Part shown: positions 1 through 64,000 of the stretch, piece by piece
Layout of the letters: the number at the start of each line of letters is the position of its first letter
How positions within the stretch are numbered: the stretch's first letter is position 1
Assembly: GCA_040390045.1 (NCBI GenBank)
Contig: JAZJZC010000001.1
Location: 36,345-100,344 of the forward strand
DNA length: 64,000 nucleotides
Direction of reading: 5' to 3'
From: Patescibacteria group bacterium
GTDB lineage: Bacteria; Patescibacteriota; Minisyncoccia; Phycocordibacterales; SIBU01
Notes under the pieces: generated by a model
The model's database searches: none
What the model saw: the letters and a program-made list of their open reading frames with translations, nothing else
What the model was told of the DNA's origin: nothing
Made by a program: the position numbers and the translations under genes

Positions 1-1722
1 TCGCGCAACGCGAGCCAACTCTGCTAAATCACTGTTTGACTTTGCTTCCTTGATCATCAGAGCGTTTTGAATATTTAAGGCGATGGATTTTTCATCCTTG
101 GTTTGAATTTCTTCTTGAAAAAACAAACTCTTACCTTTTCGAGCGCCCAAAGAGGCCGAAAGATGTGCGACCGTATTTAATTGCTGCCACGGCGCTAGTC
201 CAGCGGATTTATTAATAACTGCCACCCCAATTTTTCGCTCTTTTTTACCACCACCTTCTTCTTTCGGCTTTAACGTTGGGAACAAAATCACTTCCTTCAC
301 GTTTTTAACATCGGAAAATAACATCGCCAGTCGATCAATGCCAATGCCAATGCCACCGTTCGGCGGCATTCCATACTCCATAGCCTCCAAATATTCCTTA
401 TCAGATGGTGAAATATCTTTATCGCCTTTCCTACTTTTTTTATCTTGTTCCAAATATCTCTCGGCTTGATCAATCGGATTATTCAATTCTGAAAATGCGT
501 TTACGAGCTCAATACCGCCAGCAACAAGCTGGAAGCGATCAATCAATTCCGGTGTGTCCTCCTTTCTCTTGGCAAACGGATTAAAACTTAAAGGATAATC
601 AATAATGAACGTTGGCTGAACCAGTTTTGGGCGACAGGTTTTCTTATAAATAGCGTCCAGAATTTTTTCCATTGGCTCAACCCTATCAACATCCACTCCA
701 AGCTGATTGGCCTTAAGCAAAAGTTGTTCTCGAGTGATAGATTCCGGATTTTCGATCAAGGCAAAACGTCTGAGCAAATCATAAAAGGTAATCACGGCGA
801 AATCATTACCAAATTCTATTTTATTGCCATCATACAAAAACGAATCTGTATTAAAAAGTTTTTTAACTAAATATTTAAATAATTTTTCAATGAATTGCCT
901 TTGAGACAGCGCGTCCGCATAGGATTCCTGTGATTCAAGCATCGTAAATTCAGGATTATGCGTCGCGTCAATCCCTTCATTTCGAAATTTCCTACCAATT
1001 TCATAGACTTTATTAAAACCACCGACTACGAGCTTTTTAAGATAGAGCTCCTGAGCAATAGTGAGGTTGAAATCGATACCAAGCGCGTTGTGATGCGTCA
1101 CGAAAGGCCGTGCGGTTGCGCCACCAGCTAAGGTCTGCAAGCGTGGAGTTTCTACTTCAATATAGCCATCGGCATTGTAGAATGAGCGAATTTCAGTAAC
1201 CAGTTTTGATCGCAACACAAAGCGATCTTTCACTTCAGACGACATCAGCAGATCGAGATATCGGCGGCGAAATCTCTCTTCGACATCCTGCAATCCATGC
1301 CATTTTTCTGGAAGCGGACGGAGGCTTTTAGCAAGCATCGTCCAACTTTTTACTTCAACCGTTTTTTCGTTTCTTTTAGTAAGAAACAACGATCCAGAAA
1401 CCGCAACAAAATCCCCGATATCAACAGTCGAGGAAAAAAGATCGAATACGTCAGAATTTACTAAGTCTTTTTTGATCAGTGCCTGAAAATGGGCAGTACC
1501 GTCATCGAGCGTAATAAACACCAACCCGCCCTGTGGACGCAGTGAAATAATTCTACCGACGACAGAGACGTCGTCTTTGCCCTCTAACTTTTCGAATTTT
1601 TCTGCAACTTCCGCGAGACTATAATCTCTTTTGGTTTTAATAGGATAGGCATTGATCCCCTTCTCATTTAAAATTTTGAGCTTTTCTAATCGGGTATTTC
1701 GAATTTCTTCAATGGAGGCCAT
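1..1722 (-). CDS. lysS: Lysyl-tRNA synthetase (class II), 5' end complete, C-terminus runs off the window start. It carries a C-terminal extension beyond the canonical LysS end of >100 aa
   Basis: Start codon is the RC ATG at 1720-1722 (MASIEEIRNTRLEKL...). Class II LysS core motifs are present. After ...EVILFPTLKP the frame stays open for more than 100 codons to position 1 (KERKIGVAVINKSAGLAPWQQLNTVAHLSASLG...), translated by hand. Confidence 0.85.
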   Translation of the reverse strand, partial: MASIEEIRNTRLEKLKILNEKGINAYPIKTKRDYSLAEVAEKFEKLEGKDDVSVVGRIISLRPQGGLVFITLDDGTAHFQALIKKDLVNSDVFDLFSSTVDIGDFVAVSGSLFLTKRNEKTVEVKSWTMLAKSLRPLPEKWHGLQDVEERFRRRYLDLLMSSEVKDRFVLRSKLVTEIRSFYNADGYIEVETPRLQTLAGGATARPFVTHHNALGIDFNLTIAQELYLKKLVVGGFNKVYEIGRKFRNEGIDATHNPEFTMLESQESYADALSQRQFIEKLFKYLVKKLFNTDSFLYDGNKIEFGNDFAVITFYDLLRRFALIENPESITREQLLLKANQLGVDVDRVEPMEKILDAIYKKTCRPKLVQPTFIIDYPLSFNPFAKRKEDTPELIDRFQLVAGGIELVNAFSELNNPIDQAERYLEQDKKSRKGDKDISPSDKEYLEAMEYGMPPNGGIGIGIDRLAMLFSDVKNVKEVILFPTLKPKEEGGGKKERKIGVAVINKSAGLAPWQQLNTVAHLSASLGARKGKSLFFQEEIQTKDEKSIALNIQNALMIKEAKSNSDLAELARVAR

Positions 1723-1844
1723 GTGTTTAAATTCGAAATCCGAATATCGAAATCCGAAACAATCCCTAAATCCAAAATTTCAATATTTAAAATTTTGTGC
1801 TTTTAATTTGTTTCGAATTTCGCGCTTCGAATTTCGTGCTTTGT

Positions 1845-2312
1845 CTATTCGAGTTCAGTTATTTTATATTCAACAACGCCAACCGGAGTGGTAACTTTAA
1901 ATTGATCCGACTTCTTTTTTCCGATCATGGCTGAACCGAGCGGAGAATGAATCGAGAGTTTTGATTCGGCCAAGTTGGCTTCCTCGGAACCAACAATTTT
2001 AAATTTTGATTTTGATTTGTCTTTCAATTTTTCAATGTGAACCACAGATCCAATGCCCACCACTTCACTGTGATGAATCGACATGATTTCGGCAGACTTC
2101 AACATCGCTTCCAAACGAAGAATTTGATCTTCAATGTTTGCCTGATTTTCGCGAGCTTCGTGGTACTCGGCGTTTTCAGAAAGATCTCCGAGAGATTTGG
2201 CGTATTCGAGACTTTCAGCGACTTCTTTTCTTTTTACCGTTTTGAGTTCTTCAAGTTTTTTGGTCAATTCTTCAAACTTCTCCTTGGTCAGATATTCTTT
2301 TTTGTCATCCAT
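1845..2312 (-). CDS. greA: Transcription elongation factor GreA
   Basis: MDDKKEYLTKEKFEELTKKLEEL...SENAEYHEARENQ...PLGSAMIGKK motif set typical of GreA. Start is placed at internal M27 of the track ORF. Confidence 0.85.
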   Translation of the reverse strand: MDDKKEYLTKEKFEELTKKLEELKTVKRKEVAESLEYAKSLGDLSENAEYHEARENQANIEDQILRLEAMLKSAEIMSIHHSEVVGIGSVVHIEKLKDKSKSKFKIVGSEEANLAESKLSIHSPLGSAMIGKKKSDQFKVTTPVGVVEYKITELE

Positions 2313-2390
2313 ACGTGTAAATTTTAATTGCAATAATAAAAAATTGTATACATTGTGACCCCCAAAGTCAATGCTGTTCGCAGTCTTCAA

Positions 2391-2530
2391 TACGAAAATA
2401 GGAAAGTGAGTACGAACATACGAAAAAATACAAAAACTTTTGCCTGCTCTCTACAATTTTCGTATCATTTCGTATTTTCGTTAGTCCGCGTTTCGTATGG
2501 AAGGGCGGAAAGCGAGGTATTTTCGTATGA
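2391..2530. repeat. Array of ATACGAA / TTCGTAT heptamer repeats with overall dyad symmetry (copy A), in the greA promoter region
   Basis: Seen directly: tacgaaaata...tacgaacatacgaaaaaatac on the left, ttttcgtatcatttcgtattttcg...tttcgtatgg...ttttcgtatg on the right. Same motif family as 30778-30835 and 39756-39862. Confidence 0.7.
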
Positions 2531-2540
2531 CAACTCAACA

Positions 2541-3572
2541 CTACGCAATAGAATAGACTCCATCCTTGGTCTTCTTGAAAAATTTAGGATTTTGCAAATT
2601 GACAATGATGGTGTTCTCTTTGACATACCTCTCCTTCATCACCTTATCGATAATTTGTTCTCGGTTGAGCGGTCCATTGCTCTCTAAAACCTTCCTGATG
2701 ACATCTTTGACAACTCCTGACATGTATCCCCATTCGGCGAGCGCGTAGAGGCCTCGGCCAACGAGTACAAATCGAGGATCTTTGATGAGTTCGTTGTGGG
2801 TAGTGGCAATATGAGCTTTCTTACCGAAAAGTTTTTCAATCGACTTTGCGACTTCTCTAAAGTGAATTGGAGAACCGTGTCGGCGAATGACCAAAAAGGC
2901 GTAATCGCGCATGCCTTTGGCGTGAATATTTGGAGAAGATTTAAGTCCCCATTCACCAAGCGGATTTTTACCAATAGTTTTTGAAAGTTCAAGCCAGCGC
3001 TTGATCACGTCATTCTTAGATTTATAGTCATCAGAAATATCTTCAACATGCGTGAGAAAGTGCGCAATAATATCGAGTTCAGAAACCAAATCTTTGTCAG
3101 AAAGATTTTTATAAAGTTTTTTCAAAGCGTCGTGAACTTTTTTGGCTAGTGAATCACTGACATGCCAGCGGTGTTTGAAATTTTCATCTTCTTTTTCGCG
3201 TTTAAATGGATCACCCAAAACCAAAAGCAACTGAATGTGATTTTGAGTGCTCTTGTCTTTGGCGACGTACTCAAGAAAATTTTCCTCGCTAATAATGCCA
3301 CCAAGCTTATGAAAAAGTGCTTCCAACTCGGAAAAAACGCCTTTTTCTTTTGCGTAGGACTCAGCTCGCTTGATGCTGTGAACGGCATAATTTTCAATCT
3401 GTCTGACTCGTTCGCGGGTGATACCATATTTCTTGCCGATGGCTTCTAGGGTCATCTTTTTGGAATCTTTGTCGAGTCCATAGCGACTGACAATCACATC
3501 CCGCGCGCGATCAGGCAAGATGGCGAGAAGCCTCTTGACCACTTGTTTTGGATTGAAAGTAATGACGTTCAT
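2541..3572 (-). CDS. Sigma-70 region-4 (HTH) domain protein with a C-terminal winged-helix-like domain, putative transcription factor
   Basis: N-terminal VIVSRYGLDKDSKKMTLEAIGKKYGITRERVRQIENYAV matches sigma-70 region 4. No sigma region 2 is present. Confidence 0.6.
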   Translation of the reverse strand: MNVITFNPKQVVKRLLAILPDRARDVIVSRYGLDKDSKKMTLEAIGKKYGITRERVRQIENYAVHSIKRAESYAKEKGVFSELEALFHKLGGIISEENFLEYVAKDKSTQNHIQLLLVLGDPFKREKEDENFKHRWHVSDSLAKKVHDALKKLYKNLSDKDLVSELDIIAHFLTHVEDISDDYKSKNDVIKRWLELSKTIGKNPLGEWGLKSSPNIHAKGMRDYAFLVIRRHGSPIHFREVAKSIEKLFGKKAHIATTHNELIKDPRFVLVGRGLYALAEWGYMSGVVKDVIRKVLESNGPLNREQIIDKVMKERYVKENTIIVNLQNPKFFKKTKDGVYSIA

Positions 3573-3669
3573 TGGTCTTCTGATTAATCTCTAAAAACCT
3601 AGTAATAAGTTCACTTTTTAATGATTCGCTTCAGTGTAAGTCATGTTTACCGTTTTGTCAAACATTAGG

Positions 3670-6600
3670 TTATACAACAACATTAAGTAACCTGCCTTTG
3701 ACGTAAATTAATTTTTTTATCGGCAATTCAGCAATCCATTTTTTAATTTCTGGTAAATTGAGCGCCAGCTCTTTCGCTTCTGCTTCAGTCAACTCAGTTT
3801 CGGTATTCAAGGTGGAACGCATTTTACCGTTAACCTGAATCACCAAAACTCCCCCACTTTTTGAGGCTAATTTGGAATCATACACAGGCCAGGAACTCAG
3901 GTGAATAGATTTTTTATTGCCCAACAGAGACCATAATTCATCAGTAATGTGCGGCGCAAACGGAGCCAAAAGTTGCAACAAAATTTCGTACTCTTTCCGG
4001 GAAACAGTTTCCGCTTTTTCAAATTCATTGAGCAAGACCATCATGGCGCTCACTGCGGTATTAAATCGCATCGCCTCGATGTCTTCGGAAACTTTTTTGA
4101 TAGTCTTATGCAACAGAGTAGATTCATGATTCACGATTTTAGATTCAGGATTTTCTTGATTCCTATTCTTGAATCGTGATTCTTGAATCGTGATTCTTTC
4201 CTTGAGCTTCCAGACTCGCTCAAGGAATCTCCTTGGTCCCACCATGCTTTCTGTAGACCACGCAATATGCTGATCGAAAGGTCCCATAAACATTTCGTAG
4301 AGACGCAAGGTGTCAGCGCCGAATGTTTTAATAAGCGTGTCAGGGTTAACAACGTTTCCCAACGATTTAGACATTTTTACTCCACCTTCACCCAAAATTA
4401 ATCCGTGTGATGTACGTTTCAAATACGGCTCACTTGTGGGAACCAGACCTAAGTCAAAAAGAAATTTATGCCAAAAACGTGAGTACAAAAGGTGCAAGGT
4501 TGTGTGTTCCATGCCACCGTTGTACCAATCAACCGGTGTCCAGTAATCAAGTGCGCTCTTATTTTTTAAATCAAAACTTTTACCTTTTTTTACGACGTAC
4601 GCGAGATAATACCAAGAAGATCCAGCCCAATTTGGCATGGTGTCTGTTTCGCGACGAGCTGGGCCTTTGCAAACCGGACACTTCACGTTGACCCACTTTG
4701 AAATACTAGCAAGTGGCGATTCGCCGGTATCAGTTGGCTTGTAATTTTTCACGTTCGGAAGTTTCAGCGGCAGATCTTTTTCAGCGAGTGGCACAATGCC
4801 ACATTTTTCACAATGAATGACAGGAATCGGTTCCCCCCAATATCGCTGTCTCGAAAATACCCAGTCACGGATTTTGTACTTTACAATTTTTTCAGCAAAA
4901 CCTTTTTCCTTGAGCCATTCGACAATTTTAGGACGCGCTTCTTTTGAAGTTAAGCCGTCAAAAGTTCCTGAGTTAAAAAGAATTCCCTCTCCCTCGTAGC
5001 AGGTCTCAAGAGTTTTAACTTTTTCAAACAAAACAGGATCACTTGGTTTAATGGAAACCTTGAGCGGGATTCCATATTTTTTTGCCATATCAAAATCTCG
5101 CTTATCATGGGCATCTGCAAATACCGCTCCGGTGCCATATTCTCCAAGCACAAAATCTGAAACCCAGACTGCCATACTTTCTAGGGTTGCGGGATTTATG
5201 GCTTCAATACCCTTCAATTGCACTCCTGTTTTATTTTCTTTATCAGTTCTCTCAATGTCGGTCTTTTTCTTTGAATTGGAAATAAATCGTTCGATTTCTT
5301 CGAGATTTTCGAAGCTCTTCGCTAACTTTTTAATAATCGGATGTTCTGGGGCAACAACAAGAAAAGTACCGGAAAAAATGGTATCGATGCGCGTTGTGAA
5401 AACATCAACCTCTGAAATTTCATTCTTGAATCCTGATTCTTGAATCTTGAATCGAATTTGAGCTCCTTCAGATTTTCCAATCCAATTCTTCTGTTGTAAT
5501 TTTATTTTTTCCAAATACTCGATCGGAGTGTGGCCAGCAAGCATCCTTGATACAAACTTTTCATGGAAAAGTGAGATCACTTTTTTGTAACGCACCTCGT
5601 CCGACTGATCAGACTTGAAAACGCCAGTCTGCGCATCTTTCAGAAAAGCTTCAGTAGGATAGCCGGGCCAATAATTTTTGGTCTGTTCGTCCTGCAAAAT
5701 ATAGTCACTCGGCACAACCTCCTCCACCATACTTCCCGCCTCATCGGTAAATGAAGTGGCATAGTGAAAATTAGCGGGAGAGCTTCCGCCGACTGTTTTT
5801 AAGAAATTCTTGAGAAATTCTATGACCTCTTCATCAGTGGCACGTTCACTGTTTGGATTAGCATGCTTTCGCATGTGGACCATAACACCGTTATTCTCTG
5901 GCCATTTTTCAATCCAGAAAATATTATCGGTGGCAATAGTGGGAAAGCCAGTTTTTTTGAAATAAAACTCAGACTTCATTCTGGCATTTTCCTTGAAATC
6001 ATCGCCCTCTATTAAACTAGAGTCGTCAACCGGTGGCACGTCATCGAGCGAAAGCAGTTCAATGCCGGCAACACCTGCGAGGCAGGTTTTTATCATTTTC
6101 ACCTTGGCCGGATTTCTGGTGCCAATCAAAATCTTTTTATTATCCAAGTCGCGATCAAGTCGGTCAGCGTACTTCGTAATGGCCAACATCCACTGTTCTT
6201 TTTCGCGTTTCTCAACGGGTGTGCCACAACGCTCACAACAACCGTCCACCACTTCCTCATTAGCAAGACCAATCTTGTCTTTCGGACACCAATTGATCGC
6301 CATCTTTTTTTTGTAGGCCAAACCCTTCTCGAGAAATTTCAAAAAAATCCATTGCGTCCATTTGTAATATTCCGGATCGGTGGTGTTGATTTCCCGCGAC
6401 CAATCAAAACTAAACCCCAACTCTTTAAGCTGACGTTGGAAATTTTCGGTGTTTTTTTTGGTCACAATCGCCGGATGAATCCCGGTTTTGATGGCGTAAT
6501 TTTCCGTCGGCAATCCGAACGCATCCCAACCGATTGGGTACAACACTTCAAAACCTTCCGCTCGACGCTTGCGAGCGATTACATCCATAGCAGTATTCGA

Positions 6601-6816
6601 GCGAATATGCCCGACATGCAAACCATCTCCAGACGGATAGGGAAATTCGATTAGACCGTAAAATTTCTTGGGCGCAGAACTTCGCGGAACAGACGCGGAA
6701 CCACGCGGAAATTTCTGATCCTTAGCTTGGTTGAGTTTATTTTTCTCCCAAATCTTTTGCCATTTTTTTTCAATTTTTAGATGGTTGTAGTCGTTCATTA
6801 CAGAAAATAATGCCAC
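3670..6816 (-). CDS. leuS: Leucyl-tRNA synthetase with an ~200-aa Ham1/ITPase-like domain inserted ahead of the NWIG/CP1 editing region
   Basis: HVGH-type HIGH motif (GLHVGHIRS), KMSKS, CP1 editing domain, anticodon-binding and C-terminal domains all present. The insertion is residues ~228-426, between ...ADRLDRDLDNK and ...QQKNWIGKSEG. E. coli LeuS has only ~13 aa there. Confidence 0.9.
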   Translation of the reverse strand: MALFSVMNDYNHLKIEKKWQKIWEKNKLNQAKDQKFPRGSASVPRSSAPKKFYGLIEFPYPSGDGLHVGHIRSNTAMDVIARKRRAEGFEVLYPIGWDAFGLPTENYAIKTGIHPAIVTKKNTENFQRQLKELGFSFDWSREINTTDPEYYKWTQWIFLKFLEKGLAYKKKMAINWCPKDKIGLANEEVVDGCCERCGTPVEKREKEQWMLAITKYADRLDRDLDNKKILIGTRNPAKVKMIKTCLAGVAGIELLSLDDVPPVDDSSLIEGDDFKENARMKSEFYFKKTGFPTIATDNIFWIEKWPENNGVMVHMRKHANPNSERATDEEVIEFLKNFLKTVGGSSPANFHYATSFTDEAGSMVEEVVPSDYILQDEQTKNYWPGYPTEAFLKDAQTGVFKSDQSDEVRYKKVISLFHEKFVSRMLAGHTPIEYLEKIKLQQKNWIGKSEGAQIRFKIQESGFKNEISEVDVFTTRIDTIFSGTFLVVAPEHPIIKKLAKSFENLEEIERFISNSKKKTDIERTDKENKTGVQLKGIEAINPATLESMAVWVSDFVLGEYGTGAVFADAHDKRDFDMAKKYGIPLKVSIKPSDPVLFEKVKTLETCYEGEGILFNSGTFDGLTSKEARPKIVEWLKEKGFAEKIVKYKIRDWVFSRQRYWGEPIPVIHCEKCGIVPLAEKDLPLKLPNVKNYKPTDTGESPLASISKWVNVKCPVCKGPARRETDTMPNWAGSSWYYLAYVVKKGKSFDLKNKSALDYWTPVDWYNGGMEHTTLHLLYSRFWHKFLFDLGLVPTSEPYLKRTSHGLILGEGGVKMSKSLGNVVNPDTLIKTFGADTLRLYEMFMGPFDQHIAWSTESMVGPRRFLERVWKLKERITIQESRFKNRNQENPESKIVNHESTLLHKTIKKVSEDIEAMRFNTAVSAMMVLLNEFEKAETVSRKEYEILLQLLAPFAPHITDELWSLLGNKKSIHLSSWPVYDSKLASKSGGVLVIQVNGKMRSTLNTETELTEAEAKELALNLPEIKKWIAELPIKKLIYVKGRLLNVVV
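5539..6135 (-). other. Ham1/RdgB (ITPase-fold)-like domain inserted in LeuS
   Basis: KILIGTRNPAKVK...GIELLSLDDV...DFKENARMKS...FPTIATDNIF aligns with the Ham1 motifs (ATGNxGK, FxENAxxKA, ADDSGL). The C-terminal half is divergent (NYWPGYP in place of GFGYDP). Confidence 0.5.
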
Positions 6817-6850
6817 AGATCAAAGCTTTTTACCATATTAACGCAATCTA

Positions 6851-6880
6851 TTGACAAACTCAGTATATGTGTGATATTCT
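6851..6880 (+). promoter_or_regulatory. Sigma-70-like promoter candidate (TTGACA-N18-TATTCT) upstream of the GC-rich gene at 7011
   Basis: -35 TTGACA at 6851-6856, -10 TATTCT at 6875-6880. Confidence 0.35.
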
Positions 6881-7010
6881 GCATCGCAGATACCTTGTTG
6901 TTTGTCATCTTAACCCTGGCAAAAACACTAAATCGCTCACGCGTTTAGTCCGTAGCAACAAAGACGCAAATGCATCTGAAATTGCTGGTGGGTATTGAAC
7001 ACTCGTTACA

Positions 7011-7457
7011 ATGAAAACACTCAAATCACTGCTGGTCTGGTCCGCCCTCATCACCACTCTTATGACCTTGCTCGGCCTGTTCTTCGTCGCTAGCAATGGT
7101 GACTACGAGCTCCGGGACGCGAACAACGCGCTTCTGGATTGGAAGGAGGTCGTCACCGGCGAGAGCCACTTTCGTGGCTACGAGATGCCGATCGGCATCG
7201 GCTCCGTCGCGGTAGACCAACTCGCTGGCGAGGCCTATCAGGCCAGTGCCTATGGTGCCAGTCGCGCCGGCAATGCCCTCGCGATCTACATCACCCCGGA
7301 CTTTGTCCCATTCACTTGTGGACTCGCGTGGCTTTGGACGGCATTTCTGGTCGTGGCCTACGTCGTCTGCTTATTCTGGCGAACATTTGGGATTGATTGC
7401 CTTGCCAAAATCAAATACTGGCAAATTGAAAGGATTCGCAAGGCCTCCGAACAGTAA
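7011..7457 (+). CDS. Hypothetical membrane protein, GC-rich (~60%) relative to the flanks
   Basis: Signal/TM-like N-terminus, second hydrophobic segment near the C-terminus. Strong compositional contrast with neighbours. Its own terminator follows. Confidence 0.6.
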   Translation: MKTLKSLLVWSALITTLMTLLGLFFVASNGDYELRDANNALLDWKEVVTGESHFRGYEMPIGIGSVAVDQLAGEAYQASAYGASRAGNALAIYITPDFVPFTCGLAWLWTAFLVVAYVVCLFWRTFGIDCLAKIKYWQIERIRKASEQ

Positions 7458-7472
7458 ATTCGGCAAAACCAC

Positions 7473-7516
7473 AGCGCTTCATTCGATCAAAATTCGGATG
7501 AAGCGCTTTTCTTTTT
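7473..7516 (+). terminator. Intrinsic terminator for the 7011-7457 gene
   Basis: agcgcttcat-[loop]-atgaagcgct hairpin followed by tttcttttt. Confidence 0.7.
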
Positions 7517-7530
7517 ACCTGAAAAAAGGA

Positions 7531-7558
7531 AAAAGGCTGTCACAAATTGACAGCCTTT
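7531..7558 (-). terminator. Intrinsic terminator (minus strand) for the 7741-8679 gene. Convergent with the preceding terminator
   Basis: aaggctgtc / gacagcctt hairpin. On the minus strand it is followed by tcctttttt. Confidence 0.6.
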
Positions 7559-7740
7559 GGAAAATAAAATTATTGGATGTACATCATGGCATAGGCCACA
7601 ACACAAACTAGCAGAGCCACTCCGACAGCCTTTGAGCTAAATCGGACTGACCTACACCTGCCAACTCTCGATCTTCTACTCATACCAGCCGACACAATAC
7701 CATATTTCGACTTGATTAGCAAACCGCCTGATCCCGCTCA

Positions 7741-8679
7741 CTAATAGACAGGTTTTGGTGTCGAATACGCCCTTGGATCAATCGTTCTTTCGAAACAGTA
7801 CTTGCCCACAGGATGAGTCCAGGTAGCGCCTCCGTATGGATATGGAGCGGCAACACTGGCATTTTTAGCATCGTTTGAGGCGTAATTGAAATCGGCGCAA
7901 AGGTTGTACGTCGTAGCGTTTTTCTTTTGATACTCGTAGGATTTGCCCGATTGCTGATCAACAGGCGGAGTGAAATAATTACCGGAAGTAGTGAGATCAG
8001 AAAATGAAGCTGGTAAAACTCCTTTCACTTGGTAGAAATACGTTACTTGAGAATCGATATTTTGCAGATCGCTGATTTTTGCGCTGTCATATTTGTAAAG
8101 TTTCTGCGTGCGTGGTGAACCTAAAACAGCAAATCCCCAAACGATTGAACCGATTACTAACACAGCTGCAATACCCAACCAAACTTTTTGAGACATAGGA
8201 TTCAACTTTCCGCGCAAATCTGAAATGTAATAGAAAAAGACTGCAAACGTGACTACGAGCACCGCCAAAACTTTGAGTACAAATCCAGTATTCAACTCCT
8301 GTCCGTCAATAAAGTAGTACAAAATGGTTACCAAATCCCCCGCCATCGCAATCCCTGCAACGAAAAGCGTAATGTAGGTAAGCCACTTGCGAAGGCCGAA
8401 AATTTTCCTATCTGGCTCAGTGGCGTAATCTTTCTCCAAAAACCACATCAGGAAAACGTAGAGCGGAAAGAAAATAACTAAGATTGAAACAGGCCAACTG
8501 ATTGATTGGCTACCGAAATAATAATAGCCGTAGGTAATTTGCGGATAGGCGGCGTTAATCACCGAAAACAAAAGGTTGAGAAGACTGATGACTACGGTAT
8601 AAAGCGCAACGATAGCTCCCAAATTGAGAAATAGATCTTTGGGACTGGTTCTAGGTTTAGTTTGTTGAATAGTGTCCAT
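7741..8679 (-). CDS. Polytopic membrane protein with a C-terminal extracytoplasmic domain (hypothetical)
   Basis: 312 aa with 5-6 hydrophobic helices, then a Tyr/Asn/Ser-rich C-terminal tail. Confidence 0.7.
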   Translation of the reverse strand: MDTIQQTKPRTSPKDLFLNLGAIVALYTVVISLLNLLFSVINAAYPQITYGYYYFGSQSISWPVSILVIFFPLYVFLMWFLEKDYATEPDRKIFGLRKWLTYITLFVAGIAMAGDLVTILYYFIDGQELNTGFVLKVLAVLVVTFAVFFYYISDLRGKLNPMSQKVWLGIAAVLVIGSIVWGFAVLGSPRTQKLYKYDSAKISDLQNIDSQVTYFYQVKGVLPASFSDLTTSGNYFTPPVDQQSGKSYEYQKKNATTYNLCADFNYASNDAKNASVAAPYPYGGATWTHPVGKYCFERTIDPRAYSTPKPVY

Positions 8680-9226
8680 AAAATTTGGTTAATTGATATA
8701 AGAACATTGTATCCCAAACCCGGCAAATACTCTAATATATTCCATCAATGAAAAACCACCGCGGGAAGGGGTGGTTTGAGAGACTTAAGGGTTTAAATGT
8801 ACCCACAAGGTACAGAAAAAGAAAAGGAGAGAAAGTACTACGGCCACTGCTACTACCAACCCCTCCGGAGAAGCCTTCGATTGGTGTATAGGCGGTGGTT
8901 TGTTTTTCCCGTGCGGGAACAAGGATGGGATGGAACTACTACTGTGCCATTCCCTTTGGACTCGATGGACCACAAGGTTATCCTTTCACATTTACTATCG
9001 CGAACAATAGCACGTAATTAAAAATAACAAAACAACTTGCATTTAAGTAATCTTTTGGTGTATTATCTAATCATCACCAACGGAAAAGATCACCCCACAA
9101 GGTTTCGTCCTTATGGGGCCTTTTCTTTTCTATTTTTCAAAATTAGATTTTAAACTCTACGACCCTACGATTCGCTTGGCTGGCTCATCTCAGGATCTTC
9201 GAGTTTAAATTTAACCTCTAACGAGA

Positions 9227-10324
9227 TTAAATCTTAAACTCTACGACTTCTCCATCTTTGACCACGTACTCCTTACCTTCAGTGCGAATCAAACCTTTTT
9301 CGCGCGCGGCGGCGTAGGAACCAACTGCCAAAAGCTTGTCCCATTCGATCACCTCAGCTCGAACAAATTTATCTTTAAAATCTCCGTGGATTGCAGTTCC
9401 GGCCTCAGGAGCAGTCCAACCTTTTTTTATTGTCCATGCGCGAGTTTCATCTTCCCCAGTTGTAAAATACATAATGAGCTCAAGCGTCTCGTAACCTTTT
9501 TTGATGAGTCGGTCAATGCCGTCATCGAGCACGCCGAAATCCGTCCGCATTTGTTTTTTTTCTGCGTCTTTCATATCTTTCAAATCATGTTCTATGCCCG
9601 CGTCAACAATAACCCACGGGGCTTTTTCTTTCGCTAAAAAATCCATTAATTTTTGAAATCGTTCGTCTTTCAATTCATCTAAATTTTTACCGCCAGCTTT
9701 TTTATTGAGTACATATAAAATTTTCTTTACCGTAAGCAAGTGTAATCCTTTAAGAACTGGAATTTCTTTAGAATCCACAGCAACAGTTGAGGCCAATTTG
9801 CCCGCATCCAACGCAATTTTTATCCGCTCGAGCAAACCTCCTTCAAGCATTGCATCTTTATCTCCACGCTTGACGTCGCGCGCCAAATTAGAAAGTCGCT
9901 TCGTAACTGTTTGTAAATCAGCCAAAATAAGTTCGAGATTGATCACTTCAATATCTCGCACCGGATCAATTCCACCTGAAACATGAATGACTTTTTCATC
10001 GTCGAAAATCCGCACCACTTGCGCAATGGCGTCGGTCTCACGAATGTTGGAAAGAAATTGATTACCCAGCCCCTCGCCTTCCGAAGCTCCTTTGACGAGG
10101 CCCGCGATATCAACAAATTCCACCGCCGCAGGAACAGTTTTTTTTGAATGACTGAATTCAGAAAGTTTCCAAAGTCTATCATCGGGTACAGCAACCACGC
10201 CGACCGATGGATCGATGGTGCAAAAAGGATAATTTTCACAAGCCACTGATTTTTTAGTCAGGGCGTTAAAAAGAGTTGATTTTCCTACGTTTGGCAAGCC
10301 GACAATTCCAATTGAAAGTGACAT
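9227..10324 (-). CDS. ychF: Ribosome-binding ATPase YchF (Obg-family GTPase)
   Basis: GIVGLPNVGKSTLFNALT P-loop, DIAGLVKGASEGEGLGNQFL, TGS-like C-terminus. Start is placed at MSLSIGIVG. Confidence 0.85.
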   Translation of the reverse strand: MSLSIGIVGLPNVGKSTLFNALTKKSVACENYPFCTIDPSVGVVAVPDDRLWKLSEFSHSKKTVPAAVEFVDIAGLVKGASEGEGLGNQFLSNIRETDAIAQVVRIFDDEKVIHVSGGIDPVRDIEVINLELILADLQTVTKRLSNLARDVKRGDKDAMLEGGLLERIKIALDAGKLASTVAVDSKEIPVLKGLHLLTVKKILYVLNKKAGGKNLDELKDERFQKLMDFLAKEKAPWVIVDAGIEHDLKDMKDAEKKQMRTDFGVLDDGIDRLIKKGYETLELIMYFTTGEDETRAWTIKKGWTAPEAGTAIHGDFKDKFVRAEVIEWDKLLAVGSYAAAREKGLIRTEGKEYVVKDGEVVEFKI

Positions 10325-10408
10325 AGGAAAGAGTATATAGCACTGGTACGTAATATCCAAGAAACAGAAAATTAATTTTCTGCCCGGAAAAAATTACGAG
10401 AGACGCAC

Positions 10409-13400
10409 CTACTGAGTCGTGCTTGTTGCCGTGGTAGTCGAAACGTCAGCGTGCGAAAACAAACTCACAATCCAACGCCAAGGTTTGAGAATAATTGAAC
10501 CGGCAAAGTTTCTGAGGCCTTCGAAGATATTCTTAGGTGATGTTGTACTTGCTGTATCATCTGCAACCGTAGAAGAAGAATTTGAACTATCGTCACTAAC
10601 GGTGGTCGCTGGTACCGTTCCTGTAGTGTTGGCGGAAAAAATATTGGTTTTTCCTGCATCAACTGTTTTTGTTGGATTGTAGGCGTTTCCCCAAAGGGTA
10701 CTCAACATCATCGCTCTGAAATCATTGATTTCAATTTGTTCCGCAACCGTAACAGGAAATGGTCGCTGACAGTAAATTTCGTTTACTTTTTTCTTGGTTG
10801 TGATGTAAGTAAATTCAGTTGGTCCAGGAAGCGCCCATGGTGCCAAGATATCATCCCAATATTTTACTTGGAAGGCATCCACACCAACAATAGTTGGATC
10901 ATCGTAGATTCCAGTGATTTGTAGATCCTTCATGCCTTCAAAATCTCGAAGGAAGACCTGCAATTTTCGGACTTCAACTGGATTATTGTTCCAGCCTTTT
11001 TTCAAGTGATCGTACAAGTAGTAACATACGCCTGGTGTAACGGGAGTCGATGAAGCAAAGGCTCCTAATACAACGCCGTTTACAGGTCCTACGTTAATTG
11101 GAACCGGTGGGCCGTTGCTACCTCCTCCGCCCCCACCACCTCCCCCTCCTCCACCGCCACCTCCACTTGTGCCTCCACAATTAGTACATGGAGCTGGATT
11201 TACTGTGAATGAAACACTTGAACCGTTGTTTGTTGAATCGGTATCAGTTTGAGATGAACTTGCGTTTGCAGAGTTAGTAATAGTTGTACTTTCGGTGCCG
11301 AGTTTAACTTTGGCTTTCAAAGTAAGGCTCGTACTTGAACCGTTAGCCAAGTTTCCAACCGTCCACAGGCCAGTGGTTGTACTGTAGCTACCAATAGAAG
11401 TACTTGCGGAAATAAATTCCAATCCTGCAGGTAACACGTCAGTGACTGAAACTCCTGTCGAAGAAAGTGTTCCGAGGTTCGTTAATACGAGAGTGTAAAT
11501 AATTTCATCGCCAACGCTCGCTGTGGTTTTGTTAGAAGTTTTGGTAATACTCAAGTTGACACCTCCACCTCCACCACCGCAGTTCGAAGTACAACCAGGT
11601 GTGTTTACAGTAAATGATACGGCTCCAGTATTGTTTGTCGAATCAGTATCAGTTTGTGTTGAACTGGCGATAGCGGTGTTGGTAATAGTTGAACCTTCGG
11701 TTCCCGCTTTTACCTTAGCTTTCAAAACTAAAGTTGTAGTTGAGCCATTCGTCAAATTTCCGATAGTCCAAAGACTGGTTGTGGTGCTGTAACTACCGAG
11801 CGATGTGCTGGCGGAAATAAATTCCACACCGGTTGGCAGAATATCGCTCAAAGAAACTCCTGTTGAAGAAAGTGTTCCGAGGTTTGTCAGTACAATGGTG
11901 TAGATAACTTCATCACCGACATTTGCCGTAGTTTTATTGGCAGTTTTTGTGACACTCAAGTTAACGCCACTGGTTCCTCCGCCACCACAGTTTGAAGTAC
12001 AGACGACTGGATTTACGATGACGTTCACTGTCGCGGTGTTGTTTGAAGAATCGGTATCAATTTGAGTTGAAGTCGCCGCTGCAATGTTGCCAATAGTGAG
12101 GCCTTCGTTCCCTGCCTTTATTGTAGCTTTCAAAATAAGGGTCGTGGTTGCATTTTTCGCCAAATTTCCAATGGTCCAGAGTGAAGTTGAGGTGCTGTAA
12201 CTACCAATACTCGTGCTCGCTGAAACAAATTGCAACTGCGATGACAAAACATCAGTGACAGAAACTCCGGTTGCGGCATCTGGCCCAGCGTTTGAAACAG
12301 AGATCGTGTAGGTGACTTGATCGCCGACATTAGCGTTTGTTTTATCAGCAATTTTGGTAAGACCGAGGTTAACACCAGAAATTGGAACTGGAACAACGAT
12401 AACATTTCGCGTAACTGAAGCACTCAAACCTCCCGAGTCAGTGACCGTGTAGGTGAGTGTGTACGTGCCAAGCGTGCTCGTGCTGACAGTTCCGGTAACC
12501 ACAATTTGTGATGTGAGATTGCCATCTTCGAGGTCAGTGGCAGTAGCTCCGGGATCGGTAAAGACATGACCCAAGATAACAGTGATTGGATTGGCACCGA
12601 CAAGCGTAATAACCGGCGCGGTGTTTGTTGGTGGATTAACTGGACCATTAGGACAGGTAGAAGCGGTTGTGGTGTACGAATAGGTTACCGCAACGGAACT
12701 TGAAGCGGTAAGCAAAGGGAAATAACTGTAGGGGCCGGTAGTAAAATCTCCTATCAAATTGAGAGTTGAGAAAGATTGTCCTGAAACATCTTCGGTAACA
12801 TTTACACCACCGGTTGTCGTGCTAACGAAACTTAAAAGTTCTGTTGGGTCAGTAATCGTCAACAAGGCATCACTTTGAGAATATGTGCTTGTGCCAGTAC
12901 CGTATGAACTTGCGCCAGCATAATCGAGCGCGCCATCGGCGGCATTAACTGTAACTGGACCGAAGTAACTGGTGAAATATAATTTTGATAGATGTCCCGG
13001 CACACTAAACGTGCTGGTCGCCAAAAGACCGCCAGAAATTGAAATCGGGTGGGTAGCAATGTTCTCTACCTTTTGATTGATATTTGCCTCAGCGTAGTGC
13101 TTGAGAGAAAGAGAAGTCAGAGTTCCAAGAGCAGGATCGAAATATTTAATTTTTCCTTGCTTGGTAAAATCAGCCTTAGTTGTTGGGAAAATTAAAGTGT
13201 CAGAGTATTGGCAGGAAATTGGAGCAGGAGGTGGAGGCGGCAAAGGATTACAAACAGCGTTAATCTCCGCATCTCCATCGTTTAACATACTACCTCCACC
13301 TAAAGCAGAAATATATCGGAAGGCCTGTGGAAACAACCAAATGGTTGTGTCGTTGTCAGAAATCCAGTTTGTTGGGCCATCAGGGTAGGTTCCAATTTCT

Positions 13401-14449
13401 ATACCAGAAGTCCAAGGACCAGCTGGACTATCGGAACCAAAAAGGGCACCCTCGTGAGCTTCGTTTGGAGTTTCTCCGTGGTCAATAGATGGAACAAGAT
13501 AGACCATGTTGCTACTGGTTGCAGTAGTAGTTCCCATATCCCAAACTCCCCTTCCTGGATAACCACTAAATCCTGCAGGATTGCTAAACACCTGAACCCA
13601 TTTATGATCGATAAAATCTCCGGAATGTGGATCGCTGTTGTATACCCAATCATAAGCAGTAGGACTGGTTTCCTCACCAGTTACCATTCCCGTAGTGAGA
13701 AGAACTCCACAAGAACCGATATTCAAGGTTGTTGGTGCGGTTGGGCAAGGAGCAGTGCTGGTGAAAGAATAAGTTACTACAACAGAATTCGAAGCATAGA
13801 TCAAAGGAAAATAACTCCATGGTCCTGAAGGAGTGCTTGAAGCGATGTTGAGGAATGAGAACGACTGACCGGAAACATTTTCGGTAATATCAACGCCACC
13901 AGCACCAGAATTAACATAATTTAAAAGTTCAGCAGGATCGTTGATTGCAATCGAGGTATCGTTTTGAGAAAAAGTTGTGGTACCAGTGTCGTACGAACTT
14001 GAACCAGCATAATCGAGAGCTCCATCGTACGCGGTTATGTCGACTGGACCGAAATTACTAGAAAAAAGCAAATTTGAAGTATGTCCTGGAAGACTCAATG
14101 TGCTGGTTGCACTGAGGCCACCACCACTTGAAATTGTATGATCAGAGACGTTTTCTGCCTTCTGGCTTACATCAACGATAGAAATGTGCTTGATAGAAAG
14201 ACTTGTGAGAGTACCGAAGGCGGGATTAAAGTACTTGATTTTTGCCTGCTGTGTAAAATCAGCCTTCGCAACGCCGAAAACAATGGTGTCAGAAAGCTGA
14301 CAGGAATTGCTTGTTGTCGTTGCCGCACGTACAAGGAGGTTTGAAGATGGCACAGCCAAAATCATTAGGGACAAAAACATGACGAAAAGCGATGTGGTGA
14401 TTTTTTTCTTGAGATTGCTGATCTTGCTCGTTGATAAATATTTTTTCAT
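10409..14449 (-). CDS. Giant secreted cell-surface protein: signal peptide, two duplicated ~190-aa N-terminal domains, an Ig-like domain, three tandem DUF11 repeats, a poly-Gly linker, and a C-terminal PG_binding_1-like domain
   Basis: N-terminal hydrophobic signal. GVNLGLTKIADKTNANVGDQVTYTISVSNAGPDAATGVSVTDVL... repeated three times (DUF11). GGGGGGGGGGGGGGGG linker. C-terminal VRKLQVFLRDFEGMKDLQITGIYDDPTIVGVDAFQVKY resembles a peptidoglycan-binding domain. Confidence 0.85.
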   Translation of the reverse strand: MKKYLSTSKISNLKKKITTSLFVMFLSLMILAVPSSNLLVRAATTTSNSCQLSDTIVFGVAKADFTQQAKIKYFNPAFGTLTSLSIKHISIVDVSQKAENVSDHTISSGGGLSATSTLSLPGHTSNLLFSSNFGPVDITAYDGALDYAGSSSYDTGTTTFSQNDTSIAINDPAELLNYVNSGAGGVDITENVSGQSFSFLNIASSTPSGPWSYFPLIYASNSVVVTYSFTSTAPCPTAPTTLNIGSCGVLLTTGMVTGEETSPTAYDWVYNSDPHSGDFIDHKWVQVFSNPAGFSGYPGRGVWDMGTTTATSSNMVYLVPSIDHGETPNEAHEGALFGSDSPAGPWTSGIEIGTYPDGPTNWISDNDTTIWLFPQAFRYISALGGGSMLNDGDAEINAVCNPLPPPPPAPISCQYSDTLIFPTTKADFTKQGKIKYFDPALGTLTSLSLKHYAEANINQKVENIATHPISISGGLLATSTFSVPGHLSKLYFTSYFGPVTVNAADGALDYAGASSYGTGTSTYSQSDALLTITDPTELLSFVSTTTGGVNVTEDVSGQSFSTLNLIGDFTTGPYSYFPLLTASSSVAVTYSYTTTASTCPNGPVNPPTNTAPVITLVGANPITVILGHVFTDPGATATDLEDGNLTSQIVVTGTVSTSTLGTYTLTYTVTDSGGLSASVTRNVIVVPVPISGVNLGLTKIADKTNANVGDQVTYTISVSNAGPDAATGVSVTDVLSSQLQFVSASTSIGSYSTSTSLWTIGNLAKNATTTLILKATIKAGNEGLTIGNIAAATSTQIDTDSSNNTATVNVIVNPVVCTSNCGGGGTSGVNLSVTKTANKTTANVGDEVIYTIVLTNLGTLSSTGVSLSDILPTGVEFISASTSLGSYSTTTSLWTIGNLTNGSTTTLVLKAKVKAGTEGSTITNTAIASSTQTDTDSTNNTGAVSFTVNTPGCTSNCGGGGGGVNLSITKTSNKTTASVGDEIIYTLVLTNLGTLSSTGVSVTDVLPAGLEFISASTSIGSYSTTTGLWTVGNLANGSSTSLTLKAKVKLGTESTTITNSANASSSQTDTDSTNNGSSVSFTVNPAPCTNCGGTSGGGGGGGGGGGGGGGSNGPPVPINVGPVNGVVLGAFASSTPVTPGVCYYLYDHLKKGWNNNPVEVRKLQVFLRDFEGMKDLQITGIYDDPTIVGVDAFQVKYWDDILAPWALPGPTEFTYITTKKKVNEIYCQRPFPVTVAEQIEINDFRAMMLSTLWGNAYNPTKTVDAGKTNIFSANTTGTVPATTVSDDSSNSSSTVADDTASTTSPKNIFEGLRNFAGSIILKPWRWIVSLFSHADVSTTTATSTTQ
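11270..12385 (-). repeat. Three ~360-bp nucleotide-level tandem repeats encoding the DUF11 modules of the surface protein
   Basis: Near-identical stretches (e.g. ccaatagaagtacttgcggaaataaattccaa / ccgagcgatgtgctggcggaaataaattccac) recur at ~360-bp spacing. Coding, not CRISPR. Confidence 0.7.
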
Positions 14450-14559
14450 AAATTTTTCAGGTGAGATTATTAAATTAGACTAGTGCAATTAAAAAAAATG
14501 TCAATTGTTTTTGATCAAATAAAGATAGAAATAGCTTTGAGATTAGGCCTATAATCACG

Positions 14560-14680
14560 ATTGTCCTTTAAAATAGAGATTGGTGTCCTTTATAGAACTC
14601 CTTCCGATGTGTATGCCGTTCGATCATATAAAATATTACATAAAGGACATTTCAGTTTGTCTAGTGTCCTTTATAAATTT
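14560..14680. promoter_or_regulatory. Four GTCCTTTA(TA) boxes (one inverted) 110-230 bp upstream of the giant surface-protein gene
   Basis: ttgtcctttaaaat, gtgtcctttataga, taaaggacat (inverted), gtgtcctttataaa. Candidate operator array. Confidence 0.45.
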
Positions 14681-14770
14681 ACTGAAAGTGTATGGAACAC
14701 ATTTATAAATTTTGTCAATCATCTCAGAAATTGCTACAACTAGTTTTTTGGTCAAAAGTTACAATGTGCA

Positions 14771-14805
14771 ACAAAAAATGCCACAGATGTGGCATTTTTC
14801 TTTTC
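14771..14805 (-). terminator. Bidirectional intrinsic terminator downstream of the 14832-15422 gene
   Basis: aaaatgccac-agat-gtggcatttt, flanked by an A-run and a T-run. Confidence 0.75.
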
Positions 14806-14831
14806 TTTGGGAGTTCGACTTCCAAGCAGCG

Positions 14832-15422
14832 CTAGTACGCTCTTCTTCCCCACTTTTCAAATCTTTCTTTCCATCGTTTGACACCGTCTTCTTTTATAAA
14901 TTTAAGCGGTCCGACTTTCTTCACGTGGACCTTAAATCCAGCGAACCAAAGAATGCACTTCTTAATTTCATTCGTAGTGTCACCGAACAAAATACGAGCT
15001 AAGAATGGATTTGAATCTGAAGTGACAAAAACTCGGGCGGTCTTTTTTTTCATGAGCTTACTCCAAAAGTAGCCCGCTCCCATGCCGCTTGATTTGAACT
15101 GAAAAGCAAAATGGGGTAACCAGATTCGATCAAAAAATCCCTTGAGAAGTGCTGGCATGGTTGACCACCAACTTGGGTAAAAAATAACAAAATGCTCTGC
15201 CCATTTTATATCTTCTTCTGCTTTGATTAAATCTGGTTCAAGCGCTTGAATCTCCCGATAACCCTTGTGGAGAATTGGATCGAACTTAATATCACCGAGG
15301 TTAGTCCTTCGTACCTCGTGACCCGCCTCTTTTGCCGCCTTTTCGTATGTATCAGCAAACGATCCGCACAGCATCTCCTTGTCAGGATGACCGAGCAGTA
15401 TAAAAATCTTTTTGGATTTCAT
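14832..15422 (-). CDS. NAD(P)H-dependent quinone oxidoreductase, flavodoxin-like fold (Flavodoxin_2 / NQO-KefF-MdaB type)
   Basis: KIFILLGHPDKEMLCGSFADTYEKAAKEAGHEVRRTNL...FDRIW pattern of the flavodoxin_2 family. Confidence 0.7.
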   Translation of the reverse strand: MKSKKIFILLGHPDKEMLCGSFADTYEKAAKEAGHEVRRTNLGDIKFDPILHKGYREIQALEPDLIKAEEDIKWAEHFVIFYPSWWSTMPALLKGFFDRIWLPHFAFQFKSSGMGAGYFWSKLMKKKTARVFVTSDSNPFLARILFGDTTNEIKKCILWFAGFKVHVKKVGPLKFIKEDGVKRWKERFEKWGRRAY

Positions 15423-15433
15423 AATTTATAAGG

Positions 15434-15658
15434 TTATTTTTGCAAATTCTCGAGCTCTGCTTTGTGGTTTGTCATTACTTCCATCGCCGCATCCATCTCA
15501 CTTTTGCCGGTTTTAATTTTTTCTTTAATTTCCTCGGCCACTTTCATAAAAAAATCAGGGTTTTTCTCAACCATAAGTAACAACTTCTCCTGGGTTTCTT
15601 TCGGAACATCCTTGAGCTTCGACTGAAGCATCTTTTTCATTAAAAATTCTTTAAGCAT
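15434..15658 (-). CDS. Small hypothetical protein (74 aa), lysine/glutamate-rich helical
   Basis: ORF only. Sits inside a same-strand cluster between two redox genes. Confidence 0.4.
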   Translation of the reverse strand: MLKEFLMKKMLQSKLKDVPKETQEKLLLMVEKNPDFFMKVAEEIKEKIKTGKSEMDAAMEVMTNHKAELENLQK

Positions 15659-15716
15659 AGTTCAATGTGAATTACTAATACCTTAAGTTTAACAAAAGCT
15701 AGCCTGTTGCGCGACC

Positions 15717-16433
15717 TTACTCTGAGTAGCCAGTGAATTCATCGGTTCTGATATTTTCATCAGATATGTTGAGCTCCAACAAAATTTCTCGAATTCGAAC
15801 AATAAAAGGGATCGGACCTGAGATGTAAAACGACTGTTCACCTGGGTTTTTGATAAAGGACATTAGAAACTTCTTATCCAGCCGGGGCTTGATTGTTTTT
15901 TTTGTAGAACTTTTTGCAGTTTGTAGGGCTGTGAATGAAAAATTTTTATGCTGCTTAGCGTAGGATAAGAAATCATCTAAAAAAACTGCCGATGTATCGT
16001 GCCTGTAGGAATACATAAAGATAATATTCCGATCCTCATTCTTAAAAAAGGCTTCCTTCAAAATACTGGCAAAAGGCGTGACACCGATCCCTGCCCCAAT
16101 AAAAACTAAGGGCTTTGAAAGAGTTTCTCTCAGAAAAAAGGTACCGAACGGTCCCTCTAGTTTCACTCGCTGACCAACTCGAAAAGAGAAAAGCAGCTTT
16201 TTAAAATCACTTTGAGTATTTTTGGTAACAATATAGATTGTCTTTTCGTGAGGAGCTGAAGAGAGTGTAAATGTTCTTGTGAGATTCTGACTCTCTAAAC
16301 CTTTTGGCAGAGGAAGCGTGAAGTCTGCACACTGACCGGCTTTGTACTTGAAACCCTTTGGCTTTTCAAAAACAAAACAGGTCGCATCTTTTGCAATTTC
16401 TTTTTTTTCAATTAGTCGAATTCGGTAGGACAT
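15717..16433 (-). CDS. Ferredoxin-NADP reductase-superfamily oxidoreductase (FAD-binding plus NAD(P)-binding domains)
   Basis: RTFTLSSAP (RxYS-like FAD motif), GPFGTF, VFIGAGIGVTPFASIL NAD(P)-binding glycine motif. Confidence 0.7.
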   Translation of the reverse strand: MSYRIRLIEKKEIAKDATCFVFEKPKGFKYKAGQCADFTLPLPKGLESQNLTRTFTLSSAPHEKTIYIVTKNTQSDFKKLLFSFRVGQRVKLEGPFGTFFLRETLSKPLVFIGAGIGVTPFASILKEAFFKNEDRNIIFMYSYRHDTSAVFLDDFLSYAKQHKNFSFTALQTAKSSTKKTIKPRLDKKFLMSFIKNPGEQSFYISGPIPFIVRIREILLELNISDENIRTDEFTGYSE

Positions 16434-16466
16434 AACTTTAGAGTAAATAAAATCTAACCTGCTGGA

Positions 16467-16600
16467 TGCAATTCGAGGCGCAAACGATTTTGCGACTAAA
16501 ACGTAGGTCGCGCTTCAATGGACGTTGCGCGACACGATTCCGACTGAATCGACATTGCGGAAGCAAACGGAGCTGGCGACAATGAAATGCGCCAAAGGCG
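16467..16600 (+). ncRNA. Candidate structured RNA element, copy X1 (paralog of 36519-36670 and 49132-49283)
   Basis: ~85-90% identical to the X3 core over the first 100 nt. Conserved hairpins gtcgcgc-ttcaatggacgtt-gcgcgac and cgattc-cgact-gaatcg. It lies between two minus-strand genes and abuts the ABC transporter stop codon. Confidence 0.45.
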
Positions 16601-16606
16601 GATGTT

Positions 16607-18412
16607 CTACTCTTGGATGAAACCACCAGCTTGAAGATTCCACAACTTAGTATACAAACTCGCGCTGTTCTTCAGTAAATCATCATGACTTCCCTCCTCA
16701 ATCACCTTTCCTTTCTCAAGCACAATAATTCTATCCATTTTTCGAATGGTTGAAAGTCGGTGAGCAATGACAATAACTGTCTTACCTTTCATCAGTTTAT
16801 CGAGCGCATCTTGAATAAGAGACTCGGAGTGAGAATCGAGACTTGAGGTGGCTTCATCAAGAACTAAAATCGGTGCGTTTTTAAGGATAGCTCGAGCAAT
16901 TGCCACGCGTTGACGTTCCCCACCAGAAAGCTTAATGCCACGCTCTCCGACATACGTGTCGTATTTTTGCGGCAACCCAAGCGCAAACTCATCACAATGC
17001 GCCAATCGTGCCGCTTCGTACACTTCAGCCTCGCTCGCCTCTCTTCGTCCGTAGCGGATATTTTCAAGAAGGGTTCTGTGAAAAAGAATCGGATCTTGTG
17101 GCACCAAACTGACATTTTTTCGTAAACTTTCCTGCGTAACATTTCGAATCTCCTGCCCATCAATTGAAATTCCCCCAGCGGATACATCGTACAGACGGAG
17201 TAACAATTTTACGAATGTTGATTTACCCGCGCCAGACGGGCCGATCAAAGCCACCTTCTCCCCTGCGGCAATTTTTAGATTTAAACCTTGGAGAACAATC
17301 TGTTCGCCGCCGAAAGAAAAATCAACATTATGAAAGTCGACTGAACCTGAGGGAACAGAAAGTATGCTGGCATCTGCCGCATCCAAAATGTCCTGCGGCA
17401 ACTTCAAAATATCAACCATTTCCTTGGCATCGGCAATCGATTCGTACATACTGCGAATAATTCTACTGATGCCCCAGAGCTTACCGTTGAGTCCTAACAA
17501 ATAGACTTGGATCAAGACAAACGAGCCGACAGTTATGGCTCCGGTCTGCCAATATTTGATGGCAAAATAGAATAACAAAAATTCAATGAAAATAAGTAGA
17601 AGTGCTTGCCCTGTTTCCACGCCATTTTGCAGGTTCCAGGCAAATCGTGTCAATCGAGCTTGCTCATTGGTCACTTCGCGAAAATATTTTGATTCGGATT
17701 TCACACCCGTAAAAAGATGAATGGTGTTTTGATTTGTGATGGCGTCAGCCAAAACACCTGTCGTAAAGGAGTCCATAGCGGCACGTTTGACATCATATTT
17801 TAATTTCCAACGGGAAAAAAGATAATTAAAAAGCAAAAATACAAAAACCCAAGCGAGCAAAACTTCAGTAATGATGTGGCTGGTAAACCAAAGTACGAAA
17901 CAGATGCCGATCACCTGCACCACGAGTGGCAAAATTTCATAGACAATTCTATCCTGAAAAACCTCGAAGGCCCGGGCAAAACGGTTGACGCGCTGAACCA
18001 AAGAGCCGGTAAAGTTGTTGGCATAAAAAGAGTAGGAATGATTGATCATGTACTCAAAAGCTTGCTGACGCAGTCGGGCAATGACTCTCGAATCGCAATA
18101 GGAGGAGGAGAATGTGGCAATGCGCCACCCTACCCACTGGATGATATTTAAAACCAAGATAAGAAAGATGATACTAAATAATTGTGGACTTTTATCGGAA
18201 ACGGAGAGAGTGCCGAGATTTAGAACATCGAAGAAATTCTTATAATAAATAGGAATGACAACTGACACAGCGTTGGCAAAAATCGCGCTCGAAAAAATTA
18301 TGAAAAGCGAAAGTTTGTTTGGCCGAAGACCACGCCAAAAAGCCTTGAGTACATCGAAGGTTGTAGCAATCCCGGTGCCCTTATGTTTAGGTTTCGTGTC
18401 GAAGGCTAGCAT
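16607..18412 (-). CDS. ABC exporter, fused permease/ATPase (MsbA/ABCB-type)
   Basis: Six-TM N-terminal domain, GPSGAGKST Walker A, LSGGERQRVAIARAIL signature, ILVLDEATSSLD Walker B. Confidence 0.9.
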   Translation of the reverse strand: MLAFDTKPKHKGTGIATTFDVLKAFWRGLRPNKLSLFIIFSSAIFANAVSVVIPIYYKNFFDVLNLGTLSVSDKSPQLFSIIFLILVLNIIQWVGWRIATFSSSYCDSRVIARLRQQAFEYMINHSYSFYANNFTGSLVQRVNRFARAFEVFQDRIVYEILPLVVQVIGICFVLWFTSHIITEVLLAWVFVFLLFNYLFSRWKLKYDVKRAAMDSFTTGVLADAITNQNTIHLFTGVKSESKYFREVTNEQARLTRFAWNLQNGVETGQALLLIFIEFLLFYFAIKYWQTGAITVGSFVLIQVYLLGLNGKLWGISRIIRSMYESIADAKEMVDILKLPQDILDAADASILSVPSGSVDFHNVDFSFGGEQIVLQGLNLKIAAGEKVALIGPSGAGKSTFVKLLLRLYDVSAGGISIDGQEIRNVTQESLRKNVSLVPQDPILFHRTLLENIRYGRREASEAEVYEAARLAHCDEFALGLPQKYDTYVGERGIKLSGGERQRVAIARAILKNAPILVLDEATSSLDSHSESLIQDALDKLMKGKTVIVIAHRLSTIRKMDRIIVLEKGKVIEEGSHDDLLKNSASLYTKLWNLQAGGFIQE

Positions 18413-18492
18413 AGAATCACTATTTTACTTCGTTTTTAAGGAAAAGACAAAAGAAAAACCGCGCGGTATGTCGAGCGGCTACAGAAAAGTAA

Positions 18493-18846
18493 TTACGTCT
18501 TGCAACGTAGACGACTCAAGGTTTCAAGGACTTCTTCCCGCAGATAACGCTCTTCCCAATCTTGATAAAAATGAGTGCCTGTTACAACCGTAACACCGAG
18601 ACTTAGGATGACACCGGAAAGTTCAGCAAAATCGGAAAGGTTTTGAAACCGCAACTTCATTAGTTCCGACACCAGAAAAAACATTGAGGTGCACAGGAGC
18701 GAAAAGAATCCCGCAGTTAGAACAATCTCTGCCCACCAGTCCTTTTCAGCCTTTTTACGCTTGGCGAGCCGATAATCGAAATAGCCCCAAACGTAACAGT
18801 ACGCAAGCACTAGACCACATGCCAAAGAAAGTTTTAAAAGAAGCAT
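18493..18846 (-). CDS. Small membrane protein (hypothetical, 117 aa)
   Basis: Three hydrophobic helices. ORF only. Confidence 0.45.
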   Translation of the reverse strand: MLLLKLSLACGLVLAYCYVWGYFDYRLAKRKKAEKDWWAEIVLTAGFFSLLCTSMFFLVSELMKLRFQNLSDFAELSGVILSLGVTVVTGTHFYQDWEERYLREEVLETLSRLRCKT

Positions 18847-18958
18847 AACGAAAATCTGTGTACTTCTGTCACACTACAAGAAAATTGATCTGGGTGCAAC
18901 AACTCCGACTTGCACAGATACGAAGAAGCCTGCCACTGGGCAGGTTTCTTCTGTTCAG

Positions 18959-19029
18959 TGGACCTAGGGGGAATCGCACCCCCGCCTCGTCAATGCGAAT
19001 GACGCGTCGTACTACTAGACTATAGGCCC
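18959..19029 (-). tRNA. tRNA-Ala (anticodon CGC)
   Basis: RC reads GGGCCTATAGTCTAGTAGTACGACGCGTCATTCGCATTGACGAGGCGGGGGTGCGATTCCCCCTAGGTCCA. Anticodon loop TTCGCAT, G3:U70 Ala identity pair, T-loop GTGCGATTC. CCA is not encoded. Confidence 0.85.
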
Positions 19030-19045
19030 AAATTGGACATAGGAA

Positions 19046-19074
19046 ATAGTAACAATTTCTTGTTGACGTATCAA
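19046..19074 (-). promoter_or_regulatory. Sigma-70-like promoter candidate for tRNA-Ala(CGC): TTGATA-N17-TACTAT, 16 nt ahead of the tRNA 5' end
   Basis: Read on the minus strand: ttgatacgtcaacaagaaattgttactat. Confidence 0.4.
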
Positions 19075-19089
19075 ATTGAGAAATTTTAT

Positions 19090-19300
19090 TATTTGTGTAT
19101 CACAAATATTTTGCTTGCCGTCGCAAGCAAAATTTCGCGACCCCCGGCTCGCCATCGCTCAAAGGTTTTTTGCATGTGTATCACAAGTATTTTTCCTGAC
19201 GGAAAAATCTCGCGATCTTTTTTCAACATCGTGTATCACGAATCACTAAGTAAATCGCTTCGCAAGGCCTCGCAATTTACGTAAGTGTTCGCGAAGTCTC
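19090..19300. repeat. Three tandem repeat units in the spacer between the two tRNA-Ala genes. Each unit is a TGTGTATCAC box, a small hairpin, then a TCGCGA box
   Basis: tgtgtatcacaa at 19094, 19175 and 19231. Hairpins gcttgccgtcgcaagc and tcctgacgga. TCGCGA(c/t) at 19133, 19210, 19277 and 19288. Position is reminiscent of upstream activator sites ahead of stable-RNA promoters. Confidence 0.5.
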
Positions 19301-19364
19301 GCGACACTCGTTGCTACTCGCCCGCTCGACATTTCGTCTGCTGACAAAATATTTCTGCGGCTTC

Positions 19365-19412
19365 CACTGATAGCAAAAAACCTCCAGCAGTGGAGGTTTT
19401 TTGCTATCAGTG
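19365..19412. terminator. 48-bp perfect palindrome (22-bp arms) acting as a bidirectional terminator just 3' of tRNA-Ala(TGC)
   Basis: cactgatagcaaaaaacctcca-gcag-tggaggttttttgctatcagtg. GC core cctcca/tggagg, with a U-run on either strand. Confidence 0.7.
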
Positions 19413-19483
19413 GACCCAAGCGGGCTCGAACCGCTTACCTCCTCATTGCAAATGAGGCGCTCTACCAGATGAGCTATGGGCCC
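19411..19483 (-). tRNA. tRNA-Ala (anticodon TGC)
   Basis: RC reads GGGCCCATAGCTCATCTGGTAGAGCGCCTCATTTGCAATGAGGAGGTAAGCGGTTCGAGCCCGCTTGGGTCCA. Anticodon loop TTTGCAA, G3:U70, T-loop GGTTCGAGC. Confidence 0.9.
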
Positions 19484-19529
19484 AATTTAAACAAAAGTAC
19501 AAATTCGACTAAAACCTAACTCCAAGATA

Positions 19530-20486
19530 TTACCCTCTACGCGAGCTAAGCGCAAGTTTGATTGAATGGTCAAGAAAACCCTCGAGAGAGAGCCCTACGG
19601 AATCTATTGATTTCCCAAATGCTGAATCGGGCGATAGGCTTGGCAAAGTATCTACACCCAAAAAATAAATTCCACGAGTTGGAGATACGACAAAGTGCGA
19701 CTGTGAGTAATGCCGGAGACCTAGTACCTCGTGAATTTTTTTTGCCATATCCTTAATTTTCATTTTTTCAATTTCAGAAAATCGACCGGGGCTAAAAATG
19801 TTTTCTACACTTCGATCGGTATCTTTACTAAAAACTAACTCCGCGGGCAACAAAGAATACAAAGCGTCCCCACGATACTGTTCCAGTATTCCGCATGCCG
19901 CTTCCCTACCAGCAACAGATTCTTCGATAATAATTTCTGGAGAAAATTCGAAAGCTTTAGAAAGCGCAGACTTCAAATCGGAAAAAATTCTTACGATAGA
20001 AACTCCGGCTGTGTTTGACACTGCAGGTCGTATCAGCGATGGATTGGTAATACTTTTCCAGATATCGAGAAGACTCATCGTATCAATGATCTCTTTTTTA
20101 AAAATCTTATACACCGGCATTCGGATTCCCTGACTCTTTAAAATATTTTTTTCATGACCTTGGTGGTTTGAAAATAATGCGGCGAGATGACCAGAGCCAG
20201 TATACGGAATATTAAAAATATCGAGGGCTCGTTGTAACTTCAAATCTTCTCCTGACTCACCATGGGTTGCGTTGAAAATAACATCGATTTTTTTGAAAGC
20301 ATTTACTGGATCTATTGCCACACCATGAATATGCCAAACCCCGGCCTGATCAATAAAAACATCAACAGGAGCGTAATTTTCAGGCAAACTCTTTAAAACC
20401 TGTGAGCCGGTTTTTAACGAATGGTGGTGTCTCTTGGATTTACCTCCGCGAACAACCCCAACTCGGATTTTTGATCGAGATGCCAT
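19530..20486 (-). CDS. ddl: D-alanine--D-alanine ligase
   Basis: KIRVGVVRGGKSKRHHHSLKTGSQV... N-terminal Ddl pattern, ATP-grasp core, C-terminal catalytic region. Confidence 0.75.
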   Translation of the reverse strand: MASRSKIRVGVVRGGKSKRHHHSLKTGSQVLKSLPENYAPVDVFIDQAGVWHIHGVAIDPVNAFKKIDVIFNATHGESGEDLKLQRALDIFNIPYTGSGHLAALFSNHQGHEKNILKSQGIRMPVYKIFKKEIIDTMSLLDIWKSITNPSLIRPAVSNTAGVSIVRIFSDLKSALSKAFEFSPEIIIEESVAGREAACGILEQYRGDALYSLLPAELVFSKDTDRSVENIFSPGRFSEIEKMKIKDMAKKIHEVLGLRHYSQSHFVVSPTRGIYFLGVDTLPSLSPDSAFGKSIDSVGLSLEGFLDHSIKLALSSRRG

Positions 20487-20516
20487 TGCTAAATTATATC
20501 ACGCATACATGGAGCA

Positions 20517-20575
20517 CGTAACATGCCCGCCCGAACGGAACGAGTCCGCTCGGTACGGGCGGGGAACATGAAGCA
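20517..20575. repeat. GC-rich REP-like two-tier hairpin element (copy 1). Inverted copy at 33483-33535
   Basis: catgcccgcccgaacggaacgagtccgctcggtacgggcggggaacatg. Outer stem cccgcccg/cgggcggg, inner stem cgag-tccg-ctcg. Its RC is nearly identical to 33483-33535. Confidence 0.65.
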
Positions 20576-20597
20576 TGGGGAAAAAACAGTTAAATCT

Positions 20598-21809
20598 TTA
20601 CTTCCAAGAACTTGTTCTTCGTTTACGATGAAAAGCTAGGGTAAATCGGTGAGCTTCAGCATTCGCAAGCAAAATAGATTTTTCGTGAGCTTTTATCAAA
20701 ACAGGATCCCCAAGTATTTTTTCCGGACGATGTTTTTCATTTTTAGTGACCGCTACAACATCCTTCGACAAATTTCGGGTTCGTAACACACCTTCTATAA
20801 CTGATTTCTGCGCCACACCTCCGTCTGCCACAAAAAGAGTCGGCAACGGCCACTCGGGATGATTCAACCGTCTTTCCAAAACTTCTTTCAAACTGGCCAC
20901 ATCATTATTGCCAAACCCGCCGCGGATTTTAAATTTTCGATAATCCTGCTTTTTCGGCTCACCATTTTCAACCACCACCATAACGCCGACAACATCCGTT
21001 CCAGAAATATGTGCCACGTCGTACGCTTCAATTCTCACGAAACTTTGTGTATCGAGATTTTTTGAGGAAGTTTTTATTAAACTGACATCCTGGATATGTC
21101 TTAGTGCAAAAACCGTTTTCTTAATTTCGTGGGCGTGTTCAAACTGTAATTTCTTGGCGGCCAAAGCCATCTCTCTCTCGAGTTTTTTTAATATCTGATT
21201 TTTCTTCCCCGTAAAAAATAACTTAATGTTAGTAATGATTTTTCCATAATCAGCTTTGGAAATTTCTCCCGTACAAACCCCGGGGCACAAACCAATTTGC
21301 CTGTTAAAACATGGACGTCCCTGATTGGGAAAACATTTTGCATCGCGAAACGTAAAAATCCTACGGACAATCTTTAGGGCATCTCGCAACTGTCCCCCAC
21401 TCGGAAAAGGACCGTACCAAACCGAAACTGACGCGGGGTCAATATCCTTTTTTCGAACTACAAGAATCTGTGGAAAATCTTCCTTTGTAACTACTACACA
21501 ATTAAAACTTTTATCATCCTTCTCCCTGGTGTTGTAATACGGTTGAAATTTTTTGATTAGGTCAGCTTCAAGAATAATCGCTTCGAGCACTGAATCAGTC
21601 TTTTTGAAATCAAGCTGGGAGGCTTTCGAAACCATTTCAATAATCTGCGGACCTCGAGTGTCAAACAAATCAGCGCTGAAATAGCTTCTTACTCGTTCCT
21701 TGAGAGATGTCGCTCGCCCAATGTAGAGAATTTTCCGATTTTTACCCAGGAAAAAATAAACACCCGGGGTGTCTGGTAAATTTTTTTTCTGGTAGTGTTG
21801 ACGGAGCAT
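20598..21809 (-). CDS. uvrC: Excinuclease ABC subunit C, short form (403 aa) lacking the C-terminal HhH domain
   Basis: GIY-YIG N-terminus (GVYFFLGKNRKILYIGRATSLKERV), UvrBC-interaction region, C-terminal endonuclease region (FVADGGVAQKSVI...EAHRFTLAFHRKRR). Confidence 0.85.
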   Translation of the reverse strand: MLRQHYQKKNLPDTPGVYFFLGKNRKILYIGRATSLKERVRSYFSADLFDTRGPQIIEMVSKASQLDFKKTDSVLEAIILEADLIKKFQPYYNTREKDDKSFNCVVVTKEDFPQILVVRKKDIDPASVSVWYGPFPSGGQLRDALKIVRRIFTFRDAKCFPNQGRPCFNRQIGLCPGVCTGEISKADYGKIITNIKLFFTGKKNQILKKLEREMALAAKKLQFEHAHEIKKTVFALRHIQDVSLIKTSSKNLDTQSFVRIEAYDVAHISGTDVVGVMVVVENGEPKKQDYRKFKIRGGFGNNDVASLKEVLERRLNHPEWPLPTLFVADGGVAQKSVIEGVLRTRNLSKDVVAVTKNEKHRPEKILGDPVLIKAHEKSILLANAEAHRFTLAFHRKRRTSSWK

Positions 21810-22169
21810 GCTATGAATGCTATATTATTTTTCAGATATCGGCAAATTTTTATGAATCCAACCGTCGCAGACGTGGTCCGCTTCATTGCAGAAAACGCAA
21901 TCCGATCCCAAATTGGGAACTGGAGGGACTTTTTCCACAAAACGCTCCTGCTATTTGATCAAATACATCTCGAAGCGAACCTCGACACCCGAACGGATCT
22001 ACCACATGAATTGGTCATTGGGGAAGTCTCTGCAAGAATGTTTGAGAACATGAAAAGCTTTGCAGCAGGGCAAAGATGTCGTGAAATTTTTGACTTCTCT
22101 CTCCTTGGTGGCAGTTCTCGCATCCACCCAAGTCTTTCGGGTCCTTATCGGTCAAGACATGCCAGCTAA
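21795..22169 (+). CDS. Possible small protein (124 aa) in the uvrC-uvrA gap. Uncertain
   Basis: ORF-only call (the ORF track's Met is at 21795). The ORF end is embedded in the plus-strand hairpin at 22159-22190 (atgccagct-aactc-agctggcat followed by tttttaattt). No recognisable family. Confidence 0.25.
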   Translation: MLTEHAMNAILFFRYRQIFMNPTVADVVRFIAENAIRSQIGNWRDFFHKTLLLFDQIHLEANLDTRTDLPHELVIGEVSARMFENMKSFAAGQRCREIFDFSLLGGSSRIHPSLSGPYRSRHAS

Positions 22170-22190
22170 CTCAGCTGGCATTTTTAATTT
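22159..22190 (+). terminator. Intrinsic terminator (plus strand) in the uvrC-uvrA gap
   Basis: atgccagct-aactc-agctggcat followed by tttttaattt. Confidence 0.55.
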
Positions 22191-22199
22191 CCAAAATAA

Positions 22200-24794
22200 T
22201 TACAGAATCTTCTTTAGATACTCTCCGGTGAACGACCCTTTGGTTCTCGCCACTTCTTCCGGTGTGCCTTTGGCAATAATTTTTCCTCCTCCCTCTCCGC
22301 CGAGTGGCCCACAATCAATCAGATAATCGGCGCACTTAACAACATCGAGGTTATGCTCAATCACAATTACAGTATTGCCGTGATCTACCAGTTTTTGCAA
22401 AATTTCCACGAGCTTCCTGACGTCTTCATAATGAAGTCCCACCGTTGGCTCATCCAAAATATAAATAGTTTTCTCAACGTGTTGTCGGTAGAGCTCGGAA
22501 GAAATTTTGACACGCTGAGCCTCGCCGCCCGAAAGCGTTGTAGCTGACTGGCCAAGTTCCAAGTATCCGAGCCCGACCTCTTCAAGTGATTTAAGTCGAT
22601 CATAGATGGCCGGAATATCTTCGAAAAATTTCAAAGCCTGTTCGATGTTCATGCCGAGCACCTGATAAATATTTTTTTTCTTGTAAGTCACCTCGAGTGT
22701 TTCCTTCATGAAGCGTTTACCTTCGCACACTTCGCAGGGCACATACACCGTGGGTAAAAAGTGCATTTCGACAGCGATTTCTCCGTTACCTTGGCAAGCC
22801 TCACATCGTCCCCCCTTCACGTTGAAGGAAAAACGATTGGCCTTCCAGCCTCGCACCTTTGCTTCGGGTGATTCCGCAAACAGTTCGCGAATAAACGTAA
22901 ACGCGCCTGTATAGGTTGCTGGATTTGATCGCGGTGTACGGCCAATGGGACTTTGGTCGATCAAAATTGTGCGAGAAAGATATTCTGTACCAGTAAAACT
23001 CGAGCAATTAAAAATTTCGGCGGTTCGATAGCGTCGTTCGAGCCTCGCTTGTAAATTTTTAAACAAAATTTCGTAGACAAAGGAAGATTTTCCAGAACCA
23101 GAAACTCCAGTCACCGCTACAAGTCGGCCAAGTGGAATGTCGGCGTTGAGACCTTTAATGTTAAAAATATTGCCATTGCGAATACGCAAAGTTCCGGCTT
23201 CGTTATCACGCCTTTTTTCAGGAACAGGAATTTTTTTATCTCCACGCAAATAATCCAAGGTTAAAGATTTCGAATCGTTTTTCTTAGCGCCAAGCAAGTC
23301 TTCAATGTAACCGGAAACAACAACTTTTCCACCGTGAACGCCAGCGCCCGGGCCAATATCTATTAAATAGTCAGACGAAAGAATAGTTTCTTCGTCGTGT
23401 TCAACAACAAGAATAGTATTCCCGATATCGCGCAGGTGAAGCAAAGTTTTAATAAGTTTGTCGTTATCCTTTGAGTGAAGTCCAATGGTTGGTTCATCCA
23501 AAACATACAAAGCACCAACCAAACCAGAACCGAGCTGTGAGGCCAGTCTGATACGTTGCGCTTCACCACCCGAAAGCGTATGTGCACGACGATCAAGCGA
23601 CATGTATTCGATCCCAACATTGATCATGAAATCCAAGCGTGACTCGATTTCTTTCAACAGCACTTTGGCGATTTCCTTATCTTTCGCTGAGAGTTTTAAT
23701 TTTTCAAAAAATTCTCGGGCGTTTTTGATGGAGAGTGCTACAAGTTCAACGATATTGAGGCCACCATTTTTATGAGAACCACCGAAATAGACATGGAGTG
23801 CTTCTTCACGTAATCTCGCCCCATTACATTTCGGACAAACTTCATCGCCAAAAAAATGTCGCGTACCCAAACCGTTACATTCAGGACAGGCTCCGTATGG
23901 TGAATTAAAAGAGAAAAGGCGAGGTTCAATTTCTGGATAGGAAAAACCATCGTACGGACACATAAATTTAGCAGAAATCAATCTCTCCTCTGTTGGAGTT
24001 TGAATTTTAAGTAAGCCTTTAGATTCTTGTAACGCTCGTTCAACTGACTCGCTCAATCTTTCAGGGACGCCATTTTTCTTATCGGTGAGTTCAGTAACAA
24101 AAAACTCATCGACTAACACATCGATGTCGTGTTTTTTATTTTTTGAAATAATTATTTGTTCGCGCAGTTTCTTAATTTCGCCGTCAACTTTTACCGTGCT
24201 GTAGCCTTTGCCTAGTAAATCGTACAACAGCTGGTAGTACTCGCCTTTTCGGCCTACCACGAGCGGAGCAAAAATTTTCACCTTCAGAGTGTTTATTGGA
24301 ACACCCATAACAACTTTTTCGGAACCTTTGCTGTTTAAATCTCTCACGGTGTCCAAAATAGTTTCAATAATTTCTTCGTGAGAAAGTTTTTTGATTGGTC
24401 GATCACACAAAAGACAGTGCGGCACGCCGGTGCGAGCAAATAGAATTCTTAAATAGTCGTAAATTTCAGTAATGGTCGCCACGGTTGAACGCGGATTGTT
24501 TGACCGAGATTTTTGATCAATGGAAATAGCTGGCGAAAGTCCCTGGATCTCATCGACATCAGGCTTTTGCATTTGGCGCAAAAATTGGCGGGCGTAAGAG
24601 GAAAGAGATTCAACGTATCGCCTTTGACCTTCGGCAAAAATGGTATCAAACGCCAAGGATGATTTTCCTGAGCCTGAAAGACCGGTAAAAACCACCATCT
24701 TATTACGAGGCATTTCAACCGTAATGTTTTTGAGGTTGTGCGTCCGCGCTCCTTTTACAATTATTTTTTCTAATTCGCTGGAGTTTTTATTCAT
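22200..24794 (-). CDS. uvrA: Excinuclease ABC subunit A
   Basis: Two ABC ATPase modules ([45 protein letters not shown]). Zn-finger cysteines [22 protein letters not shown]. Confidence 0.95.
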
Positions 24795-24888
24795 ATGTTT
24801 TTACGAATACAGACCCCACGGCAGGCCGTAGGGTGAGTGACTAAATTACTATACCAGAAAAGTTTGGAAAAAAGAAATGGGGGGCAAT

Positions 24889-25659
24889 TTACAAAGCGAG
24901 TTGGATTTTTTTGCCCTTCAAAAAATACGTAGCGATTACACCAATCAGAAAGACAATAGCATACACAGGGTAAATTCCAATGTAACTTTCGATAGGCAGC
25001 AACGTACAACTTGCGAACAGAAGTAAAATCGCAGCTTTGTAATATTTTTTAAAATTTTCATCGAGCGCAAGATACACCCCAATTAAAGTAAAAACTGACG
25101 CTGACATCCCCATGATTGGTTCAGTGCTCGTGGGAGAAAGAAAATAATATAATAACGAACCACCAATACCAGCGAAAATATAGATGAGAAATAAACGTAG
25201 ACCTCCAAATTTCTTTTCAATGAATGCCCCTACCAAGAAAAAACAAATGAGATTAAAAAGTAAGCGTAAGAAGTTTCTTTCTAAAAAGAGTGCGGTAATA
25301 AAGGGAAAGATTGTGCCCTTCTCCTTAAACAGAGCGGGTGTAAAACCAAGATTTAAATAAAATCTATCTTCTTTGGAGTGACAGCGGTTAATGACATCAC
25401 TTGAAAACAAACATGTGTCATCAACAATCCTCACATTGTGGCAGAAAAAAGTGCTGTCTGGGGCGCACACTTTCCCTAAAAAATAAGGAACATAAGACAC
25501 GCATTGTGGAAATTCGTCATCAAGACATTGGTTAAAATCTACAGGTTTGGCTGCTCTATCAAGAGGTTGATACTGCGTAAGAGCGAAAGAAGCGATCATA
25601 ACTAAGCTAATAGCTATGGTCGCTTTGGGAACTGGATTTATTTTAAAATCTATACTCAT
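24889..25659 (-). CDS. Rhomboid-family intramembrane serine protease with a Cys-rich N-terminal extracytoplasmic insert
   Basis: GMSASVF (GxSG-type catalytic serine motif) in a TM helix, followed by TM helices with a His. N-terminal segment has 8 Cys. Confidence 0.65.
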   Translation of the reverse strand: MSIDFKINPVPKATIAISLVMIASFALTQYQPLDRAAKPVDFNQCLDDEFPQCVSYVPYFLGKVCAPDSTFFCHNVRIVDDTCLFSSDVINRCHSKEDRFYLNLGFTPALFKEKGTIFPFITALFLERNFLRLLFNLICFFLVGAFIEKKFGGLRLFLIYIFAGIGGSLLYYFLSPTSTEPIMGMSASVFTLIGVYLALDENFKKYYKAAILLLFASCTLLPIESYIGIYPVYAIVFLIGVIATYFLKGKKIQLAL

Positions 25660-25711
25660 TTTTCAGAAACGCACACTAGCAATAATACTAATTTCAATGA
25701 TAATTCTACCA

Positions 25712-25756
25712 CAAAGCCGCCGCGCCGAGTCGGAGAGGCGCGGCGGCTTTTCTTAA
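25712..25756. terminator. Bidirectional intrinsic terminator (12-bp GC stem) downstream of uvrB
   Basis: agccgccgcgcc-gagtcggagag-ggcgcggcggct followed by tttct. Confidence 0.75.
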
Positions 25757-25757
25757 A

Positions 25758-27878
25758 CTATTTTTTATTTTTTCTATTCATTTTCGGAAGTGCCTTTGCA
25801 GAAATCTCTTTTTTAAATTCCGGTTCCGGTTTTCCCTCAAGCGCAATCAACCTCTGAAGTTCGGCAATCTCATCTCGAAGCAGCGCTGCGGTTTCAAAGT
25901 CCAAAATTTTTACTGCCGAATTCATCTGACGATCTTTTTCTTTTATGAGTTTCTCACGATTTTTTGGGGCCACGGCCATATCCATCGCCACCAACATCCG
26001 AACCGTTTTCTTATGCAAATCAAGTTCTTCCGTAATGTCGTGAATTTTTTTGGTAATAGTCTTTGGAGTAATGCCGTGCTTGGTGTTGTACGCAACCTGA
26101 AGAGTACGACGGCGATTAGTTTCTCCGATGGCTCGCTCCATAGAACCGGTCAGCCGATCCGCGTACAAAATCACTCGCCCTCTGATATTTCGAGCGGCGC
26201 GACCGATAGTTTGAATGAGCGCGGTTTCGGATCGCAAAAATCCCTCCTTGTCCGCATCAAGAATTCCAATGAAAGCCAGCTCAGGCAAGTCCAGTCCTTC
26301 ACGCAGGAGGTTAATACCAACTAAACAATCAAATTCACCTTTTCTAAACCGAGTCAAAATTTCTATTCGTTCAATGGTTTTAATATCACTATGAAGATAC
26401 TCCGACTTAATTCCCTTCTCCTTCAAAAACACACTCAAATCCTCCGCCATTTTTTTGGTCAGCGTGGTCGCAATGACTCGTTCACCGCTTTTGATTACTT
26501 TTTCCGCTTCAGCAATAAAATCGTAGATCTGACCCTTGTAATTGGCTTTCTCAAGAATTGGTCGAATAATAATTTCAGGATCAATAAGTCCCGTGGGTCG
26601 AATAACTTGCTCGACTACCTGACCAAGTTTTTCCGAACCGTTAGTCAAATTACTTTTTTCAATTTCATACTTGCCCGGAGTGGCCGACGTATACAAAACC
26701 TGCCCCACACGTTTTTCAAATTCCTCAAACTTCAGTGGACGATTGTCTCGCGCGCTTGGTAATCTAAAACCATGCTCCACCAAAGTATCCTTGCGAGATT
26801 TGTCTCCCGCGTACATTCCACCAATTTGTGACACCGTAATATGTGACTCGTCGATAATCGTCAAAAAATCTGCCGTGCCGTCGGGTTTTTTAGGAAAATA
26901 TGAAAGTAAGGTATCGGGCGCTTCACCCGGGAGTTTGCCAGAAAAATGTCTTGAATAATTTTCGATTCCGTTGCAATACCCGACTTCTTTAATCATGGCT
27001 AAATCATACTTCGTTCGACGTTTGATTCTCTCGGCTTCCAAAAGTTTTTTCTCTTTTTCGAATTTTTTCAACTGATCCTTGAGCTCGCTCTGAATGGTCT
27101 GTATGGCCTTAGCGCGATCTTCTTCAGCAGAAATAAAGTGTTTGGCTGGAAAAATAAAAACCGATTCGGGCTCACTGCGAATCTGCCGAGTGGTTGCATC
27201 TACCTCAACAATTCGAGCAATAATTCCATCTTCAAATTCAATCCGGTAAATTACTCGTTCACTTACGGGCATTACCTCTACCACATCGCCAAGTGCGCGA
27301 AATTGTCCAGGAGAAAGATCAAGCGTCGTGCGTTCGTAATGAACTTTAATCAAGGCGCGCATCAAGTCACCTCGAACAAGCTCCTGACCTTTCGACAATT
27401 TCATATTCACTTTTTGATATTCTTCTGGTGAACCCAATCCGTAAATACAGGAAACCGAAGCCACAATAATGACATCTCGGCGGCTCAGGAGTGCTTGAGT
27501 TGAAGCGTGTCGCAGACGATCAATCTCCTCGTTGATCACCGCTTCTTTTTCAATATAGGTATCAGTCACCGGCATGTACGCTTCCGGCTGGTAGTAATCG
27601 TAATAAGAAACGAAATAGTGAACGGCGTTGTCGGGAAAAAATTCTCGATATTCTTGAGCAAGCTGGGCGGCGAGAGTTTTATTGTGAGCAATGACTAACG
27701 TAGGTTTTTGAACCGCCTGTATAACATTGGCGGCGGTAAAAGTTTTTCCAGAACCGGTCACACCAAGTAGCGTTTGGTGCTGATACCCTTTTTTCATGCC
27801 ATCTACTAATGCGGAAATAGCTTTTGGCTGATCGCCCGCAGGTTCAAATTGACTTTTTATTTTGAATCTGCCCTCCAT
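25758..27878 (-). CDS. uvrB: Excinuclease ABC subunit B
   Basis: MEGRFKIKSQFEPAGDQPKAI matches the canonical UvrB N-terminus. GVTGSGKT helicase motif I, DESH, C-terminal UvrB/UvrC interaction coiled coil. The upstream in-frame extension to 28142 is rejected because it translates the terminator hairpin. Confidence 0.95.
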   Translation of the reverse strand: MEGRFKIKSQFEPAGDQPKAISALVDGMKKGYQHQTLLGVTGSGKTFTAANVIQAVQKPTLVIAHNKTLAAQLAQEYREFFPDNAVHYFVSYYDYYQPEAYMPVTDTYIEKEAVINEEIDRLRHASTQALLSRRDVIIVASVSCIYGLGSPEEYQKVNMKLSKGQELVRGDLMRALIKVHYERTTLDLSPGQFRALGDVVEVMPVSERVIYRIEFEDGIIARIVEVDATTRQIRSEPESVFIFPAKHFISAEEDRAKAIQTIQSELKDQLKKFEKEKKLLEAERIKRRTKYDLAMIKEVGYCNGIENYSRHFSGKLPGEAPDTLLSYFPKKPDGTADFLTIIDESHITVSQIGGMYAGDKSRKDTLVEHGFRLPSARDNRPLKFEEFEKRVGQVLYTSATPGKYEIEKSNLTNGSEKLGQVVEQVIRPTGLIDPEIIIRPILEKANYKGQIYDFIAEAEKVIKSGERVIATTLTKKMAEDLSVFLKEKGIKSEYLHSDIKTIERIEILTRFRKGEFDCLVGINLLREGLDLPELAFIGILDADKEGFLRSETALIQTIGRAARNIRGRVILYADRLTGSMERAIGETNRRRTLQVAYNTKHGITPKTITKKIHDITEELDLHKKTVRMLVAMDMAVAPKNREKLIKEKDRQMNSAVKILDFETAALLRDEIAELQRLIALEGKPEPEFKKEISAKALPKMNRKNKK

Positions 27879-27939
27879 GATCAACACTATATCGCGAGAG
27901 ACAAGTTTAGACAATAAAGTTTGTCCTCGTCCTATCCCC

Positions 27940-28085
27940 GCCGCAAGCGGTTCCCTCGGAAGACCTCGGCGGGGTATTAGGCGAGGCAACGGGGCAAACT
28001 TTGTTGTAGAAGAGTCGGCTCCGCCGACGCTCAATTCTCGTTGCGGATTCCTCCCCGCCCCAGAGCGGGCGGGGTATTCTCCGCA
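27940..28085 (-). promoter_or_regulatory. GC-rich structured leader of uvrB with REP-like ccccgcc(c)/gggcgggg hairpins and a repeated GCGGGGTATT motif
   Basis: tccccgccg...cggcgggg and ctccccgccc-cagag-cgggcgggg stems. gcggggtatt occurs twice. GC is far above the local background. Confidence 0.45.
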
Positions 28086-28090
28086 GTTAC

Positions 28091-28128
28091 AATAAAAAAC
28101 CGCAGAAAATTTGTAAAATTTTCTGCGG
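28091..28128 (-). terminator. Intrinsic terminator (minus) separating the 28146-28562 ORF from uvrB
   Basis: ccgcagaaaatt-tgtaa-aattttctgcgg. On the minus strand it is followed by ttttttatt. Confidence 0.7.
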
Positions 28129-28145
28129 TAACGAACTCCCACCCA

Positions 28146-28562
28146 TCAATCAGGTGACACTGAAGCGCCACAGATTTCACGAACCCTTGGGTCCGGTTCA
28201 CGCATGTGTTCCCAAAATGTACGAGGCGAAACCCACCCAAGAATGTAGTGGTACATAACCCGTTGCCGAATCGTTCCCACCCCGCCCCTTTTCCAGCCAA
28301 AATTTCCATGTACCTTCTGCGCAAAAAGATACGACCGGCGCGAGACAAACGCCTCACCATCTGCAATGTGAGGGCGAGAATTTCGTTCGTCTTTCGTTAC
28401 CAGCGCGACCCATCCGTGTCCTATGTAAAACACTTTTGCGTGTCCCCCCGACCAGCCGTTTGTCCCATGCTCCTCGCGCGCGGGCCGACTCGAACCAAAC
28501 TTCTTGGCAAGAACTGCGTGACCATTCGTCGATTGATGATCTGACATAACCAAAATTTCCAA
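28146..28562 (-). CDS. Hypothetical protein in a GC-rich (~55%) segment. Call uncertain
   Basis: Longest ORF among several overlapping frames in a GC-rich patch. Trp/His/Gly/Arg-rich, no recognised family. It is delimited by terminators on both sides. Confidence 0.3.
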   Translation of the reverse strand: MEILVMSDHQSTNGHAVLAKKFGSSRPAREEHGTNGWSGGHAKVFYIGHGWVALVTKDERNSRPHIADGEAFVSRRSYLFAQKVHGNFGWKRGGVGTIRQRVMYHYILGWVSPRTFWEHMREPDPRVREICGASVSPD

Positions 28563-28607
28563 AGTTCAAACTTCGTTTTTCGTCCTCAACACGGAAGTGG
28601 TAAGGTA

Positions 28608-28642
28608 AAAACGAAAGAGTCCCCTTTCGAGGACTCTTTTTT
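28608..28642. terminator. Bidirectional intrinsic terminator downstream of tgt
   Basis: agagtcc-cctttcg-aggactct followed by tttttt. Confidence 0.7.
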
Positions 28643-28815
28643 GTGATTTATGATTTGAGATTTTGGCTTTTCCTACATCACACAAAAGAGACCTCGAAGT
28701 TTTTCGAGATTTGACTTGGTGACGTCGACGCAGAATTGCCTATGTGACATATTTTTATTGTACACGAGCCTGTACGCTCGTCAAATGACCTGGGGATAAC
28801 CAAAGTGGTCTGAAA

Positions 28816-30039
28816 TTATTTGTATTTGAGAAAAAAATCGTCTCTGTTTTTTTCAAAAGTATTATCGAGAATAGATTGCCGGATAGTATCAACCAAATGA
28901 ATTATAAAATACAGATTGTGGATTGAAGCAAGGGTATAGGCTAAAAATTCTCGAGCGCGGAAAAGATAGCCAAGATAGGCTTTTGTAAAATTTTTGCAGG
29001 TGTAACAACCGCACCCTTCGACAACCGGAGAAAAATCATTTCGGTACGATCCGCCAGTAATATGCAACAAACCATTTGGAGTGTAGAGCGTGCCATGTCT
29101 GGCAATACGTGTCGGCGCCACACAATCAAATAAATCACAACCCTCTTCCACCGCATCAAAAAGATCGAGCGGATCACCGATTCCTAAAAGGTGTCGTGGT
29201 TTATTTTCTGGCAGAAGCGCGTTGACCCAGCCCACGGCAGTATTCATATCTTTTTTCTCAAATGATCCACCGATACCAAATCCGTCAAAATCCATCTCCC
29301 CAATTATCTTGGCACTTTCCTTTCTCAAATCCTCAAAACGCCCACCCTGCACGATGCCAAACAATGCCTGGTTTTCTACTTTTAACTTTTCACTTTCAAC
29401 TTGCAACTCTCGATGCCTTCTGAGGCTTCGAGTCGCCCACCGATGTGTCCGCGCCATGGCCTCCTTCTGATATTCATATGGCGCAATCGGCGACGTGCAC
29501 TCATCAAAAGCAAAAATCATATCAGCGCCAATGGCATGCTGAATTTCCATTGAACGTTCTGGTGTAAAAAAATGGGTACTGCCATCGAGTACGGATTTAA
29601 ATTCCACACCATCTTCAGTAATTTTGGCAAAAGCGCCCAATTCGTCTCGCTCATCAATGTCTTTGTTTGGTCTCGCCCCCTGTGTCACTTCCGCGAGCTT
29701 GTTAATTTTTTTACCAAAAGCAGCGCCGAGAGAAAAAGCTTGAAAGCCACCAGAGTCGGTCATGGTAGGACCCGACCAATTCATAAACGTATTTAAACCG
29801 CCAGCTTTTTTCATGGTTTCTTCGCCGGGTTGGAGATACAAATGGTAGGTGTTTGCCAAAACCACTTGCGCGCCTAGATCTTTTACTTGTTCGGGCGTCA
29901 AAGACTTGACCGTGCCCTTAGTTCCAACCGTAACAAAAGCCGGAGTTTGAATTTCGCCGTGAGGAGTTGTGAGAATTCCCGCGCGGCCAAGTCGACCGCG
30001 CGGGAATTTCTGTTCAATTTTAAAATTAATCGCTCCCAT
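28816..30039 (-). CDS. tgt: Queuine tRNA-ribosyltransferase
   Basis: TPAFVTVGTKGTVK, DSGGFQ, zinc-site cysteines CGCYTCKNF, C-terminal helical domain. Confidence 0.9.
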   Translation of the reverse strand: MGAINFKIEQKFPRGRLGRAGILTTPHGEIQTPAFVTVGTKGTVKSLTPEQVKDLGAQVVLANTYHLYLQPGEETMKKAGGLNTFMNWSGPTMTDSGGFQAFSLGAAFGKKINKLAEVTQGARPNKDIDERDELGAFAKITEDGVEFKSVLDGSTHFFTPERSMEIQHAIGADMIFAFDECTSPIAPYEYQKEAMARTHRWATRSLRRHRELQVESEKLKVENQALFGIVQGGRFEDLRKESAKIIGEMDFDGFGIGGSFEKKDMNTAVGWVNALLPENKPRHLLGIGDPLDLFDAVEEGCDLFDCVAPTRIARHGTLYTPNGLLHITGGSYRNDFSPVVEGCGCYTCKNFTKAYLGYLFRAREFLAYTLASIHNLYFIIHLVDTIRQSILDNTFEKNRDDFFLKYK

Positions 30040-30118
30040 TTCCTGTCAGCATAGCAGAAAGAAAGGTTTTATCAAAAATGCCAGCGACAAACCGATGCAG
30101 CGTGCATCGGTTTCAAAA

Positions 30119-30313
30119 CTAATTATGAGGAGGATCAAATGGCAGAAGCGGATAGGTTCCACTTTTAACCGCGCCACTTGAAACGCTCATAATGACTTGT
30201 GCAGTTTGGAAGGTTGTCACAACCACGTCCTCGAAACTGCTAAACATGCGAGGAACTAAAAGTTGGAGAATGATGATGAGGAACCCAAATCCCACTGCCC
30301 GTAATATTTTCAT
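30119..30313 (-). CDS. Possible small membrane protein (64 aa). Uncertain
   Basis: Hydrophobic N-terminal helix. ORF only. Confidence 0.25.
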   Translation of the reverse strand: MKILRAVGFGFLIIILQLLVPRMFSSFEDVVVTTFQTAQVIMSVSSGAVKSGTYPLLPFDPPHN

Positions 30314-30495
30314 GGGAAAAATTTAAGTCGGGGATATGTTGTGCGGACAAGCACAAACACTGTTGGTAATCCAACAACCCTCCTCTTCGCTTGAAACGAT
30401 GTCCGCACCGAGAGAAAAAAAGACTTGTGAATCTCATTTCAAAGTCCTTACCTTGAAAGATAACCATTGAAAGGTGCAAAATGTTTCAAAGAAAA

Positions 30496-30535
30496 TAACA
30501 GAAAAACCCGCCGCGCCTTGCGCGGCGGGTTTTTC
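30496..30535. terminator. Bidirectional intrinsic terminator
   Basis: aaaacccgccgcgc-cttg-gcgcggcgggtttt, a perfect 14-bp stem. Confidence 0.8.
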
Positions 30536-30540
30536 TGTGT

Positions 30541-30713
30541 CTTAAATCTGAACCGTATTAGTTGTATCAACAGAAACTTGAGGAATTTCTGCTGGTGTGG
30601 GCGTCTGTGTTGCCGGCTGAAAAACAATATTGCCAAAAAACAACATGCCAAACGTGACCACTAAAGCGATTATAACTCCAATCCACTCTGTCCTCGATAA
30701 TTTTTTCATTTTG
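30541..30713 (-). CDS. Small secreted/membrane protein (56 aa), below the ORF-track size cutoff
   Basis: Hand translation: MKKLSRTEWIGVIIALVVTFGMLFFGNIVFQPATQTPTPAEIPQVSVDTTNTVQI. One TM helix. The terminator at 30496-30535 follows. Confidence 0.5.
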
Positions 30714-30777
30714 GAATTAGATAAATTACTAAGTACTTCACTATTGTATCAGAAGATTAAAAATTACATATTCACAT

Positions 30778-30835
30778 AAATACGAAATACAAATCAATAC
30801 AAAAGTACAAATAGTGAGATTCGTATATTCGTACC
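30778..30835. repeat. ATACGAA/TTCGTAT repeat element (copy C) in the divergent promoter region
   Basis: aatacgaaatac...attcgtatattcgtacc. Confidence 0.55.
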
Positions 30836-30861
30836 AAATTTGTATTTTGTATTTATAAGCT

Positions 30862-30889
30862 TTGCAAAAAACCAACCATACCGTAAAAT
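30862..30889 (+). promoter_or_regulatory. Sigma-70-like promoter TTGCAA-N16-TAAAAT for the LOG-family gene
   Basis: -35 at 30862-30867, -10 at 30884-30889, about 20 nt ahead of the ATG. Confidence 0.55.
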
Positions 30890-30909
30890 GAAGCCAATCG
30901 ATACATATT

Positions 30910-31626
30910 ATGGAAAACAACAACCCCAACGAAACTGTCCCAGAAGAGCTTGATTCAGAAAAAATTCATCGGATCATAAAAGAAAAGGTTCACAGAATTG
31001 ATCACGAATTTACGCACGGTTTTGAATTTATTAAAAATTACAATAAGTCAGTAACTTTTTTCGGTTCGGCGCGTTTTACTGATAACAATCCTCACTATGA
31101 GCAAGCAAGAAACTTGGCGCGAAAAATTTCTGAACTCGGCTATACGATTTTGACCGGTGGCGGAGGTGGTATCATGGAAGCGGCCAATCGTGGTGCGTTT
31201 GAAATCGGCAACCCTTCAGTGGGCCTCAACATCAGACTTCAAAAACGACAGGGAACAAATCACTACACTACCGACGCTATCGAGTTTGATTACTTCTTCG
31301 CCAGAAAGGTTGCCCTTTCCTTCGCCGCCGAAGCCTATTTATTTTTCCCCGGAGGCTTTGGCACGTTGGACGAAATGTTTGAAATCCTCACACTCATTCA
31401 AACGCGAAAAATTAGAAAAATTCCAATCATTTTAGTTGGGCACGACTTTTGGGATGACCTACAGGTATTTATTAAAAACGTCATGCTCGGGAGACACAAG
31501 ACTATCAACGCCGAGGACATGAACCTCTACACTATTACTGACGACGACGATGAAATTTTGGAAATTATTAAAAAAGTACCGATCAAACCAATGGTACGTA
31601 GCACTGGCGATCCAGCGCACTATTAA
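30910..31626 (+). CDS. LOG-family (TIGR00730) Rossmann-fold nucleotide-binding / phosphoribohydrolase protein
   Basis: FFGSARFTDNNPHYEQARNLARKISELGYTILTGGGGGIMEAANRGA...PGGFGTLDEMFE, the family's signature motifs. Confidence 0.85.
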   Translation: MENNNPNETVPEELDSEKIHRIIKEKVHRIDHEFTHGFEFIKNYNKSVTFFGSARFTDNNPHYEQARNLARKISELGYTILTGGGGGIMEAANRGAFEIGNPSVGLNIRLQKRQGTNHYTTDAIEFDYFFARKVALSFAAEAYLFFPGGFGTLDEMFEILTLIQTRKIRKIPIILVGHDFWDDLQVFIKNVMLGRHKTINAEDMNLYTITDDDDEILEIIKKVPIKPMVRSTGDPAHY

Positions 31627-32102
31627 TTATCCAATTTTTGGACGTTCTCAATCGCGTGAGATAACAGTTTCGACCCATCGGCAGTGAAATGAAATTCTGC
31701 TTTCAGTGCTTGCCCAGCCAAGACTTTTGGCAACCACAGTGGGTCGTCGATCCACATTTTTTCAAATGGTAATTGAGCAACAGGAAACCACTCCGGCTTC
31801 ATTTCTTCAGTTTCAACAGGTTCGCCTTCCCATTTTTTGGCAACAAAGACGTGACACACTTGATCCCACTCAGGCCTGCCGTCAAAATAAAATTGAAGAT
31901 GTGCCCGAGGCGTAAGTGTGCCCTTATTAATTTCAACCCCAATCTCTTCCTGTGCTTCTCGAACGCAGGCATCAACGATTGATTCGACCCTCTCAACTTT
32001 TCCACCCACCCCGTTAAATTTTCCCATTCCAAATCCGCGCTTTTTCATTGCGAGAAGCACCTTGTTACCTTTGACCAAAAAGCAAAGTGTTGTTGATTTC
32101 AT
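31623..32102 (-). CDS. NUDIX hydrolase
   Basis: Nudix box GKFNGVGGKVERVESIVDACVREAQEEIGVEI. Start is placed at the internal MKSTTLCFLV. Confidence 0.8.
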   Translation of the reverse strand: MKSTTLCFLVKGNKVLLAMKKRGFGMGKFNGVGGKVERVESIVDACVREAQEEIGVEINKGTLTPRAHLQFYFDGRPEWDQVCHVFVAKKWEGEPVETEEMKPEWFPVAQLPFEKMWIDDPLWLPKVLAGQALKAEFHFTADGSKLLSHAIENVQKLDN

Positions 32103-32145
32103 TACTGTATGATAACTTTTCATTAGAAAACAGGAAAGGAGGTTT

Positions 32146-32409
32146 ATGATTGTAACCATTCTGCGTTGGACTCTACCCGTCGTACTTTTTGTAGTTTTCG
32201 TCTCCTTCATTTACACGTGGAAATTTGTTCTCCAGTACAACATCGCTGTTGGAATCGAAAGAAGGTGCCCGAAAAAAAGAGCCGCGGCGAAAGAGTATAT
32301 TGAAAAACGAGGAGGCTTCAATCCCCATGCCTACGCCGGGGCAATCATCTGGATGATAGCGAGCGCAGTGATTGTTTTCTCGGGCACCATGTGGATGATC
32401 ATTTCTTGA
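32146..32409 (+). CDS. Small two-TM membrane protein (87 aa) with a strong SD (aggagg)
   Basis: ggaaaggaggtttATG. Two hydrophobic helices. Its own terminator follows. Confidence 0.6.
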   Translation: MIVTILRWTLPVVLFVVFVSFIYTWKFVLQYNIAVGIERRCPKKRAAAKEYIEKRGGFNPHAYAGAIIWMIASAVIVFSGTMWMIIS

Positions 32410-32417
32410 GTGCTCTC

Positions 32418-32450
32418 GCCCCGATTCGCTTCGCGAATCGGGGCTTTTTT
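32418..32450 (+). terminator. Intrinsic terminator
   Basis: gccccgattcgc-ttc-gcgaatcggggc followed by tttttt. Confidence 0.8.
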
Positions 32451-32514
32451 AAAAGTTTTGCTGATTTGGCACCGCGCTGATATACTTTTTCCTAGAGACA
32501 GCGAAAGGAAATGT

Positions 32515-32790
32515 ATGAACTTGAACTTTGAATTCTGGTGGCAGTATGTCGCCTACCATGGCTACGTCGCAGCTTCTATCATCATGGGTCTGGCAGCATG
32601 GTACGGATTTATAATAATGCCACCAAAGCCCTACAACATAGCCGCTGGAGTCGGGACGCTGACACGGTTGTTTCTCCACTGGTCATATGACCTCGACAGG
32701 CGCTACTACAATCCGAAACTCAGTAAGGTTGCCAAGTGTGTTGCACTACTGATGTTTGTCATTTTAGTCTCTCCGCTCTGGCTTTTCTAA
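32515..32790 (+). CDS. Small two-TM membrane protein (91 aa), possible paralog of the preceding one
   Basis: RBS aaaggaa ahead of ATG at 32515. Shares a YNIA(A/V)G motif with the upstream protein. Confidence 0.5.
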   Translation: MNLNFEFWWQYVAYHGYVAASIIMGLAAWYGFIIMPPKPYNIAAGVGTLTRLFLHWSYDLDRRYYNPKLSKVAKCVALLMFVILVSPLWLF

Positions 32791-32821
32791 GCCGACGGAA
32801 AACATCGCAACCAGTACAGCT

Positions 32822-32857
32822 CCGATCCGTCATGGTGGATCGGGGCTTTTTTCTTTT
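32822..32857 (+). terminator. Intrinsic terminator
   Basis: ccgatcc-gtcatggtg-gatcgg ggc followed by ttttttctttt. Confidence 0.7.
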
Positions 32858-33338
32858 AAAACGAAAAAATAATAAAGAGTACAAAAAAAGTAACCGCCAA
32901 AATTAGATTGATGGCGACACCGGAGAGCGCACCGACTAAAGATCCCGCGGCCGCCTTCCAGGCGGCCGCGTTGCTTTTATTGAGCAAAAGTTCCGAAATA
33001 AACACCGCCAAGAAAAGTCCGGGAATTCCCCCGAATGGTGGAAACAAAATACTACCGAAAAGTATTCCAAGACATCCCCACAAAATAGATTTTTTTGAGG
33101 CACCGAAATATTTCGCACCTAAAACTCCCGCAAACCAATCGACAATGAGTGATATGCAAAAAATTCCAGCGAGCACCGCCAACTCGCCGAGTTGCAAATG
33201 TTCAAATCGATCAACGAGCCCGTACACCGCAGCCATCCCAAACAAATAGGTCATGGCTGGCATCATGGGAATAAGCACCATAAAAATGGCTGGGAAAAGT
33301 AAAATCGTAAAAACAACCGTTAAGACAAGATGAGACAT
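32856..33338 (-). CDS. Small polytopic membrane protein (DUF456-like, 160 aa)
   Basis: Four hydrophobic segments and glycine-rich GxxxG packing motifs. Family assignment is tentative. Confidence 0.5.
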   Translation of the reverse strand: MSHLVLTVVFTILLFPAIFMVLIPMMPAMTYLFGMAAVYGLVDRFEHLQLGELAVLAGIFCISLIVDWFAGVLGAKYFGASKKSILWGCLGILFGSILFPPFGGIPGLFLAVFISELLLNKSNAAAWKAAAGSLVGALSGVAINLILAVTFFVLFIIFSF

Positions 33339-33392
33339 TGTTCAGTAATGCTACCATTTCCACTCAAGAAAAACACTCAACATTGCCCCTAT

Positions 33393-33432
33393 TATCATTC
33401 ACACATTCGTGCGAATGTGTGAATGATAATGC
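33393..33432. promoter_or_regulatory. 40-bp perfect palindrome (18-bp arms), candidate operator with Fur-box-like AATGATAAT/ATTATCATT half-sites
   Basis: ttatcattcacacattcg-tgcg-cgaatgtgtgaatgataa. No flanking T-run, so it is not a typical terminator. It lies upstream of the minus-strand DUF456-like gene. Confidence 0.5.
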
Positions 33433-33482
33433 AATTCAAATTATCAGGGTTCTTTTCTCTTATGTTCCGTGTTCCATGTTTC

Positions 33483-33535
33483 CTGTTCCCCGCCCGTACC
33501 GAGCGGACTCTTGTACGTTCGGGCGGGCATGTTCT
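33483..33535. repeat. GC-rich REP-like hairpin element (copy 2, inverted relative to 20517-20575)
   Basis: ttccccgcccgtaccgagcggactcttgtacgttcgggcgggcatg. Near-identical to the RC of 20517-20575. Confidence 0.65.
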
Positions 33536-35177
33536 ATGACCTGTCCAAGTGCTCCCATGCGTATTCCCTATCAGCTATTACTTTCTTACCTGGGTTGAAA
33601 ATACCGAGCGGGTCAAAAATAGTTTTAGTTTCTTCGAAAAGTTTGATAATTTCCGGCGAGTACATCATCGGAAGATACGAAGTTCGGATCAAACCATCAT
33701 TGTGTTCCCCAGTAATACTGCCGTGAAAATCCGTCACCAATTTGTACACCTTGTCGGACAGTTCTTTAATAATTTCAACGCTTCTTGGTTTCTTAAGGTC
33801 CATCAGAGGAATAATGTGGAAGTTGCCATCACCAACATGTCCCGCCACCGTGTAGGTAATTTTGTAACTTGAAAGAATTTCCTCGAGCTTAGGAAGAAAG
33901 GCTGGTAAAAATTCTGGACGCACCGCAAAGTCATCGATAAACGGAGCTGTGCGTAAATTTTTCATATGCTGGCGCAACAAATTGAAACTCTCGCGTCTGA
34001 AGGTCCAATATTTTTTTGTCTCGGCTTCATCTTTAGCAATCTTAGTTTTCAATCCTAAATGACTGACCGCAATCTGGGCTTGTCGCGCAAGACGTGACGC
34101 TTGGTCTCTCGTATCTGCAGTAAATTCCGCAATCAAAATTAGTTTCGGCACACCACCCGTGACCACCATCCAAAATTCTGGGAAAAATTGAAACGCTAGT
34201 TTTATCAAATTACTATTGAGTTTTTTCACGATCGCAGGAAAAAACTTCATCGCCACCTTAAATGTATGGTCGTCAAATGATTCAAAACTTTCTGGTTTGA
34301 ACTTTAAAATTTTCTGAGTAATTTCGGCTAAGGGATCGAGACTTGGCAGAAAAATGATCAGCATCGAACTGAAAGGCTTCGGCTTGACCAATGAAAGTGT
34401 GGCTTCAGTAATAAGCCCAAGTGTTCCTTGAGAGCCGACAAAAAGTTTCGTAAGATCAAAAACCCCTTTCACCTTGTCGTACACATTCCAAAGATAATAT
34501 CCGGCGGAATTTTTGGAAACAGAAGGTTTGGCAGAGGCAATCACGTCATAATTTGAGTCGATCAAGGTGAACATCTTTCTGTAGACGTAGCCAAGAAAAT
34601 CCTTACGTGCCTTTGCCACTTCAAGCTCAGCATTATTCAAAGGTTTTATTTCGTATTCGTTGCCGTCAGCAAGTACCACTTTTAAACCCTGAACATACTT
34701 TTCTGTCTTGCCGTAGATTAAAGTTTTCTCTCCACCGGAATTGTTGGCCACAATTCCCCCAATGGTACAAAGGTCACGCGACGCTGGATACGACGGAAGC
34801 AACACCCCTTTTTTCAAAGTTTCCTTTTCAAAATTGCGATAATACACTCCGGGCTGTGCAGTTGCGGAGGTTTCGCTTGTGGAAATTATTTTATCAAAGT
34901 GTGGCAAGAAATTGACCACGATCGATTCGGAAAGTGGACCGCCAGACATATCTGTGCCAGCGGAACGCGCCGTTAGCGAAACTTTTTCCCCATCCCCCGC
35001 TTTTTCGCTGACGAATACAACAAGCTTTTTTAAATCTTCAACATCAACTGGCGCAACGACAAGAGACGGCTTCACCTTAAAAATACTGGCGTCCACGCTC
35101 ATAGCGCCCAGCATTTTGCCATCGGAAAAAACTTCTCCTTTAAAAAACTTTTTGATTTCAGCGGAATAATTCATCAC
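33534..35177 (-). CDS. FAD-linked oxidase (PCMH-type FAD-binding domain plus FAD-oxidase C-terminal domain; GlcD / D-lactate dehydrogenase-like)
   Basis: GGGTSL-type FAD-binding region (SAGTDMSGGPL), GIVANNSGGEKT, C-terminal domain with GHVGDGNFH and GEHNDG motifs. Confidence 0.8.
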   Translation of the reverse strand: MMNYSAEIKKFFKGEVFSDGKMLGAMSVDASIFKVKPSLVVAPVDVEDLKKLVVFVSEKAGDGEKVSLTARSAGTDMSGGPLSESIVVNFLPHFDKIISTSETSATAQPGVYYRNFEKETLKKGVLLPSYPASRDLCTIGGIVANNSGGEKTLIYGKTEKYVQGLKVVLADGNEYEIKPLNNAELEVAKARKDFLGYVYRKMFTLIDSNYDVIASAKPSVSKNSAGYYLWNVYDKVKGVFDLTKLFVGSQGTLGLITEATLSLVKPKPFSSMLIIFLPSLDPLAEITQKILKFKPESFESFDDHTFKVAMKFFPAIVKKLNSNLIKLAFQFFPEFWMVVTGGVPKLILIAEFTADTRDQASRLARQAQIAVSHLGLKTKIAKDEAETKKYWTFRRESFNLLRQHMKNLRTAPFIDDFAVRPEFLPAFLPKLEEILSSYKITYTVAGHVGDGNFHIIPLMDLKKPRSVEIIKELSDKVYKLVTDFHGSITGEHNDGLIRTSYLPMMYSPEIIKLFEETKTIFDPLGIFNPGKKVIADREYAWEHLDRS

Positions 35178-35183
35178 TGTATT

Positions 35184-35933
35184 TTAAATCATTTTCTGAA
35201 TTGCTGCGAGGGTCTGCTCGGGACCTTGAACCTGTAATGTATCGCACACTCCGATGACCGTATCATCATTACCTCCTGGAAATAGTGCGTCACCAATGTA
35301 CAAACACTCCTCGGGTTTCCAGCCAAACAATTCCATCAGTTTTTTTATATTTGACCCCTTATTTTTACCACGCGCAAAATAATCGAAGGAAGTTGTCCCA
35401 CCAACTTTTACTTCAAGTGTGGGAGCTACAAACGGAACCTCTTTTAAAATCTTGTTACGTAAATCTCCCGTAGGGTCAAACTTTTCCTTTCGGGTTAATT
35501 CGGCATTATGTCCGACAAAACTAAACGTAATCTGACAACCTCGATCTTGAATCAAATCGTTTTCATCAACGTCGACAAACAAATTTTTAAATTCCTGACG
35601 CACCAAATTAATATGATCCATAATCTGGCGTTTTTCCTCAGCCGACAAGATATTTTTCCACAAATCTTTCCGATCAACGGACAGAGCAAAATTACCGTTC
35701 TGGGCCAAAATAAAAACTTTCCCTATAAAATCATTACTGATCTGTTTCCAAATTTGTTCTTCTTTTGCGCCCGATACAATCGTCACATCAGCAACCGTAC
35801 ACAGAGACATCAAAGCTGATTTCATCGCATCCTCAATGAGAGAGCGACTGCGGGTTAAAGTTTTGTCGACATCAAAAAAGACGTGCTTGTATACTTTACC
35901 ATTTAGATCCAGCGTACCATTAAAATTTTTCAT
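35184..35933 (-). CDS. HAD-IIB hydrolase of the eukaryotic-type phosphomannomutase (PMM) family
   Basis: FFDVDKTLT (DxDxT), C-terminal YIGDALFPGGNDD matching the PMM FFGDKTxPGGND motif. Confidence 0.7.
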   Translation of the reverse strand: MKNFNGTLDLNGKVYKHVFFDVDKTLTRSRSLIEDAMKSALMSLCTVADVTIVSGAKEEQIWKQISNDFIGKVFILAQNGNFALSVDRKDLWKNILSAEEKRQIMDHINLVRQEFKNLFVDVDENDLIQDRGCQITFSFVGHNAELTRKEKFDPTGDLRNKILKEVPFVAPTLEVKVGGTTSFDYFARGKNKGSNIKKLMELFGWKPEECLYIGDALFPGGNDDTVIGVCDTLQVQGPEQTLAAIQKMI

Positions 35934-36004
35934 AATTTAGTTGGTGATATATGTTCGATTTGCCCGCCTAGTATAACAAAGTTTTAGAGGAAAACTATAC
36001 AAGG

Positions 36005-36032
36005 TTGACACCTTTCAAAAATTTACTATAGT
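36005..36032 (+). promoter_or_regulatory. Sigma-70 consensus-like promoter TTGACA-N16-TATAGT
   Basis: -35 at 36005-36010, -10 at 36027-36032. Confidence 0.65.
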
Positions 36033-36060
36033 GAGCCCAGAAAAAGCGGAATGCAAACTC

Positions 36061-36390
36061 ATGAATCCTAAAAAACGTTGGTATATTCTCGAAGGTGTCA
36101 GTGATGGCGAAATATTTGCACACCAGCTCATGGACGGTCTACCTGTCGGTATGGGAATCAGCGAAAAAACCTCACTCGCTAAGGAGATAGGGGCCGAACA
36201 AACAGTCATAGTCTTAGTGGTTTGTACCCCCATTCAGGAAAAGCTCCTCGATGCCCTTCTTGCCATTGATCGTTTCGGGGGTGATGGAAGTGAATCCTTC
36301 CTTTTCGAATTGGTGGGTCTTATCCGGGCTGCAAGGAAGCGCCCCAGAGTTTACCCTGTTCGTGCTGACCTGTCTACCATCAGCGAATGA
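36061..36390 (+). CDS. Hypothetical protein (109 aa)
   Basis: ATG 29 nt after the -10 box. Its own terminator follows. No recognised family. Confidence 0.5.
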   Translation: MNPKKRWYILEGVSDGEIFAHQLMDGLPVGMGISEKTSLAKEIGAEQTVIVLVVCTPIQEKLLDALLAIDRFGGDGSESFLFELVGLIRAARKRPRVYPVRADLSTISE

Positions 36391-36395
36391 TCTGT

Positions 36396-36432
36396 AATCA
36401 CCCAAAATCTCGGGTGATTTTTTTATTCTTTT
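36396..36432 (+). terminator. Intrinsic terminator
   Basis: aatcaccc-aaaatctc-gggtgatt followed by tttttattctttttt. Confidence 0.8.
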
Positions 36433-36460
36433 TTGACTCTCAAATCCAGTAGCGTATAAT
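36433..36460 (+). promoter_or_regulatory. Sigma-70 consensus promoter TTGACT-N16-TATAAT driving the X2 leader and the glutaredoxin-like gene
   Basis: -35 at 36433-36438, -10 at 36455-36460. Confidence 0.7.
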
Positions 36461-36518
36461 GAATCAACTAGGTCGCAAAAAAGTTTTTCAAAAATAAATT
36501 TAACCACAGAGCTAAAAA

Positions 36519-36670
36519 CTTCCAGATTTGAGTGCAGTTTGAGGCGACCGCGAGTACGTGACTAAGCTGTGCGTCGCGTCTCAATTGACGTTACGCGACG
36601 CGATTCCGTCGGAATCGACTGCGCAGGAGCGCACGGAGCGGGCAACGAAGAAATGCACCAAATATGGAAG
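36519..36670 (+). ncRNA. Candidate structured RNA element, copy X2, in the 5' leader of the glutaredoxin-like gene
   Basis: 152 nt enclosed by closing stem cttccagatttg / caaatatggaag. Internal hairpins cgtcgcgt-ctcaattgacgtt-acgcgacg, cgattc-cgtcg-gaatcg and tgcgc-agga-gcgca covary with X1/X3. Confidence 0.5.
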
Positions 36671-36683
36671 TTATATCAACAAA

Positions 36684-36920
36684 ATGAAAAAAGTTACGAT
36701 TTATAGTACACCTACCTGTCACTTCTGCCACATGGCAAAAGACATGTTCAATGCCAACGGCATACAGTTTACGGATAAAAACGCCGCAGCTGATCCTGTT
36801 GCCCGCAAAGAAGCAATCGAAAAGTCAGGACAACTCGGCGTGCCGGTCATCGATATTGATGGAGAAATCATTGTGGGATTTAATGAGCCTAAACTTAAAA
36901 AATTGCTGGGTATAAAATAA
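36684..36920 (+). CDS. Glutaredoxin / NrdH-like redoxin (78 aa)
   Basis: MKKVTIYSTPTCHFCHMAKD (CxxC), GVPVIDIDGEIIVGF thioredoxin-fold tail. Start is placed at the internal ATG 36684. Confidence 0.8.
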   Translation: MKKVTIYSTPTCHFCHMAKDMFNANGIQFTDKNAAADPVARKEAIEKSGQLGVPVIDIDGEIIVGFNEPKLKKLLGIK

Positions 36921-36928
36921 GGCATCAG

Positions 36929-36970
36929 AAAATGCCCCCGCGCCTACGGCGCGGGGGCATTTTCTTTTTT
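36929..36970. terminator. Strong bidirectional terminator shared by the glutaredoxin gene (+) and gdh (-)
   Basis: aaaatgcccccgcgcc-tacg-ggcgcgggggcatttt followed by ctttttt. Confidence 0.85.
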
Positions 36971-36989
36971 AAAGCTTTCAGCTACCAGC

Positions 36990-38240
36990 TTACAGCTTCA
37001 AGCTTCTCTCCCCCATTGCTTCCGTAATCCTTCCAATGCCGATCGCAAACGCCGCATCACGAAGCGAAATTTTCTTAGCACAAGCCATCTGCCAAACCGC
37101 CTTAAAACTATTGACCATAATTGGCTCGAGTCGCGCCCGCACTTCTTCTGCCGTCCAATAATAATTTTGAACATTTTGCACCCATTCAAAGTAACTCACC
37201 GTCACGCCGCCAGCGTTTGCCAACACATCTGGAATTAAAAATACCTTTTTTCGACTCAAAATTTCGTCAGCCTCTGGAGTAGTTGGGCCATTCGCTAGTT
37301 CTACAATAATTTTTGCCTTAATCTCTCCTGCGTTTCCAACATGGATCACCCCGTCAAGCGCCGCCGGAATAAGCACATCACAATCCGAGACAAGCAATTC
37401 TTCATTTGAAATATTTTTTGCTCCCTTAATTGCAACATCTTTAAACGAACCTTTATCGTGCTTTACTCTCTCAAGTTGTTCAACATCAAATCCCACAGAA
37501 TTATATATTCCGCCGTGACTATCAGAAATCCCAACAATGACATACCCAGCTTTTTGTAAAATTTTCGCCATCGTTCCACCCGCATTACCAAAACCTTGAA
37601 CGATCACCCGCAAACCTCTCTCCTTCATGCCAAGGGCTTTCACCAACTCGCGTAACACAAATGCTCCGCCGTCTGCCGTTGCGGTATCCCTTCCCAAACT
37701 TCCACCGAGCGAAAGTGGTTTGCCTGTGATTAATCCCGGTTCACTTTTACCGGTATTTTTTTCAAACTCATCTAAAATAAATGCCATAATCTGACCGTTG
37801 GTATAGACGTCTGGCGCAGGAATATCCTTGTTAGCGCCAATGTATGGAGTCATCACTTTTGCCCAAGCTCGAGAAATTTTTTCGATTTCATTTGGGCTCA
37901 ATTTTTTAGGGTCACAGACCACACCTCCCTTCCCGCCTCCGAGCGGAATCCCAACCACTGCGCATTTGACCGCCATAGCCGCCGCCAAAGCTTTCACTTC
38001 ATCGAGGTCAGCATCAGGATGAAATCGAATTCCCCCTTTGTACGGCCCGCGAGCATTATTAAACTGCACACGATAGGCTTGAAAGGTTTGTTTCTTGCCA
38101 CTGTCCATCGTTATTGAAATCTTTTTATCCAGAATTCGATTTGGGGTGGTTAATTTTTTAATAAATTCTTTCGGCAACCCGAGCAACTTTACCGATTTCT
38201 CCACATTGACCGAATAATTCTTAAACGGAGTTTTTTTCAT
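36990..38240 (-). CDS. gdhA: Glutamate dehydrogenase (Glu/Leu/Phe/Val dehydrogenase family)
   Basis: GGGKGG catalytic glycine-rich motif (PLGGGKGGVVCDP), NAD(P)-binding GFGNAGG. Confidence 0.9.
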   Translation of the reverse strand: MKKTPFKNYSVNVEKSVKLLGLPKEFIKKLTTPNRILDKKISITMDSGKKQTFQAYRVQFNNARGPYKGGIRFHPDADLDEVKALAAAMAVKCAVVGIPLGGGKGGVVCDPKKLSPNEIEKISRAWAKVMTPYIGANKDIPAPDVYTNGQIMAFILDEFEKNTGKSEPGLITGKPLSLGGSLGRDTATADGGAFVLRELVKALGMKERGLRVIVQGFGNAGGTMAKILQKAGYVIVGISDSHGGIYNSVGFDVEQLERVKHDKGSFKDVAIKGAKNISNEELLVSDCDVLIPAALDGVIHVGNAGEIKAKIIVELANGPTTPEADEILSRKKVFLIPDVLANAGGVTVSYFEWVQNVQNYYWTAEEVRARLEPIMVNSFKAVWQMACAKKISLRDAAFAIGIGRITEAMGERSLKL

Positions 38241-38340
38241 GGTTTTTAGTTTGTAGTTCTTAGTTTTTAATTTTTAGTTTTAAACTTTAAATTTTCCTGC
38301 CACACAGTATAGAACAAATCTTCTTTGCAATCTATTACAA

Positions 38341-38372
38341 ATAAAAAACCGCCCTGGATAAATCCAAGACGG
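38341..38372 (-). terminator. Intrinsic terminator (minus) downstream of the DAHP synthase gene
   Basis: ccgtcttgg-atttat-ccagggcgg (two G-U pairs) followed by tttttt. Confidence 0.55.
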
Positions 38373-38385
38373 CTATGCAAAAAGA

Positions 38386-39465
38386 TCAACGATTACCTAA
38401 TGCGTCGAAAAGCTCCTTAATCAAATCGTGAGACCTTCCCAGACCGTCACAACTATCGGTGATGGAAACCCCGCTCTCAATAGTTGGCTTCTGTCCCGAA
38501 CGAATGACAATTTTCTGGCTACCGTCGAGCAGATTACTCTCGTATAGCCCGCCAAAAATTGGCACACCCGAAGCTACTTGATTTGCTACTGACCGGCAAA
38601 CTTCAATCTGCGCCTTGTGATCTTTACCTGAATTGGCGTGACTAAAATCAACCACCAAACGAGGGGACAAACCTTGCGCAGTTAGGGCGTGCTGAGCTTC
38701 AGCCACCTGCTCCGGACAGTAGTTCGGACCATGATGTGTGCCTCGAAGGATCAGGAATCCGTCGGGATTACCTGTGGTTTCAAACTTGGCCATAATGCCG
38801 GAATCAGACACGGCAGGCAATGAGTGCGAGGTCTTTGCAAACGCCAAGGAATCAAGCGCCGGCTGCAACGGTCCGCTAATGGGGTTTTTGAATCCCACGG
38901 GGCACGAAAGCGCACTGGCCACCTGTCGCAATTGCTGATTGGTCACCTCTCGGGCGCCAATCCAGTACAGCGAGTAGAGATCATCAAACCTCTGCTGACC
39001 CGGGATATCGTTGTATTCCGTGGCGATCGGAATTCCCAACTCAGACAAGTCCAGTGCAAGCCGACGCCCCTCTCGCCAACCTTTCTCAATATCATAACTA
39101 CCGTCAAGATCAGGATCGGACCAAAACCCAGTCCAATCTGGCTTGGTGCGCGGCTTACTGAAACAGAGCCGCATCATGAAGAAAATCCTCGAACCAAATT
39201 TCTTCTGCAGCACGGAGAGCCATCGGCCATACTCCAGGCAATCCTCAGTGGAGTGTACAGAACACGGCCCGAGAACAAGCATGAAGCGCGGATCAACTCC
39301 ACGCAGGATTCTTTGCCCGATTTTCCTGGCGGTGCCGATTGTTTTCCAAGCCTTTTCAGTCATCGGCAAGTCAGCTTTGAGCTGCGCCGGCGAAGGTAGG
39401 GGGTGCTCACTGCGGATACGGATGTTGGTCATTCGAGCAACACGGTGACGTAATTGAGTACTCAT
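38386..39465 (-). CDS. 3-deoxy-7-phosphoheptulonate (DAHP) synthase, class I alpha (AroG/F/H type), GC-rich relative to the background
   Basis: Aligns along its whole length with E. coli AroG (LVLGPCSVHS, KPRT, SCPVGFKN, IDFSHANS). GC ~53-55% against ~38% in the flanks. Confidence 0.85.
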   Translation of the reverse strand: MSTQLRHRVARMTNIRIRSEHPLPSPAQLKADLPMTEKAWKTIGTARKIGQRILRGVDPRFMLVLGPCSVHSTEDCLEYGRWLSVLQKKFGSRIFFMMRLCFSKPRTKPDWTGFWSDPDLDGSYDIEKGWREGRRLALDLSELGIPIATEYNDIPGQQRFDDLYSLYWIGAREVTNQQLRQVASALSCPVGFKNPISGPLQPALDSLAFAKTSHSLPAVSDSGIMAKFETTGNPDGFLILRGTHHGPNYCPEQVAEAQHALTAQGLSPRLVVDFSHANSGKDHKAQIEVCRSVANQVASGVPIFGGLYESNLLDGSQKIVIRSGQKPTIESGVSITDSCDGLGRSHDLIKELFDALGNR

Positions 39466-39755
39466 AATTTGTTAGTTATTCAGTTGTCAAAAATCTGCTT
39501 TTGTTTTCGGAAACTTCAGATTTGAGCGAATTGCGCCAAACATGAAGTTACCTAAAACAAAACGAGTCTGGGTTACATTCCAGAGCTCGTTTCTAATATC
39601 GTTGGAGAGAAGCTTTAACGATAGCAGGAATCAGCTCTGGACGCAGTGCCCCAGAAGCCAAAGAAAAAGAAGTTGCTATAGTTATTGCCCGATTTCATAT
39701 TCGCCATATTACACAACGGTTTACAAAATGTCAACAAAGGTTCTGACTCCCCTCC

Positions 39756-39862
39756 GATACGAAATGCGGGCCAACGAAAATACGAAATTATACGAAAACC
39801 GTAGCGACGGTAAAAAGTTTTCGTATTTTTTCGTATTTTCGTACCCTTTCGTATGTTCGTAT
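39756..39862. repeat. ATACGAA/TTCGTAT repeat element (copy B), an ~90-bp imperfect palindrome centred on ccgtagcgacgg, in the DAHP synthase promoter region
   Basis: gatacgaaatgcgg...cgaaaatacgaaattatacgaaaacc | ttttcgtattttttcgtattttcgtaccctttcgtatgttcgtattt. Confidence 0.7.
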
Positions 39863-40684
39863 TTACCTCTCCTTGTAATAGACCTTATTCCCAAACCTCA
39901 AATCAACATATTCAACGTTTTTAAAAACTTTGCCATCGCTAAATTCACTACTTACCAAAAGTGTTTGAAAGTTTTTCAAAACTAAAGAAAAATCAGCGTC
40001 GCGGGCAAAAATAATTTTCTGACCTCCGGAAAAATCAGCCTCAAAATCTAAATCAGGGCGTTCTCGAAAAGCTGTCACCTTAAACCCTGCGCTTGAAAGT
40101 TGTTCAGCAAAATCTAACAGTTTTTTAAAATAATCAGGCGAAACATATTGCAATTTCATCGGTTCCGCTTTTTCTTCGGCAGAATAGAATGTAATAAATT
40201 CGAGTGACGTATCTTCCATTTGGTAAAACGGACTAAAAATTAAACCGGTGTCATCCAAAAAGTAACACTGTTCCGGTTTTCCCTGACACCACAAAGCTTT
40301 GGGGCTTCGCTCGATGACACTGACCGTAATGGCGTGAGAATTTTTATAGCTAACCCCAACATGAGCGACCTGAGAATACGAATCAAGAATAGTTGATTCT
40401 ATTTTTTTGGCCGGATAGAAAAAAATATTTGATTTCGGAATCGTGAAAAAATATCGTCCCTGTAAAAATCCTTCCGTCGTTGACGCAATGTCTGCAGTTG
40501 CGAGGGACGTGGCTCCGACCACTTCAACATCAGAAATGGTAATAAAATTAAGACCTGATAGATAATAGACTGAGCCCCACAAGCCACCGAAAAAAAAGAC
40601 CGCGAGAATTATTCTACCGATAATCACCTTGCGGCGTTTCGCTTTTAGACGCGCGGATTTTAGATTGTATGTTCTGCCATTCAT
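39863..40684 (-). CDS. Cell-division protein FtsQ/DivIB-like (N-terminal TM plus POTRA)
   Basis: Basic N-terminus, one TM, then ISDVEVVGATSLATADI...GRYFFTIPKSNIFFYPAKKIES resembling a POTRA domain. Confidence 0.5.
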   Translation of the reverse strand: MNGRTYNLKSARLKAKRRKVIIGRIILAVFFFGGLWGSVYYLSGLNFITISDVEVVGATSLATADIASTTEGFLQGRYFFTIPKSNIFFYPAKKIESTILDSYSQVAHVGVSYKNSHAITVSVIERSPKALWCQGKPEQCYFLDDTGLIFSPFYQMEDTSLEFITFYSAEEKAEPMKLQYVSPDYFKKLLDFAEQLSSAGFKVTAFRERPDLDFEADFSGGQKIIFARDADFSLVLKNFQTLLVSSEFSDGKVFKNVEYVDLRFGNKVYYKER

Positions 40685-40706
40685 ACGGCGTCTACGCCTT
40701 AAAACT

Positions 40707-41975
40707 TTAGTTTTTAGAAATCACCACCTTGCCAAAATATTTTTGAAGAGCTTCTGGGATTTTTATAGAACCGTCAGCTTGCTGATTATTTTCAATAAGT
40801 GAAACTAGAATTCGAGGTGACGGAACCGCTGTTGAATTGAGAGAATGTGCATAGCGCAACTTCCCCTCTGCATCCTTATAGCGAATATTAAAACGTCGAC
40901 ATTGAAAATCGTGGAAATATGAAGCAGAAGAAATTTCCCTGTATTTATTTTCTTGCGGTACCCACAATTCGATATCGTACTTTTTCACTTGGCCAAGACC
41001 TAAATCCCCGCCACAATTGACCACTGTATGATACGGAATACCTAAAGATTCCATAAATTCTTCCGTGTTTCGATTGATTTCCTCATGAAGCTTGACCGAT
41101 GTTTCGTGATTGGCTTCGCAGAGCACTACTTGCTCTAGTTTGTAAAATTCATGAACGCGAATCAAGCCCTTTACATCTTTACTGTAACTGCCCACCTCAC
41201 GCCGAAAACAAGGAGAAAAACCAAGATATTTTATCGGAAACTGTGATGACGAGAGCACTTCTTCAGAGTGGTAACCCATTATTGGAACTTCAGAAGTTCC
41301 AGCTAAATACTCCCCGTCTTGAGTTTTGTACAAGTCCTCCTCACCTTGAGGAATAAACCCAGTACCTAAAAACATTTCTCTGCGGTCAATAACAGGTGGC
41401 ATCACAGGCATAAAACCTTTCTTTGAAAAAAAATCCAACCCGTAACTCCAAATGGCAAAACACAAACGAACACTTTCACCTGTCAGAAAGTAGCCACGAA
41501 AGCCATGGACTTTTGCGCCACGTTCAAAATCAACCATCCCAAGTGCCGTCATGAGTTCAAGATGATCTTTTGGTTGAAAATCAAACTTTGGCTTCTCGCC
41601 CCAAACTTTTATTTCTTTATTATCTGCATCACTGTCCCCATCTGGTACAGACATGTCGGGAACATTTGGCACTGTGAGCATAAGTGCGTGCCACTCTTTC
41701 ATGATTGGTTTCAATTTTTCTTCTTCATTCTCAATCAGCCCCTTCAAAAGTTTCATCTGGGTAATGAATGCGTTGCGTTCGTCAGAAGTTGCAGCCTTGG
41801 AAATCCGGTCGTTGAAAGAATTTTGCTCAGCTCGCTTCTTTTCAATTGAACCCATGAGTTCGCGGCGATTATCATCAAGTGCAACAAGCGCATCGATATC
41901 AACGCTGACATGTTTTTTCTTGGCGCCAAGGGCGACAATTTCTTTATTTTCTCGAATGAATTTTATATCAAGCAT
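40707..41975 (-). CDS. serS: Seryl-tRNA synthetase
   Basis: N-terminal coiled-coil arm. Class II motifs (FRRE, GxGxGxxR-like GGDLGLGQ), MLDIKFIRENKE start. Confidence 0.9.
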   Translation of the reverse strand: MLDIKFIRENKEIVALGAKKKHVSVDIDALVALDDNRRELMGSIEKKRAEQNSFNDRISKAATSDERNAFITQMKLLKGLIENEEEKLKPIMKEWHALMLTVPNVPDMSVPDGDSDADNKEIKVWGEKPKFDFQPKDHLELMTALGMVDFERGAKVHGFRGYFLTGESVRLCFAIWSYGLDFFSKKGFMPVMPPVIDRREMFLGTGFIPQGEEDLYKTQDGEYLAGTSEVPIMGYHSEEVLSSSQFPIKYLGFSPCFRREVGSYSKDVKGLIRVHEFYKLEQVVLCEANHETSVKLHEEINRNTEEFMESLGIPYHTVVNCGGDLGLGQVKKYDIELWVPQENKYREISSASYFHDFQCRRFNIRYKDAEGKLRYAHSLNSTAVPSPRILVSLIENNQQADGSIKIPEALQKYFGKVVISKN

Positions 41976-42060
41976 ATTGCGGAAGCTTAAAGCTTTAAGC
42001 TAATAGCTGTTAGCTTCCAAAAAAGATTATACCACAGCAAGAAAAGAAAAAAGCAGTGGG

Positions 42061-42387
42061 TTAGACTGCTTCGGAACTTGCGTGAACGGACTGCTCATCA
42101 TGAACGATGATGACGCACTCATGATGAACCGTTGAAATAGGAAATTTCTCACCAAAAGCCCTACTTCCACGGAGCATCAACGAATTGGAAACCGTACTTA
42201 TATCTCCACCATTTTGGCGCAAGGCCTCTAAAAGTTTGCGCCGAAAAACTCTCTCCGCGGCTGCCAACATCCCCACTTCTACCATCACCCGAAGGTATTT
42301 TTCAAGCTCATCAAGTTGCTCAGTAGTAGTAGCCGGGCGTTGGACAAAGGTGAGTAAGCCGCATTGTTGGCGATTCATATGTATCAA
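42061..42387 (-). CDS. Hypothetical protein (108 aa), moderately GC-rich
   Basis: ORF only, GC ~48%. Confidence 0.35.
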   Translation of the reverse strand: MIHMNRQQCGLLTFVQRPATTTEQLDELEKYLRVMVEVGMLAAAERVFRRKLLEALRQNGGDISTVSNSLMLRGSRAFGEKFPISTVHHECVIIVHDEQSVHASSEAV

Positions 42388-42431
42388 AGAAAAGGTGAAC
42401 TTACTAACAACATACTATAGAATATAGAGAC

Positions 42432-43313
42432 ATGATGCAAAGTGGAGAAACACACACAATTCGTGAGCTCAGCAAAAAGGATTTTCCCAAGCGTCTTTTA
42501 GAAATTCCTGATTGCCCAAAAAAATTATATATCCGCGGCCAATTCCCGCCCGAGGAAAGTAAATTTCTCTGCGTTGTTGGTTCCAGAAAATATTCCGAGT
42601 ATGGAAGACAGGCTGTGGAAAAGTTAATTGCTGGTTTGCGCGGTTATCCTGTCGTTATCATTTCTGGTTTAGCGCTTGGCATCGATTCCCTCGCCCACCA
42701 CGCGGCACTCGACGCGGGCCTCACCACACTCGCCGTGCCTGGATCAGGCCTCGATCCAAAAGTTTTGTATCCGAAAAGTCACGAACAACTCGCCGAAAAA
42801 ATTGTAGCAAAAGGCGGCGCGTTGATTTCAGAATTCGAGCCGATGTTTAAAGCGACGACCTACAGCTTCCCGCAACGAAATAGAATTATGGCGGGACTTT
42901 CGGACGCGGTGCTCGTCGTTGAGGCTGAACTAAAATCCGGTACTCTCATCACTTCAAAATACGCGACTGAATACAATCGAGACGTCTTCACCATCCCCGG
43001 CTCAATTTTTTCTAGCACTTCTTCTGGACCGCACATGCTCATTCGCCTCGGCGCAACGCCAATCACCTCTTCATCCGAACTTCTCGACTCTCTTGGTTTT
43101 TCTTCCGCTATACCCTCTACCCTAAACCCTAGAACCTACTCCGATTGCTCCCCCGAAGAACTCCACATTATTAATCTATTGAACACGCCGACCCCGCGCG
43201 ACGAACTCATCCGCACCCTCGGCATGTCTACCCGAGAAGCTAATGCACTACTGTCTATTATGGAGATAAAAGGATTGATTGTGGAAAGTTTAGGAGAAAT
43301 TCGGTTGAGTTGA
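42432..43313 (+). CDS. dprA: DNA processing protein DprA (Smf)
   Basis: Rossmann-like DprA core (VVGSRKYSEYG, IISGLALGIDSLAH, FPQRNRIMAGLSDAVLVVEA). C-terminal winged-helix domain. Confidence 0.9.
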   Translation: MMQSGETHTIRELSKKDFPKRLLEIPDCPKKLYIRGQFPPEESKFLCVVGSRKYSEYGRQAVEKLIAGLRGYPVVIISGLALGIDSLAHHAALDAGLTTLAVPGSGLDPKVLYPKSHEQLAEKIVAKGGALISEFEPMFKATTYSFPQRNRIMAGLSDAVLVVEAELKSGTLITSKYATEYNRDVFTIPGSIFSSTSSGPHMLIRLGATPITSSSELLDSLGFSSAIPSTLNPRTYSDCSPEELHIINLLNTPTPRDELIRTLGMSTREANALLSIMEIKGLIVESLGEIRLS

Positions 43314-43505
43314 ATGAGCTGGAAAAGTGTCAGTTGCTCACACCTCCGGTTCCTCCTTTCCTAAAGGAGGTGGCCGAGTCTTCGAGGTCGGAAGATTTTA
43401 AATCCCTCGTCGCATAAGAATGCGCCACTCCCTTTAAAAAAGGGAGAATTTGCTTTCCTGAAATTTGCCTATTTTTTATTTTCCATGTAATACTTACGAA
43501 CACAT

Positions 43506-45710
43506 ATGAAATTACTTATCGTCGAATCACCAGCAAAAGCGAAAACCATTTCAAAATATTTGGATGGGAAATATACCGTCAAAGCATCCGTCGGACATGT
43601 TCGCGACTTGCCAAAAAGTAATAAAAAAGCCATCGACATCGAAGGTGGTTTTATTCCGCATTACGAAATCTCCAAAGGTAAAGAAAAAGTAGTTGCTGAA
43701 CTCGAGGCCCTCGCCAAAAAAGCTGATGAAATTTTGCTCGCAACCGACCCCGATCGAGAAGGTGAAGCTATTGCATGGCACATAGCCGAGCTCATAAAAG
43801 GCGAGCTCGGAAATTCGAAATCAAAAGCACGAAATACGAAACCCGAAATAAAACGCGTAACGTATCATGAAATTACTAAAGAGGCCATTGAGGAAGCACT
43901 GAAACACCCCCGAGAAATTGACCAAAATCTCCGGCGCGCCCAGGAGGCGCGCCGGGTGCTCGACCGCCTTGTCGGATACGACCTCTCCGGCATCATTTGG
44001 AAAAAAGTTCGGTACGGACTTTCTGCTGGCCGCGTGCAATCCCCCGCTCTGCGAATTCTCGTCGAACGCGAACGTGAAATCCGCGCTTTCATTCCAGAAA
44101 AATTCTGGGTAATTTCCGCTGATGTTGAAAGTAAAAGTGGCGGGAAATTCCTTTTGCTTTGCGTCGAAGAACCGCGTGATTTCAAACTGGTAGAAAAAAT
44201 TTTGGAAATCGGCAAACGTGACGATTGGATTGTGCAAGATATTTCTGAAACTGAAGCCAAGCGAAGTCCGAAAGCTCCATTCATTACTTCAACACTCCAA
44301 CAAGCAGCAAGTTCACGCCTCGGCTTTGCTCCTTCACGAACCATGGGCATCGCCCAAAAACTCTACGAAGCCGGACTCATCACCTACATGCGTACCGACA
44401 GTACCAATCTCAGTGTTACCGCTCTAACTCAAATGACTGGTGTAATTGAAAAAAAGTTTGGGCAAGGTTTCTCTGAATCGCGCACCTACACCAAGAAAAG
44501 TAAAAACGCTCAGGAAGCGCACGAAGCTATTCGACCCACGGATCTTTCAAAAGATTCTGAAGGAGCAACGGACGAAGCCAAGAAACTCTACCAGCTCATC
44601 TGGCAAAGAACAGTCGCCAGCCAAATGGTAGATGCCAAAATTTTGCGCAGTAAAATTACGGTGCAAATTGGTACGGGTGAAATCCCTAACTTTGCCATCA
44701 ACGGCACCCGTGTCATTTTCCCCGGCTGGCTCTTGGCTGATCCCGACGCGCGAGGTGATGATGTTGAACTTCCAAAAGTAACGCTCAACGAAAAATTGAA
44801 CCTGCTTGATTTGCGCACCGAGGAAAAAGCCACCGAACCACCCCCACGCTACAGTGAGGCTGGACTTATTAAGGAACTGGAAAAACGCGGCATCGGTCGT
44901 CCGTCAACCTATGCTTCGATTTTAAAAACCATCGAGGATCGCGGCTACGTTACCAAAGAAACCAAAGCACTCAAGCCGACAGATACCGGCGAAGTAGTCA
45001 GCGGTTTTCTTGAAGAAAATTTCGCCAATTACATTAGCGACACCTTCACCGCGGAAATGGAAGACAAGCTCGACGATATTGCAAACGGCGATCGAGAATA
45101 TTTAAAAACCTTAAGCGAATTTTACAAACCATTCCTCAAAGAAGTAAAATCCAAAGAAAAATTAGAAAAAGCCACCAACCTCGGCGACGGTCCGAAAGAA
45201 TTCCCCTGCCCTCTCTGTAAAAGTCCAATGATTATCAAACTCGGAAAGACCGGCAGATTTTTAAGTTGTTCCAAATTTCCAGATTGTCTTGGCGCACGCA
45301 CAATCGCGGGCATTGAGCTCGAAGGACCTAAAGAAACTGGAGAGATGTGTCCGGAATGTAAGACTGGTAAACTCATCGAGCGCGACGGAAAATTCGGCCG
45401 CTTCATCGCCTGCAACAATTATCCTAAATGTAAATTTATTAAAAAAGATGCGGAGCTCGAAAAGAAAAATTCAACCGGTGTGGTCTGCCCTGTCTGTAAA
45501 GACGGCATGATGACTGAACGTCGCGGACGCTTTGGAATTTTTTACAGTTGTTCCAATTATCCAAAATGTAAAAACGCCATTAAAGCCAAACCAACGGGGA
45601 ACCTCTGTCCGATGTGTGGAGCGCTTATGATGCTGGGCACGAAGACTATACCCGAACGTTGTAGTAATAAACTCTGTCCCAATCATAGACCGGATAAACT
45701 TGTAAAGTAG
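43506..45710 (+). CDS. topA: DNA topoisomerase I with C-terminal zinc-ribbon repeats
   Basis: TOPRIM (LLIVESPAKAKTI, ATDPDREGE), catalytic GLITYMRTDS tyrosine region, four C4 zinc ribbons (CPLCKSP...C..C etc.). Confidence 0.95.
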   Translation: MKLLIVESPAKAKTISKYLDGKYTVKASVGHVRDLPKSNKKAIDIEGGFIPHYEISKGKEKVVAELEALAKKADEILLATDPDREGEAIAWHIAELIKGELGNSKSKARNTKPEIKRVTYHEITKEAIEEALKHPREIDQNLRRAQEARRVLDRLVGYDLSGIIWKKVRYGLSAGRVQSPALRILVEREREIRAFIPEKFWVISADVESKSGGKFLLLCVEEPRDFKLVEKILEIGKRDDWIVQDISETEAKRSPKAPFITSTLQQAASSRLGFAPSRTMGIAQKLYEAGLITYMRTDSTNLSVTALTQMTGVIEKKFGQGFSESRTYTKKSKNAQEAHEAIRPTDLSKDSEGATDEAKKLYQLIWQRTVASQMVDAKILRSKITVQIGTGEIPNFAINGTRVIFPGWLLADPDARGDDVELPKVTLNEKLNLLDLRTEEKATEPPPRYSEAGLIKELEKRGIGRPSTYASILKTIEDRGYVTKETKALKPTDTGEVVSGFLEENFANYISDTFTAEMEDKLDDIANGDREYLKTLSEFYKPFLKEVKSKEKLEKATNLGDGPKEFPCPLCKSPMIIKLGKTGRFLSCSKFPDCLGARTIAGIELEGPKETGEMCPECKTGKLIERDGKFGRFIACNNYPKCKFIKKDAELEKKNSTGVVCPVCKDGMMTERRGRFGIFYSCSNYPKCKNAIKAKPTGNLCPMCGALMMLGTKTIPERCSNKLCPNHRPDKLVK

Positions 45711-45828
45711 ATTCAGGATTTAAGATTTAAGATTCAAGAATAAGAAACTAATGCCACCCTATCTGTAATCCTAGCAACAGCAGGAATAACAGTCGGTTAT
45801 AAATTTTCGTGCAACTTAAAAATCGAGG

Positions 45829-45857
45829 CAAAGAAAAAACTCGCACCGTAATGCGAG
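45829..45857 (-). terminator. Intrinsic terminator (minus) for the 45868-46209 gene
   Basis: ctcgca-ccgtaa-tgcgag. On the minus strand it is followed by ttttttctt. Confidence 0.65.
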
Positions 45858-45867
45858 CTTTGAAACA

Positions 45868-46209
45868 TTAATCGAGCCTCGGAACCCAGACACGCTCTCG
45901 CACCACCTCCCGTTCAGTCCAAACGATTTCTCCAAAGGCCCTCTCGAGATTAAGCGCGCTCTCCGGTACTATAAAATCGCAAGTGCTCTTCGCGCGCCCA
46001 TTTTCAACAATGGCACTAAACAGCAACCCTTCGGTGGAAAGAATTTTTCCTGATTCAAATCTGGTCGTTACTGTCACACGGCCATTTCGCGTACTTATTT
46101 CAGCAGCGTTGGCACTGTCCATCCACATCCTGCTCGCAGTTTCGAGCAATGAACGGCGAGTAGAATCATCGAGTGCATCGCCCGCGACCCTGAATACACA
46201 TTCTGACAT
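45868..46209 (-). CDS. Hypothetical protein (113 aa), GC-rich (~50%)
   Basis: ORF with a terminator. Compositional outlier. Confidence 0.4.
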   Translation of the reverse strand: MSECVFRVAGDALDDSTRRSLLETASRMWMDSANAAEISTRNGRVTVTTRFESGKILSTEGLLFSAIVENGRAKSTCDFIVPESALNLERAFGEIVWTEREVVRERVWVPRLD

Positions 46210-46335
46210 AGAATTTAAAGTTTGGTTTAACGATCAACGAAACTCAAAACAAAGTACCATGTAAAAAGTCGTTGAGCAAGGAACAACGTAACAAAAGAAA
46301 AAGCGCCCCGAAAAATCGGAACGCTTGCTTAAAAT

Positions 46336-46737
46336 CTACTCTCCCGGCCCAGTCCACGAGCAACACGAATGTCCTCCGCGTGGCTCCTCGTTGAGCTCGG
46401 CCCGTCTCCACCGTATGGCCTTCATGTTGGGCAAGTTCTGCTCCAACTCAAAGGTCGCGGGGTCACTTGGCCAACACGGAACGCCTGTATCGACACCCTC
46501 AACCACCCATTTTTTTCCGGAGCGAGTTGCCCAATCCTTGACCTGGGTTTTCAGAGCGTGAACCAATTCGAAAAGATTTTGGTTCGTGAACGTCGCCACA
46601 AACAACACAGAGTCTGGCGATGCATTAATTTTTTCAGGCAGAGGCCCCTCCCAAAGAAATGCTCTTAAGGATTGATCGGGACCTAGGCGGTGCACACTGA
46701 CGCTAATAATGTACCTCATAAGTAGTAGGTTTCTCAA
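46336..46737 (-). CDS. Hypothetical protein (133 aa), GC-rich
   Basis: ORF only. Compositional outlier adjacent to the previous one. Confidence 0.4.
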   Translation of the reverse strand: MRNLLLMRYIISVSVHRLGPDQSLRAFLWEGPLPEKINASPDSVLFVATFTNQNLFELVHALKTQVKDWATRSGKKWVVEGVDTGVPCWPSDPATFELEQNLPNMKAIRWRRAELNEEPRGGHSCCSWTGPGE

Positions 46738-46786
46738 AGTTCAAAATTGTTGTTTCCCTCCTCCCACCACTCGGTGTTTGGTAAAA

Positions 46787-46820
46787 CAAAAAGTAGCCCT
46801 CACGAGCTACTTTTTGTTAT
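46787..46820. other. Palindromic terminator-like hairpin in a gene-free 340-bp region
   Basis: caaaaagtagc-cctcacga-gctactttttg. No obvious upstream gene on either strand. Confidence 0.4.
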
Positions 46821-47076
46821 CGATTCTGAGAAGTGTAGTTAGAAGTCAATCGCAAAAAGAAGCCCTCGAAGGAAGGTCTTAGTCTTAGTGCTTGTCATTG
46901 ACATCGAAACTATCATAAATTGAGTGTACCAAGAGTATTAAAAAAAGCAATTGAGGTGTGGATATCTCAAAAATTTGACTAAACTTTCAAAAGTGGTATT
47001 TTAGTTTGAGCTAGAACAAGACCAACTAAACTTTTGCGACATCATTCGTTCGAGTTGCGTAGGTCGGAAGGAAAAA

Positions 47077-47508
47077 ATGAATCAGCCATTAATCGTCCGC
47101 GAAGAAAGACGCCGGGTGCTCCTTGCAGAGCAACATGTCAGTAACCATGGCGAAATGTTGAACAGGCTTTCAAGTATGTTTACACTCCAATGTGCCCCAA
47201 CCGCAATTGCAGTGCTCGTCCATCTACAGCAAGAACAGCCTGACCTTCTTATCGTGAGCGCCGCAATTCCAAATGCGCACGCCTTTCCAGAAGGAGAAAC
47301 GGCAGACGGATCGAAGACGGTGATTCTGTTGATAAAAGAAATTCGGAGAAAACACCCAGGGTTACCTGTTCTCGTTTACAACGTCGAAGCTGGTCCGCCT
47401 CGCGGTTTTAAACAAGATGCAAAAACCTTCTTTTTCCCTCTCTACCCGACCACAACGAGAGGGCTCTGCGAACGAGCGGCGGAGCTGGCAAGAAACGGCA
47501 AAAATTGA
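47077..47508 (+). CDS. Receiver (REC)-like domain protein lacking the phospho-acceptor Asp (pseudo-receiver), GC-rich
   Basis: Alternating beta/alpha pattern, ...PDLLIVSAAIPNAH... where canonical REC has DLxLxDxxMP. KEIRRKHPGLPVLVY resembles the REC alpha4-beta5 region. Confidence 0.45.
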   Translation: MNQPLIVREERRRVLLAEQHVSNHGEMLNRLSSMFTLQCAPTAIAVLVHLQQEQPDLLIVSAAIPNAHAFPEGETADGSKTVILLIKEIRRKHPGLPVLVYNVEAGPPRGFKQDAKTFFFPLYPTTTRGLCERAAELARNGKN

Positions 47509-47515
47509 AGGTGTT

Positions 47516-47556
47516 GTGGCATTTCGATTCTCATCGAAATGCCACTTTTCTTTTTC
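47516..47556 (+). terminator. Intrinsic terminator
   Basis: gtggcatttcgat-tctc-atcgaaatgccac followed by ttttctttttc. Confidence 0.8.
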
Positions 47557-47596
47557 AAAAGTTGCTAGACCCTACGTATTGGAGTAGCATAAAATC

Positions 47597-49111
47597 ATGG
47601 CAACTATTAAGGAAATAACCAGCTTAATGCAAAACCCCGCCCCTGCTGATATTGCGCTCATTACTAAAGCGTATGTTTTTGCTGAAACGGTTCATGCAAG
47701 CCAAAGACGCATCACCGGCGAACCCTATTTTGACCATCTTTTTGAAACCGCGAAAACACTTGCTGAGCTCGGCATGGGAGCCATTACGATTTCTGCGGGA
47801 CTGCTCCATGATTCTATTGAAGACGTTAATGTCACACCGGAAACAATTGAAGAAAAATTTGGAAAAGAAATTCGATTTTTAGTTGAAGGCGTCACCAAAC
47901 TTGGAAAACTCCATTACAGCGGTAGCGAACGTTACATTGAAAGTTTGAGAAAACTTTGCGTCGCCATGTCGAAAGATGTTCGTGTGCTCATCATCAAACT
48001 TGCCGATCGACTGCATAACATGAAATCGATTGAGGTACTTCCAAAGGAAAAACGTGATCGCATCTCACTCGAAACTCTCGAAATCTACGCTCCACTTGCC
48101 TACCGCATCGGCATCAGAAAAATCAACCGAGAATTGGAAGATTTGGCATTTCCGCATGTTAAACCGGAAGAATATGAAAAGGTAAAAAAATTATTGAAAA
48201 CCAAAAGCCACGAAAAAGTGCGCCACTTGGAAAAATTTCATAAATCGATAATGAGTCAACTTGCCTTGGCGGGAATGCGAAACGTCAAAACCAGTTACCG
48301 ACTGAAGGGTCTCTACAGTCTCTACCGAAAATTACTTCGCAAAGAATGGGACATAGAAAAAATTTACGACATTTCAGCACTAAGAATTATCGTGCCGACC
48401 GTGAGCGATTGTTATGCCGTTCTCGGTCTCATCCATAGCATTTGGAGACCGCTACCCGGGCGTATCAAGGATTACATCGCTCTGCCAAAATCAAACAATT
48501 ATCGAGGCATTCACACCACCATCTTCACCGGCGACGGTGGCATTCTTGAAGTGCAGATCCGAACTGAAGAAATGCACCGCAAAACTGAATACGGTATGCA
48601 CTTTGAATACAAAGAAATTATCAACAACCCAAAACCAAACTTCGGCAGTATTTCCTGGGTTAAGAAATTTTTCCCTTCGTTTATTTTAACCAACAACGAA
48701 ATCAAAAATGAACAGCAAAATCCGGAAAAAATCGTTCCGTCATGGATTCGAGAATTGGGAGAATACAATAAAGAAGTAGCGGGCACAGACAATCTCGTAG
48801 AAGATTTAAAAACTGACTTTTTCGGCGATCGCGTATTCACCTTCACACCAAAAGGTGACGTGATCGACTTGCCACTTGATTCGAGCACTATCGATTTTGC
48901 CTACGCTGTCCATTCCGACATCGGTGATCACATTTCGGGAGCCAAGGTCAATGGAAAATTGGTCTCGATAGAAACCATATTGAAAAATGGCGATATTGTG
49001 GAAGTTGTTACAAAACAAAGTTCTCGCCCAAGTCTCAAGTGGCTTGAGGTGGCGAAAACTGCGCTAGCAAAAAAGAAAATAAAGGACTATCTTGAGTCGG
49101 AGAAGAAGTAA
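47597..49111 (+). CDS. rel: Short bifunctional RelA/SpoT-homolog (HD hydrolase, (p)ppGpp synthetase, TGS; no ACT domain)
   Basis: HD motif (HASQRRITGEPYFDHLF...LLHDSIED). Synthetase (RIIVPTVSDCYAVLGLIHSIWRPLPGRIKDYIALPKSNNYRGIHTTI). TGS (FTFTPKGDVIDLP...DFAYAVHSDIG). Confidence 0.9.
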   Translation: MATIKEITSLMQNPAPADIALITKAYVFAETVHASQRRITGEPYFDHLFETAKTLAELGMGAITISAGLLHDSIEDVNVTPETIEEKFGKEIRFLVEGVTKLGKLHYSGSERYIESLRKLCVAMSKDVRVLIIKLADRLHNMKSIEVLPKEKRDRISLETLEIYAPLAYRIGIRKINRELEDLAFPHVKPEEYEKVKKLLKTKSHEKVRHLEKFHKSIMSQLALAGMRNVKTSYRLKGLYSLYRKLLRKEWDIEKIYDISALRIIVPTVSDCYAVLGLIHSIWRPLPGRIKDYIALPKSNNYRGIHTTIFTGDGGILEVQIRTEEMHRKTEYGMHFEYKEIINNPKPNFGSISWVKKFFPSFILTNNEIKNEQQNPEKIVPSWIRELGEYNKEVAGTDNLVEDLKTDFFGDRVFTFTPKGDVIDLPLDSSTIDFAYAVHSDIGDHISGAKVNGKLVSIETILKNGDIVEVVTKQSSRPSLKWLEVAKTALAKKKIKDYLESEKK

Positions 49112-49131
49112 ATACTATCAATCCAGAAAAA

Positions 49132-49283
49132 CCTCGGGAATCAGATGCAATTCGAGGCGCGAGCGATTTTGCGACTAAAACGTAGGTCGCGTTTCAATGG
49201 ACGGTACGCGACATGATTCCGACAGAATCAACGTTGCAGGAGCAAAATTGTGAAGCAACGAAGAAGTGCGCTGATTCCCGAGG
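49132..49283 (+). ncRNA. Candidate structured RNA element, copy X3, filling the rel-parB convergent intergenic region
   Basis: 152 nt enclosed by a perfect 13-bp closing stem cctcgggaatcag / ctgattcccgagg followed by tttt. The core is ~85-90% identical to X1 over the first ~100 nt. Confidence 0.5.
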
Positions 49284-49285
49284 TT

Positions 49286-50266
49286 TTAGAGGCTAAAGTT
49301 TTTGAGGGAATATAGACTTTCATCTTCCTCCTCCGCTTTAATTTCCTCCTTACTTCTATCGTCAAGTGGAATTTCCGAGTTTGGCGGAACCGCTTCAGAA
49401 CCATCAGGAGATGCCAACAAAGCCTTGACCGCAAGATTTTTAGAATTCATCAAGTCAACAATAACATTGAGGTCTTCGTCGGAAAAGAAATCAATAGTGA
49501 TCTTGCCGCCAACTTCTTTTTTTTCAATCCTCACTCGAGTTCCCAACGACTCCTTCAATTTAGCTTCAAGCGCCAAAAGTTCAGGATCAACATCGGCATT
49601 GTGTTTGCGAACTTTATCGAGCGCGATTTTGCGAGCAATTTGTTCGGCCTCTCGAACCGTTATTTTTTTGATTAAGACTTCCTTAAAAAGAGTGAGTTGT
49701 TCTTCCGGCCGGCCTTCAAGCATAAGGAGTGGTCGCGTATGTCCTTCAGAAATTTTACCTTCGGAAAGCGCATTGAGCATCTCTTCTGGTAGCGCCAGAA
49801 TTCTCAAAGTATTTGAAACATAGACACGGCTCTTCCCTACCTTGTCACCAATTTCGTTGTGCTTAAATTTAAATTCAGTAGCCAATCTCTGAAAAGCCCG
49901 TGCCCGATCAACAGCATTTAAGTCTTCACGTTGTAAATTTTCAATGATGGCAAGCTCCAACTTCTCACGGTCTGTCTGTTCACTCGAACGAATAATAACT
50001 GGGACCTGATCAAGCCCCGCTAACTTCGACGCACGTAATCTTCGCTCACCTGAAATCAATTCGTACTCAACCAAAAGCCCTCCTTCCTCTTTCATTTTTT
50101 CATGCCGAGTAACCACAAGCGGTTGAAGTACGCCATACATTTTTATCGAATCAGCTAAATCGCGAAGTTTGGCTTCATCGAATTCATGTCGCGGCTGATA
50201 TGGATTTGGATAAATTTTAGTGACGTCTATCCAGAAAATTGAATCGCTAAAAAATTGTGAAGGCAT
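49286..50266 (-). CDS. parB: Chromosome partitioning protein ParB
   Basis: ParB box (VLQPLVVTRHE...ELISGERRLRASKLAGL), HTH, C-terminal dimerisation region. Confidence 0.9.
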   Translation of the reverse strand: MPSQFFSDSIFWIDVTKIYPNPYQPRHEFDEAKLRDLADSIKMYGVLQPLVVTRHEKMKEEGGLLVEYELISGERRLRASKLAGLDQVPVIIRSSEQTDREKLELAIIENLQREDLNAVDRARAFQRLATEFKFKHNEIGDKVGKSRVYVSNTLRILALPEEMLNALSEGKISEGHTRPLLMLEGRPEEQLTLFKEVLIKKITVREAEQIARKIALDKVRKHNADVDPELLALEAKLKESLGTRVRIEKKEVGGKITIDFFSDEDLNVIVDLMNSKNLAVKALLASPDGSEAVPPNSEIPLDDRSKEEIKAEEEDESLYSLKNFSL

Positions 50267-50378
50267 TGAAAATGTAAATATTAAAAGGAAAACTTAAAAA
50301 GTCTTACGGATATAATAACACACAACGTTGGGCCCTAAAATTGATTTTTGTGCATAATTTTATTAGACTGTAGGTTCA

Positions 50379-50460
50379 TGCCGGAGTGGCGGAATTGGTA
50401 TACGCATACGACTCAAAATCGTACGGGGAAACCCATGAGAGTTCAAGTCTCTCCTCCGGC
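50379..50460 (+). tRNA. tRNA-Leu (anticodon CAA), class II with long variable arm
   Basis: GCCGGAGTGGCGGAATTGGTATACGCATACGACTCAAAATCGTACGGGGAAACCCATGAGAGTTCAAGTCTCTCCTCCGGCA. Anticodon loop CTCAAAA, T-loop GAGAGTTCAAGTCTCTC. Confidence 0.85.
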
Positions 50461-50667
50461 ACAATTTCTTGGAAATTGTGTGGAGAGGAAGTGTGGGACA
50501 CTTCCGTGAGAGACTTGAAGCCCGATTGCGCTTTTTATGGAGCGTCTGCGCGAACAGAAAAACCAATCGGGGTACTGTTCCTGTAAGGAAAAAGTCTCTC
50601 CTCGAATGCGAGAACTAATCGTTAAATTTCGTTTGTAATATCGTGCCCACCGTGTTAATTTCTTGCC

Positions 50668-51582
50668 ATGAACCCCAAACTCATCGTGATTCTCGGCCCA
50701 ACCGCTACAGGTAAAAGTGCGTTGGCTGTCAGTATAGCTAAAAAAAATCATGGCGAAATAATTTCCGCCGACTCGCGACAAGTCTACACGGGGTTAAATA
50801 TCGGCACCGGAAAAATCACAAAAAAAGAAATGGACGGAGTGCCACATCACCTCATTGATGTGGTGACACCTGATACACGATTTAGTGTAGAAGAGTTTGG
50901 AAAGCTGGCCCGGGAAAAAATTTCAGAAATTTTTTCCCGGGGAAACCTCCCCATCCTCTGCGGAGGCACTGGCTTTTATATTGAAGCCATAACCGAAAAC
51001 ATCAGCCTGCCAAGAGTTTCACCCAATGAAGTCTTGCGAGAAAAGTTAAAAACCGAAACCGCTGAAACCCTGTTTGCACAGCTTCTGAAACTCGATCCGG
51101 CCCGCGCCAAATCAATCGACCCTAAAAATTCCCGCCGAATTATCCGAGCTATCGAAATTGCTACTGCAATCGGAAAAGTTCCACCATTAAATCTTAACCG
51201 TTCAGACACAAAGGTCGAACCTTTGTACGAAACTCTCAAAATCGGTTTGACACTGCCCCCAGAAAAATTGAGAAAGAAAATTACCATTCGCCTATTCGCA
51301 CGAATGGACGAAGGAATGATTGGGGAAGCAAAATCCTTGCATCAGCAAGGCATCTCGTGGGAAAGAATGGATGAGCTGGGTCTTGAATATCGCTATCTCG
51401 CAAAATATCTCAAGGGTGATATGACTGAACCTGAAATGTTAAAAAAACTGGAAACTGAAATCTGGCGTTACGCCAAGCGTCAGATGACGTGGTTTAAACG
51501 AGACAAATCAATTCAATGGTTTAAGCCGAACGACGAACGTAAAATAGAAAGCGTAGTTAAAAATTTCCTAATCAACAAATAA
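50668..51582 (+). CDS. miaA: tRNA dimethylallyltransferase
   Basis: ILGPTATGKSALAV P-loop, ISADSRQVYTGLNIGTGK, LIDVV. Confidence 0.9.
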   Translation: MNPKLIVILGPTATGKSALAVSIAKKNHGEIISADSRQVYTGLNIGTGKITKKEMDGVPHHLIDVVTPDTRFSVEEFGKLAREKISEIFSRGNLPILCGGTGFYIEAITENISLPRVSPNEVLREKLKTETAETLFAQLLKLDPARAKSIDPKNSRRIIRAIEIATAIGKVPPLNLNRSDTKVEPLYETLKIGLTLPPEKLRKKITIRLFARMDEGMIGEAKSLHQQGISWERMDELGLEYRYLAKYLKGDMTEPEMLKKLETEIWRYAKRQMTWFKRDKSIQWFKPNDERKIESVVKNFLINK

Positions 51583-51610
51583 AATAAATCTCCTTCTCAG
51601 TATCCAGATA

Positions 51611-51644
51611 CTATTCTCTAATTCGCGCGAATTAGAGAATAGAA
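51611..51644. promoter_or_regulatory. 34-bp perfect palindrome containing the 18-bp core CTAATTCGCGCGAATTAG (second copy at 51904-51921)
   Basis: ctattctctaattcgcg|cgcgaattagagaatag. It overlaps the last codons of the ArsR-like gene. No T-run follows. Confidence 0.6.
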
Positions 51645-51892
51645 ATAAGATATTTAATAATTGGTGGTAGTGGGTTAGAAATTTTGTAAAACATTTGCAA
51701 ACGAACCTGCTCTTTTTCAAGAATCTCTGACGCGTACAAGATCTGTAAATGTTTAGAGGTAGACGTAAAGGATAGTTTGATATTTTCTGAAATCTCACCC
51801 ACTGAAGCTGCTTTTTTCTTCTTAAGAAAAACTAAAATCGCGAGCCTTCGTTTATTTGCAACTGCCTTAAGTTGTTTTTCAAGTTTATACAT
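51632..51892 (-). CDS. ArsR/SmtB-family winged-helix transcriptional regulator (86 aa)
   Basis: LKAVANKRRLAILVFLKKKKAASVGEISENIKLSFTSTSKHLQILYASEIL matches the ArsR HTH pattern. Confidence 0.7.
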   Translation of the reverse strand: MYKLEKQLKAVANKRRLAILVFLKKKKAASVGEISENIKLSFTSTSKHLQILYASEILEKEQVRLQMFYKISNPLPPIIKYLISIL

Positions 51893-51903
51893 TTTACTAT
51901 TTT

Positions 51904-51921
51904 CTAATTCGCGCGAATTAG
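51904..51921. promoter_or_regulatory. Operator palindrome CTAATTCGCGCGAATTAG overlapping the ArsR-like gene promoter
   Basis: Perfect 18-bp palindrome 12 bp upstream of the start codon. Identical core to 51618-51635. Confidence 0.6.
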
Positions 51922-52080
51922 CAAGTAAACAGCTCTTTGGTATAGATGCGGGAGATGGAGGAATCGGACCTCCGACCAGCGTTTTGGAGACGCTTATTAT
52001 GCCACTTAACTAATCTCCCGTGAAAGAAATATAGCACAAAAGTGACGAGTCGCCAAAATGAGCAGACTATTCTAAATTTT

Positions 52081-52112
52081 TAAAAATAAAAATCCGCGTT
52101 TAGGCGGATTTC
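52081..52112 (-). terminator. Intrinsic terminator for rpmG
   Basis: aaatccgcg-tttag-gcggattt. On the minus strand it is followed by ttatttttA. Confidence 0.7.
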
Positions 52113-52121
52113 TATTTTGAA

Positions 52122-52280
52122 TTATTTCTTTGCCTCTTTATGAGGAAGATGTTTCTTACACCACTTACACCACTTCTTGAGCTCAATTTTACGCTCAACA
52201 AGCTTCTTATTTTTTTCAGACCAATAGTTGGTGCGTTTGCACTTGGAACAATTCAGTTTAATTAAGCGTTCTTGGGACAT
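52122..52280 (-). CDS. rpmG: 50S ribosomal protein L33 (52 aa), below the ORF-track cutoff
   Basis: Hand translation: MSQERLIKLNCSKCKRTNYWSEKNKKLVERKIELKKWCKWCKKHLPHKEAKK. The C4 zinc-ribbon spacing is typical of L33. Confidence 0.8.
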   Translation of the reverse strand: MSQERLIKLNCSKCKRTNYWSEKNKKLVERKIELKKWCKWCKKHLPHKEAKK

Positions 52281-52393
52281 AAATGGTTTTTAGCACTAAA
52301 AATATGAATAGGAGAAGGATACCAGAAATAGAAAAAAAGGCAACTTTTCTGTGACAATCTGTCCGCCGCGGCGGATTCCGCTTGGTTTTCCAT

Positions 52394-52428
52394 ACAAGAA
52401 AAAACCGCTCCGATTTGCATCGGAGCGG
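52394..52428 (-). terminator. Intrinsic terminator for the 52455-53348 gene
   Basis: ccgctccgat-ttgc-atcggagcgg. On the minus strand it is followed by ttttttcttg. Confidence 0.7.
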
Positions 52429-52454
52429 GGTGTAAACTTTGGTACGCGTCTCCT

Positions 52455-53348
52455 TTAAAGGCCCACACGCTTAAACTTCGGGAAAGTCCCCTCCGGCCAC
52501 CCAAAGGTGACGTAGTAGTTCCCTTGTGGAAAACTAAAAACCTCTTGTGCCGGGTCTGGCGGTCCGAGAGGAATCGAGCCTGACCACTTTTTTCCCACTC
52601 CCGCCACCCGCCACTGGAAACTTGTGGCAACGGCCACGATTTCACCTTGCCGATTGAGCATTGTTGCCCGAAGCACAAGTGTTCGTTCCTGCGACAGTGC
52701 GAGTGTGAGAAGCGGCGAATTTTCTTCGCCTTGCCAGACCGACGCCCCGAACCCAGCGATATCGCCAGTTGGAATACCTTCGTCCGAACTTACAACAACG
52801 CCGCGAATGTGAGAGGGGAAGTTTTGCTTTACGAGCATCACCTGCCCTCGCCGTTCAGGGGGATTAATTGGAAAACCATTTCCCCCTCCTCCCCCACCGC
52901 CATCGAAATTTGGCACGAGGGATCGGAAGCTAGAGAGCCGGAGCTCTCCCTGTTGCATCGGCATTTGCCAACCCGACCACGGATTGAACTCGGGACGGTA
53001 GGTATGATTGCCGTCAAAGACTGCGCGCCCGAAGCAGTCCCGAAGAGCGGTGTCGATAGTGACGCCGTTGTCCGCAGGTTTGATAATCAGGAAGTTTAAA
53101 ATTTGGATGTTAAGGTGATTTAAAACCTCAACACCACCCTGATTACCGCTGACGTGCGCGAATGTCCCACCACCCCGGAAGGGTTTGACCGCCGGCCCGT
53201 AGGCTTGGATGCTTCCGGAGACGACAGTGTCCAGAGCGGCGGCCGCGGCCTCCGCATACAGCATCTGCCTAGTGGGCAGACCAACGATTTGGGCCGTGGC
53301 GGTGGCGGTGAAGGCGAGCAAGCTCGCAACGAAACAGAGTATTTTCAT
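52455..53348 (-). CDS. Secreted hypothetical protein (signal peptide, Gly-rich linker), moderately GC-rich
   Basis: MKILCFVASLLAFTATATAQ signal. FDGGGGGGGNGFP linker. Confidence 0.55.
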   Translation of the reverse strand: MKILCFVASLLAFTATATAQIVGLPTRQMLYAEAAAAALDTVVSGSIQAYGPAVKPFRGGGTFAHVSGNQGGVEVLNHLNIQILNFLIIKPADNGVTIDTALRDCFGRAVFDGNHTYRPEFNPWSGWQMPMQQGELRLSSFRSLVPNFDGGGGGGGNGFPINPPERRGQVMLVKQNFPSHIRGVVVSSDEGIPTGDIAGFGASVWQGEENSPLLTLALSQERTLVLRATMLNRQGEIVAVATSFQWRVAGVGKKWSGSIPLGPPDPAQEVFSFPQGNYYVTFGWPEGTFPKFKRVGL

Positions 53349-53483
53349 AACTGAGTAAACTGACTAACTGATTGAATGTCGAAGGCCAATCAAAAACGCT
53401 CGAACAGCAAGCGTTTATCAGACCAAGCCATACTATACACTAATTTGACAAGATGTCAAATATATTCTATGGCTAAATAAAAG

Positions 53484-54731
53484 TTACTGACCTAGTTCTT
53501 TAACAAAATTTTGGAATAATTCCCCTTTCTCCTCAAAGTTCCTCCACAAACTATAGCTTGGTGAGGCGGTCGAGAGCAGGCAGATAGTGCCTTTGGGAGT
53601 ATTATCATACGCAAAAACCAACGCCATTTTCATGTCGTCAGTGGCAAAAATTTTCGGCACACTCAAACCCATTTCAGTTGAAACTTTTTTAAGCGCCTTT
53701 AGTATTCGTGCCCCGCTTTCTGGAAACAAAACTACCGCGCCGATTCCCTTTTCAAAAATTTTCTGCGCTAGCAAATCAAAATTGTATCCCCTATCCGTTC
53801 CGCCAAGAAAAATAGTACCTACGTGTGACAAGGCTTCGATACCGGCGATGGTTGATTCAGGCGTCGTCGAAATAGCATCATCATAAAACGTAATACCTTT
53901 GAAAGTTCCAACTTTTTCAAGTCGGTGTGGAAGAGGTTTAAATTCACGAACAGCTTTTTCAATAACTGCGTCATTAACGCCGAGAATCCGCGCGGCCGCG
54001 GCGGCCGCGCGGACATTATCCACATTATGCTTCCCCAAAAGCGGAATTATTTCTGAAACAAAGGGCAACTTTTCCATGAAAGGCACCGCCACACCTCGCC
54101 CTTCTTTTGCCAACTTCTTTAGCTCTTCAAAATCTGAGTTGTAGACAAAATAATCTTTTTCCGTTTGAAAAGAAATAATATTTTTCTTAGCACTCCAATA
54201 ATTTTCAAGCCCACCATGGTAATCCAAATGATCTGGGAAAAAGTTAATGAAAACCGCAACATGGGGTGAGAGCCGCAAATCTTCGAGTTGATAACTCGAC
54301 AATTCACAAACATAGATTCTGTCTTTAGGCTCTTCAATCAAAAGTTCATTGAGCATTGGTATCCCAATATTGCCCACGAGCCTCACATCTTTGCCATCAA
54401 CCTTCAGCATTTCGAAAATAAGAGAAGTCGTTGTACTTTTACCTTTAGTCCCGGTGACGCCAACAACTTTGCATTTCGTATTGGCGAAAAAAATATTAGT
54501 GGCCGTAGTATATTTCTGCGAAACTTTTCCTCCAGGAATTCCCGCGGTTTTTACAACCAGATCGTAGTCTTTCAATTTTTCAAGATAGTCTGGCCCATCT
54601 TTCTGATCAACAATGCCGATTTCTTTTTCAGGAAAAAAATGCTTTAGAAAACGAAGTGTCGCCTGCCCTTCGACTCCAAAACCTAAAATAGCTATTTTTT
54701 TATCTCTCAGTTCTGAAATTTTCATAGGCAA
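53484..54731 (-). CDS. murD: UDP-N-acetylmuramoyl-L-alanine--D-glutamate ligase (Mur ligase, MurD-type)
   Basis: KIAILGFGVEGQA Rossmann N-domain, GVTGTKGKSTTT P-loop, DDAISTTPESTIAGIEAL C-terminal domain. Confidence 0.8.
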   Translation of the reverse strand: MPMKISELRDKKIAILGFGVEGQATLRFLKHFFPEKEIGIVDQKDGPDYLEKLKDYDLVVKTAGIPGGKVSQKYTTATNIFFANTKCKVVGVTGTKGKSTTTSLIFEMLKVDGKDVRLVGNIGIPMLNELLIEEPKDRIYVCELSSYQLEDLRLSPHVAVFINFFPDHLDYHGGLENYWSAKKNIISFQTEKDYFVYNSDFEELKKLAKEGRGVAVPFMEKLPFVSEIIPLLGKHNVDNVRAAAAAARILGVNDAVIEKAVREFKPLPHRLEKVGTFKGITFYDDAISTTPESTIAGIEALSHVGTIFLGGTDRGYNFDLLAQKIFEKGIGAVVLFPESGARILKALKKVSTEMGLSVPKIFATDDMKMALVFAYDNTPKGTICLLSTASPSYSLWRNFEEKGELFQNFVKELGQ

Positions 54732-56038
54732 TGGTTAAAATCCGCAGGAAGTAATGAAGTAGCGTTTTTTTCGAGCAACGTTTCGCGACTCATTTTAATT
54801 TCTGGAAAAACTTTTTCAAAATGTGCAACAAACTCATGCATAATCACATCCCCCTCATAGCCACCTTTTTGTCGAGCTAAATAAAAGGCCAATTGGGTTT
54901 CTTCAGGTGTTCCAACGCAATCAAAAGGTTTAATCTCCTCGAGCCCCAAAAGTTCTCGATAGGTTTTCTGTAAAGACTTTTCGGCGAAAAGATTTTTTCC
55001 GAAAATCTTTAGAACTTCTGCCTTCGGCACAAACGCTGAGAGCAAAGCAAAAACAAACGCGCACTTTGGACACTCGCCACACCAGAGCCCGTGTTCTGTT
55101 TTCTCAATTTTAAAATTCTTATTACAACTGGAAAAACTTTCAAAATAGTGTGGATACTTTGAAAAAAATTCAACAATTTTTATTTCATGAAATGCGCGGA
55201 TAAAAGAAAAATAGATAATAGACGGCGTTACAAAATTCGCCAAATATTGCTGAAGCATTTTTTCAAACTCATGTGATTTACTCCACTGGTGATTGATGTA
55301 TTCGCCCAAATATTCCATGTTGCCATAGTTGGCACTCTCTTCATTTGAAATTAACACAGAATCGTAGCCATATAGGAGTGCAGCCAAAACAGCCGTCGTT
55401 GAATAGATACAGGAAATTGGTACATGGCCGTTGTAAACATCTGTACGCTGGTTAAGTTCAAACAATTGCGGATCAATCTCACGCCTTACAATCAAAAGAC
55501 TTTTTCCTGCAATCCCTGCAACTTTTTTCTGAATCTCATATTCATTTAGTGAAAACAGGTCAAATTCTTTCCCACAACTTTTTAATAACTCAGTCGTCAC
55601 AATTGAATCCTTACCGCCGCCCCAGAGCACAAGAGATTTCCCCACTTTTGGCAAAACCTCTACCTTTTGTTTTTGTACGTCACTAACTGGAAAATTAACC
55701 AGACCTCGAAAATCAATGTTGTTTTTATAAAAAAATTCGCCCAACCCCTTCGTATAGACTGTGTTCCAAAACTTGGCCTGTTCAGGAGAAAGTTTGATGG
55801 TTTCTAACTTTATTTCCTTCGAACAAAAAAGTTTCCAGTAACTGATACCTAAAATCAAGAACAGCGTGTCAAAAGCGGCTGTCAAAACGGCTTCAGGTGC
55901 TCGTGTGAAATCCGCACGAGCTGGATCGAAAGATATTTTTTCCACAAAAGAAAACTGCTCGTCATCGTGAACGAGTTCATACGTAAAATGCACGGTCGCC
56001 GCCTCCCTATTGATTTTGTAGCTTTTGAAGGTAAACAT
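54722..56038 (-). CDS. murD-adjacent conserved unknown (438 aa) with a PP-loop-like LVLWGGGKDS motif and C-terminal CGECPKC. Candidate MurL-type epimerase (inference)
   Basis: Overlaps the murD start by 10 nt, which suggests an operon. No confident family recognised from sequence. Confidence 0.45.
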   Translation of the reverse strand: MFTFKSYKINREAATVHFTYELVHDDEQFSFVEKISFDPARADFTRAPEAVLTAAFDTLFLILGISYWKLFCSKEIKLETIKLSPEQAKFWNTVYTKGLGEFFYKNNIDFRGLVNFPVSDVQKQKVEVLPKVGKSLVLWGGGKDSIVTTELLKSCGKEFDLFSLNEYEIQKKVAGIAGKSLLIVRREIDPQLFELNQRTDVYNGHVPISCIYSTTAVLAALLYGYDSVLISNEESANYGNMEYLGEYINHQWSKSHEFEKMLQQYLANFVTPSIIYFSFIRAFHEIKIVEFFSKYPHYFESFSSCNKNFKIEKTEHGLWCGECPKCAFVFALLSAFVPKAEVLKIFGKNLFAEKSLQKTYRELLGLEEIKPFDCVGTPEETQLAFYLARQKGGYEGDVIMHEFVAHFEKVFPEIKMSRETLLEKNATSLLPADFNHCL

Positions 56039-56147
56039 GCCTTGAGTAAACGTTATGGTATCATATTATTCAATGTTAAAAAGTCTGTTTCAAAAATGGC
56101 GTCACTGGCGTTTTCCCTACATTCCACTTGTCGAAATTACGATAAAC

Positions 56148-57215
56148 ATGAGTCGGCTGTTGGGAAATTTACAAACCTTTCAAAAAATTGACCCACGTGT
56201 AGCCATCGCTCCGGTACTGAAAAGTAACGCGTACGGACACGGACTCGCCCTCGTTGCCAAAATTTTAGACACCCAAAATTTGCCGTTTTTAATTGTGGAT
56301 TCCTACTACGAAGCGGTGATATTACGAAATGAGAAAATTCGAACACCTATTCTTATTATCGGCTATACGCTCATTGAAAATATTTTAAAAAATAAACTTA
56401 AAAACGTTGCCTTTACAATCGTGAGTATCGAGCAACTCGAAGAAATTTCCAAAAATTTGAAGACACCGACAGATTTTCATCTCAAAATTGATACCAACAT
56501 GCACCGCCACGGCATACCACCTGAGCAGTGCCAAAAAGCGATGTCGCTCATTCGTGCGAATGGTTCTTTACACCTTTCCGGAATTTGTTCGCACTTAGCT
56601 GATTCTGATAGCACCACAAAAGAGTTTACGGAAAACCAAATTAAAATTTGGAACAGCCTAACTGAGGATTGGAAAAAGGAATTTCCAAATATCAAATACT
56701 TTCATCTCTCAAACACCGCAGGATTTTCCTATTCAAAAAATATTCATGCGAACATGGCTCGTCTTGGCATTGGATTGTACGGCATTGATCCAAGTGCCGA
56801 TCAGCGTTTCAGCGACTTACAGCCAGTGCTTGAAATGAAAACTTTGATTAGCGGCGCCAAGGATTTAAAAAGGGGAGAAAAAGTCGGTTACGGAGCAACG
56901 TTTGAAGCGACGAAAAATATGCGCATCGCTACCATTCCCGCAGGATATTACGAAGGTATTGATCGCCAACTTTCAAATTGCGGTTTTGTTAAAATAGAAA
57001 ATACCTTTTGTCCGATTGTGGGCCGAGTGAGCATGAACATTGCCACCATTGATGTGACAAATGTTCCACACGCTACCATTAATACATCCGTCACCGTTAT
57101 TAGCAAAATACCTTCTGACAAAAACTCGATTCAAAATAACGCAAAACTAGTCGAAAAAATCCCATACGATTTAATGGTTCATATCCCGCAAACATTGAGA
57201 AGACGAGTGGTCTAG
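56148..57215 (+). CDS. alr: Alanine racemase (PLP-dependent)
   Basis: AIAPVLKSNAYGHG (PLP-lysine motif), C-terminal beta domain. Start could alternatively be the upstream codon at 56055. Confidence 0.8.
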   Translation: MSRLLGNLQTFQKIDPRVAIAPVLKSNAYGHGLALVAKILDTQNLPFLIVDSYYEAVILRNEKIRTPILIIGYTLIENILKNKLKNVAFTIVSIEQLEEISKNLKTPTDFHLKIDTNMHRHGIPPEQCQKAMSLIRANGSLHLSGICSHLADSDSTTKEFTENQIKIWNSLTEDWKKEFPNIKYFHLSNTAGFSYSKNIHANMARLGIGLYGIDPSADQRFSDLQPVLEMKTLISGAKDLKRGEKVGYGATFEATKNMRIATIPAGYYEGIDRQLSNCGFVKIENTFCPIVGRVSMNIATIDVTNVPHATINTSVTVISKIPSDKNSIQNNAKLVEKIPYDLMVHIPQTLRRRVV

Positions 57216-57221
57216 CTTCTT

Positions 57222-57650
57222 TTACAAAAGCTTTTTCTTATAAATTGCAAAGAAATTTGGAAGTTGTGAGTGAACATTCTCAGGAATATTTTTAAATGTA
57301 AACCAATTCAGATCATCAAACTTGTGTGGCTCGCCAATTTTGACTTTTTCCCGATCAACTAAAACCTTAAAATCAAGCGCGATCCAATGTGTCTTTTTAC
57401 CGTCGTGCACTCGGTGAACATCTCTGAACCCGAGAAATTCCGAACGCAAAACATCAGTGCAATATTCTTCTGCAATCTCTTTTTTTAGAGCATGTTCAAC
57501 GGTTTCCCCAAATTCAAGTGCGCCGCCTCCAATATCCCATACGCCTTTTTCATCTCGCGCGTTTTGATTTCGTTTAGCCATCACAAATTCACCCTTGCCA
57601 TCGTGACAAAAGTAGACAACGCTAACGCCGGTGAAGTCGAGGCCTTTCAT
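57222..57650 (-). CDS. NUDIX hydrolase
   Basis: Nudix box GGGALEFGETVEHALKKEIAEEY. Confidence 0.8.
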   Translation of the reverse strand: MKGLDFTGVSVVYFCHDGKGEFVMAKRNQNARDEKGVWDIGGGALEFGETVEHALKKEIAEEYCTDVLRSEFLGFRDVHRVHDGKKTHWIALDFKVLVDREKVKIGEPHKFDDLNWFTFKNIPENVHSQLPNFFAIYKKKLL

Positions 57651-57878
57651 AAGAAAAGGATACAGGGAAATTAGGAAAAGTGGAAGTTAGGTAAAAATTT
57701 ACCCGCGATTCAAGATACGGGAAGGAATTTCTCCCTCGACTCAACAACATGCAAGGAAGGAGTTTCTCCCCTTACAGGGGCAGTACAGGTTTCCCATTTT
57801 CTCACGATAAGAATCGCTCGAAAATATGGGAGAACCTTTTCGAATCCTTCACGTCCGCCGTTTAGGCGGACTCCTGCG

Positions 57879-57904
57879 TAGCAAAAAATTCCCTTTCGGG
57901 AATT
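57879..57904 (-). terminator. Intrinsic terminator 3' of tRNA-Tyr
   Basis: aattccc-tttc-gggaatt. On the minus strand it is followed by ttttttgc. Confidence 0.7.
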
Positions 57905-57910
57905 ATTTTG

Positions 57911-57994
57911 TGCGCAGGGAAGGATTCGAACCTTCGTAGCCCATAGGGCGACAGATTTACAGTCTGTTGCGATTGACCGCTCCGCCACCTGCGC
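57911..57994 (-). tRNA. tRNA-Tyr (anticodon GTA), class II with long variable arm
   Basis: RC reads GCGCAGGTGGCGGAGCGGTCAATCGCAACAGACTGTAAATCTGTCGCCCTATGGGCTACGAAGGTTCGAATCCTTCCCTGCGCA. Anticodon loop CTGTAAA, T-loop AAGGTTCGAATCCTT. Confidence 0.9.
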
Positions 57995-58045
57995 ATATCC
58001 ACAAAATTCTTACTCGGGCATTGTAGCAAATTTTACCTAAACGGC

Positions 58046-58095
58046 AATCAGGCCGGCGCGCTGTGCGCGCCGGCCTGATTTTCTTCGTTTTTCTT
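58046..58095. terminator. Bidirectional terminator with a perfect 16-bp GC-rich stem between clpB and tRNA-Tyr
   Basis: aatcaggccggcgcgc-tgt-gcgcgccggcctgatt followed by ttcttcgtttttc. Confidence 0.8.
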
Positions 58096-60786
58096 TTACT
58101 TCACCACCTCCTCAACTTCATCCTTAACAAGATCAATCTTTACCGGCTTTGTGGACTTTGGCTTCTCAACATCAAACGTAAACACGCCATCTTTGATATC
58201 AACTTTCACCACAGAGCCGTCCCCTACCGTTCGGGCGATAATCTGCGACGCCACAGGGGTTAGAATTTTATTTTGAATGATTCTCTTTAATGGTCGCGCA
58301 CCGTACTGCGGGTTGTATCCCTCTTTCGCCAAGTGCTCGAGCACTGCAGGCGTGACCTCAAGTCCAATATTTTTAGCAGCCAGTCGCTCACGGACATGTC
58401 CCACCTGAATTTCCACAATCTTGTTGATCGCTTCCTGACTCAAAATATCAAAGACGATAATATCGTCGAGTCGGTTGAGAAATTCCGGTCGGAAATAATC
58501 TTTGAGGCTTGCCATGACTTTTGACTTGGCGCTTTCATAGTCAGCTTTTTTATTTTCGCCTGAAGCAAAACCAATTCGCTCCATTTTGTCGATGTACTGA
58601 GCGCCGATGTTCGACGTCAAAATAATAATGGTATTGCGGAAGTTCACCGAACGTCCCTTTGCATCCGTCAGCTTACCGTTGTCGAAAATTTGCAGAAGAA
58701 TGTTAAACACTTCCGGATGAGCTTTTTCAATTTCGTCGAACAGAATCACCGCATACGGCCGATGTCGTACAAGCTCCGTCAAATTTCCACCTTCTTCATG
58801 TCCGACATAACCCGGTGGCGCGCCAATAAGTTTACTGACCGAATGTCTCTCCATAAATTCCGACATGTCAATTCGAATGAGCGCCTTGTCATCATTGAAC
58901 ATAAATTCAGCCAAGGCCTTAGTGAGCTCGGTTTTTCCAACGCCCGTAGGACCCAAGAAAATAAATGAGCCAATTGGTCTGTTGGGGTCCGCCACACCAG
59001 CACGCGAACGTTTGATGGTATCTGAGATTTTCGCCACCGCTTCATCCTGTCCGACAATTCTTTTTTTAACTTCCTCTTCCATTCGAGAAAGTTTTGAAGC
59101 TTCCTCTTCGAGCATGCGCATAACAGGAATCCCCGTCCACTTGGCCACAATTTCGGCAATATCCGACTCCATAATTTCCTCCTTGAGAATTCTTCGCGAT
59201 GTCTGCAACTTCTTCAATCTTTTTATTTTGATATCCAAATCTTTTTGCAGTTCTGGAATTTTTCCATAGCGAATTTCCGCTGCCTTCGACAGGTCAGCTC
59301 GCGCCTCAGCACCCTCAGCCTCGAGACGCATTGACTCCAAACTTTTCTTAATTACTTTAATTTGCTGTAACGTTTCCTTCTCATTCTTCCACTTCAATTC
59401 AATTTCTGAAGTTTTTTCTTTCAAATCAGCAATTTCTTTTTCAATTTTCTTGGTTCGAGTTTTCGCTTTCTTTGAAGTTAGCGCCTCTTTCTTTAGCGCC
59501 TCTCGTTCAATTTCGAGTCGCATCACTTTTCGATGCGTCTCCTCGAGAACCGGCGGCATGTTTTCCAATGAAATTTTCAACGATGAAGCAGACTCATCAA
59601 TCAAGTCCACAGCTTTGTCAGGTAAATATCGATCAGTAATATAGCGCGCCGATAATGTAACCGCCGCCACAATAGCGTCGTCAGTAATGTGCACACCGTG
59701 ATACAACTCATACTTTTCTTTGAGACCTCGCAAGATAGCAATAGCATCTTCGAGCGATGGTTCGGACACATACACCGGCTGGAAGCGTCTCGTGAGTGCT
59801 GGATCTTTTTCAATATGTTTTTGGTACTCCTTCAAAGTTGTCGCTCCGATCGCGCGAAGTTCCCCGCGAGCCAAGGCAGGTTTTAACATGTTTGACGCGT
59901 CCATCGAACCTTCCGCTGCTCCCGCTCCGACAATTGTGTGAATCTCATCAATGAAAAGAATAATCTTGCCGTCAGACTTTTCAATCTCCTTCATAATATT
60001 TTTCAATCGCTCTTCAAACTCTCCGCGATATTTTGTTCCGGCGATCAATAGTCCAAGGTCAAGAGAAACCAACTCTTTATCTTTCAAAGACTCTGGAACA
60101 TCTCCCGATGCCATCCGCAGAGCTAGACCTTCCGCAATCGCAGTTTTTCCTACGCCGGCTTCACCGATCAAGATCGGATTATTTTTGGTGCGCCTCGAAA
60201 GAATTTGAATAATTCTCGAGGTTTCATTATCTCTACCAATGACTGGATCAAGTTTATTTTCTCGCGCGAGCCCAGTCAGGTTTCTGGTATATTTTAGAAT
60301 TGATTTCAAACGTTTTGGCGCAACAGTGTCAGCCGGTCGAGTATTTTTTAAATCTTCAAACACGCGAATGACATCCGCTTTATCAATCCTAAAACGTGAC
60401 AACAATTCTCGTGCCGCGCCGGGAATATCGAGCATGGCGATAAAAAGATGTTCGGTAGAAACAAATTCATCTTTAAGAGACGCCGCCACCTTCTGAGAAT
60501 TTTCCAAAGTCTGCGCCAACTCGGGGGTCAAATAAATTTGGTACGACGGTGAAAGTGTAGCCGAAGCTTCAGCACCCTCAATCGCTTCCAAAATTGAATC
60601 GGTCATGAGCACCGTATCAACTTCCAATTTTTCCAAAATGGAATTGACCATGCTTTCTTCTTGCAAAATCAGCGCCGCTAAAAGATGCACAGGGTTGACG
60701 TGATTTTGTCCGCGTTCAATAGCAAGCTCATGCGCTCGCCTGATGGCTTCTTTGGCTTTAGTTGTGAAATGGTTAAATGGGGGCAT
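58096..60786 (-). CDS. clpB: Chaperone ClpB (AAA+ disaggregase)
   Basis: N-domain, NBD1 ([15 protein letters not shown]), long coiled-coil middle domain, NBD2 ([15 protein letters not shown]), sensor-2. Confidence 0.95.
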
Positions 60787-61146
60787 AAATAAGTTATAAA
60801 GTTAAAAGTTTTAAAGTTAGAAAGTAAAAATCGGAGAAGAAAACCAGCGATTGTGACATCTAGAACACTTCATATTGTAAAGAGATTATACTATAAATTT
60901 AAATGTCACTCAACTTAGGAAAATATGGCTCAAAACCTCGTATTTCTTAAAATTGCACCGTTTTGCAGGCATACGTCAAGATAAAACTTGACGTGACCAT
61001 AAAATCATGCTATTCTTCTGTTCAGAAAAAAGGTACCTACTGGCGATTGCCAAATAGGAATTTCTACCTTTGATATTTGAACCTCGACATTACAGAGGCA
61101 CAAATCCACTGCACCGGAGCCTTGCTCCACTTCCGTACCTCCTAAC

Positions 61147-62322
61147 ATGAACACTGCAAATCTGTCTGAGCTCGAAACCGCACTGCAACCGAAGCCTGTT
61201 ACTGAAACGCTTCGGGTAAAGACCAACCAGGAACTCCGCGCCCTAAAGGCCAGCGGAGTTCGTCACCCGGGACTCGCTGACGAATGCGTCACCGACACCG
61301 TCGCCGACCTCTTCGAGGCCGCCGAGGCAGATCACGCCGCTGAGCCGGAAGAAATCCGTAGCTGGACCACGAGCCGTACTCAGATTGAGTACCGGCATCC
61401 GCTGTTCGGCAAACTCCTCATCGGCGTCAAGAATTGCTCATTGGGCGAACCACAACACGAAGGGCCCGACTCTTGGGCTCGCGTCTACAGTCCTACTCCC
61501 CGGCCCAATTGGTTGGAGATCGAGATGTCGGTCACAACCATTCATCGCGATATTAAGGTGATTGAATTCGCCGCCGATCCCGATTCTCACTCGGACGATC
61601 AATTCGCGAATGAGGTGATATGCAAGATTGCGCCGTTCCCCGTGAAGGTTCAGTGGCAAAAGAACCGCGAGAACGGAGACTGGGTGCCCTTCACCCGCGT
61701 GAAGCATCGCGACAACCTCGACCTCATCATACTGAATCCCGAAAGCGGGCAGTTCATCCAACTCGAGATCTCCATCACCACGCGCAACGGCTTTTGCTGG
61801 TTACTGGTGGAGGAACAGTACTCCGGGCAGTGGGTGCGCACCACAAAAACCCGCGCCGAAACGCTCGGCGTAAAAAACATCGCCCATGGGCAATACCCCT
61901 TGCTGGTGATGCCACTGTACGCCGCGAATGCGTACCCGACTGCGGATTACGTGAGGACGTTTCCGGAGCTGGCTGAGCAGATGTCGCAGTTCGTGATTCG
62001 TTGGGGCGCGCTGGTCCCCTTCGGCAAATGCGTCAAGGCCACGTGGGCCCCCGAAACGCGCGAGCTCACCGAGGAGATGGTCGCCAAAAGTTGGAAGAAG
62101 GCAACGCCGCTCTTTTTCAACGGCGTCATCGGCCACGGCCCAGCACTTTGTGAGGATGGAAAAATCTGTTTTTTGCACTTTTCCAAAATCATGGGTGCCG
62201 ACGGCAGTCCGGTCGGGTGCCGGGGTCAGTTCCCCATCATCCCGCCGATGCGCGAGGTCGCCGTCAAGTGGATGGACCAACCGGACGGCAAGCGGGCGGC
62301 CACAGCCATCCGCGTCATCTAG
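61147..62322 (+). CDS. Hypothetical protein (391 aa), strongly GC-rich (~57%) orphan with its own promoter-like region and terminator
   Basis: Long ORF with high GC3 in an AT-rich genome. No recognised domain. The terminator at 62355-62387 follows. Confidence 0.55.
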   Translation: MNTANLSELETALQPKPVTETLRVKTNQELRALKASGVRHPGLADECVTDTVADLFEAAEADHAAEPEEIRSWTTSRTQIEYRHPLFGKLLIGVKNCSLGEPQHEGPDSWARVYSPTPRPNWLEIEMSVTTIHRDIKVIEFAADPDSHSDDQFANEVICKIAPFPVKVQWQKNRENGDWVPFTRVKHRDNLDLIILNPESGQFIQLEISITTRNGFCWLLVEEQYSGQWVRTTKTRAETLGVKNIAHGQYPLLVMPLYAANAYPTADYVRTFPELAEQMSQFVIRWGALVPFGKCVKATWAPETRELTEEMVAKSWKKATPLFFNGVIGHGPALCEDGKICFLHFSKIMGADGSPVGCRGQFPIIPPMREVAVKWMDQPDGKRAATAIRVI

Positions 62323-62354
62323 TCGAAAGTTTCGGCAAGATGTAAATCAAAACT

Positions 62355-62387
62355 GAGCGAGTACCCCGGTACTCGCTCTTTTCTTTT
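62355..62387. terminator. Intrinsic terminator shared by the GC-rich gene (+) and valS (-)
   Basis: gagcgagtac-cccg-gtactcgctc followed by ttttctttt. Confidence 0.8.
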
Positions 62388-62394
62388 GTAAAAC

Positions 62395-64000
62395 TTATAC
62401 TCGCTCACCTTTTGATTCTGGTTTTGGCCAAGGAGAAATCGCGAGTGGTGAGGTCGGATTATATAAACTCATATACAATTCTTCAGTCATGAACGGCATG
62501 AACGGATGCAAGATGACGAGATACTCGGCATAAACATGCTGTAATACTGATAGAGAAACTTCAACTTCAGCTTTCTCTTGAATGCCCTGTGCGTATCTTT
62601 CCAAATCTGAAAAAAAGCTACGAATCTTTTCTTGAGCTAAGGCAAAAGAAAATGCGTCAATATGTAAGGCGACGACAGAAGCAAGCCTTTCGACGGCCAA
62701 CAAAATATTTTTATCTTCAGCTGATAACTCCAGCTGTTCAGAAAATTTTAATGAATATTGTCTCGCTAAAGAAACAATCGAACCAACGTTCCACAATCTT
62801 TGAGAAAATTCCTGAAAAGAAACCAGCTGCTCTTCGGAAAAAATAAAATCTTCCTGCATTGTGGTGTAGGACACGAGCGCCATCCTCGTCACATCCGCTC
62901 CAAATTTTTCTAAATAATATTCAAGAGAAACGGCATTGCCAAGACTTTTGCTCATTTTTTGTCCGTCCAAACCTTTCAAAAGCCGGTGAAGATAGACTGT
63001 TTTAAAAGGCAATTTTCCACTTATGTATCGACTCAACAATAATTTTCTCGAAACTGACAATCGAAGCAAGTCGTGACCGATCACAATTGAATAGCTTGGG
63101 TAAAAATAAGAAAAATCGTCTGAGTCCAAATCTCCGAAAACAATTTCACTCCATTGTCCCGAGGAAAACCACGTATCAAACGTGTCAGTTTCAGGTAAAT
63201 ACAATTTCCCGTTCTCCTTTTCTAAAACCCAACTTGATCCTTCCGAAGCATAAATTCTTTCTAATCCTTGTGAAATTTCTTCGAGAGACACCCCCTGATC
63301 TAAAAATTGTTTTAAGTTTCCGTACTGTTTTTCGCCTGTGTCCGTATTAAACCAAACCGTAAATTTTGACGGATCAGAAACATCGTACCAAATAGGAATT
63401 TTAATCCCCCAAACATTCTGGCGCGCGATAGGCCAATCGTGCATTTTCCCCATCCACTCGATTAAGCCTTTCTCTCTCCATCTTGGAAGCACAACGAGAC
63501 CTTCCTTTTTAATAGCTTCAGTGGCAGGTTTTCTGAGCGGAGTTTTTTGATCATCCAACTTTAAAAACCATGTGAGCATAATCATGGTCTCAACAACGTG
63601 GCCACGTTTACATAGAAAAGTAGAATCCGTATAAGAATCATCAACTTTTTCAATCAAACCTCGTTCATTCAAAAAAAGTACTTCTCTATCTCGAGCCTCA
63701 AGTGGTTTCAAGCCAGGATACCGCTCGATCATATTTCCGTCCCAATCTAATAAATTTTGTGACGGAATAGAGTTACGCAAAGTATATTCGTAATCATATT
63801 TTTTATATGACGGAGAAAAAGGTGAAAGAAACTGATCGAGTTGTTCGGGATCAAACTTCCTCTTACTTGCTACAACACTGACCAACGCACCTGTGATCGG
63901 ATTTTTTAAAATTTTTCCAATATGACTTGCGTACCGTTTGTCTTCGGGATGAATCAAAACATGGGTGACTGCAAAAAGAAACTCTGGACGTGTCGTTGCT
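62395..64000 (-). CDS. valS: Valyl-tRNA synthetase, C-terminal ~535 aa. The N-terminus runs off the window end
   Basis: HPEDKRY (ValS signature), KMSKS, anticodon-binding and C-terminal coiled-coil. The frame is open upstream to position 64000 (...RPEFLFAVTHVLIHPEDKRY). Confidence 0.85.
   Translation of the reverse strand, partial: ATTRPEFLFAVTHVLIHPEDKRYASHIGKILKNPITGALVSVVASKRKFDPEQLDQFLSPFSPSYKKYDYEYTLRNSIPSQNLLDWDGNMIERYPGLKPLEARDREVLFLNERGLIEKVDDSYTDSTFLCKRGHVVETMIMLTWFLKLDDQKTPLRKPATEAIKKEGLVVLPRWREKGLIEWMGKMHDWPIARQNVWGIKIPIWYDVSDPSKFTVWFNTDTGEKQYGNLKQFLDQGVSLEEISQGLERIYASEGSSWVLEKENGKLYLPETDTFDTWFSSGQWSEIVFGDLDSDDFSYFYPSYSIVIGHDLLRLSVSRKLLLSRYISGKLPFKTVYLHRLLKGLDGQKMSKSLGNAVSLEYYLEKFGADVTRMALVSYTTMQEDFIFSEEQLVSFQEFSQRLWNVGSIVSLARQYSLKFSEQLELSAEDKNILLAVERLASVVALHIDAFSFALAQEKIRSFFSDLERYAQGIQEKAEVEVSLSVLQHVYAEYLVILHPFMPFMTEELYMSLYNPTSPLAISPWPKPESKGERV

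What the first reader, a model, noticed from the sequence alone, without database searches (positions are those of the whole stretch)
5539..6135. Ham1/ITPase-fold domain inserted inside leucyl-tRNA synthetase
LeuS carries an ~200-aa insertion between the conserved ...ADRLDRDLD and ...NWIGKSEG segments. E. coli LeuS has ~13 residues at that point. The inserted sequence begins KILIGTRNPAKVK...GIELLSLDDV...DFKENARMKS...PTIATDNIF. This matches the N-terminal motifs of the Ham1/RdgB non-canonical NTP pyrophosphatase family (T-x-N-x-x-K, FxENAxxKA, ADDSGL). The C-terminal motifs are degenerate: NYWPGYP stands in for GFGYDP. A nucleotide-binding or house-cleaning-type domain embedded next to the editing (CP1) domain of an aaRS is unusual. 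It could be a catalytically inactive structural module or a new proofreading or nucleotide-sensing function.
Basis: partly seen in the sequence, partly recalled or inferred. Interest (0 to 1): 0.7.

Follow-up and report, generated by a model that had tools for sequence, protein, structure and literature searches.

The report
Ham1-like hydrolase module inside leucyl-tRNA synthetase
The leucyl-tRNA synthetase of this ultra-small (Patescibacteria) bacterium really does carry a complete, conserved ITPase-fold nucleotide-hydrolase domain spliced into its middle, one of several "house-cleaning" hydrolase modules that relatives encode either just upstream of leuS or inserted into it, an arrangement I could not find described in the literature.

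Summary
leuS (window 3670..6816, minus strand, 1048 aa) has about 200 extra residues (aa 226-426, window 5539..6141) between ...ADRLDRDLD and ...NWIGKSEG. The site is about 15 residues before the CP1 editing domain.

- **Identity of the insert.** Scanned alone, it passes Pfam Ham1p_like (31.8 bits against a cut-off of 22.5). It models confidently (pLDDT 92). Its top 29 PDB fold matches are all RdgB/Ham1/ITPA.
- **Not an RdgB/ITPase orthologue.** TIGR00042 scores 25.7 bits against a cut-off of 145. D68 and the SHR motif are missing. The phosphate-, Mg- and catalysis-related residues (T8, N10, K13, an invariant Glu next to E41, N49, K53, D69, R86) are invariant in 48 of 48 subfamily members.
- **Selection.** The module is as conserved as the LeuRS C-terminal 400 residues.
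- **Distribution.** The same subfamily sits in many Patescibacteria LeuRS at two sites. It also occurs as a standalone gene, directly upstream of leuS in 5 verified and 1 probable of 8 contexts. NUDIX, serine-hydrolase and HAD modules occupy other LeuRS sites. LeuRS that are 85-95% identical in the core differ by whole modules.

Best reading: an active accessory nucleotide pyrophosphatase of unknown substrate, fused to a functional LeuRS. Coupling to LeuRS chemistry is not excluded. Six literature searches found no description.

The parts
3670..6816 (-). leuS, bacterial-type leucyl-tRNA synthetase. ORF of 1048 aa from GTG 6816. The more likely start is ATG 6798, which matches the 1042-aa NCBI model P0007.
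   Evidence: ORF; TIGR00396 944.8 bits against cut-off 548.4; P0007 100% identical, 'MAG: leucine--tRNA ligase [Patescibacteria group bacterium]', contig 323,682 bp; sequence at the start
6142..6816 (-). LeuRS aa 1-225: N-terminal half of the catalytic Rossmann fold, with HVGH (aa 67-70, window 6607..6618), the ZN1 cysteines, and the helix ...ITKYADRLDRDLD that ends at the insertion point.
   Evidence: Pfam tRNA-synt_1/1g; invariant H67 G69 H70 C177 C194 C197; helix 213-222; aligns to T. thermophilus LeuRS 123-208
5539..6141 (-). Inserted Ham1/ITPase-fold module, LeuRS aa 226-426. Putative active-site residues are T233, N235, K238, E270, N277, K281, D297, H314 and R316, which are module positions 8, 10, 13, 45, 52, 56, 72, 89 and 91.
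   Evidence: PF01725, 31.8 bits; 6wwd E 8.5e-7; pLDDT 92.1; RdgB/Ham1/ITPA top fold hits; invariant columns; 63-77% identity among site-A orthologues
5512..5538 (-). Low-confidence linker (aa 427-435, AGHTPIEY...) that returns the chain to LeuRS.
   Evidence: pLDDT below 50 at module positions 205-208; variable columns 211-216
5437..5511 (-). LeuRS helix YLEKIKLQQKN plus the NWIGKSEGAQIRF beta-strand that leads into CP1 (aa 436-460). In 'site B' relatives the same Ham1-like module sits after this element instead of before it.
   Evidence: H436-446, E448-460; site A and site B junctions; T. thermophilus 209-236
4912..5490 (-). CP1 editing domain (aa 443-635). The threonine-rich motif TTRIDT is at aa 474-479 (window 5380..5397). 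GTGAVFADAHDKRD is also present.
   Evidence: PF13603, 184.3 bits, aa 443-635; motifs
3670..4911 (-). LeuRS aa 636-1048: second half of the catalytic domain with KMSKS (aa 814-818, window 4363..4377), the anticodon-binding domain and the C-terminal domain.
   Evidence: PF00133 aa 647-846, PF08264 aa 901-1010; invariant K814 M815 S816 K817
7741..8679 (-). DUF5671 gene directly upstream of leuS. It is a conserved neighbour. In relatives the standalone Ham1-like gene lies between it and leuS.
   Evidence: PF18920; L001; P0275 contig; L089
9227..10360 (-). ychF GTPase gene, part of the same conserved neighbourhood (YchF - DUF5671 - [Ham1-like] - leuS).
   Evidence: translation; same order in L001, L083 and the P0275 contig

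Best explanation
The segment encodes a complete, independently folding domain of the Ham1/ITPase superfamily. It is inserted in frame into a surface helical hairpin of an otherwise normal bacterial-type LeuRS, about 15 residues before the CP1 editing domain (between the equivalents of T. thermophilus LeuRS E208 and G209). It belongs to a distinct, LeuRS-associated Ham1-like subfamily. I read it as an accessory, catalytically competent, Mg2+-dependent nucleotide pyrophosphatase. The T-x-N-x-x-K loop, the E-N-A-x-x-K helix and the H-x-R segment would hold the phosphate chain of a nucleoside-triphosphate-like substrate. The invariant Glu and Asp (LeuRS E270, D297) would hold the metal and activate water to cut the alpha-beta bond. 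Because D68 and the Ser-His-Arg base-recognition motif are missing, the substrate is probably not ITP/XTP. LeuRS itself keeps HIGH, KMSKS and the CP1 motifs and should still charge tRNA-Leu. The module is one of a kit of house-cleaning-type hydrolases (Ham1-like, NUDIX, Ser-hydrolase, HAD). In Paceibacteria-type Patescibacteria these are encoded either as small genes directly upstream of leuS or as insertions around CP1. Fusion would tie their expression and stoichiometry to an essential, constitutively made enzyme in a streamlined genome. Shown: the fold, the insertion site, residue conservation, distribution, gene neighbourhood and the patchiness of the modules. Inferred: catalysis, substrate class, the benefit of fusion, and that no direct chemical coupling to LeuRS is needed.
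For: Fold and family. Host is a bona fide LeuRS with intact motifs. Active-site conservation: T8, N10, K13, N49, K53, D69, H84 and R86 (RdgB numbering) are invariant in 48/48 subfamily members, embedded and standalone alike, with an invariant Glu one position from E41. D69 is the residue replaced by Ala in the RdgB-IMP and RdgB-ITP complex entries 2pyu/2q16. Purifying selection: the module is 63-77% identical among site-A orthologues, against 58-76% for the LeuRS C-terminal 400 aa and 30-57% for the start of CP1. Independent assemblies: 29 of 30 species representatives with this subfamily carry it inside a LeuRS ORF. Standalone genes of the same subfamily abut leuS in L001, L082, L086, L087 and L088, and probably in the P0275 contig. 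House-cleaning theme: the other inserted modules are NUDIX, Ser_hydrolase and HAD with intact signature motifs. One relative has a Ham1-like+NUDIX fusion between fpg/mutM and leuS. The modules are dispensable for LeuRS: pairs 85-95% identical in the core differ by whole modules.
Against: No activity data exist. The module scores far below every NCBIfam RdgB/ITPase equivalog cut-off. D68 and SHR are absent, so the usual substrate cannot be assumed. A pure co-expression rationale does not explain two things. First, the modules are always internal, around CP1 and the zinc knuckle, and never a simple N-terminal fusion, although the standalone gene touches the leuS start. Second, the association is with leuS specifically. 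I could not read coordinates of the full-length model, so the orientation of the Ham1 cleft relative to the LeuRS sites is unknown. Whether these genomes lack a separate rdgB or mutT was not testable from 64 kb.
Confidence: 0.5

Rival explanations
1. LeuRS-coupled hydrolase. The Ham1-like module, and likewise the NUDIX, Ser-hydrolase and HAD modules, acts on adenylate-type compounds made at or aimed at the LeuRS active site. Candidates are misactivated aminoacyl-AMP, Ap4A-type by-products, or leucyl-adenylate-mimicking toxins. This would add a proofreading or immunity layer in cis.
For: The link to leuS persists as either neighbour or insertion. Insertions recur at two sites flanking the neck of CP1, and all modules cluster around CP1 and the zinc knuckle rather than at the termini. 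One subclade of site-A Ham1-bearing LeuRS has lost the CP1 threonine-rich editing motif (TTRPDT changed to YNSVPQT or FSAHFEA), which leaves room for a substitute function. NCBIfam already holds an aaRS with an embedded small-molecule-modifying enzyme, ileS_w_GNAT NF040702. From my own knowledge, LeuRS is the target of the adenylate mimic agrocin 84, and Hint, MccF and MccE enzymes detoxify aminoacyl-nucleotides.
Against: The conserved residues are those that grip a triphosphate chain, which aminoacyl-AMP lacks. The window's own LeuRS keeps its CP1 motifs. Closely related LeuRS do without any module. The fpg-[Ham1+NUDIX] context points to nucleotide-pool sanitation. No Ham1-family enzyme is known to me to cleave aminoacyl-adenylates.
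Confidence: 0.25
2. Non-catalytic module. The Ham1 fold is kept as a nucleotide sensor or regulator, or as an extra tRNA or protein-binding surface on LeuRS.
For: A Ham1-fold protein that acts as a nucleotide-binding component rather than a house-cleaner exists among the fold hits: the KomBC complexes 9v0g, 9xvc and 8zsg, where the 9xvc title names dITP as ligand. The module departs from the canonical ITPase motifs (D68, SHR). Its position at the hinge of a mobile domain would suit allosteric control.
Against: The invariant Glu and Asp (metal and general-base positions) together with all phosphate-binding residues, in 48/48 members including standalone proteins, are what one expects of an enzyme. 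The companion modules keep their catalytic signatures too. The module is dispensable between near-identical LeuRS.
Confidence: 0.15
3. Passenger or selfish cassette. The modules spread through the conserved leuS gene by recombination and persist without benefiting the host.
For: Presence and absence are extremely patchy, with clean in-frame boundaries between LeuRS of 85-95% core identity. In the rough NJ domain tree, site-A proteins fall in three separate places and standalone forms are scattered.
Against: There are no intein or homing signatures, and no flanking repeats. Purifying selection on enzyme-like residues is as strong as on the LeuRS C-terminal 400 residues. Standalone orthologues are maintained as ordinary genes.
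Confidence: 0.07
4. Artefact: a chimeric assembly, a frameshifted pair of genes, or an intein.
For: None found. Whole-protein Pfam scans miss the Ham1 hit, so the architecture is easily overlooked.
Against: The frame is continuous and composition is uniform. The same junction occurs in an independent ENA fragment, P0006, and in about 20 further proteins from different projects. The module begins NKKILIG and ends ...RMLAGHTP|IEY, so it lacks the intein boundary residues, and there is no Hint domain.
Confidence: 0.01

Closest known systems
RdgB / Ham1 / ITPA house-cleaning (d)ITP/XTP pyrophosphatases (Pfam PF01725; PDB 1k7k, 2q16, 6wwd, 4bnq, 2j4e)
   Same: Same fold (Foldseek probability 1.00, TM 0.55-0.76). 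The Pfam score is above the gathering cut-off. The N-terminal T-x-N-x-x-K loop, E-N-A-x-x-K helix, catalytic Asp (D69) and the H/Y-x-R segment are conserved. The size is the same, about 200 aa.
   Different: Identity is only 17-22%. TIGR00042 scores 25.7 bits against a cut-off of 145. D68 is replaced by Thr/Ser, the Glu is shifted by one position, G-F-G-Y-D-P is replaced by P-G-Y-P, and the S-H-R base-recognition motif is absent. The module is embedded in another enzyme rather than being a free homodimer. The substrate is unknown.
Divergent standalone Ham1-like proteins with the P-G-Y-P-L motif (P0134-P0273; Clostridia, Chloroflexota, Acidobacteriota and others)
   Same: They are the nearest non-LeuRS relatives (E about 1e-15 to 1e-6, 26-37% identity). 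They share G-Y-P and H-x-R-R and also lack a conserved D68. They too fall below the RdgB equivalog cut-offs.
   Different: They are separated from the LeuRS-associated subfamily by a wide gap in score, from 1e-36 to 1e-15. They keep E41 in the canonical position. No link to leuS was looked for in their loci (L030-L081).
CP1 editing domain of class Ia synthetases, and aaRS with appended or embedded enzymes (e.g. NCBIfam NF040702, ileS_w_GNAT)
   Same: A globular hydrolytic or modifying domain is inserted into, or fused to, a class I synthetase and is carried as one polypeptide.
   Different: CP1 is universal and acts on aminoacyl-tRNA. The Ham1-like module is optional and patchy, comes from a nucleotide-hydrolase superfamily, and in site-B relatives is nested inside CP1 itself. 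A 2026 survey of domain insertions found PF13603 only as an insert, never as a host (PMC13114784).
Ham1/ITPase domains embedded in potyvirid and secovirid polyproteins (CBSV/UCBSV HAM1h)
   Same: A Ham1-family module is recruited into a larger protein of a compact genome and is reported to partner with a nucleotide-using enzyme (abstracts of PMC6640186 and PMC8893687).
   Different: Per its abstract (PMC6640186) the viral Ham1 has highly conserved ITP pyrophosphohydrolase motifs and hydrolyses mutagenic nucleotides. From my own knowledge it is released from a polyprotein. Here the module is a permanent internal insertion with altered specificity motifs.
KomBC (PDB 9v0g, 9xvc, 8zsg)
   Same: A Ham1-fold component of a larger complex that binds a nucleotide: the 9xvc title reads 'dITP-KomBC(H146N) Complex with NAD Fragments'. 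These entries rank among the fold hits (TM 0.56-0.76).
   Different: It is a separate multi-protein complex, unrelated to translation. The resemblance is fold-level only (15-16% identity).

Membership tests
Ham1/ITPase superfamily (Pfam PF01725, ITPase-like fold) | Profile match above the curated gathering score | tested here: met
   31.8 bits against 22.5, E 1.6e-7, profile positions 1-122 of 186, when the insert is scanned alone. Not reported when the whole LeuRS is scanned.
Ham1/ITPase superfamily (Pfam PF01725, ITPase-like fold) | The alpha/beta ITPase fold over the full domain | tested here: met
   AF2 model pLDDT 92.1, pTM 0.84. Foldseek ranks 1-29 are all RdgB/Ham1/ITPA/NTPase or KomBC, with about 200 aligned columns. 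Maf proteins follow at weaker scores.
Ham1/ITPase superfamily (Pfam PF01725, ITPase-like fold) | Phosphate-binding and catalytic residues (RdgB T8, N10, K13, E41, N49, K53, D69) | tested here: met
   T8, N10, K13, N49, K53 and D69 are 48/48 in the subfamily. E41 itself is V/I/K, but the adjacent position is Glu in 48/48. Whether that Glu reaches the metal site was not checked on coordinates.
RdgB/HAM1 non-canonical purine NTP pyrophosphatase (NCBIfam TIGR00042 and PRK148xx equivalogs) | Score above the equivalog cut-off | tested here: not met
   TIGR00042 25.7 bits against 145.35. NF011397 36.4 bits against 234.
RdgB/HAM1 non-canonical purine NTP pyrophosphatase (NCBIfam TIGR00042 and PRK148xx equivalogs) | Base-recognition motifs G-F-G-Y/W-D-P and S-H-R, and the D68-D69 pair | tested here: not met
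   The subfamily has P-G-Y-P-T-E. The SHR columns are gaps in 48/48. D68 is Thr/Ser in 46/48.
RdgB/HAM1 non-canonical purine NTP pyrophosphatase (NCBIfam TIGR00042 and PRK148xx equivalogs) | ITP/XTP to IMP/XMP + PPi activity; homodimer | not testable with these tools
   Needs enzymology and solution studies.
Bacterial-type leucyl-tRNA synthetase (TIGR00396 leuS_bact) | Equivalog score, HIGH and KMSKS motifs, CP1 editing domain after ZN1, anticodon-binding and C-terminal domains | tested here: met
   944.8 bits against 548.4. HVGH at aa 67-70 and KMSKS at aa 814-818 are invariant. PF13603 at aa 443-635 and PF08264. TTRIDT and GTG...HDKRD are present. The best PDB matches are T. thermophilus and E. 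coli LeuRS.
Intein / Hint-domain insertion | Cys/Ser/Thr at the first residue, His-Asn at the end followed by Cys/Ser/Thr, Hint-domain profile | tested here: not met
   The insert starts NKKILIG and ends ...AGHTP followed by IEY. There is no Hint or intein Pfam hit at E<=10. Site-B and site-D modules in relatives also lack these residues.
Maf nucleotide pyrophosphatases (PF02545) | Profile match and best fold match | tested here: not met
   No Pfam Maf hit for the insert. Maf structures appear only from rank 30, with TM 0.35-0.47.

The most novel reading that the evidence does not exclude
The Ham1-like module, with the NUDIX, Ser-hydrolase and HAD modules, forms a LeuRS-dedicated accessory toolkit that exists either as genes abutting leuS or as cassettes inserted around CP1. 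It works together with the synthetase, for example by destroying misactivated adenylates, Ap4A-type by-products or leucyl-adenylate-mimicking toxins at their source. That would be a new cis-acting quality-control or immunity layer in an aminoacyl-tRNA synthetase, exchanged between lineages by recombination through the conserved leuS flanks.
Probability: 0.2. Interest if true: 0.85.

Novelty: new variant of a known kind. Interest (0 to 1): 0.68.

Why it matters
Bacterial aminoacyl-tRNA synthetases are usually seen as architecturally frozen. Here a whole clade of ultra-small bacteria has turned LeuRS, and even its CP1 editing domain, into a host for up to three unrelated hydrolase domains that come and go between near-identical enzymes.

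If the modules are active house-cleaning enzymes, this shows how streamlined genomes package nucleotide-pool sanitation into an essential gene. It also defines a new Ham1 subfamily with an unknown substrate.

If the modules work with LeuRS, this would be a new kind of synthetase-linked proofreading or toxin defence. Either way the proteins are short, conserved and expressible, so the question is directly testable.

There is a practical point as well. Annotation pipelines label these proteins inconsistently. One relative is named 'non-canonical purine NTP pyrophosphatase' although it is a 1186-aa LeuRS.

Tried and rejected
- **Intein or mobile-element insertion.** Rejected: no boundary residues, no Hint profile, and no flanking direct or inverted repeats beyond chance-length matches.
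- **Assembly chimera or frameshift.** Rejected: the same junction and architecture occur in many independent assemblies.
- **True RdgB/ITPase orthologue.** Rejected by the equivalog cut-offs and the missing D68 and SHR.
- **C-terminal motifs merely degenerate.** Revised: G-Y-P is shared with the nearest Ham1-like relatives.
- **Remnant of a standalone Ham1-like gene in the DUF5671-leuS spacer (6817..7740), and a second Ham1 or LeuRS in the window.** None found by tblastn. The only other weak LeuRS-like hit (62422..63447) is another class I synthetase.
- **Assigning the NUDIX, HAD or Ser-hydrolase modules to a characterised equivalog.** None reaches a cut-off.
- **DNA-level comparison of an orthologous pair with and without the Ham1 module (P0023 and P0042).** No DNA is held for P0023.
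- **AFDB fold search.** The library was unavailable.
- **Geometry of the module relative to the LeuRS active sites.** The structure tool returns no coordinates or PAE, so this could not be assessed.
- **Literature.** Seven searches and one paper check found nothing on LeuRS with Ham1, NUDIX or hydrolase insertions in CPR/Patescibacteria. The library omits most subscription journals, so absence is not proof.
- **Profile search of the 5.8-billion-protein collection with alignment A1.** It returned mostly short standalone proteins and few LeuRS, so it cannot be used to count embedded against standalone forms.
Full report
**What is there.** The window carries one long minus-strand ORF, 3670..6816, of 1048 aa. 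It is a bacterial-type leucyl-tRNA synthetase. NCBIfam leuS_bact scores 944.8 bits against a cut-off of 548.4. Pfam finds the class I catalytic domain, the LeuRS editing domain (aa 443-635) and the anticodon-binding domain. HVGH (aa 67-70) and KMSKS (aa 814-818) are invariant in an alignment with 56 relatives. An identical protein, starting six codons later at ATG 6798, is on record as 'MAG: leucine--tRNA ligase [Patescibacteria group bacterium]' on a 323-kb contig. The plus-strand ORFs overlapping the gene (5051..5443, 5993..6316, 6352..6654) lie wholly inside this well-supported CDS, and I treat them as shadow frames.

**The insertion.** ADRLDRDLD ends at aa 225 and NWIGKSEG begins at aa 444, so 218 residues lie between them. 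Insert-free relatives have a spacing of about 23 residues from the YADRL motif to NWIG. The T. thermophilus and E. coli enzymes have about 14-17 residues between DLD/DLE and WIG. With the insert removed, the flanks align without a break to T. thermophilus LeuRS 123-330. This places the insertion between E208 and G209, and at E. coli PDB-chain residues 227/228, which would be D207/K208 if the 880-residue chain carries a 20-residue tag. From my own knowledge the T. thermophilus editing domain is usually given as residues 224-417. The site is therefore in the loop of the helical hairpin that leads into the N-terminal beta-linker of CP1. The full-length AlphaFold2 model (pLDDT 84.5, pTM 0.79) shows helix 213-222, then the inserted alpha/beta domain (strand 227-231 through helix 411-426), then helix 436-446 and strand 448-460 entering CP1. 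GC content across the insert (0.42-0.44) is like the rest of the gene. No meaningful repeats flank it.

**Is it Ham1?** Yes.
- Scanned alone, the insert hits Pfam Ham1p_like at E=1.6e-7 and 31.8 bits, above the gathering score of 22.5. The hit is lost when the whole protein is scanned, which explains why the deposited annotation says only LeuRS.
- phmmer against PDB sequences finds M. abscessus dITP/XTP pyrophosphatase 6wwd at E=8.5e-7, followed by E. coli RdgB.
- A model built from 23 subfamily sequences has pLDDT 92.1 and pTM 0.84.
- Foldseek against the PDB returns RdgB, Ham1, ITPA, archaeal NTPases and KomBC chains at ranks 1-29 (E down to 1e-11, probability 1.00, TM 0.55-0.76). Maf proteins follow only at lower scores.

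**What kind of Ham1?** I aligned 48 subfamily members, 105 of their nearest ordinary relatives, and E. coli RdgB. My recalled RdgB sequence was verified as identical to PDB 1k7k. The alignment shows the following.
- T8, N10, K13, N49, K53, D69, H84 and R86 (RdgB numbering) are invariant in 48/48.
- E41 is replaced, but the neighbouring position is Glu in 48/48.
- D68 is Thr/Ser.
- The G-F-G-Y-D-P motif reads P-G-Y-P.
- The S-H-R motif has no counterpart.
- The nearest ordinary relatives also read G-Y-P-L and lack a conserved D68.

D69 is the residue changed to Ala in the RdgB-IMP and RdgB-ITP complex entries 2pyu/2q16. All NCBIfam RdgB/ITPase equivalog models score far below their cut-offs, for example TIGR00042 at 25.7 bits against 145. 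The module is thus a member of the superfamily and not an ITPase orthologue. Its substrate should not be assumed to be ITP/XTP.

**Is it functional?** Among site-A orthologues the module is 63-77% identical to the window's copy. The LeuRS C-terminal 400 residues are 58-76% identical, the first 130 residues of CP1 are 30-57%, and the N-terminal catalytic part is 78-90%. The invariant columns include the putative active-site residues listed above. This pattern indicates purifying selection on an enzyme or at least on a nucleotide-binding site. It does not fit a decaying passenger.

**Distribution.** An exhaustive HMMER search of 1.84 billion representatives gives 448 hits at E<=1e-3, but only 10 at E<=1e-30. 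After those there is a gap down to about 1e-15. The close group mixes LeuRS-embedded and about 200-aa standalone proteins.

Among the 120 LeuRS most similar to the window's, 37 besides the window's own entry P0007 carry this subfamily. About 20 carry it at the window's position ('site A', before the helix-NWIG element). The rest carry it at 'site B', about 22 residues after NWIG and immediately before the editing motif VFTTRPDT, which is inside CP1.

A scan of one genome per GTDB species found 30 species with the close subfamily. In 29 of them it lies within a LeuRS reading frame. The record titles point to Patescibacteria (Taylorbacteria, Nomurabacteria, Paceibacterota, Kerfeldbacteria). Several auto-assigned titles look wrong.

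In a rough NJ tree the subfamily is monophyletic against ordinary Ham1. Site-A proteins fall in three separate places and standalone forms are scattered. I treat this only as a hint that the module has moved more than once.

**Link to leuS.** I examined eight genomic contexts of standalone members.
- In L001 the gene sits between DUF5671 and leuS, in the same YchF - DUF5671 - leuS - sigma70_r4/HARE-HTH neighbourhood as the window.
- In L082 it overlaps the start of leuS.
- In L088 it ends 11 nt before leuS.
- In L087 the order is Ser_hydrolase gene, Ham1-like gene, a 196-aa unknown, then leuS.
- In L086 a single 372-aa protein combines the Ham1-like domain with a NUDIX domain and lies between fpg/mutM and leuS.
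- The P0275 contig has YchF - DUF5671 - Ham1-like - a truncated 601-aa gene, but no DNA is held to verify that gene.
- One contig ends too early to tell (L083).
- One looks archaeal and has no leuS (L085).

So in 5 verified and 1 probable of 8 contexts the standalone gene is the immediate upstream neighbour of leuS.

**A wider phenomenon.** The related LeuRS range from 766 to 1536 aa. Mapping against an insert-free 766-aa reference shows recurrent insertion sites:
- Ham1-like at sites A and B.
- NUDIX at reference position 362, late in CP1.
- Ser_hydrolase (PF06821) at position 406, right after a C-x-x-C, and once at position 273.
- HAD at position 452, in the second zinc knuckle.

The NUDIX box, the HAD DxDG motif and the G-H-S-L-G nucleophile elbow are intact. 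None of these modules matches a characterised equivalog. The modules are strikingly patchy. LeuRS pairs with 85-95% core identity differ by entire modules with clean boundaries. Examples are P0064/P0068 (94.9%, with and without NUDIX) and P0042/P0023 (86.6%, with and without Ham1-like at site B and Ser_hydrolase at site D, at what looks like the same locus with murJ downstream). LeuRS therefore does not need the modules. I have no demonstrated mechanism for such clean gain and loss; ideas are in the notebook. A 2026 survey of domain insertions classed the LeuRS editing domain as an insert that never acts as a host (PMC13114784). In these proteins it is a host.

**Interpretation.** The best-supported reading (confidence about 0.5) is an accessory, catalytically competent nucleotide pyrophosphatase of a new Ham1 subfamily, fused into a functional LeuRS. 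It would be part of a kit of house-cleaning-type hydrolases that these streamlined bacteria keep at or in leuS. The fpg-[Ham1+NUDIX]-leuS arrangement fits nucleotide-pool sanitation.

What this reading does not explain is why the partner is always leuS, and why the modules are always internal around CP1 rather than N-terminal fusions, although the standalone gene abuts the leuS start. That keeps alive a coupled role (about 0.25): hydrolysis of misactivated adenylates, Ap4A-type by-products or adenylate-mimicking inhibitors. One observation leans that way without proving it. A subclade of site-A LeuRS has lost the CP1 threonine-rich motif (TTRPDT changed to YNSVPQT or FSAHFEA). The window's enzyme, however, keeps TTRIDT and GTGAVFADAHDKRD, as do insert-free relatives. 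A non-catalytic sensor or binding role (about 0.15) has a fold-level precedent in KomBC but fits the invariant catalytic residues poorly. A selfish cassette (about 0.07) fits the patchiness but not the selection. An artefact or intein is excluded.

**Novelty and limits.** The proteins are in public databases and some carry precomputed Ham1 or NUDIX Pfam hits. One 1186-aa LeuRS is even named 'non-canonical purine NTP pyrophosphatase'. Seven full-text searches and one targeted paper check found no description of Ham1, NUDIX or hydrolase insertions in LeuRS. The searchable library omits most subscription journals.

I rate this a new variant of known kinds: an aaRS with an embedded accessory domain, and a new Ham1 subfamily. 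Three things could not be determined: the orientation of the module relative to the LeuRS sites (no coordinates available), whether these genomes lack separate rdgB or mutT genes, and any activity.

Noticed in passing
window 7011..7457 (+), within the DUF5671-leuS spacer 6817..7740: A 148-aa ORF on the opposite strand with GC about 0.60, against about 0.42 around it. It looks hydrophobic and membrane-like and has no Pfam hit. It occupies the spot where relatives carry the standalone Ham1-like gene. tblastn finds no Ham1 remnant there. It may be a recent acquisition.
   Followed up: partly
relatives P0009, P0011, P0012, P0014, P0016, P0019-P0022, P0096 (LeuRS with site-A Ham1 module): The CP1 threonine-rich editing motif VFTTRPDT is replaced by TYNSVPQT or TFSAHFEA, and GTGAVMAVPAHD by GTGIV(N/K)(A/C)S(A/V)HD. 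These LeuRS may be editing-deficient. The window's LeuRS keeps TTRIDT (window 5380..5397).
   Followed up: partly
relatives P0008-P0126; L001:8639-12154: Related LeuRS carry NUDIX (reference site 362), Ser_hydrolase PF06821 (sites 406 and 273) and HAD (site 452) insertions in many combinations, up to 1536 aa. Signature motifs are intact. LeuRS that are 85-95% identical in the core differ by whole modules with clean boundaries.
   Followed up: partly
L086:1023-2141 (P0278); L087:113-1314: In L086 a 372-aa protein fuses the Ham1-like domain to a NUDIX domain and lies between fpg/mutM and leuS. In L087 a standalone Ser_hydrolase gene overlaps the start of a standalone Ham1-like gene, followed by a 196-aa unknown and leuS.
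   Followed up: partly
L029 (open frame 923-6307, 1795 aa) and L015 (411-5153, 1581 aa): These are still larger LeuRS reading frames. In L029 the Ham1-like module lies about 800 residues after NWIG, which implies further inserted material that I did not characterise.
   Followed up: no
L085 (P0003 context) and L026: One standalone Ham1-like gene sits next to an eIF-1A gene and what looks like a tRNA-splicing-endonuclease gene, so the context is archaeal and has no leuS. The L026 record is titled 'archaeon' yet has the module inside a LeuRS frame. This could be transfer to DPANN-type archaea or mislabelled bins.
   Followed up: no
window 6664..6717 (LeuRS aa 34-51): A short Pro/Ser/Arg-rich stretch (QKFPRGSASVPRSSAPKK) near the LeuRS N-terminus is modelled with pLDDT below 50 at aa 38-44. 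It falls where the consensus of 57 relatives is poorly defined.
   Followed up: no
window 10409..14449 (-): A 1346-aa protein with three DUF11 repeats, a bacterial surface Ig-like domain and DUF7619, next to ychF. It is probably a large cell-surface protein.
   Followed up: no
window 62422..63447 (-), ORF 62395..63957: A second class I aminoacyl-tRNA synthetase-like gene (520 aa ORF) gives a weak tblastn match to LeuRS (E 1e-12, 22.6% identity). I did not identify it further or check it for inserted domains.
   Followed up: no

Follow-up and report, generated by a model that had tools for sequence, protein, structure and literature searches.

Two GC-rich hairpins as probable solo copies of a palindromic insertion element of Patescibacteria

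Why should the same GC-rich, imperfectly palindromic hairpin stand twice, far apart and on opposite strands, in a moderately AT-rich (~43% GC) stretch of Patescibacteria DNA, and is it a terminator, a structured RNA or a piece of mobile DNA? The question arose from a sequence-only reading of the 64-kb stretch analysed here (the window), which described two hairpins of ~50 nt, inverted relative to each other, and likened them to REP/BIME-type elements. The DNA comes from a Patescibacteria MAG with affinity to Taylorbacteria. Both hairpins exist in the orientations described (Table 1), and they are probably solo, non-autonomous copies of a palindromic insertion element of Patescibacteria, for which a UPF0213-type GIY-YIG nuclease is the best candidate mobiliser. 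As such, the element is regarded here as selfish palindromic DNA comparable to REPs and to Rickettsia palindromic elements (RPEs), and as neither a terminator nor a classical REP.

The two hairpins and their gene context

The two copies are alike over 59-60 nt, a unit that consists of AACATG, the core hairpin and GAACAKGAARCATGG, and outside this unit their flanks are unrelated (alignment A1). For this reason, they are discrete units and not pieces of a longer duplication, a possibility raised in the original description. The 26-mer GAGTCCGCTCGGTACGGGCGGGGAAC occurs exactly twice in the window, once on each strand, with 0.00 occurrences expected from shuffles, and the pattern CCCGCCCG-N10-40-CGGGCGGG has two occurrences in the window and no others. 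Neither a relaxed fuzzy search nor a full covariance-model scan found a third copy in the 64-kb window. The core of both copies (38 and 39 nt) follows the order CCCGCCC-GAAC-G...C-GGGCGGG; in copy 1, specifically, the CCCGCCC arm is followed by the GAAC bulge, then by an inner stem that opens with G, carries a UCCG loop and closes with C, and finally by the GGGCGGG arm. On either strand, the core folds into a two-tier hairpin of -20 to -26 kcal/mol, the G/C outer stem of which has 7-8 pairs (8 bp in the earlier description).

Table 1. Positions of the two hairpins and of neighbouring features in the window
Feature	Position	Strand	Details
Copy 1, core hairpin	20526..20563	+	38 nt; covariance model R1, 64.2 bits, E = 2e-13
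Copy 2, core hairpin	33489..33527	-	39 nt; covariance model R1, 64.5 bits, E = 1.7e-13
Copy 1, extended unit	20520..20578	+	59 nt; AACATG + core + GAACATGAAGCATGG; alignment A1
Copy 2, extended unit	33474..33533	-	60 nt; alignment A1
uvrC	20598..21809	-	403 aa; Pfam
ddl (D-Ala-D-Ala ligase)	19530..20486	-	downstream of copy 1; Pfam
Extended -10 box of ddl	20493..20501	-	TGaTATAAT; read directly from the sequence
FAD-linked oxidase	33534..35177	-	upstream of copy 2; Pfam
DUF456 gene	32856..33338	-	downstream of copy 2; Pfam

Both copies are intergenic and lie 3' of stop codons, copy 1 beyond uvrC and copy 2 beyond the FAD-oxidase gene, and the Pfam matches agree with the neighbours named earlier (uvrC and ddl; FAD oxidase and DUF456). 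The statement that each copy immediately follows a stop codon holds for copy 2, whose extended unit abuts the FAD-oxidase TAG at 33534-33536 (TAG, then AACATG, then the core), but not for copy 1, where the unit begins 19 nt, and the core 34 nt, past the uvrC stop codon. The FAD-oxidase gene is not truncated by copy 2, because its C-terminal domain is complete (the FAD-oxidase_C match spans profile positions 7-247 of 248). Copy 1 is positioned between the uvrC stop codon and the ddl -10 promoter, the box of which lies 6 nt before the ATG at 20486 and is kept in relatives without the element. The top strand of copy 1 is antisense to uvrC and ddl, and that of copy 2 runs in the sense direction of the FAD-oxidase and DUF456 genes. 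In three relatives (L030, L031 and L032), the element is absent from the syntenic uvrC-ddl spacer.

The uvrC-ddl spacer of L030 contains an unrelated hairpin with a T-run.

As a likely incidental effect of the window copies, transcripts of uvrC and of the FAD-oxidase gene would carry a stable hairpin at the 3' end or between cistrons, and the two copies may stabilise mRNA, as suggested when they were first described.

Copies, insertion sites and nuclease cassettes in other Patescibacteria

The same element is found in other Patescibacteria contigs, and 25 copies have been tabulated. Across 185,579 species genomes, an exact 21-mer matched only MAGs of Patescibacteria, Parcubacteria and Saccharibacteria, together with two chance matches, and the Rickettsia genomes in that scan had no exact match. 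A metagenome scan yielded nine more member loci, eight of them new relative to the earlier matches (L013 was L001 again), and further short variants were recovered by the covariance model. In viral contigs, an exact 15-mer gave chance matches in unrelated coding DNA, and the two-arm pattern gave 0. Members of the family are 32-39 nt in length (63 nt with a nested hairpin), occur in both orientations and share as constant parts a basal stem of 7-8 bp, CCCGCCC(G)/(C)GGGCGGG, and a 4-nt 5' bulge, GAAC. The loop is variable, with a nested hairpin at the apex in one case, and the inner stem varies in sequence while its pairing is kept, as seen in the variants ACCGAG/CUCGGU, ACCGAA/UUCGGU, ACUGG/CCAGU and GUACC/GGUAC over the constant base. 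The inner stem is supported by these wider variants only and not by the tight family alignment A4, in which the one compensatory pair is equalled by 47 of 500 shuffles; the A4 covariation statistics are weak because the element sequence is so conserved. Strong functional constraint, and not mobility, could account for such near-identity between lineages.

Comparison of filled and empty sites demonstrates that the element is a discrete unit of DNA, gained or lost precisely and without target-site duplication. For example, the tgt gene of L019 reads ...GGCTAATTCGCAC, 39 nt, GAATTAGCC..., whereas that of L033, its closest relative, reads ...GGCTAATTCGCAC directly followed by GAATTAGCC... (A7). 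The difference is exactly 39 nt, has no target duplication and falls at the tip of an older palindrome; by itself, such a pair would fit either insertion or precise excision. At a second site in tgt, L019 and L035 carry the element, whereas P0122, P0123, P0124 and P0127 have an empty site. That the hairpins behave as inserted, selfish DNA, as had been proposed from the window, is borne out both by the nucleotide-exact filled/empty pair in tgt and by the syntenic uvrC-ddl spacers without the element.

Insertions into coding sequence are in frame. Copies of 33 or 39 nt are found in tgt (two sites), uvrC (two contigs, L001 and L034) and trmD, where they are located in variable surface linkers of housekeeping proteins, and, if translated, they would encode peptides such as PARTYQSPLGTGG in tgt and PARTERTLVRSGG in uvrC. 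All six to seven copies inside coding sequence have a length divisible by 3, compared with 8 of 18 elsewhere; no stop codon is present in any of the six frames in 21 of the 25 copies, and the coding-sequence copies are read in four different frame/strand combinations. In fragments of tRNA genes, the insertions are base-precise and flush when set against the adjacent intact tRNA, and the insertion points are the D-loop, the T-loop and position 9/10. A hidden tRNA intron was considered and rejected: in-silico removal of the element (with +/-2 nt slack), followed by ARAGORN, gave no new tRNA, and the element-bearing tRNA sequences are therefore fragments. Taken together, the landing sites are the tips of pre-existing palindromes or loop-encoding DNA, and the element persists where it does little harm, namely in intergenic 3' regions, dead tRNA-gene fragments and in-frame surface linkers.

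A small nuclease gene is repeatedly found beside the element. At all four loci picked solely by GIY-YIG protein homology, the hairpin stands 13-16 nt upstream of the nuclease ATG, inside a 5' copy of the downstream tRNA. Three further cassettes (L002, L025 and L018) bring the hairpin to 24 nt from the ATG in L002 and to 12 nt in L025, and in L018 the element is found at another place in the cassette, within tRNA fragments; overall, the hairpin is just upstream of the GIY-YIG gene in six of the seven cassettes examined. The full arrangement, in which a tRNA 5' copy with the hairpin is followed by the GIY-YIG ORF and then by the intact tRNA, was encountered in L002, L025, L036, L037, L042 and L043, and in L043 copies of the element flank the GIY-YIG-tRNA unit on both sides. 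Beside GIY-YIG, the hairpin is sense to the host transcript in six of seven cases and antisense in L025. The cassette nuclease (~80 aa) matches Pfam GIY-YIG and, with E = 5e-4 to 7e-4, the PDB entries 1zg2 (BH0048) and 1ywl (EF2693); the molecule name of the matched chains is 'Hypothetical UPF0213 protein', and the PDB molecule names returned give no function or DNA partner. The cassette at a tRNA 5' end with a conserved hairpin is specific to the Patescibacteria loci examined. L036 and L042 contain second GIY-YIG genes, from another subfamily, and these lack the hairpin; the 64-kb window contains no small GIY-YIG ORF, its copies being solo and without tRNA-like flanks. To our knowledge, no function or DNA partner has been attached to the small GIY-YIG proteins of the UPF0213 family. 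Alternatively, the hairpin at the GIY-YIG start could belong to the 5'-UTR of this gene or be a scar left by its integration.

Competing explanations and known systems

A conserved, cis-acting structured RNA (for example, a hairpin bound by a protein, a site of processing or a stabiliser of mRNA), inherited vertically under constraint, would agree with the extreme conservation of the hairpin base, with an inner stem that still pairs as its sequence changes, and with the changes in L021 that yield G-U pairs on the top strand only. It would also agree with the mostly sense orientation in assessable cases (six of seven beside GIY-YIG) and with the constant placement 12-24 nt upstream of the GIY-YIG start. 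This explanation is nevertheless unlikely: coding-sequence copies occur in four frame/strand combinations and others in dead tRNA fragments, both orientations are used (window copy 1 and L025 are antisense), the syntenic spacers and gene sites of close relatives are without the element, and exact insertion at the tips of DNA palindromes would be left unexplained. Rfam likewise offers no support, as no Rfam 15 family matched the window at the gathering threshold, or the locus, L001, L002 and L004 at E <= 10, and these scans returned tRNAs and chance matches only. Known RNA motifs were also tried and rejected by inspection. A kink-turn (a 3-nt bulge, then tandem G.A / A.G) does not agree with position 2b/2n, which is G/U opposite U and not A.G, and the defining positions of sarcin-ricin-like, SRP and RNase P motifs do not fit.

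Quite improbable, too, is an intervening sequence, whether removed from RNA as a mini-intron or skipped in translation as a 'byp'-like bypass element, even though the element sits in essential genes and at loop positions of tRNA-like sequences and has a precedent in the GC-cluster-derived byp elements of yeast mitochondria. The many non-intron insertions known at stem-loop tips in CPR rRNA genes (PMC11270868) would also favour it. However, a length divisible by 3 in every coding copy and the lack of stop codons in most copies suit read-through and would be needless for excision or bypass, and the tRNA carriers are fragments beside intact genes that give no new tRNA upon removal of the element. 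As for a terminator or attenuator lacking a U-tract, acting after uvrC and the FAD-oxidase gene, a stable hairpin does lie just past two stop codons, and the uvrC-ddl spacer of L030, with its own hairpin and T-run, lends this idea some support. It is very improbable all the same. As the sequence-only reading had observed, no T/U run stands 3' of either copy, so neither is a classic terminator, and a terminator scan of 19300-21000 returned 0 sites; canonical GC hairpins with T-runs, by contrast, are present in the same window, for example at 25713-25750, 30498-30538 and 36927-36965. Moreover, a terminator would not be tolerated within tgt, uvrC and trmD or directly before the GIY-YIG ORF.

The REP/BIME comparison made from the window stands in part. 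Like the REP/BIME and REPIN-RAYT systems of Enterobacteria and Pseudomonas, the palindromes of which are 20-40 nt, the element is a short (32-39 nt), GC-rich, imperfect palindrome with strand-defining asymmetry; it is inserted and dispersed in both orientations, lies at intergenic 3'-end sites in the window, as REPs often do, and flanks a dedicated nuclease gene (here, in L043). REPs are extragenic, number tens to hundreds of copies per genome and are species-specific, however, whereas this one sequence is common to different Patescibacteria lineages. In addition, the element is of low density in the window, with two copies in 64 kb, and although both of these are extragenic, the relatives' copies in tgt, uvrC and trmD are intragenic, in frame and in other contigs. 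Its ends, CCCG...CGGG, have variable flanks (TA, CATG, CAC, ATC and so on before the junction) and carry neither of the tags, GTAG and CGTC, that define the two REP superfamilies (PMC3733652). The RAYT or IS200-like transposase that the comparison led one to expect was not seen in the window: among ~50 window ORFs scanned there was no Y1_Tnp/RAYT, nor any other transposase, and the companion gene flanked by the element elsewhere encodes a small GIY-YIG (UPF0213) nuclease and not an HUH/Y1 transposase. The element also differs from REPs in inserting at the tips of existing palindromes. A classical REP/BIME serviced by a RAYT (an IS200-like Y1 transposase) is thus very unlikely.

In kind, the element is REP/RPE-like, and it matches no Rfam family; in the literature searched, for the sequence and for CPR palindromic elements, nothing describes it. 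Rickettsia palindromic elements resemble it as palindromic repeats that are inserted in frame in protein-coding sequence and also occur in RNA genes and spacers, that are tolerated in surface loops, and that contain no transposase. They are, however, ~100-150 bp in length and confined to Rickettsia, whereas the present element is 32-39 nt, is spread over several lineages of Patescibacteria and comes with a candidate partner nuclease. The GC clusters, double-hairpin elements and byp elements of fungal mitochondria are also short, GC-rich hairpins in an AT-richer, compact genome, nested in one another and inserted in genes and structural-RNA loops. They belong to another host domain and are unrelated in sequence; GC clusters either target TAG or leave short duplications behind, and byp elements are bypassed in translation, whereas the Patescibacteria coding copies, to judge by lengths that are multiples of 3, look translated. 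Integron attC sites and the end hairpins of IS200/IS605 (PATEs), which are recognised as single-strand hairpins, resemble the element in their conserved basal arms, extrahelical bases and variable apex, and IS200/IS605 elements likewise insert without target duplication. Yet the element lacks RYYYAAC/GTTRRRY core sites, has neither an integrase nor TnpA or TnpB in its vicinity, and shows no conserved tetranucleotide on the 5' side of its insertion point.

Two mobile identities were tried and rejected. An integron attC was discarded on the basis of the arms (GCCCGAAC and GTACGGGC, and not RYYYAAC and GTTRRRY) and of the lack of an integrase in the window, and a MITE on the basis of the absent target-site duplication in the filled/empty pair and the flush insertions in tRNA fragments.

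Within the same bacterial group, the rRNA genes of CPR bacteria are reported to carry many short, ORF-less insertions, together with non-intron insertions that encode GIY-YIG proteins, most of them located at the top or the base of stem-loops (PMC11270868). The stem-loop sites match the loop-tip preference of the element, but that work deals with rRNA genes and mentions neither this hairpin nor the tRNA-gene cassettes nor the in-frame copies in protein genes.

Possible mobilisation and the uvrB leader

If the window hairpins are solo copies of a Patescibacteria insertion element, as we favour, the constant stem and GAAC bulge would be what a structure-specific nuclease, acting in trans, recognises. 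Through guilt by association, the best candidate for it would be the ~80-aa UPF0213-type GIY-YIG protein, which would nick or cut hairpin tips and thereby mobilise the element, a pairing that would parallel that of REPs with RAYTs. A bolder and rather doubtful proposal is that hairpin and nuclease together constitute a hitherto undescribed bacterial mobile system, in which the nuclease, located at the 5' ends of tRNA genes, would recognise the CCCGCCC/GAAC hairpin and move it into the tips of other DNA hairpins. In such a system, the targets would include the loops of tRNA genes and palindromes inside essential protein genes, and no target duplication would result.

If true, this would provide the first function for the orphan UPF0213 family and would account in part for the unusually heavy burden of insertions in CPR genes. 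Should the nuclease link hold, it would represent a partnership akin to that of REPs and RAYTs but with another nuclease fold, as well as a very small, structure-targeted DNA-insertion system. Patescibacteria genomes are tiny and streamlined, but unexplained insertions are unusually abundant in their rRNA and protein genes, and the element is one concrete, sequence-defined agent of such insertions, visible to the base. It may mislead gene callers through N-terminal extensions, inflated protein lengths and tRNA pseudo-fragments, and it should be useful as a presence/absence character for CPR population genomics.

Related hairpins and a repeated motif had also been claimed for the uvrB leader. 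Both exist, the hairpins at 27936-27974 and 28053-28074 and the motif GCGGGGTATT as two exact copies, but the hairpins are not supported as family members, with covariance-model scores of 11.5-16.7 bits (E = 0.12-2.4) and no GAAC bulge. The spacer of the uvrB leader is strongly structured (z = -6.5), and the relative L032 is without these hairpins, which may be other inserted hairpins.

A discrete, TSD-less palindromic element

The GC-rich hairpins that a sequence-only reading had placed between ddl and uvrC and between the FAD-oxidase and DUF456 genes are real, and all four neighbouring genes were confirmed by Pfam. The two copies are alike over 59-60 nt in a pairwise alignment (A1) and the DNA beyond is unrelated; they are therefore discrete units, as had been proposed, rather than pieces of a larger duplication. 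Within the window, a 26-mer common to both occurs exactly twice, once per strand (shuffles expect 0.00), the two-arm pattern has only two occurrences, and a full covariance-model scan together with a fuzzy search found no third copy in the 64 kb. The core folds into the predicted two-tier hairpin on either strand (-20 to -26 kcal/mol). Placement immediately after a stop codon, claimed for both copies, holds for copy 2, whose unit directly adjoins the FAD-oxidase stop codon; the copy 1 unit begins 19 nt past that of uvrC and leaves about 20 nt to the extended -10 box of ddl (TGaTATAAT). The box is conserved in three relatives, and there as in the window only 6-9 nt separate it from the ddl start codon, a spacing that implies a leaderless or near-leaderless ddl mRNA. 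Between copy 2 and the DUF456 start lies a perfect AT-rich palindrome with 14-bp arms, which could be an operator-like site and has a weaker relative elsewhere in the window.

Coordinates of the element copies, their neighbours and other features
Feature	Locus	Position	Strand	Sequence or basis
Element copy 1, core	window	20526-20563	+	CCCGCCCGAACGGAACGAGTCCGCTCGGTACGGGCGGG
Element copy 2, core	window	33489-33527	reverse complement	CCCGCCCGAACGTACAAGAGTCCGCTCGGTACGGGCGGG
Extended unit, copy 1	window	20520-20578		AACATG + core + GAACAKGAARCATGG
Extended unit, copy 2	window	33474-33533		AACATG + core + GAACAKGAARCATGG
ddl	window	19530-20486	-	Pfam
uvrC	window	20598-21809	-	Pfam
DUF456	window	32856-33338	-	Pfam
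FAD oxidase	window	33534-35177	-	Pfam
ddl extended -10 box	window	20484-20501		TGnTATAAT
ddl extended -10 box	L030	2555-2576		
ddl extended -10 box	L031	9783-9805		
ddl extended -10 box	L032	11440-11463		
AT-rich palindrome	window	33395-33430		TCATTCACACATTCG tg CGAATGTGTGAATGA
Weaker relative of palindrome	window	51280-51315		
uvrB upstream spacer	window	27887-28146	-	
Repeat of ~135-150 nt	window	16462-16612, 36528-36678, 49141-49291	+	
Mini-palindrome repeats	window	4122-4210, 5408-5453, 45704-45746		GAATCNNGATTC
LeuRS ORF	window	3670-6816	-	
Tandem-repeat clusters	window	2406-2505, 39750-39866		TTTTCGTAT-type
tgt	L019	12056-13489		
UvrC copy, 39 nt	L001		bottom	PARTERTLVRSGG
UvrC copy, 33 nt	L034			PPERATSVRAG
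Copy outside cassette positions	L036	12-47		covariance model
Double hairpin	L004	4205-4262		
Double hairpin	L018	7790-7838		
Reverse-transcriptase gene (RVT_1)	L024	39-1181		
Short element copy	L024	1135-1166		

Filled and empty sites reveal the element as inserted DNA. The nearest relatives of the window's UvrC belong to Candidatus Taylorbacteria and Paceibacterota (59-75% amino-acid identity), and uvrC-ddl synteny is preserved in three relatives (L030, L031, L032) whose spacers retain the ddl -10 box and lack the element; in L030, an unrelated hairpin and T-run stand where it would be. The decisive case is tgt: the TGT of contig L019 (477 aa) carries four insertions relative to that of the window (407 aa). 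Its closest relative, P0122 from locus L033, has the same surrounding sequence with exactly 39 nt missing (alignment A7). Specifically, L019 tgt reads ...GGCTAATTCGCAC / CCCGCCCG...CGGGCGGG / GAATTAGCC... and L033 tgt reads ...GGCTAATTCGCAC / GAATTAGCC..., with no target duplication, and the 39 nt sit at the tip of an older palindrome (CTATCGGCTAATTC...GAATTAGCCTATAG). At a second tgt site, likewise a palindrome apex, L019 carries a 33-nt copy (PPERADSVRAG) and the more distant L035 one of 39 nt (PPERTESRSVRAG); the site is empty in P0122, P0123, P0124, and P0127. The element is a discrete, precisely inserted, TSD-less palindrome found in both orientations, with a preference for DNA hairpin tips; spacers, protein loops, and dead tRNA fragments all tolerate it.

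Other housekeeping genes also carry in-frame copies. UvrC holds the element in the same variable linker in contigs L001 and L034, and the TrmD loop of L016 contains RPNVPESARYGR; residues 93-114 of this TrmD are unaligned against 4 residues of the solved chain 3ky7, the region being about 18 aa longer. Since coding-sequence copies use four different frame/strand combinations, they have no one conserved peptide in common. Length is divisible by 3 in all 6-7 copies inside coding sequence vs 8 of 18 elsewhere, and 21 of 25 copies lack a stop codon in any of the six frames, the pattern expected if coding insertions are translated and only frame-preserving ones survive. Among close Patescibacteria homologues (L019 tgt; P0121-P0240), TGT is anywhere from 390 to 478 aa long, with recurrent insertions at four hot spots. 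At one of these, about 20 of 121 sequences have a GC-rich insert of 6-7 aa, [LSR]PRPxGGAG, beside the zinc-binding CxCxxC motif; another is a tandem PWPQSGFSG repeat in P0134.

Distribution and consensus across Patescibacteria

An exact 21-mer of the element was scanned against 185,579 species, one genome each, and the whole element was conserved in three genomes: one Patescibacteria, one Parcubacteria, and one Saccharibacteria MAG. Matches in Streptomyces and Terracidiphilus were due to chance, the rest of the element being absent. A metagenome scan anchored on the inner part only, with the outer stem outside the query, added nine member loci, eight distinct from earlier matches (L013 repeats L001); six further matches were chance. 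The outer stem is identical in every added locus though absent from the query, and one locus carries the compensatory variant CTTGCCCG/CGGGCAGG. A covariance model built from 12 copies (R1; alignment A3) found shorter variants in the same contigs, such as CCCGCCCGAACGTACCGTTCGGTACGGGCGGG. In the consensus of 25 tabulated copies, the 7-8 bp base (CCCGCCC(G)/(C)GGGCGGG) and the 5' GAAC bulge are invariant, and inner-stem pairing is kept despite sequence change (ACCGAG/CUCGGU, ACCGAA/UUCGGU, ACUGG/CCAGU, GUACC/GGUAC, UGCC/GGUA). The loop is variable, and the apex of the L004 copy is a nested extra hairpin. Covariation statistics in a formal test were weak on a tight subset, since that subset barely varies. 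No Rfam family matches the element, and its sequence was not found in the literature searched.

In L024, a short element copy, itself enclosed by a 12-bp inverted repeat (TCCGAAGCAATC...GGATTGCTTCGGA), marks the end of a reverse-transcriptase gene, and a second copy lies 440 nt off in opposite orientation.

tRNA fragments, GIY-YIG genes, and the proposed mobilisation of the element

In L002, L025, L012, L004, and L018, the element interrupts partial copies of an adjacent intact tRNA gene, flush to the base. Examples include GCCACCTTAGCTCAGTTGGTA / element / GAGCAC, for which the intact gene reads GCCACCTTAGCTCAGTTGGTAGAGCAC; GCCGATGTA / element / GCTCAG; and, in a T-loop, GGTTC / element / GATTCC. 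The element enters at the D-loop, at position 9/10, or in the T-loop, and does so in both orientations. An ~80-aa GIY-YIG ORF lies between fragment and intact tRNA in L002, L025, and L018. In a reverse test, GIY-YIG homologues were gathered by protein search alone and four were looked up: L036 (Taylorbacteria, tRNA-Ala), L037 to L041 (tRNA-Ile), L042 (Nomurabacteria, tRNA-Asp), and L043 (Moranbacteria, tRNA-Val). At all four, a family hairpin precedes the GIY-YIG ATG by 13-16 nt and interrupts the D-arm in a 5' copy of the tRNA that lies downstream; the ORF's stop is that tRNA's own U8-A9-G10 (TAG). In L043, an identical second copy occupies a tRNA-Val 3' fragment just past the intact gene. 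Outside these positions, the model picked up a single additional copy in ~80 kb of non-redundant sequence, in a called gene of L036. Matches to PDB 1zg2 and 1ywl (E about 5e-4) and to Pfam GIY-YIG place the cassette nuclease in the UPF0213 type, and no such hairpin accompanies the GIY-YIG genes of a different subfamily in L036 and L042. Overall, the element lies just upstream of the small GIY-YIG gene start at tRNA 5' ends in 6 of 7 cassettes examined. The window copies are solo, with no tRNA-like flanks and no GIY-YIG ORF within the 64 kb.

In L036-L043, L002, and L025, the TAG that closes the ~80-aa ORF is always formed by positions 8-10 of the tRNA that follows. Ahead of the ORF stands a duplicate of the 5' part of that tRNA (about positions 1-24 to 1-37), whichever the tRNA (Thr, Ile, Ala, Asp, Val, Phe), and in L012, L018, and L043 the intact gene is followed by tRNA 3' fragments. 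This arrangement suggests a mobile cassette that targets tRNAs and makes a second copy of their 5' half. A "double hairpin" (CCCCGAC...GTCGGGG AGCCGAC...GTCGGCT) is conserved in L004 and L018, inserted at the same D-loop position (GCTCAG / ... / TTGGTAGAGC) of tRNA-Thr and tRNA-Phe 5' fragments in two lineages, and is another hairpin-insertion family tied to these cassettes.

The invariant base and GAAC bulge may serve as a handle for a structure-specific nuclease. Given the association, this would most plausibly be the UPF0213-type GIY-YIG protein, which might act in trans to move solo copies, much as RAYTs are believed to act on REPs. The window copies themselves likely have only an incidental effect, a stable hairpin that ends up on the 3' side of the uvrC and FAD-oxidase messages. 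Four rival explanations are each contradicted by at least one direct observation. A U-less terminator would suit stable hairpins past stop codons, but as first noted from the sequence, neither copy is followed by a U-run, a terminator scan has no match at the element, and ordinary GC-hairpin-plus-T-run terminators are present elsewhere in the window. A conserved RNA motif would agree with the maintained inner-stem pairing, but copy 1 is antisense and copy 2 sense to the flanking genes, which counts against a strand-specific RNA role in the window. Against an excised or bypassed intervening sequence, the tRNA hosts are fragments: no tRNA reappears once the element is taken out.

The proposed REP/BIME resemblance stands insofar as the element works like REP/REPIN-RAYT systems, but it fails as a classical REP-RAYT assignment on the end tag, the extragenic restriction, and the RAYT partner, no such gene being among the roughly 50 window ORFs scanned. 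Likewise, the element works like the Rickettsia palindromic element and differs in size and sequence. Like the hairpins of IS200/IS605 and attC, it combines conserved arms and extrahelical bases with an apex that varies, without their core sites or enzymes. The closest biological precedent comes from the same bacteria: rRNA genes of CPR bacteria are reported to hold numerous short insertions that lack an ORF, as well as non-intron insertions that encode GIY-YIG proteins, most of them located where a stem-loop has its top or base (PMC11270868). Real novelty would lie in the GIY-YIG partnership, should it be confirmed.

Other repeats and structured spacers

The uvrB-leader hairpins and two GCGGGGTATT motifs reported alongside the element do exist, and their kinship with it is unproven (R1 scores of 11.5-16.7 bits, E = 0.12-2.4, bulge absent). 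The spacer upstream of uvrB is strongly structured (-115 kcal/mol, z = -6.5), with a canonical terminator followed by GC-rich hairpins nested in the loops of other hairpins, two of which end in GCGGGGTATT. No such hairpins occur upstream of uvrB in L032, and the spacer looks like an accumulation of hairpin insertions from other families.

Three copies of a ~135-150-nt repeat, 70-89% identical and in differing genomic contexts, are predicted by RNAalifold to fold into a multi-stem structure in which 8 of 39 pairs show compensatory changes, with just three copies to compare. The repeat has no Rfam match and is a candidate structured RNA or another repeat family. AT-rich mini-palindromes, often tandem, are a second family of short repeats entering coding DNA: two clusters lie in frame within the unusually long LeuRS ORF (1048 aa), where they code for peptides resembling IQESRFKN. 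The repeats are present again in the spacer that follows topA, and the motif flanks the element in L026. Finally, clusters of short tandem repeats occupy two spacers 37 kb apart and are mutually inverted.

Follow-up and report, generated by a model that had tools for sequence, protein, structure and literature searches.

Three structured repeats in a Parcubacteria genome as probable old copies of a MITE-like mobile element

The glutaredoxin (grx) gene lies at 36684-36920, with its ATG at 36684, in the window, as we call the whole 64,000-nucleotide stretch of DNA analysed here. It is preceded by a sigma-70-type promoter, TTGACT-N16-TATAAT, at 36433-36460 on the plus strand. The leader between the two holds one of three look-alike copies of about 150 nt carried by the plus strand: X1 at 16448-16609, X2, the copy in the grx leader, at 36514-36675, and X3 at 49127-49288. 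These limits are the family-aligned ends, and each copy contains a core of 127 nt. Over 103 nt a repeat search gave 89% identity between X1 and X3 and 70% between X1 and X2, and a 27-nt pattern for hairpin A matched the window at these three sites only (3 found, 0.00 expected). X1 is placed between two minus-strand genes, encoding an FNR-like protein (15717-16433) and an ABC transporter (16607-18412), and is antisense to both; a gene for a flavodoxin-like quinone reductase adjoins this region. X3 occupies the spacer between the convergent genes rel (47597-49111, plus strand) and parB (49286-50266, minus strand), beside rel and followed by a U-run. A preliminary description of this DNA had recognised the three same-strand copies and their places, the divergence of X2 from the closer pair X1 and X3, the promoter and the neighbouring genes, all of them correctly. 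The grx promoter lies outside the element and is kept in relatives both with and without it; X2 uses this promoter, none was found for X3, and neither a promoter nor a terminator was predicted on either strand at X1. Around the element copies in general no consistent promoter or terminator was found. A 1.6-kb Logan contig (L067) breaks off inside X3.

X3 is the best-preserved hairpin-closed copy and reaches 177.6 bits with R2, a covariance model of the scaffold. Its terminal helix, P1, pairs AAAAACCTCGGGAATCAG (49127-49144) with CTGATTCCCGAGGTTTTA (49271-49288, overlapping the parB stop codon at 49286-49288) at 17 of 18 positions, and has an A-run before the 5' arm and TTTT after the 3' arm. 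Hairpin A (GTCGCGT-TTCAATGGACGG-ACGCGAC) spans 49186-49212 and hairpin B (TGATTC-CGACA-GAATCA) 49214-49230, and the predicted fold has an energy of -76.5 kcal/mol (z = -9.5). X2, in the 5' UTR of grx, scores 142.6 bits and has a fold with z = -4.7. Its arms AACTTCCAGATTTG (36517-36530) and CAAATATGGAAGTT (36659-36672) form a closing stem of 12-14 bp with one G/A mismatch, hairpin A (36573-36599) has the loop variant TCAATTGACG, and hairpin B (CGATTCC-GTC-GGAATCG) lies at 36601-36617. X1, with 144.3 bits, is a decayed copy: the core is retained, as are hairpin A (16507-16533) and hairpin B (CGATTC-CGACT-GAATCG, 16535-16551), all on the plus strand like those of the other two copies, and the terminal helix is gone. 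Its scored pairs include 5 A/C and 6 other mismatches, and its fold, which has no real closing stem, gives z = -1.55. The equal length of 152 nt earlier assigned to X2 and X3 reflects the 127-nt core that they share and no constraint on length.

X1, X2 and X3 all have helix A (GTCGCG + Y ... R + CGCGAC, with a loop of 13 nt) and helix B (GATTC/GAATC), and the covariation first proposed for them from these copies is supported in 29 metagenome copies. The seventh pair of helix A is U-A in 17 of these and C-G in 10; helix B has changes on both sides in 4 of its 6 pairs, with 98-99% of cells paired. For hairpins A and B together, 32 double-change cells were counted against 10.8 in shuffles, and 0 of 500 shuffles were as high. 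The scaffold has 18 double-change pairs against 10.4 in shuffles (again 0 of 500 as high) and 86% paired cells in the true structure against 33-42% in slid controls, to be read with the caveat that the inverted repeats of a DNA element yield the same signal. Of the 23 pairs in P1 and P2, 14 carry changes on both sides, with 89% of cells paired, and the inner half of P1 varies between copies through compensatory change, not decay. Such variation is unexpected for ordinary terminal repeats read by a transposase and points to selection on the hairpin. Moreover, there are 33 G-U pairs to 13 A/C mismatches, and 10 of 11 copies retain a U-G pair in P2; this pattern fits a strand-specific single-stranded fold, of RNA or of single-stranded DNA. 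Two other candidate helices were rejected as conserved features. P3 (TTCG/CGAA) is weak, with one position unpaired in 4 of 11 copies, and helix C, which is indeed present in the three window copies, has no support across the family, since 123 of 500 shuffles were as good and the double changes came from X2 only. A switchable fold through alternative gcgac/gtcgc pairings had also been suggested; L039b, L069 and L085 have no hairpin A and still keep GCGAC, so that the switch is not a conserved feature.

X1-X3 are members of a hairpin-closed, non-coding repeat family of Parcubacteria (Patescibacteria), assigned here to a sub-clade of this group; their host is an ultra-small groundwater bacterium. 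Eleven aligned family sequences, from the window and from relatives, have 32 invariant columns distributed across the whole core, and the single model R2 scores the window copies and the relatives' copies at 109-178 bits. Elements are 124-305 nt long, and their terminal inverted repeat of 17-19 bp folds as P1. The conserved core reads GG-A-TGCA-RTTCGAGGCGCGAGCGAGG ... GCGAC-YAA-(P5) ... GGAGCAAAC ... GCAACGAAGAARTGCG-CC, and its loops are occupied by optional modules, among them the two-hairpin A/B module that the window copies carry on stem P5. The closing stems of X2 and X3 differ from each other, which the preliminary description had held against a MITE; their pairing stands, and the closing helix covaries, but the argument does not hold, for the stems of the 11 members are in register and share an outer part of about TA-RRA-CTT...AAGT-YYTA, and the subtypes recur at unrelated loci. 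One arm type, TAGGACTTACG..., is common to L039b, L069-72 and L086-91; the X2 type is common to X2, L085, L092 and L093, the last two being in rel-parB spacers. A T-run is missing in most copies; in X3 and L001 the stem is preceded by an A-run and followed by a T-run. Other members adjoin rel/parB, an aminotransferase gene, a HAD-like gene and further genes. Core identity is 70-90% between genomes in which the Rel proteins share only about 78% of their residues, which indicates some constraint on the core.

Six-frame translation of X1-X3 gave stops or non-conserved frames, and no conserved reading frame. In X2 an open frame runs through A/B into grx; no database protein matches this extension, and coverage ends at the Grx domain. 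As the preliminary description had expected, no known RNA family corresponds to the element: with Rfam 15 (4227 models) at gathering level the whole window gave only 5 tRNAs and nothing on the element, and in E-value mode (E <= 1-10) there was no match to X2, to 11 A/B or scaffold loci, or to L068, L069 and L085. The hairpin-A pattern had 0 matches in viral contigs. The 24 viral-contig matches to another pattern, GGATGCARTTCGAGGCG, were all attributed to chance, as they fall inside coding regions, and the loci L043-L066 obtained with that pattern were disregarded. A template/variable repeat of a diversity-generating retroelement (DGR) was rejected too, since the differences between copies are not adenine-specific.

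At orthologous sites the element occurs only sporadically. The rel-parB spacer, which is the site of X3, is empty in four relatives (P0009, P0021, P0029 and P0017), where it holds a short terminator hairpin or is a spacer of 4 nt; elsewhere it is occupied by a minimal form (L069), a form with module D (L070 and L072), a 300-nt form (L092) or a 3'-end remnant (L093). A spurious 48-aa "gene" call in L070 is explained by the element. L085, the closest relative at the X2 locus, has an orthologue of X2 at the same position upstream of grx, internally deleted by about 70 nt that include hairpins A/B; lacking the 3' strand of P4 as well as P5 and A/B, it reaches 62 bits, compared with 143 for X2. In L080 and L086 no element is found upstream of grx, and the leaders, of 73 nt and 92 nt, have the same type of promoter.

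Direct traces of transposition were found in relatives. The copies at L069:5431-5557, in the rel-parB spacer, and at L086:9555-9681 are identical at 127 of 127 positions, arms included, and are flanked by ATGCT/ATGCT and ATATA/ATATA, respectively; a third copy with the same arms, at L039:410-533, is flanked by TATTA/TATTA. Thus exact 5-bp target-site duplications, with a chance of 0.002 per site, occur at three independent insertions, in each case outside the arms. L069 and L086 presumably come from one organism, judging from the samples that they share. Furthermore, the L086 copy interrupts a conserved HAD-like gene. Deletion of the copy and one repeat restores an ORF of 126 aa, for which over 100 full-length homologues (120-128 aa) exist and which aligns with them gap-free across the junction (...AIPVDYINDNPMY...); Pfam alone gave a weak match to the restored ORF, and the homologue search settled the question. 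At X1-X3, within 4 nt on either side of the aligned ends, there is no exact 5-nt flank repeat, nor one with a single mismatch outside A-rich flanks. For these three copies we infer mobility, and their missing target duplications are compatible with old insertions. A search of about 0.7 Mb of related DNA for an autonomous insertion sequence with matching ends was negative; among inverted repeats of this type, at spacings of 0.6-3.5 kb, only AT-rich chance pairs turned up. REP/REPIN elements and IS200/605-derived PATEs were considered and rejected in view of the 5-bp duplications; moreover, there is no conserved flanking tetranucleotide on the 5' side of hairpin A.

The A/B module is also found by itself. 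Its first hairpin has a 7-bp stem and a conserved loop of 13 nt, YTTCAAWGGACGNTR; the second is AU-rich and has CGNN as its loop. At no fewer than 13 of 37 distinct loci the module lies upstream of an ATG, 17-20 nt away in its simple form or 45-46 nt away in its nested form, always in sense orientation. In related bacteria the lone module stands 1-4 nt before the confirmed start codons of many genes. The genes that it leads are secE, hpf, recA, nusA (twice), gap, clpB, mscL, an aminotransferase gene and vanW, and their ATGs are true starts, as shown by Pfam models that set in at residues 1-16; both nusA genes have the module although their two proteins share only 45% identity. Shine-Dalgarno sequences precede 3 of 39 genes, so there are almost none in this genome. 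Within the loop, TCAAWGGACG is retained while the stems covary, and the otherwise unrelated long-stem elements L016 and L017 carry the module as well. A promoter inside A/B was rejected on inspection (an unsuitable hexamer spacing of about 19 nt, and a -10-like TAAAAT only 3 nt from the ATG). An upstream ORF starting from an ATG in the loop was also rejected, as the loop variants TCAATTGACG, TCAATCGACG and TCAAAGGACG do not contain this ATG. We tentatively propose that A/B might be a cis-acting RNA element, not described before, by which Parcubacteria, lacking Shine-Dalgarno sequences, mark or control the starts of translation; mobile elements, X1-X3 included, would pick it up and disperse it, or would serve as decoys for whatever binds it. 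If this were true, mobile DNA would distribute a translation-control module through streamlined genomes. The module, placed at a fixed distance from the starts of housekeeping genes, may matter more than the finding of the repeat itself, and it is a testable candidate for organising translation initiation or mRNA stability in these bacteria.

We interpret X1-X3 as three insertions, old and diverged, of a MITE-like mobile DNA element that is small, non-coding and non-autonomous, with a probability of roughly 0.7. In the relatives the element is cut or copied and inserted elsewhere, with duplication of a 5-bp target site, and it lands in spacers of convergent genes, in 5' UTRs and even inside genes. 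X1-X3 would have arrived by the same route, their target duplications having since been eroded by age, and would now be passengers in neighbouring transcripts. At the X3 site, the helix and U-run could take the place of the simple bidirectional terminator that relatives have there; X2 would ride in the grx leader, and X1 would be decaying. A novel non-coding RNA or redox cis-regulator, as favoured in the preliminary description, is not upheld, as the members in relatives are mobile DNA. Indeed, the 5-bp duplications, identical copies and split gene found in those relatives are the kind of evidence by which that description would itself have recognised a MITE.

Part of the evidence would also suit a structured RNA family beneficial to its host, a trans-acting sRNA or RNP or an exapted element, with RNA-level selection on a conserved 3' segment that stays single-stranded, on the P4/P5 junction and on the long closing helix, and with mobility as its way of spread. 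P1, P4, P5 and A/B covary, the plus strand has its G-U excess and conserved U-G pair, the core is strongly conserved across genomes, and peripheral modules are optional, as in many large structured RNAs; the folds of X3 and X2 are very stable and Rfam has no match. We nevertheless regard such a family as unlikely, given the sporadic occupancy of orthologous sites, the decay of X1 and of the X2 orthologue, the destruction of a conserved gene by one copy, the position of X1, which is antisense to the two co-oriented genes beside it and has no predicted promoter, and the lack of a consistent promoter or terminator at the copies. A redox-responsive leader or riboswitch serving grx and the redox genes near X1 is scarcely credible. 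X2 does lie within the grx leader and X1 near FNR-like and quinone-reductase genes, but the grx orthologues in L080 and L086 keep the same promoter type in element-free leaders, most of the core is missing from the closest orthologue, that of L085, X1 runs antisense to the genes beside it, and homologous copies stand beside rel/parB, aminotransferase and HAD-like genes, contexts with no common redox theme.

The start-codon loci raise the question of whether the A/B module is the functional unit, a cis-acting 5'-UTR or translation-initiation element that the window elements carry as a passenger or a titrating decoy. Its fixed sense placement before true starts, its occurrence at both diverged nusA genes where Shine-Dalgarno sequences are nearly absent, the retained loop between covarying stems and its presence in L016 and L017 argue for this. 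However, in X1-X3 the module is away from any start codon, and members without A/B have transposed recently, which shows that it is dispensable for mobility; near-identical nested modules before different genes in one metagenome (L011 and L019) resemble dispersal and not orthologous conservation. As an account of the window elements we find it rather improbable. It is very doubtful, finally, that the closing stems were pre-existing intrinsic terminators, with a core of about 127 nt inserted in their loops and the arms derived from the target. The 5' arm of X3 resembles the empty-site terminator of L073 at about 14 of 18 positions by eye, and X3 and L001 have the flanking A-run and T-run. Against this, identical arms travel to unrelated loci (L069/L086 and L039b; the X2 type in L085, L092 and L093), the target duplications lie outside the arms, and most copies have no T-run. 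For the recent copies this reading is contradicted; at most it could describe a history peculiar to X3.

The genomes of Patescibacteria are very small and are regarded as streamlined. Structured miniature transposons that form an active family and strike terminator spacers, leaders and genes alike mean that mobile DNA is still being turned over in this group. The element accounts for contig breaks and spurious ORF calls, such as those in L067 and L070, respectively. It also calls for caution in RNA discovery, as clean covariation, strong folds and no Rfam match were all found here in a mobile repeat.

Several known systems resemble these repeats in part. REP/REPIN elements and integron attC sites are alike in that pairing outweighs sequence in part of the inverted repeat and in their strand-asymmetric tolerance of G-T pairs, and an inverted repeat conserved partly in its pairing would be consistent with a folded single DNA strand as the recognised form. 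Elements of the REP/REPIN and IS200/605 type depend on a RAYT/TnpA and move without duplicating their target, and attC sites belong to gene cassettes beside an integrase; here, neither duplication-free movement of the RAYT/TnpA type nor integrase cassettes were seen. The ERIC sequences of enterobacteria and the BOX and RUP elements of pneumococcus are likewise short imperfect palindromes in transcribed intergenic DNA, with strain-variable content. ERIC and BOX are similarly modular, ERIC having long forms with inserts at fixed internal sites and BOX being composed of A, B and C boxes. They differ from the present family, with which ERIC, BOX and RUP have no sequence similarity, in that the clean 5-bp duplication and gene disruption seen here are those of classical transposition, and in that the A/B module also occurs independently at start codons. 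The Correia elements of Neisseria (CREE/NEMIS) are non-coding, MITE-like repeats of about 100-160 bp whose terminal repeats form a long hairpin once transcribed; they too are intergenic, including 5' UTRs and convergent-gene spacers, and polymorphic between strains. They can affect termination or mRNA stability, end in 26-bp repeats of conserved sequence and duplicate a TA. The family described here is unrelated to them in sequence and belongs to another phylum; it makes a 5-bp duplication, its inner terminal helix varies by compensatory change, and it has a conserved multi-helix core with optional modules.

The three related stretches claimed in the preliminary description, X1 (16448-16609), X2 (36514-36675) and X3 (49127-49288), are present on the plus strand, with a common core recovered by MAFFT alignment. 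With ends set from the wider family alignment, each consists of two arms around a 127-nt core. A 27-nt hairpin-A pattern matches three times in the window, always on the plus strand (0.00 expected), and a repeat search of the window gave identities over 103 nt of 89% for X1/X3 and 70% for X1/X2. Fold z-scores are -9.5 for X3, -4.7 for X2 and only -1.55 for X1. The flanking genes are as first guessed, and the TTGACT-N16-TATAAT promoter ahead of X2 was borne out. Rfam gave nothing on X1-X3, its gathering-score matches in the window being five tRNAs only, and X2 found no match in E-value mode. A model of the scaffold (core, closing helix P1 and inner helices P2-P5) scores X1-X3 at 143-178 bits and matched nothing else in the window. 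They belong to the same family as the copies in relatives and are old, with no target-site duplication remaining and a mutual divergence of 11-30%.

By the window's Rel protein, the nearest relatives are Liptonbacteria and Taylorbacteria (Parcubacteria), and the topA-rel-parB regions of relatives were retrieved via Rel homologues. The rel-parB spacer, which carries X3 in the window, varies in content among them. It is empty at 29 nt (P0021, L077-79), 27 nt (P0017, L083-84) and 4 nt (P0029, L080-82), and in P0009 (L073-76) its 25 nt form a perfect 15-bp bidirectional terminator. Elsewhere it holds a minimal element (P0002, L069), a module-D form (P0002, L070-72, with flanking genes 99.9% identical to those of L069), a ~300-nt form (P0003, L092) or a 3'-end remnant only (P0006, L093). 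The 391-nt spacer of P0004 holds an unrelated ~270-nt element (L068:11600-11870) closed by a 17-bp stem, CCTTGAATTACGAAACT/AGTTCCGTAATTCAAGG, that has no match in Rfam; thus, the spacer has been colonised repeatedly by stem-closed elements. One relative has a tandem pair of Rel paralogues. The sole other assembly with the window's exact Rel protein, a Logan contig of 1646 bp (L067), stops 62 nt past the rel stop, within X3, as expected where an assembly breaks at a repeat.

A second copy of the minimal element was reached via Grx homologues, in assemblies of the samples that also gave L069: L086:9555-9681 and L069:5431-5557 are identical at 127/127 positions, arms included. Direct repeats of 5 bp flank both (ATATA in L086, ATGCT in L069) as well as L039b (TATTA), the chance of such a match being 0.002 per site. 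The L086 copy sits within a minus-strand ORF; once the element and one repeat are taken out, the frame again encodes a HAD-like protein of 126 aa, which has more than 100 full-length homologues and aligns without gaps over the junction. A search of ~0.7 Mb of related DNA revealed no autonomous partner. The same two P5-loop alleles (TTATAAC, TAGACC) occur at both loci, in L069 versus L070/L072 and in L086 versus L087; in these comparisons the flanking genes are 99.9% identical and the element differs by an ~85-nt module and the P5 loop, a pattern that could reflect exchange between paralogues or assembly chimeras. The DnaB gene adjoining grx in relatives carries an intein with a LAGLIDADG endonuclease (L086:10279-13056, L080:8515-11539).

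Taken together, inverted repeats at the ends, duplicated target sites, identical copies at dispersed loci and unoccupied sites define a MITE. The preliminary description had argued against a MITE and had named copies elsewhere with conserved terminal repeats and flanking duplications as what would refute its view; the duplications, identical copies and empty sites in relatives do so. Its favoured reading, a novel non-coding or cis-regulatory RNA, holds in so far as the element is structured, covarying and unannotated, but what we describe is most likely a mobile repeat and not a regulatory RNA, and nothing found on the window copies supports a redox regulator.

The full scaffold, running from GGATGCARTTCGAGGCG to AAGAARTGCGCC within the long closing helix, is rarer than the module formed by hairpins A and B, and occurs in L001, L014, L033 and twice in L039. 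Copies without A/B exist (L039b and L069, where a small loop caps stem P5), so A/B is an optional plug-in. Other loops hold further optional modules: one of ~85 nt in the P4 loop of L014, L070-72 and L092, and one made of CCGUCNACAGGU plus a hairpin, with two copies each in L001 and L033 and one in L092. When P1 (19 bp), P2 (UGCA/UGCG), P3, P4 and P5 were scored on an 11-sequence alignment, 86% of cells were paired, against 33-42% in slid controls, and 18 of 36 pairs changed on both sides (10.4 in shuffles). Of the 23 P1 and P2 pairs, 14 covary; support for P3 is weak, and helix C gains no support beyond X2. G-U pairs outnumber A/C mismatches (33 versus 13) and the U21-G290 pair is retained in 10 of 11 copies, which indicates that the plus strand is the one that folds, as RNA or single-stranded DNA.

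The closing stems of X2 and X3 had been described as dissimilar in sequence. In the same alignment, the arms align in register and have a common outer consensus, and they are therefore homologous and not unrelated. The inner half of P1 differs in every subtype while remaining complementary within each copy, and the core is 70-90% identical, which is unlike ordinary decay of terminal repeats. Either the hairpin is selected, in mRNA or a single-stranded DNA intermediate, or the subtypes track different transposases.

X2 is inherited: in L085, the closest relative (80% nucleotide identity in the Grx coding sequence), the element occupies the identical position downstream of the same promoter, but this orthologue has lost ~70 nt, including A/B. 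More distant grx genes have short leaders without the element, and arms of the X2 type are also present in the rel-parB spacers of L092 and L093. In X1 the closing helix is gone; the copy is antisense to the two co-oriented genes on either side of it, and no promoter was predicted. The helix of X3 is still almost perfect, with an A-run before it and a U-run after it. Relatives carry a simple bidirectional terminator at this site, and the X3 helix probably still ends transcription of rel and parB.

Scans of genomes and metagenomes gave 42 loci with the hairpin-A pattern, most holding only the small unit of hairpin A and an AU-rich hairpin B. Neither hairpin B nor the seventh pair of A was constrained in the metagenome pattern, so their covariation is unbiased: both sides changed in 4 of 6 pairs of B, and A has U-A as its seventh pair in 17 copies and C-G in 10, as proposed for both helices. 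Overall, 98-99% of cells are paired, a level equalled by 0 of 500 shuffles, and alternative A stems (GCCGGG/CCCGGC, GCCGCGC, GTCGCCCC/GGGGCGAC) surround an unchanged loop. The module is absent from Rfam. An ORF begins 17-20 nt past hairpin A (1-4 nt past B), or 45-46 nt past it in nested forms, at no fewer than 13 of the 37 distinct loci. These are true starts, confirmed by Pfam, and the genes behind lone modules are secE, hpf, recA, nusA (twice), gap, clpB, mscL, a class-V aminotransferase gene and vanW (L006, L013, L027, L030, L012, L022, L019, L041, L003 and L018, all metagenomic). The two NusA proteins share only 45% identity, and nearly identical nested modules precede different genes on contigs of one metagenome. 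A/B also lies within long-stem-closed elements whose scaffold is unrelated to that of X1-X3 (L017:4389-4546, minus strand; L016:670-822, plus strand), one of them with an 18-bp stem, AAAACGTGAGGGTGAGCG/CGCTCACCCTCACGTTTT. The lone module, the lead worth pursuing, may be an undescribed 5'-UTR motif; it could function at translation starts or in the mRNA, be a very small mobile cassette, or do both. Among all 39 long ORFs of the window (e.g. upstream of 36684, 47597 and 58096-60786), Shine-Dalgarno sequences are nearly absent: only three have a purine-rich motif between -5 and -20. In several genes a TATAAT-like box stands 7-10 nt from the start codon, an indication that their mRNAs are leaderless.

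The window contains other repeats. A ~57-nt GC-rich hairpin (AACATGCCCGCCCGAACG...CGGTACGGGCGGGGAACA) is dispersed in two intergenic spacers (20524-20580, plus strand; 33470-33527, minus strand; 95% complementary over 37 nt). Short repeats of the TTTTCGTAT type are clustered at 2406-2505 and at 39750-39866; the two clusters, separated by 37 kb, are inverted copies of one another, with 84% complementarity over 58 nt. Three tandem ~405-nt repeats of 66-72% identity (11183-12295) lie within ORF 10409-14449, which encodes a large, repetitive surface-type protein of 1346 aa. Outside the window, L033:3179-3365 (minus strand) resembles a T-box leader below the gathering score (41.3 bits, E = 3e-6), upstream of an aminotransferase gene that precedes a scaffold copy.

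A literature search gave no description of a motif such as A/B or of MITEs in Patescibacteria, and structured MITE-like repeats seem not to have been described before in this phylum. As repeats of that kind, the X1-X3 family is comparable to the Correia, ERIC and BOX elements.
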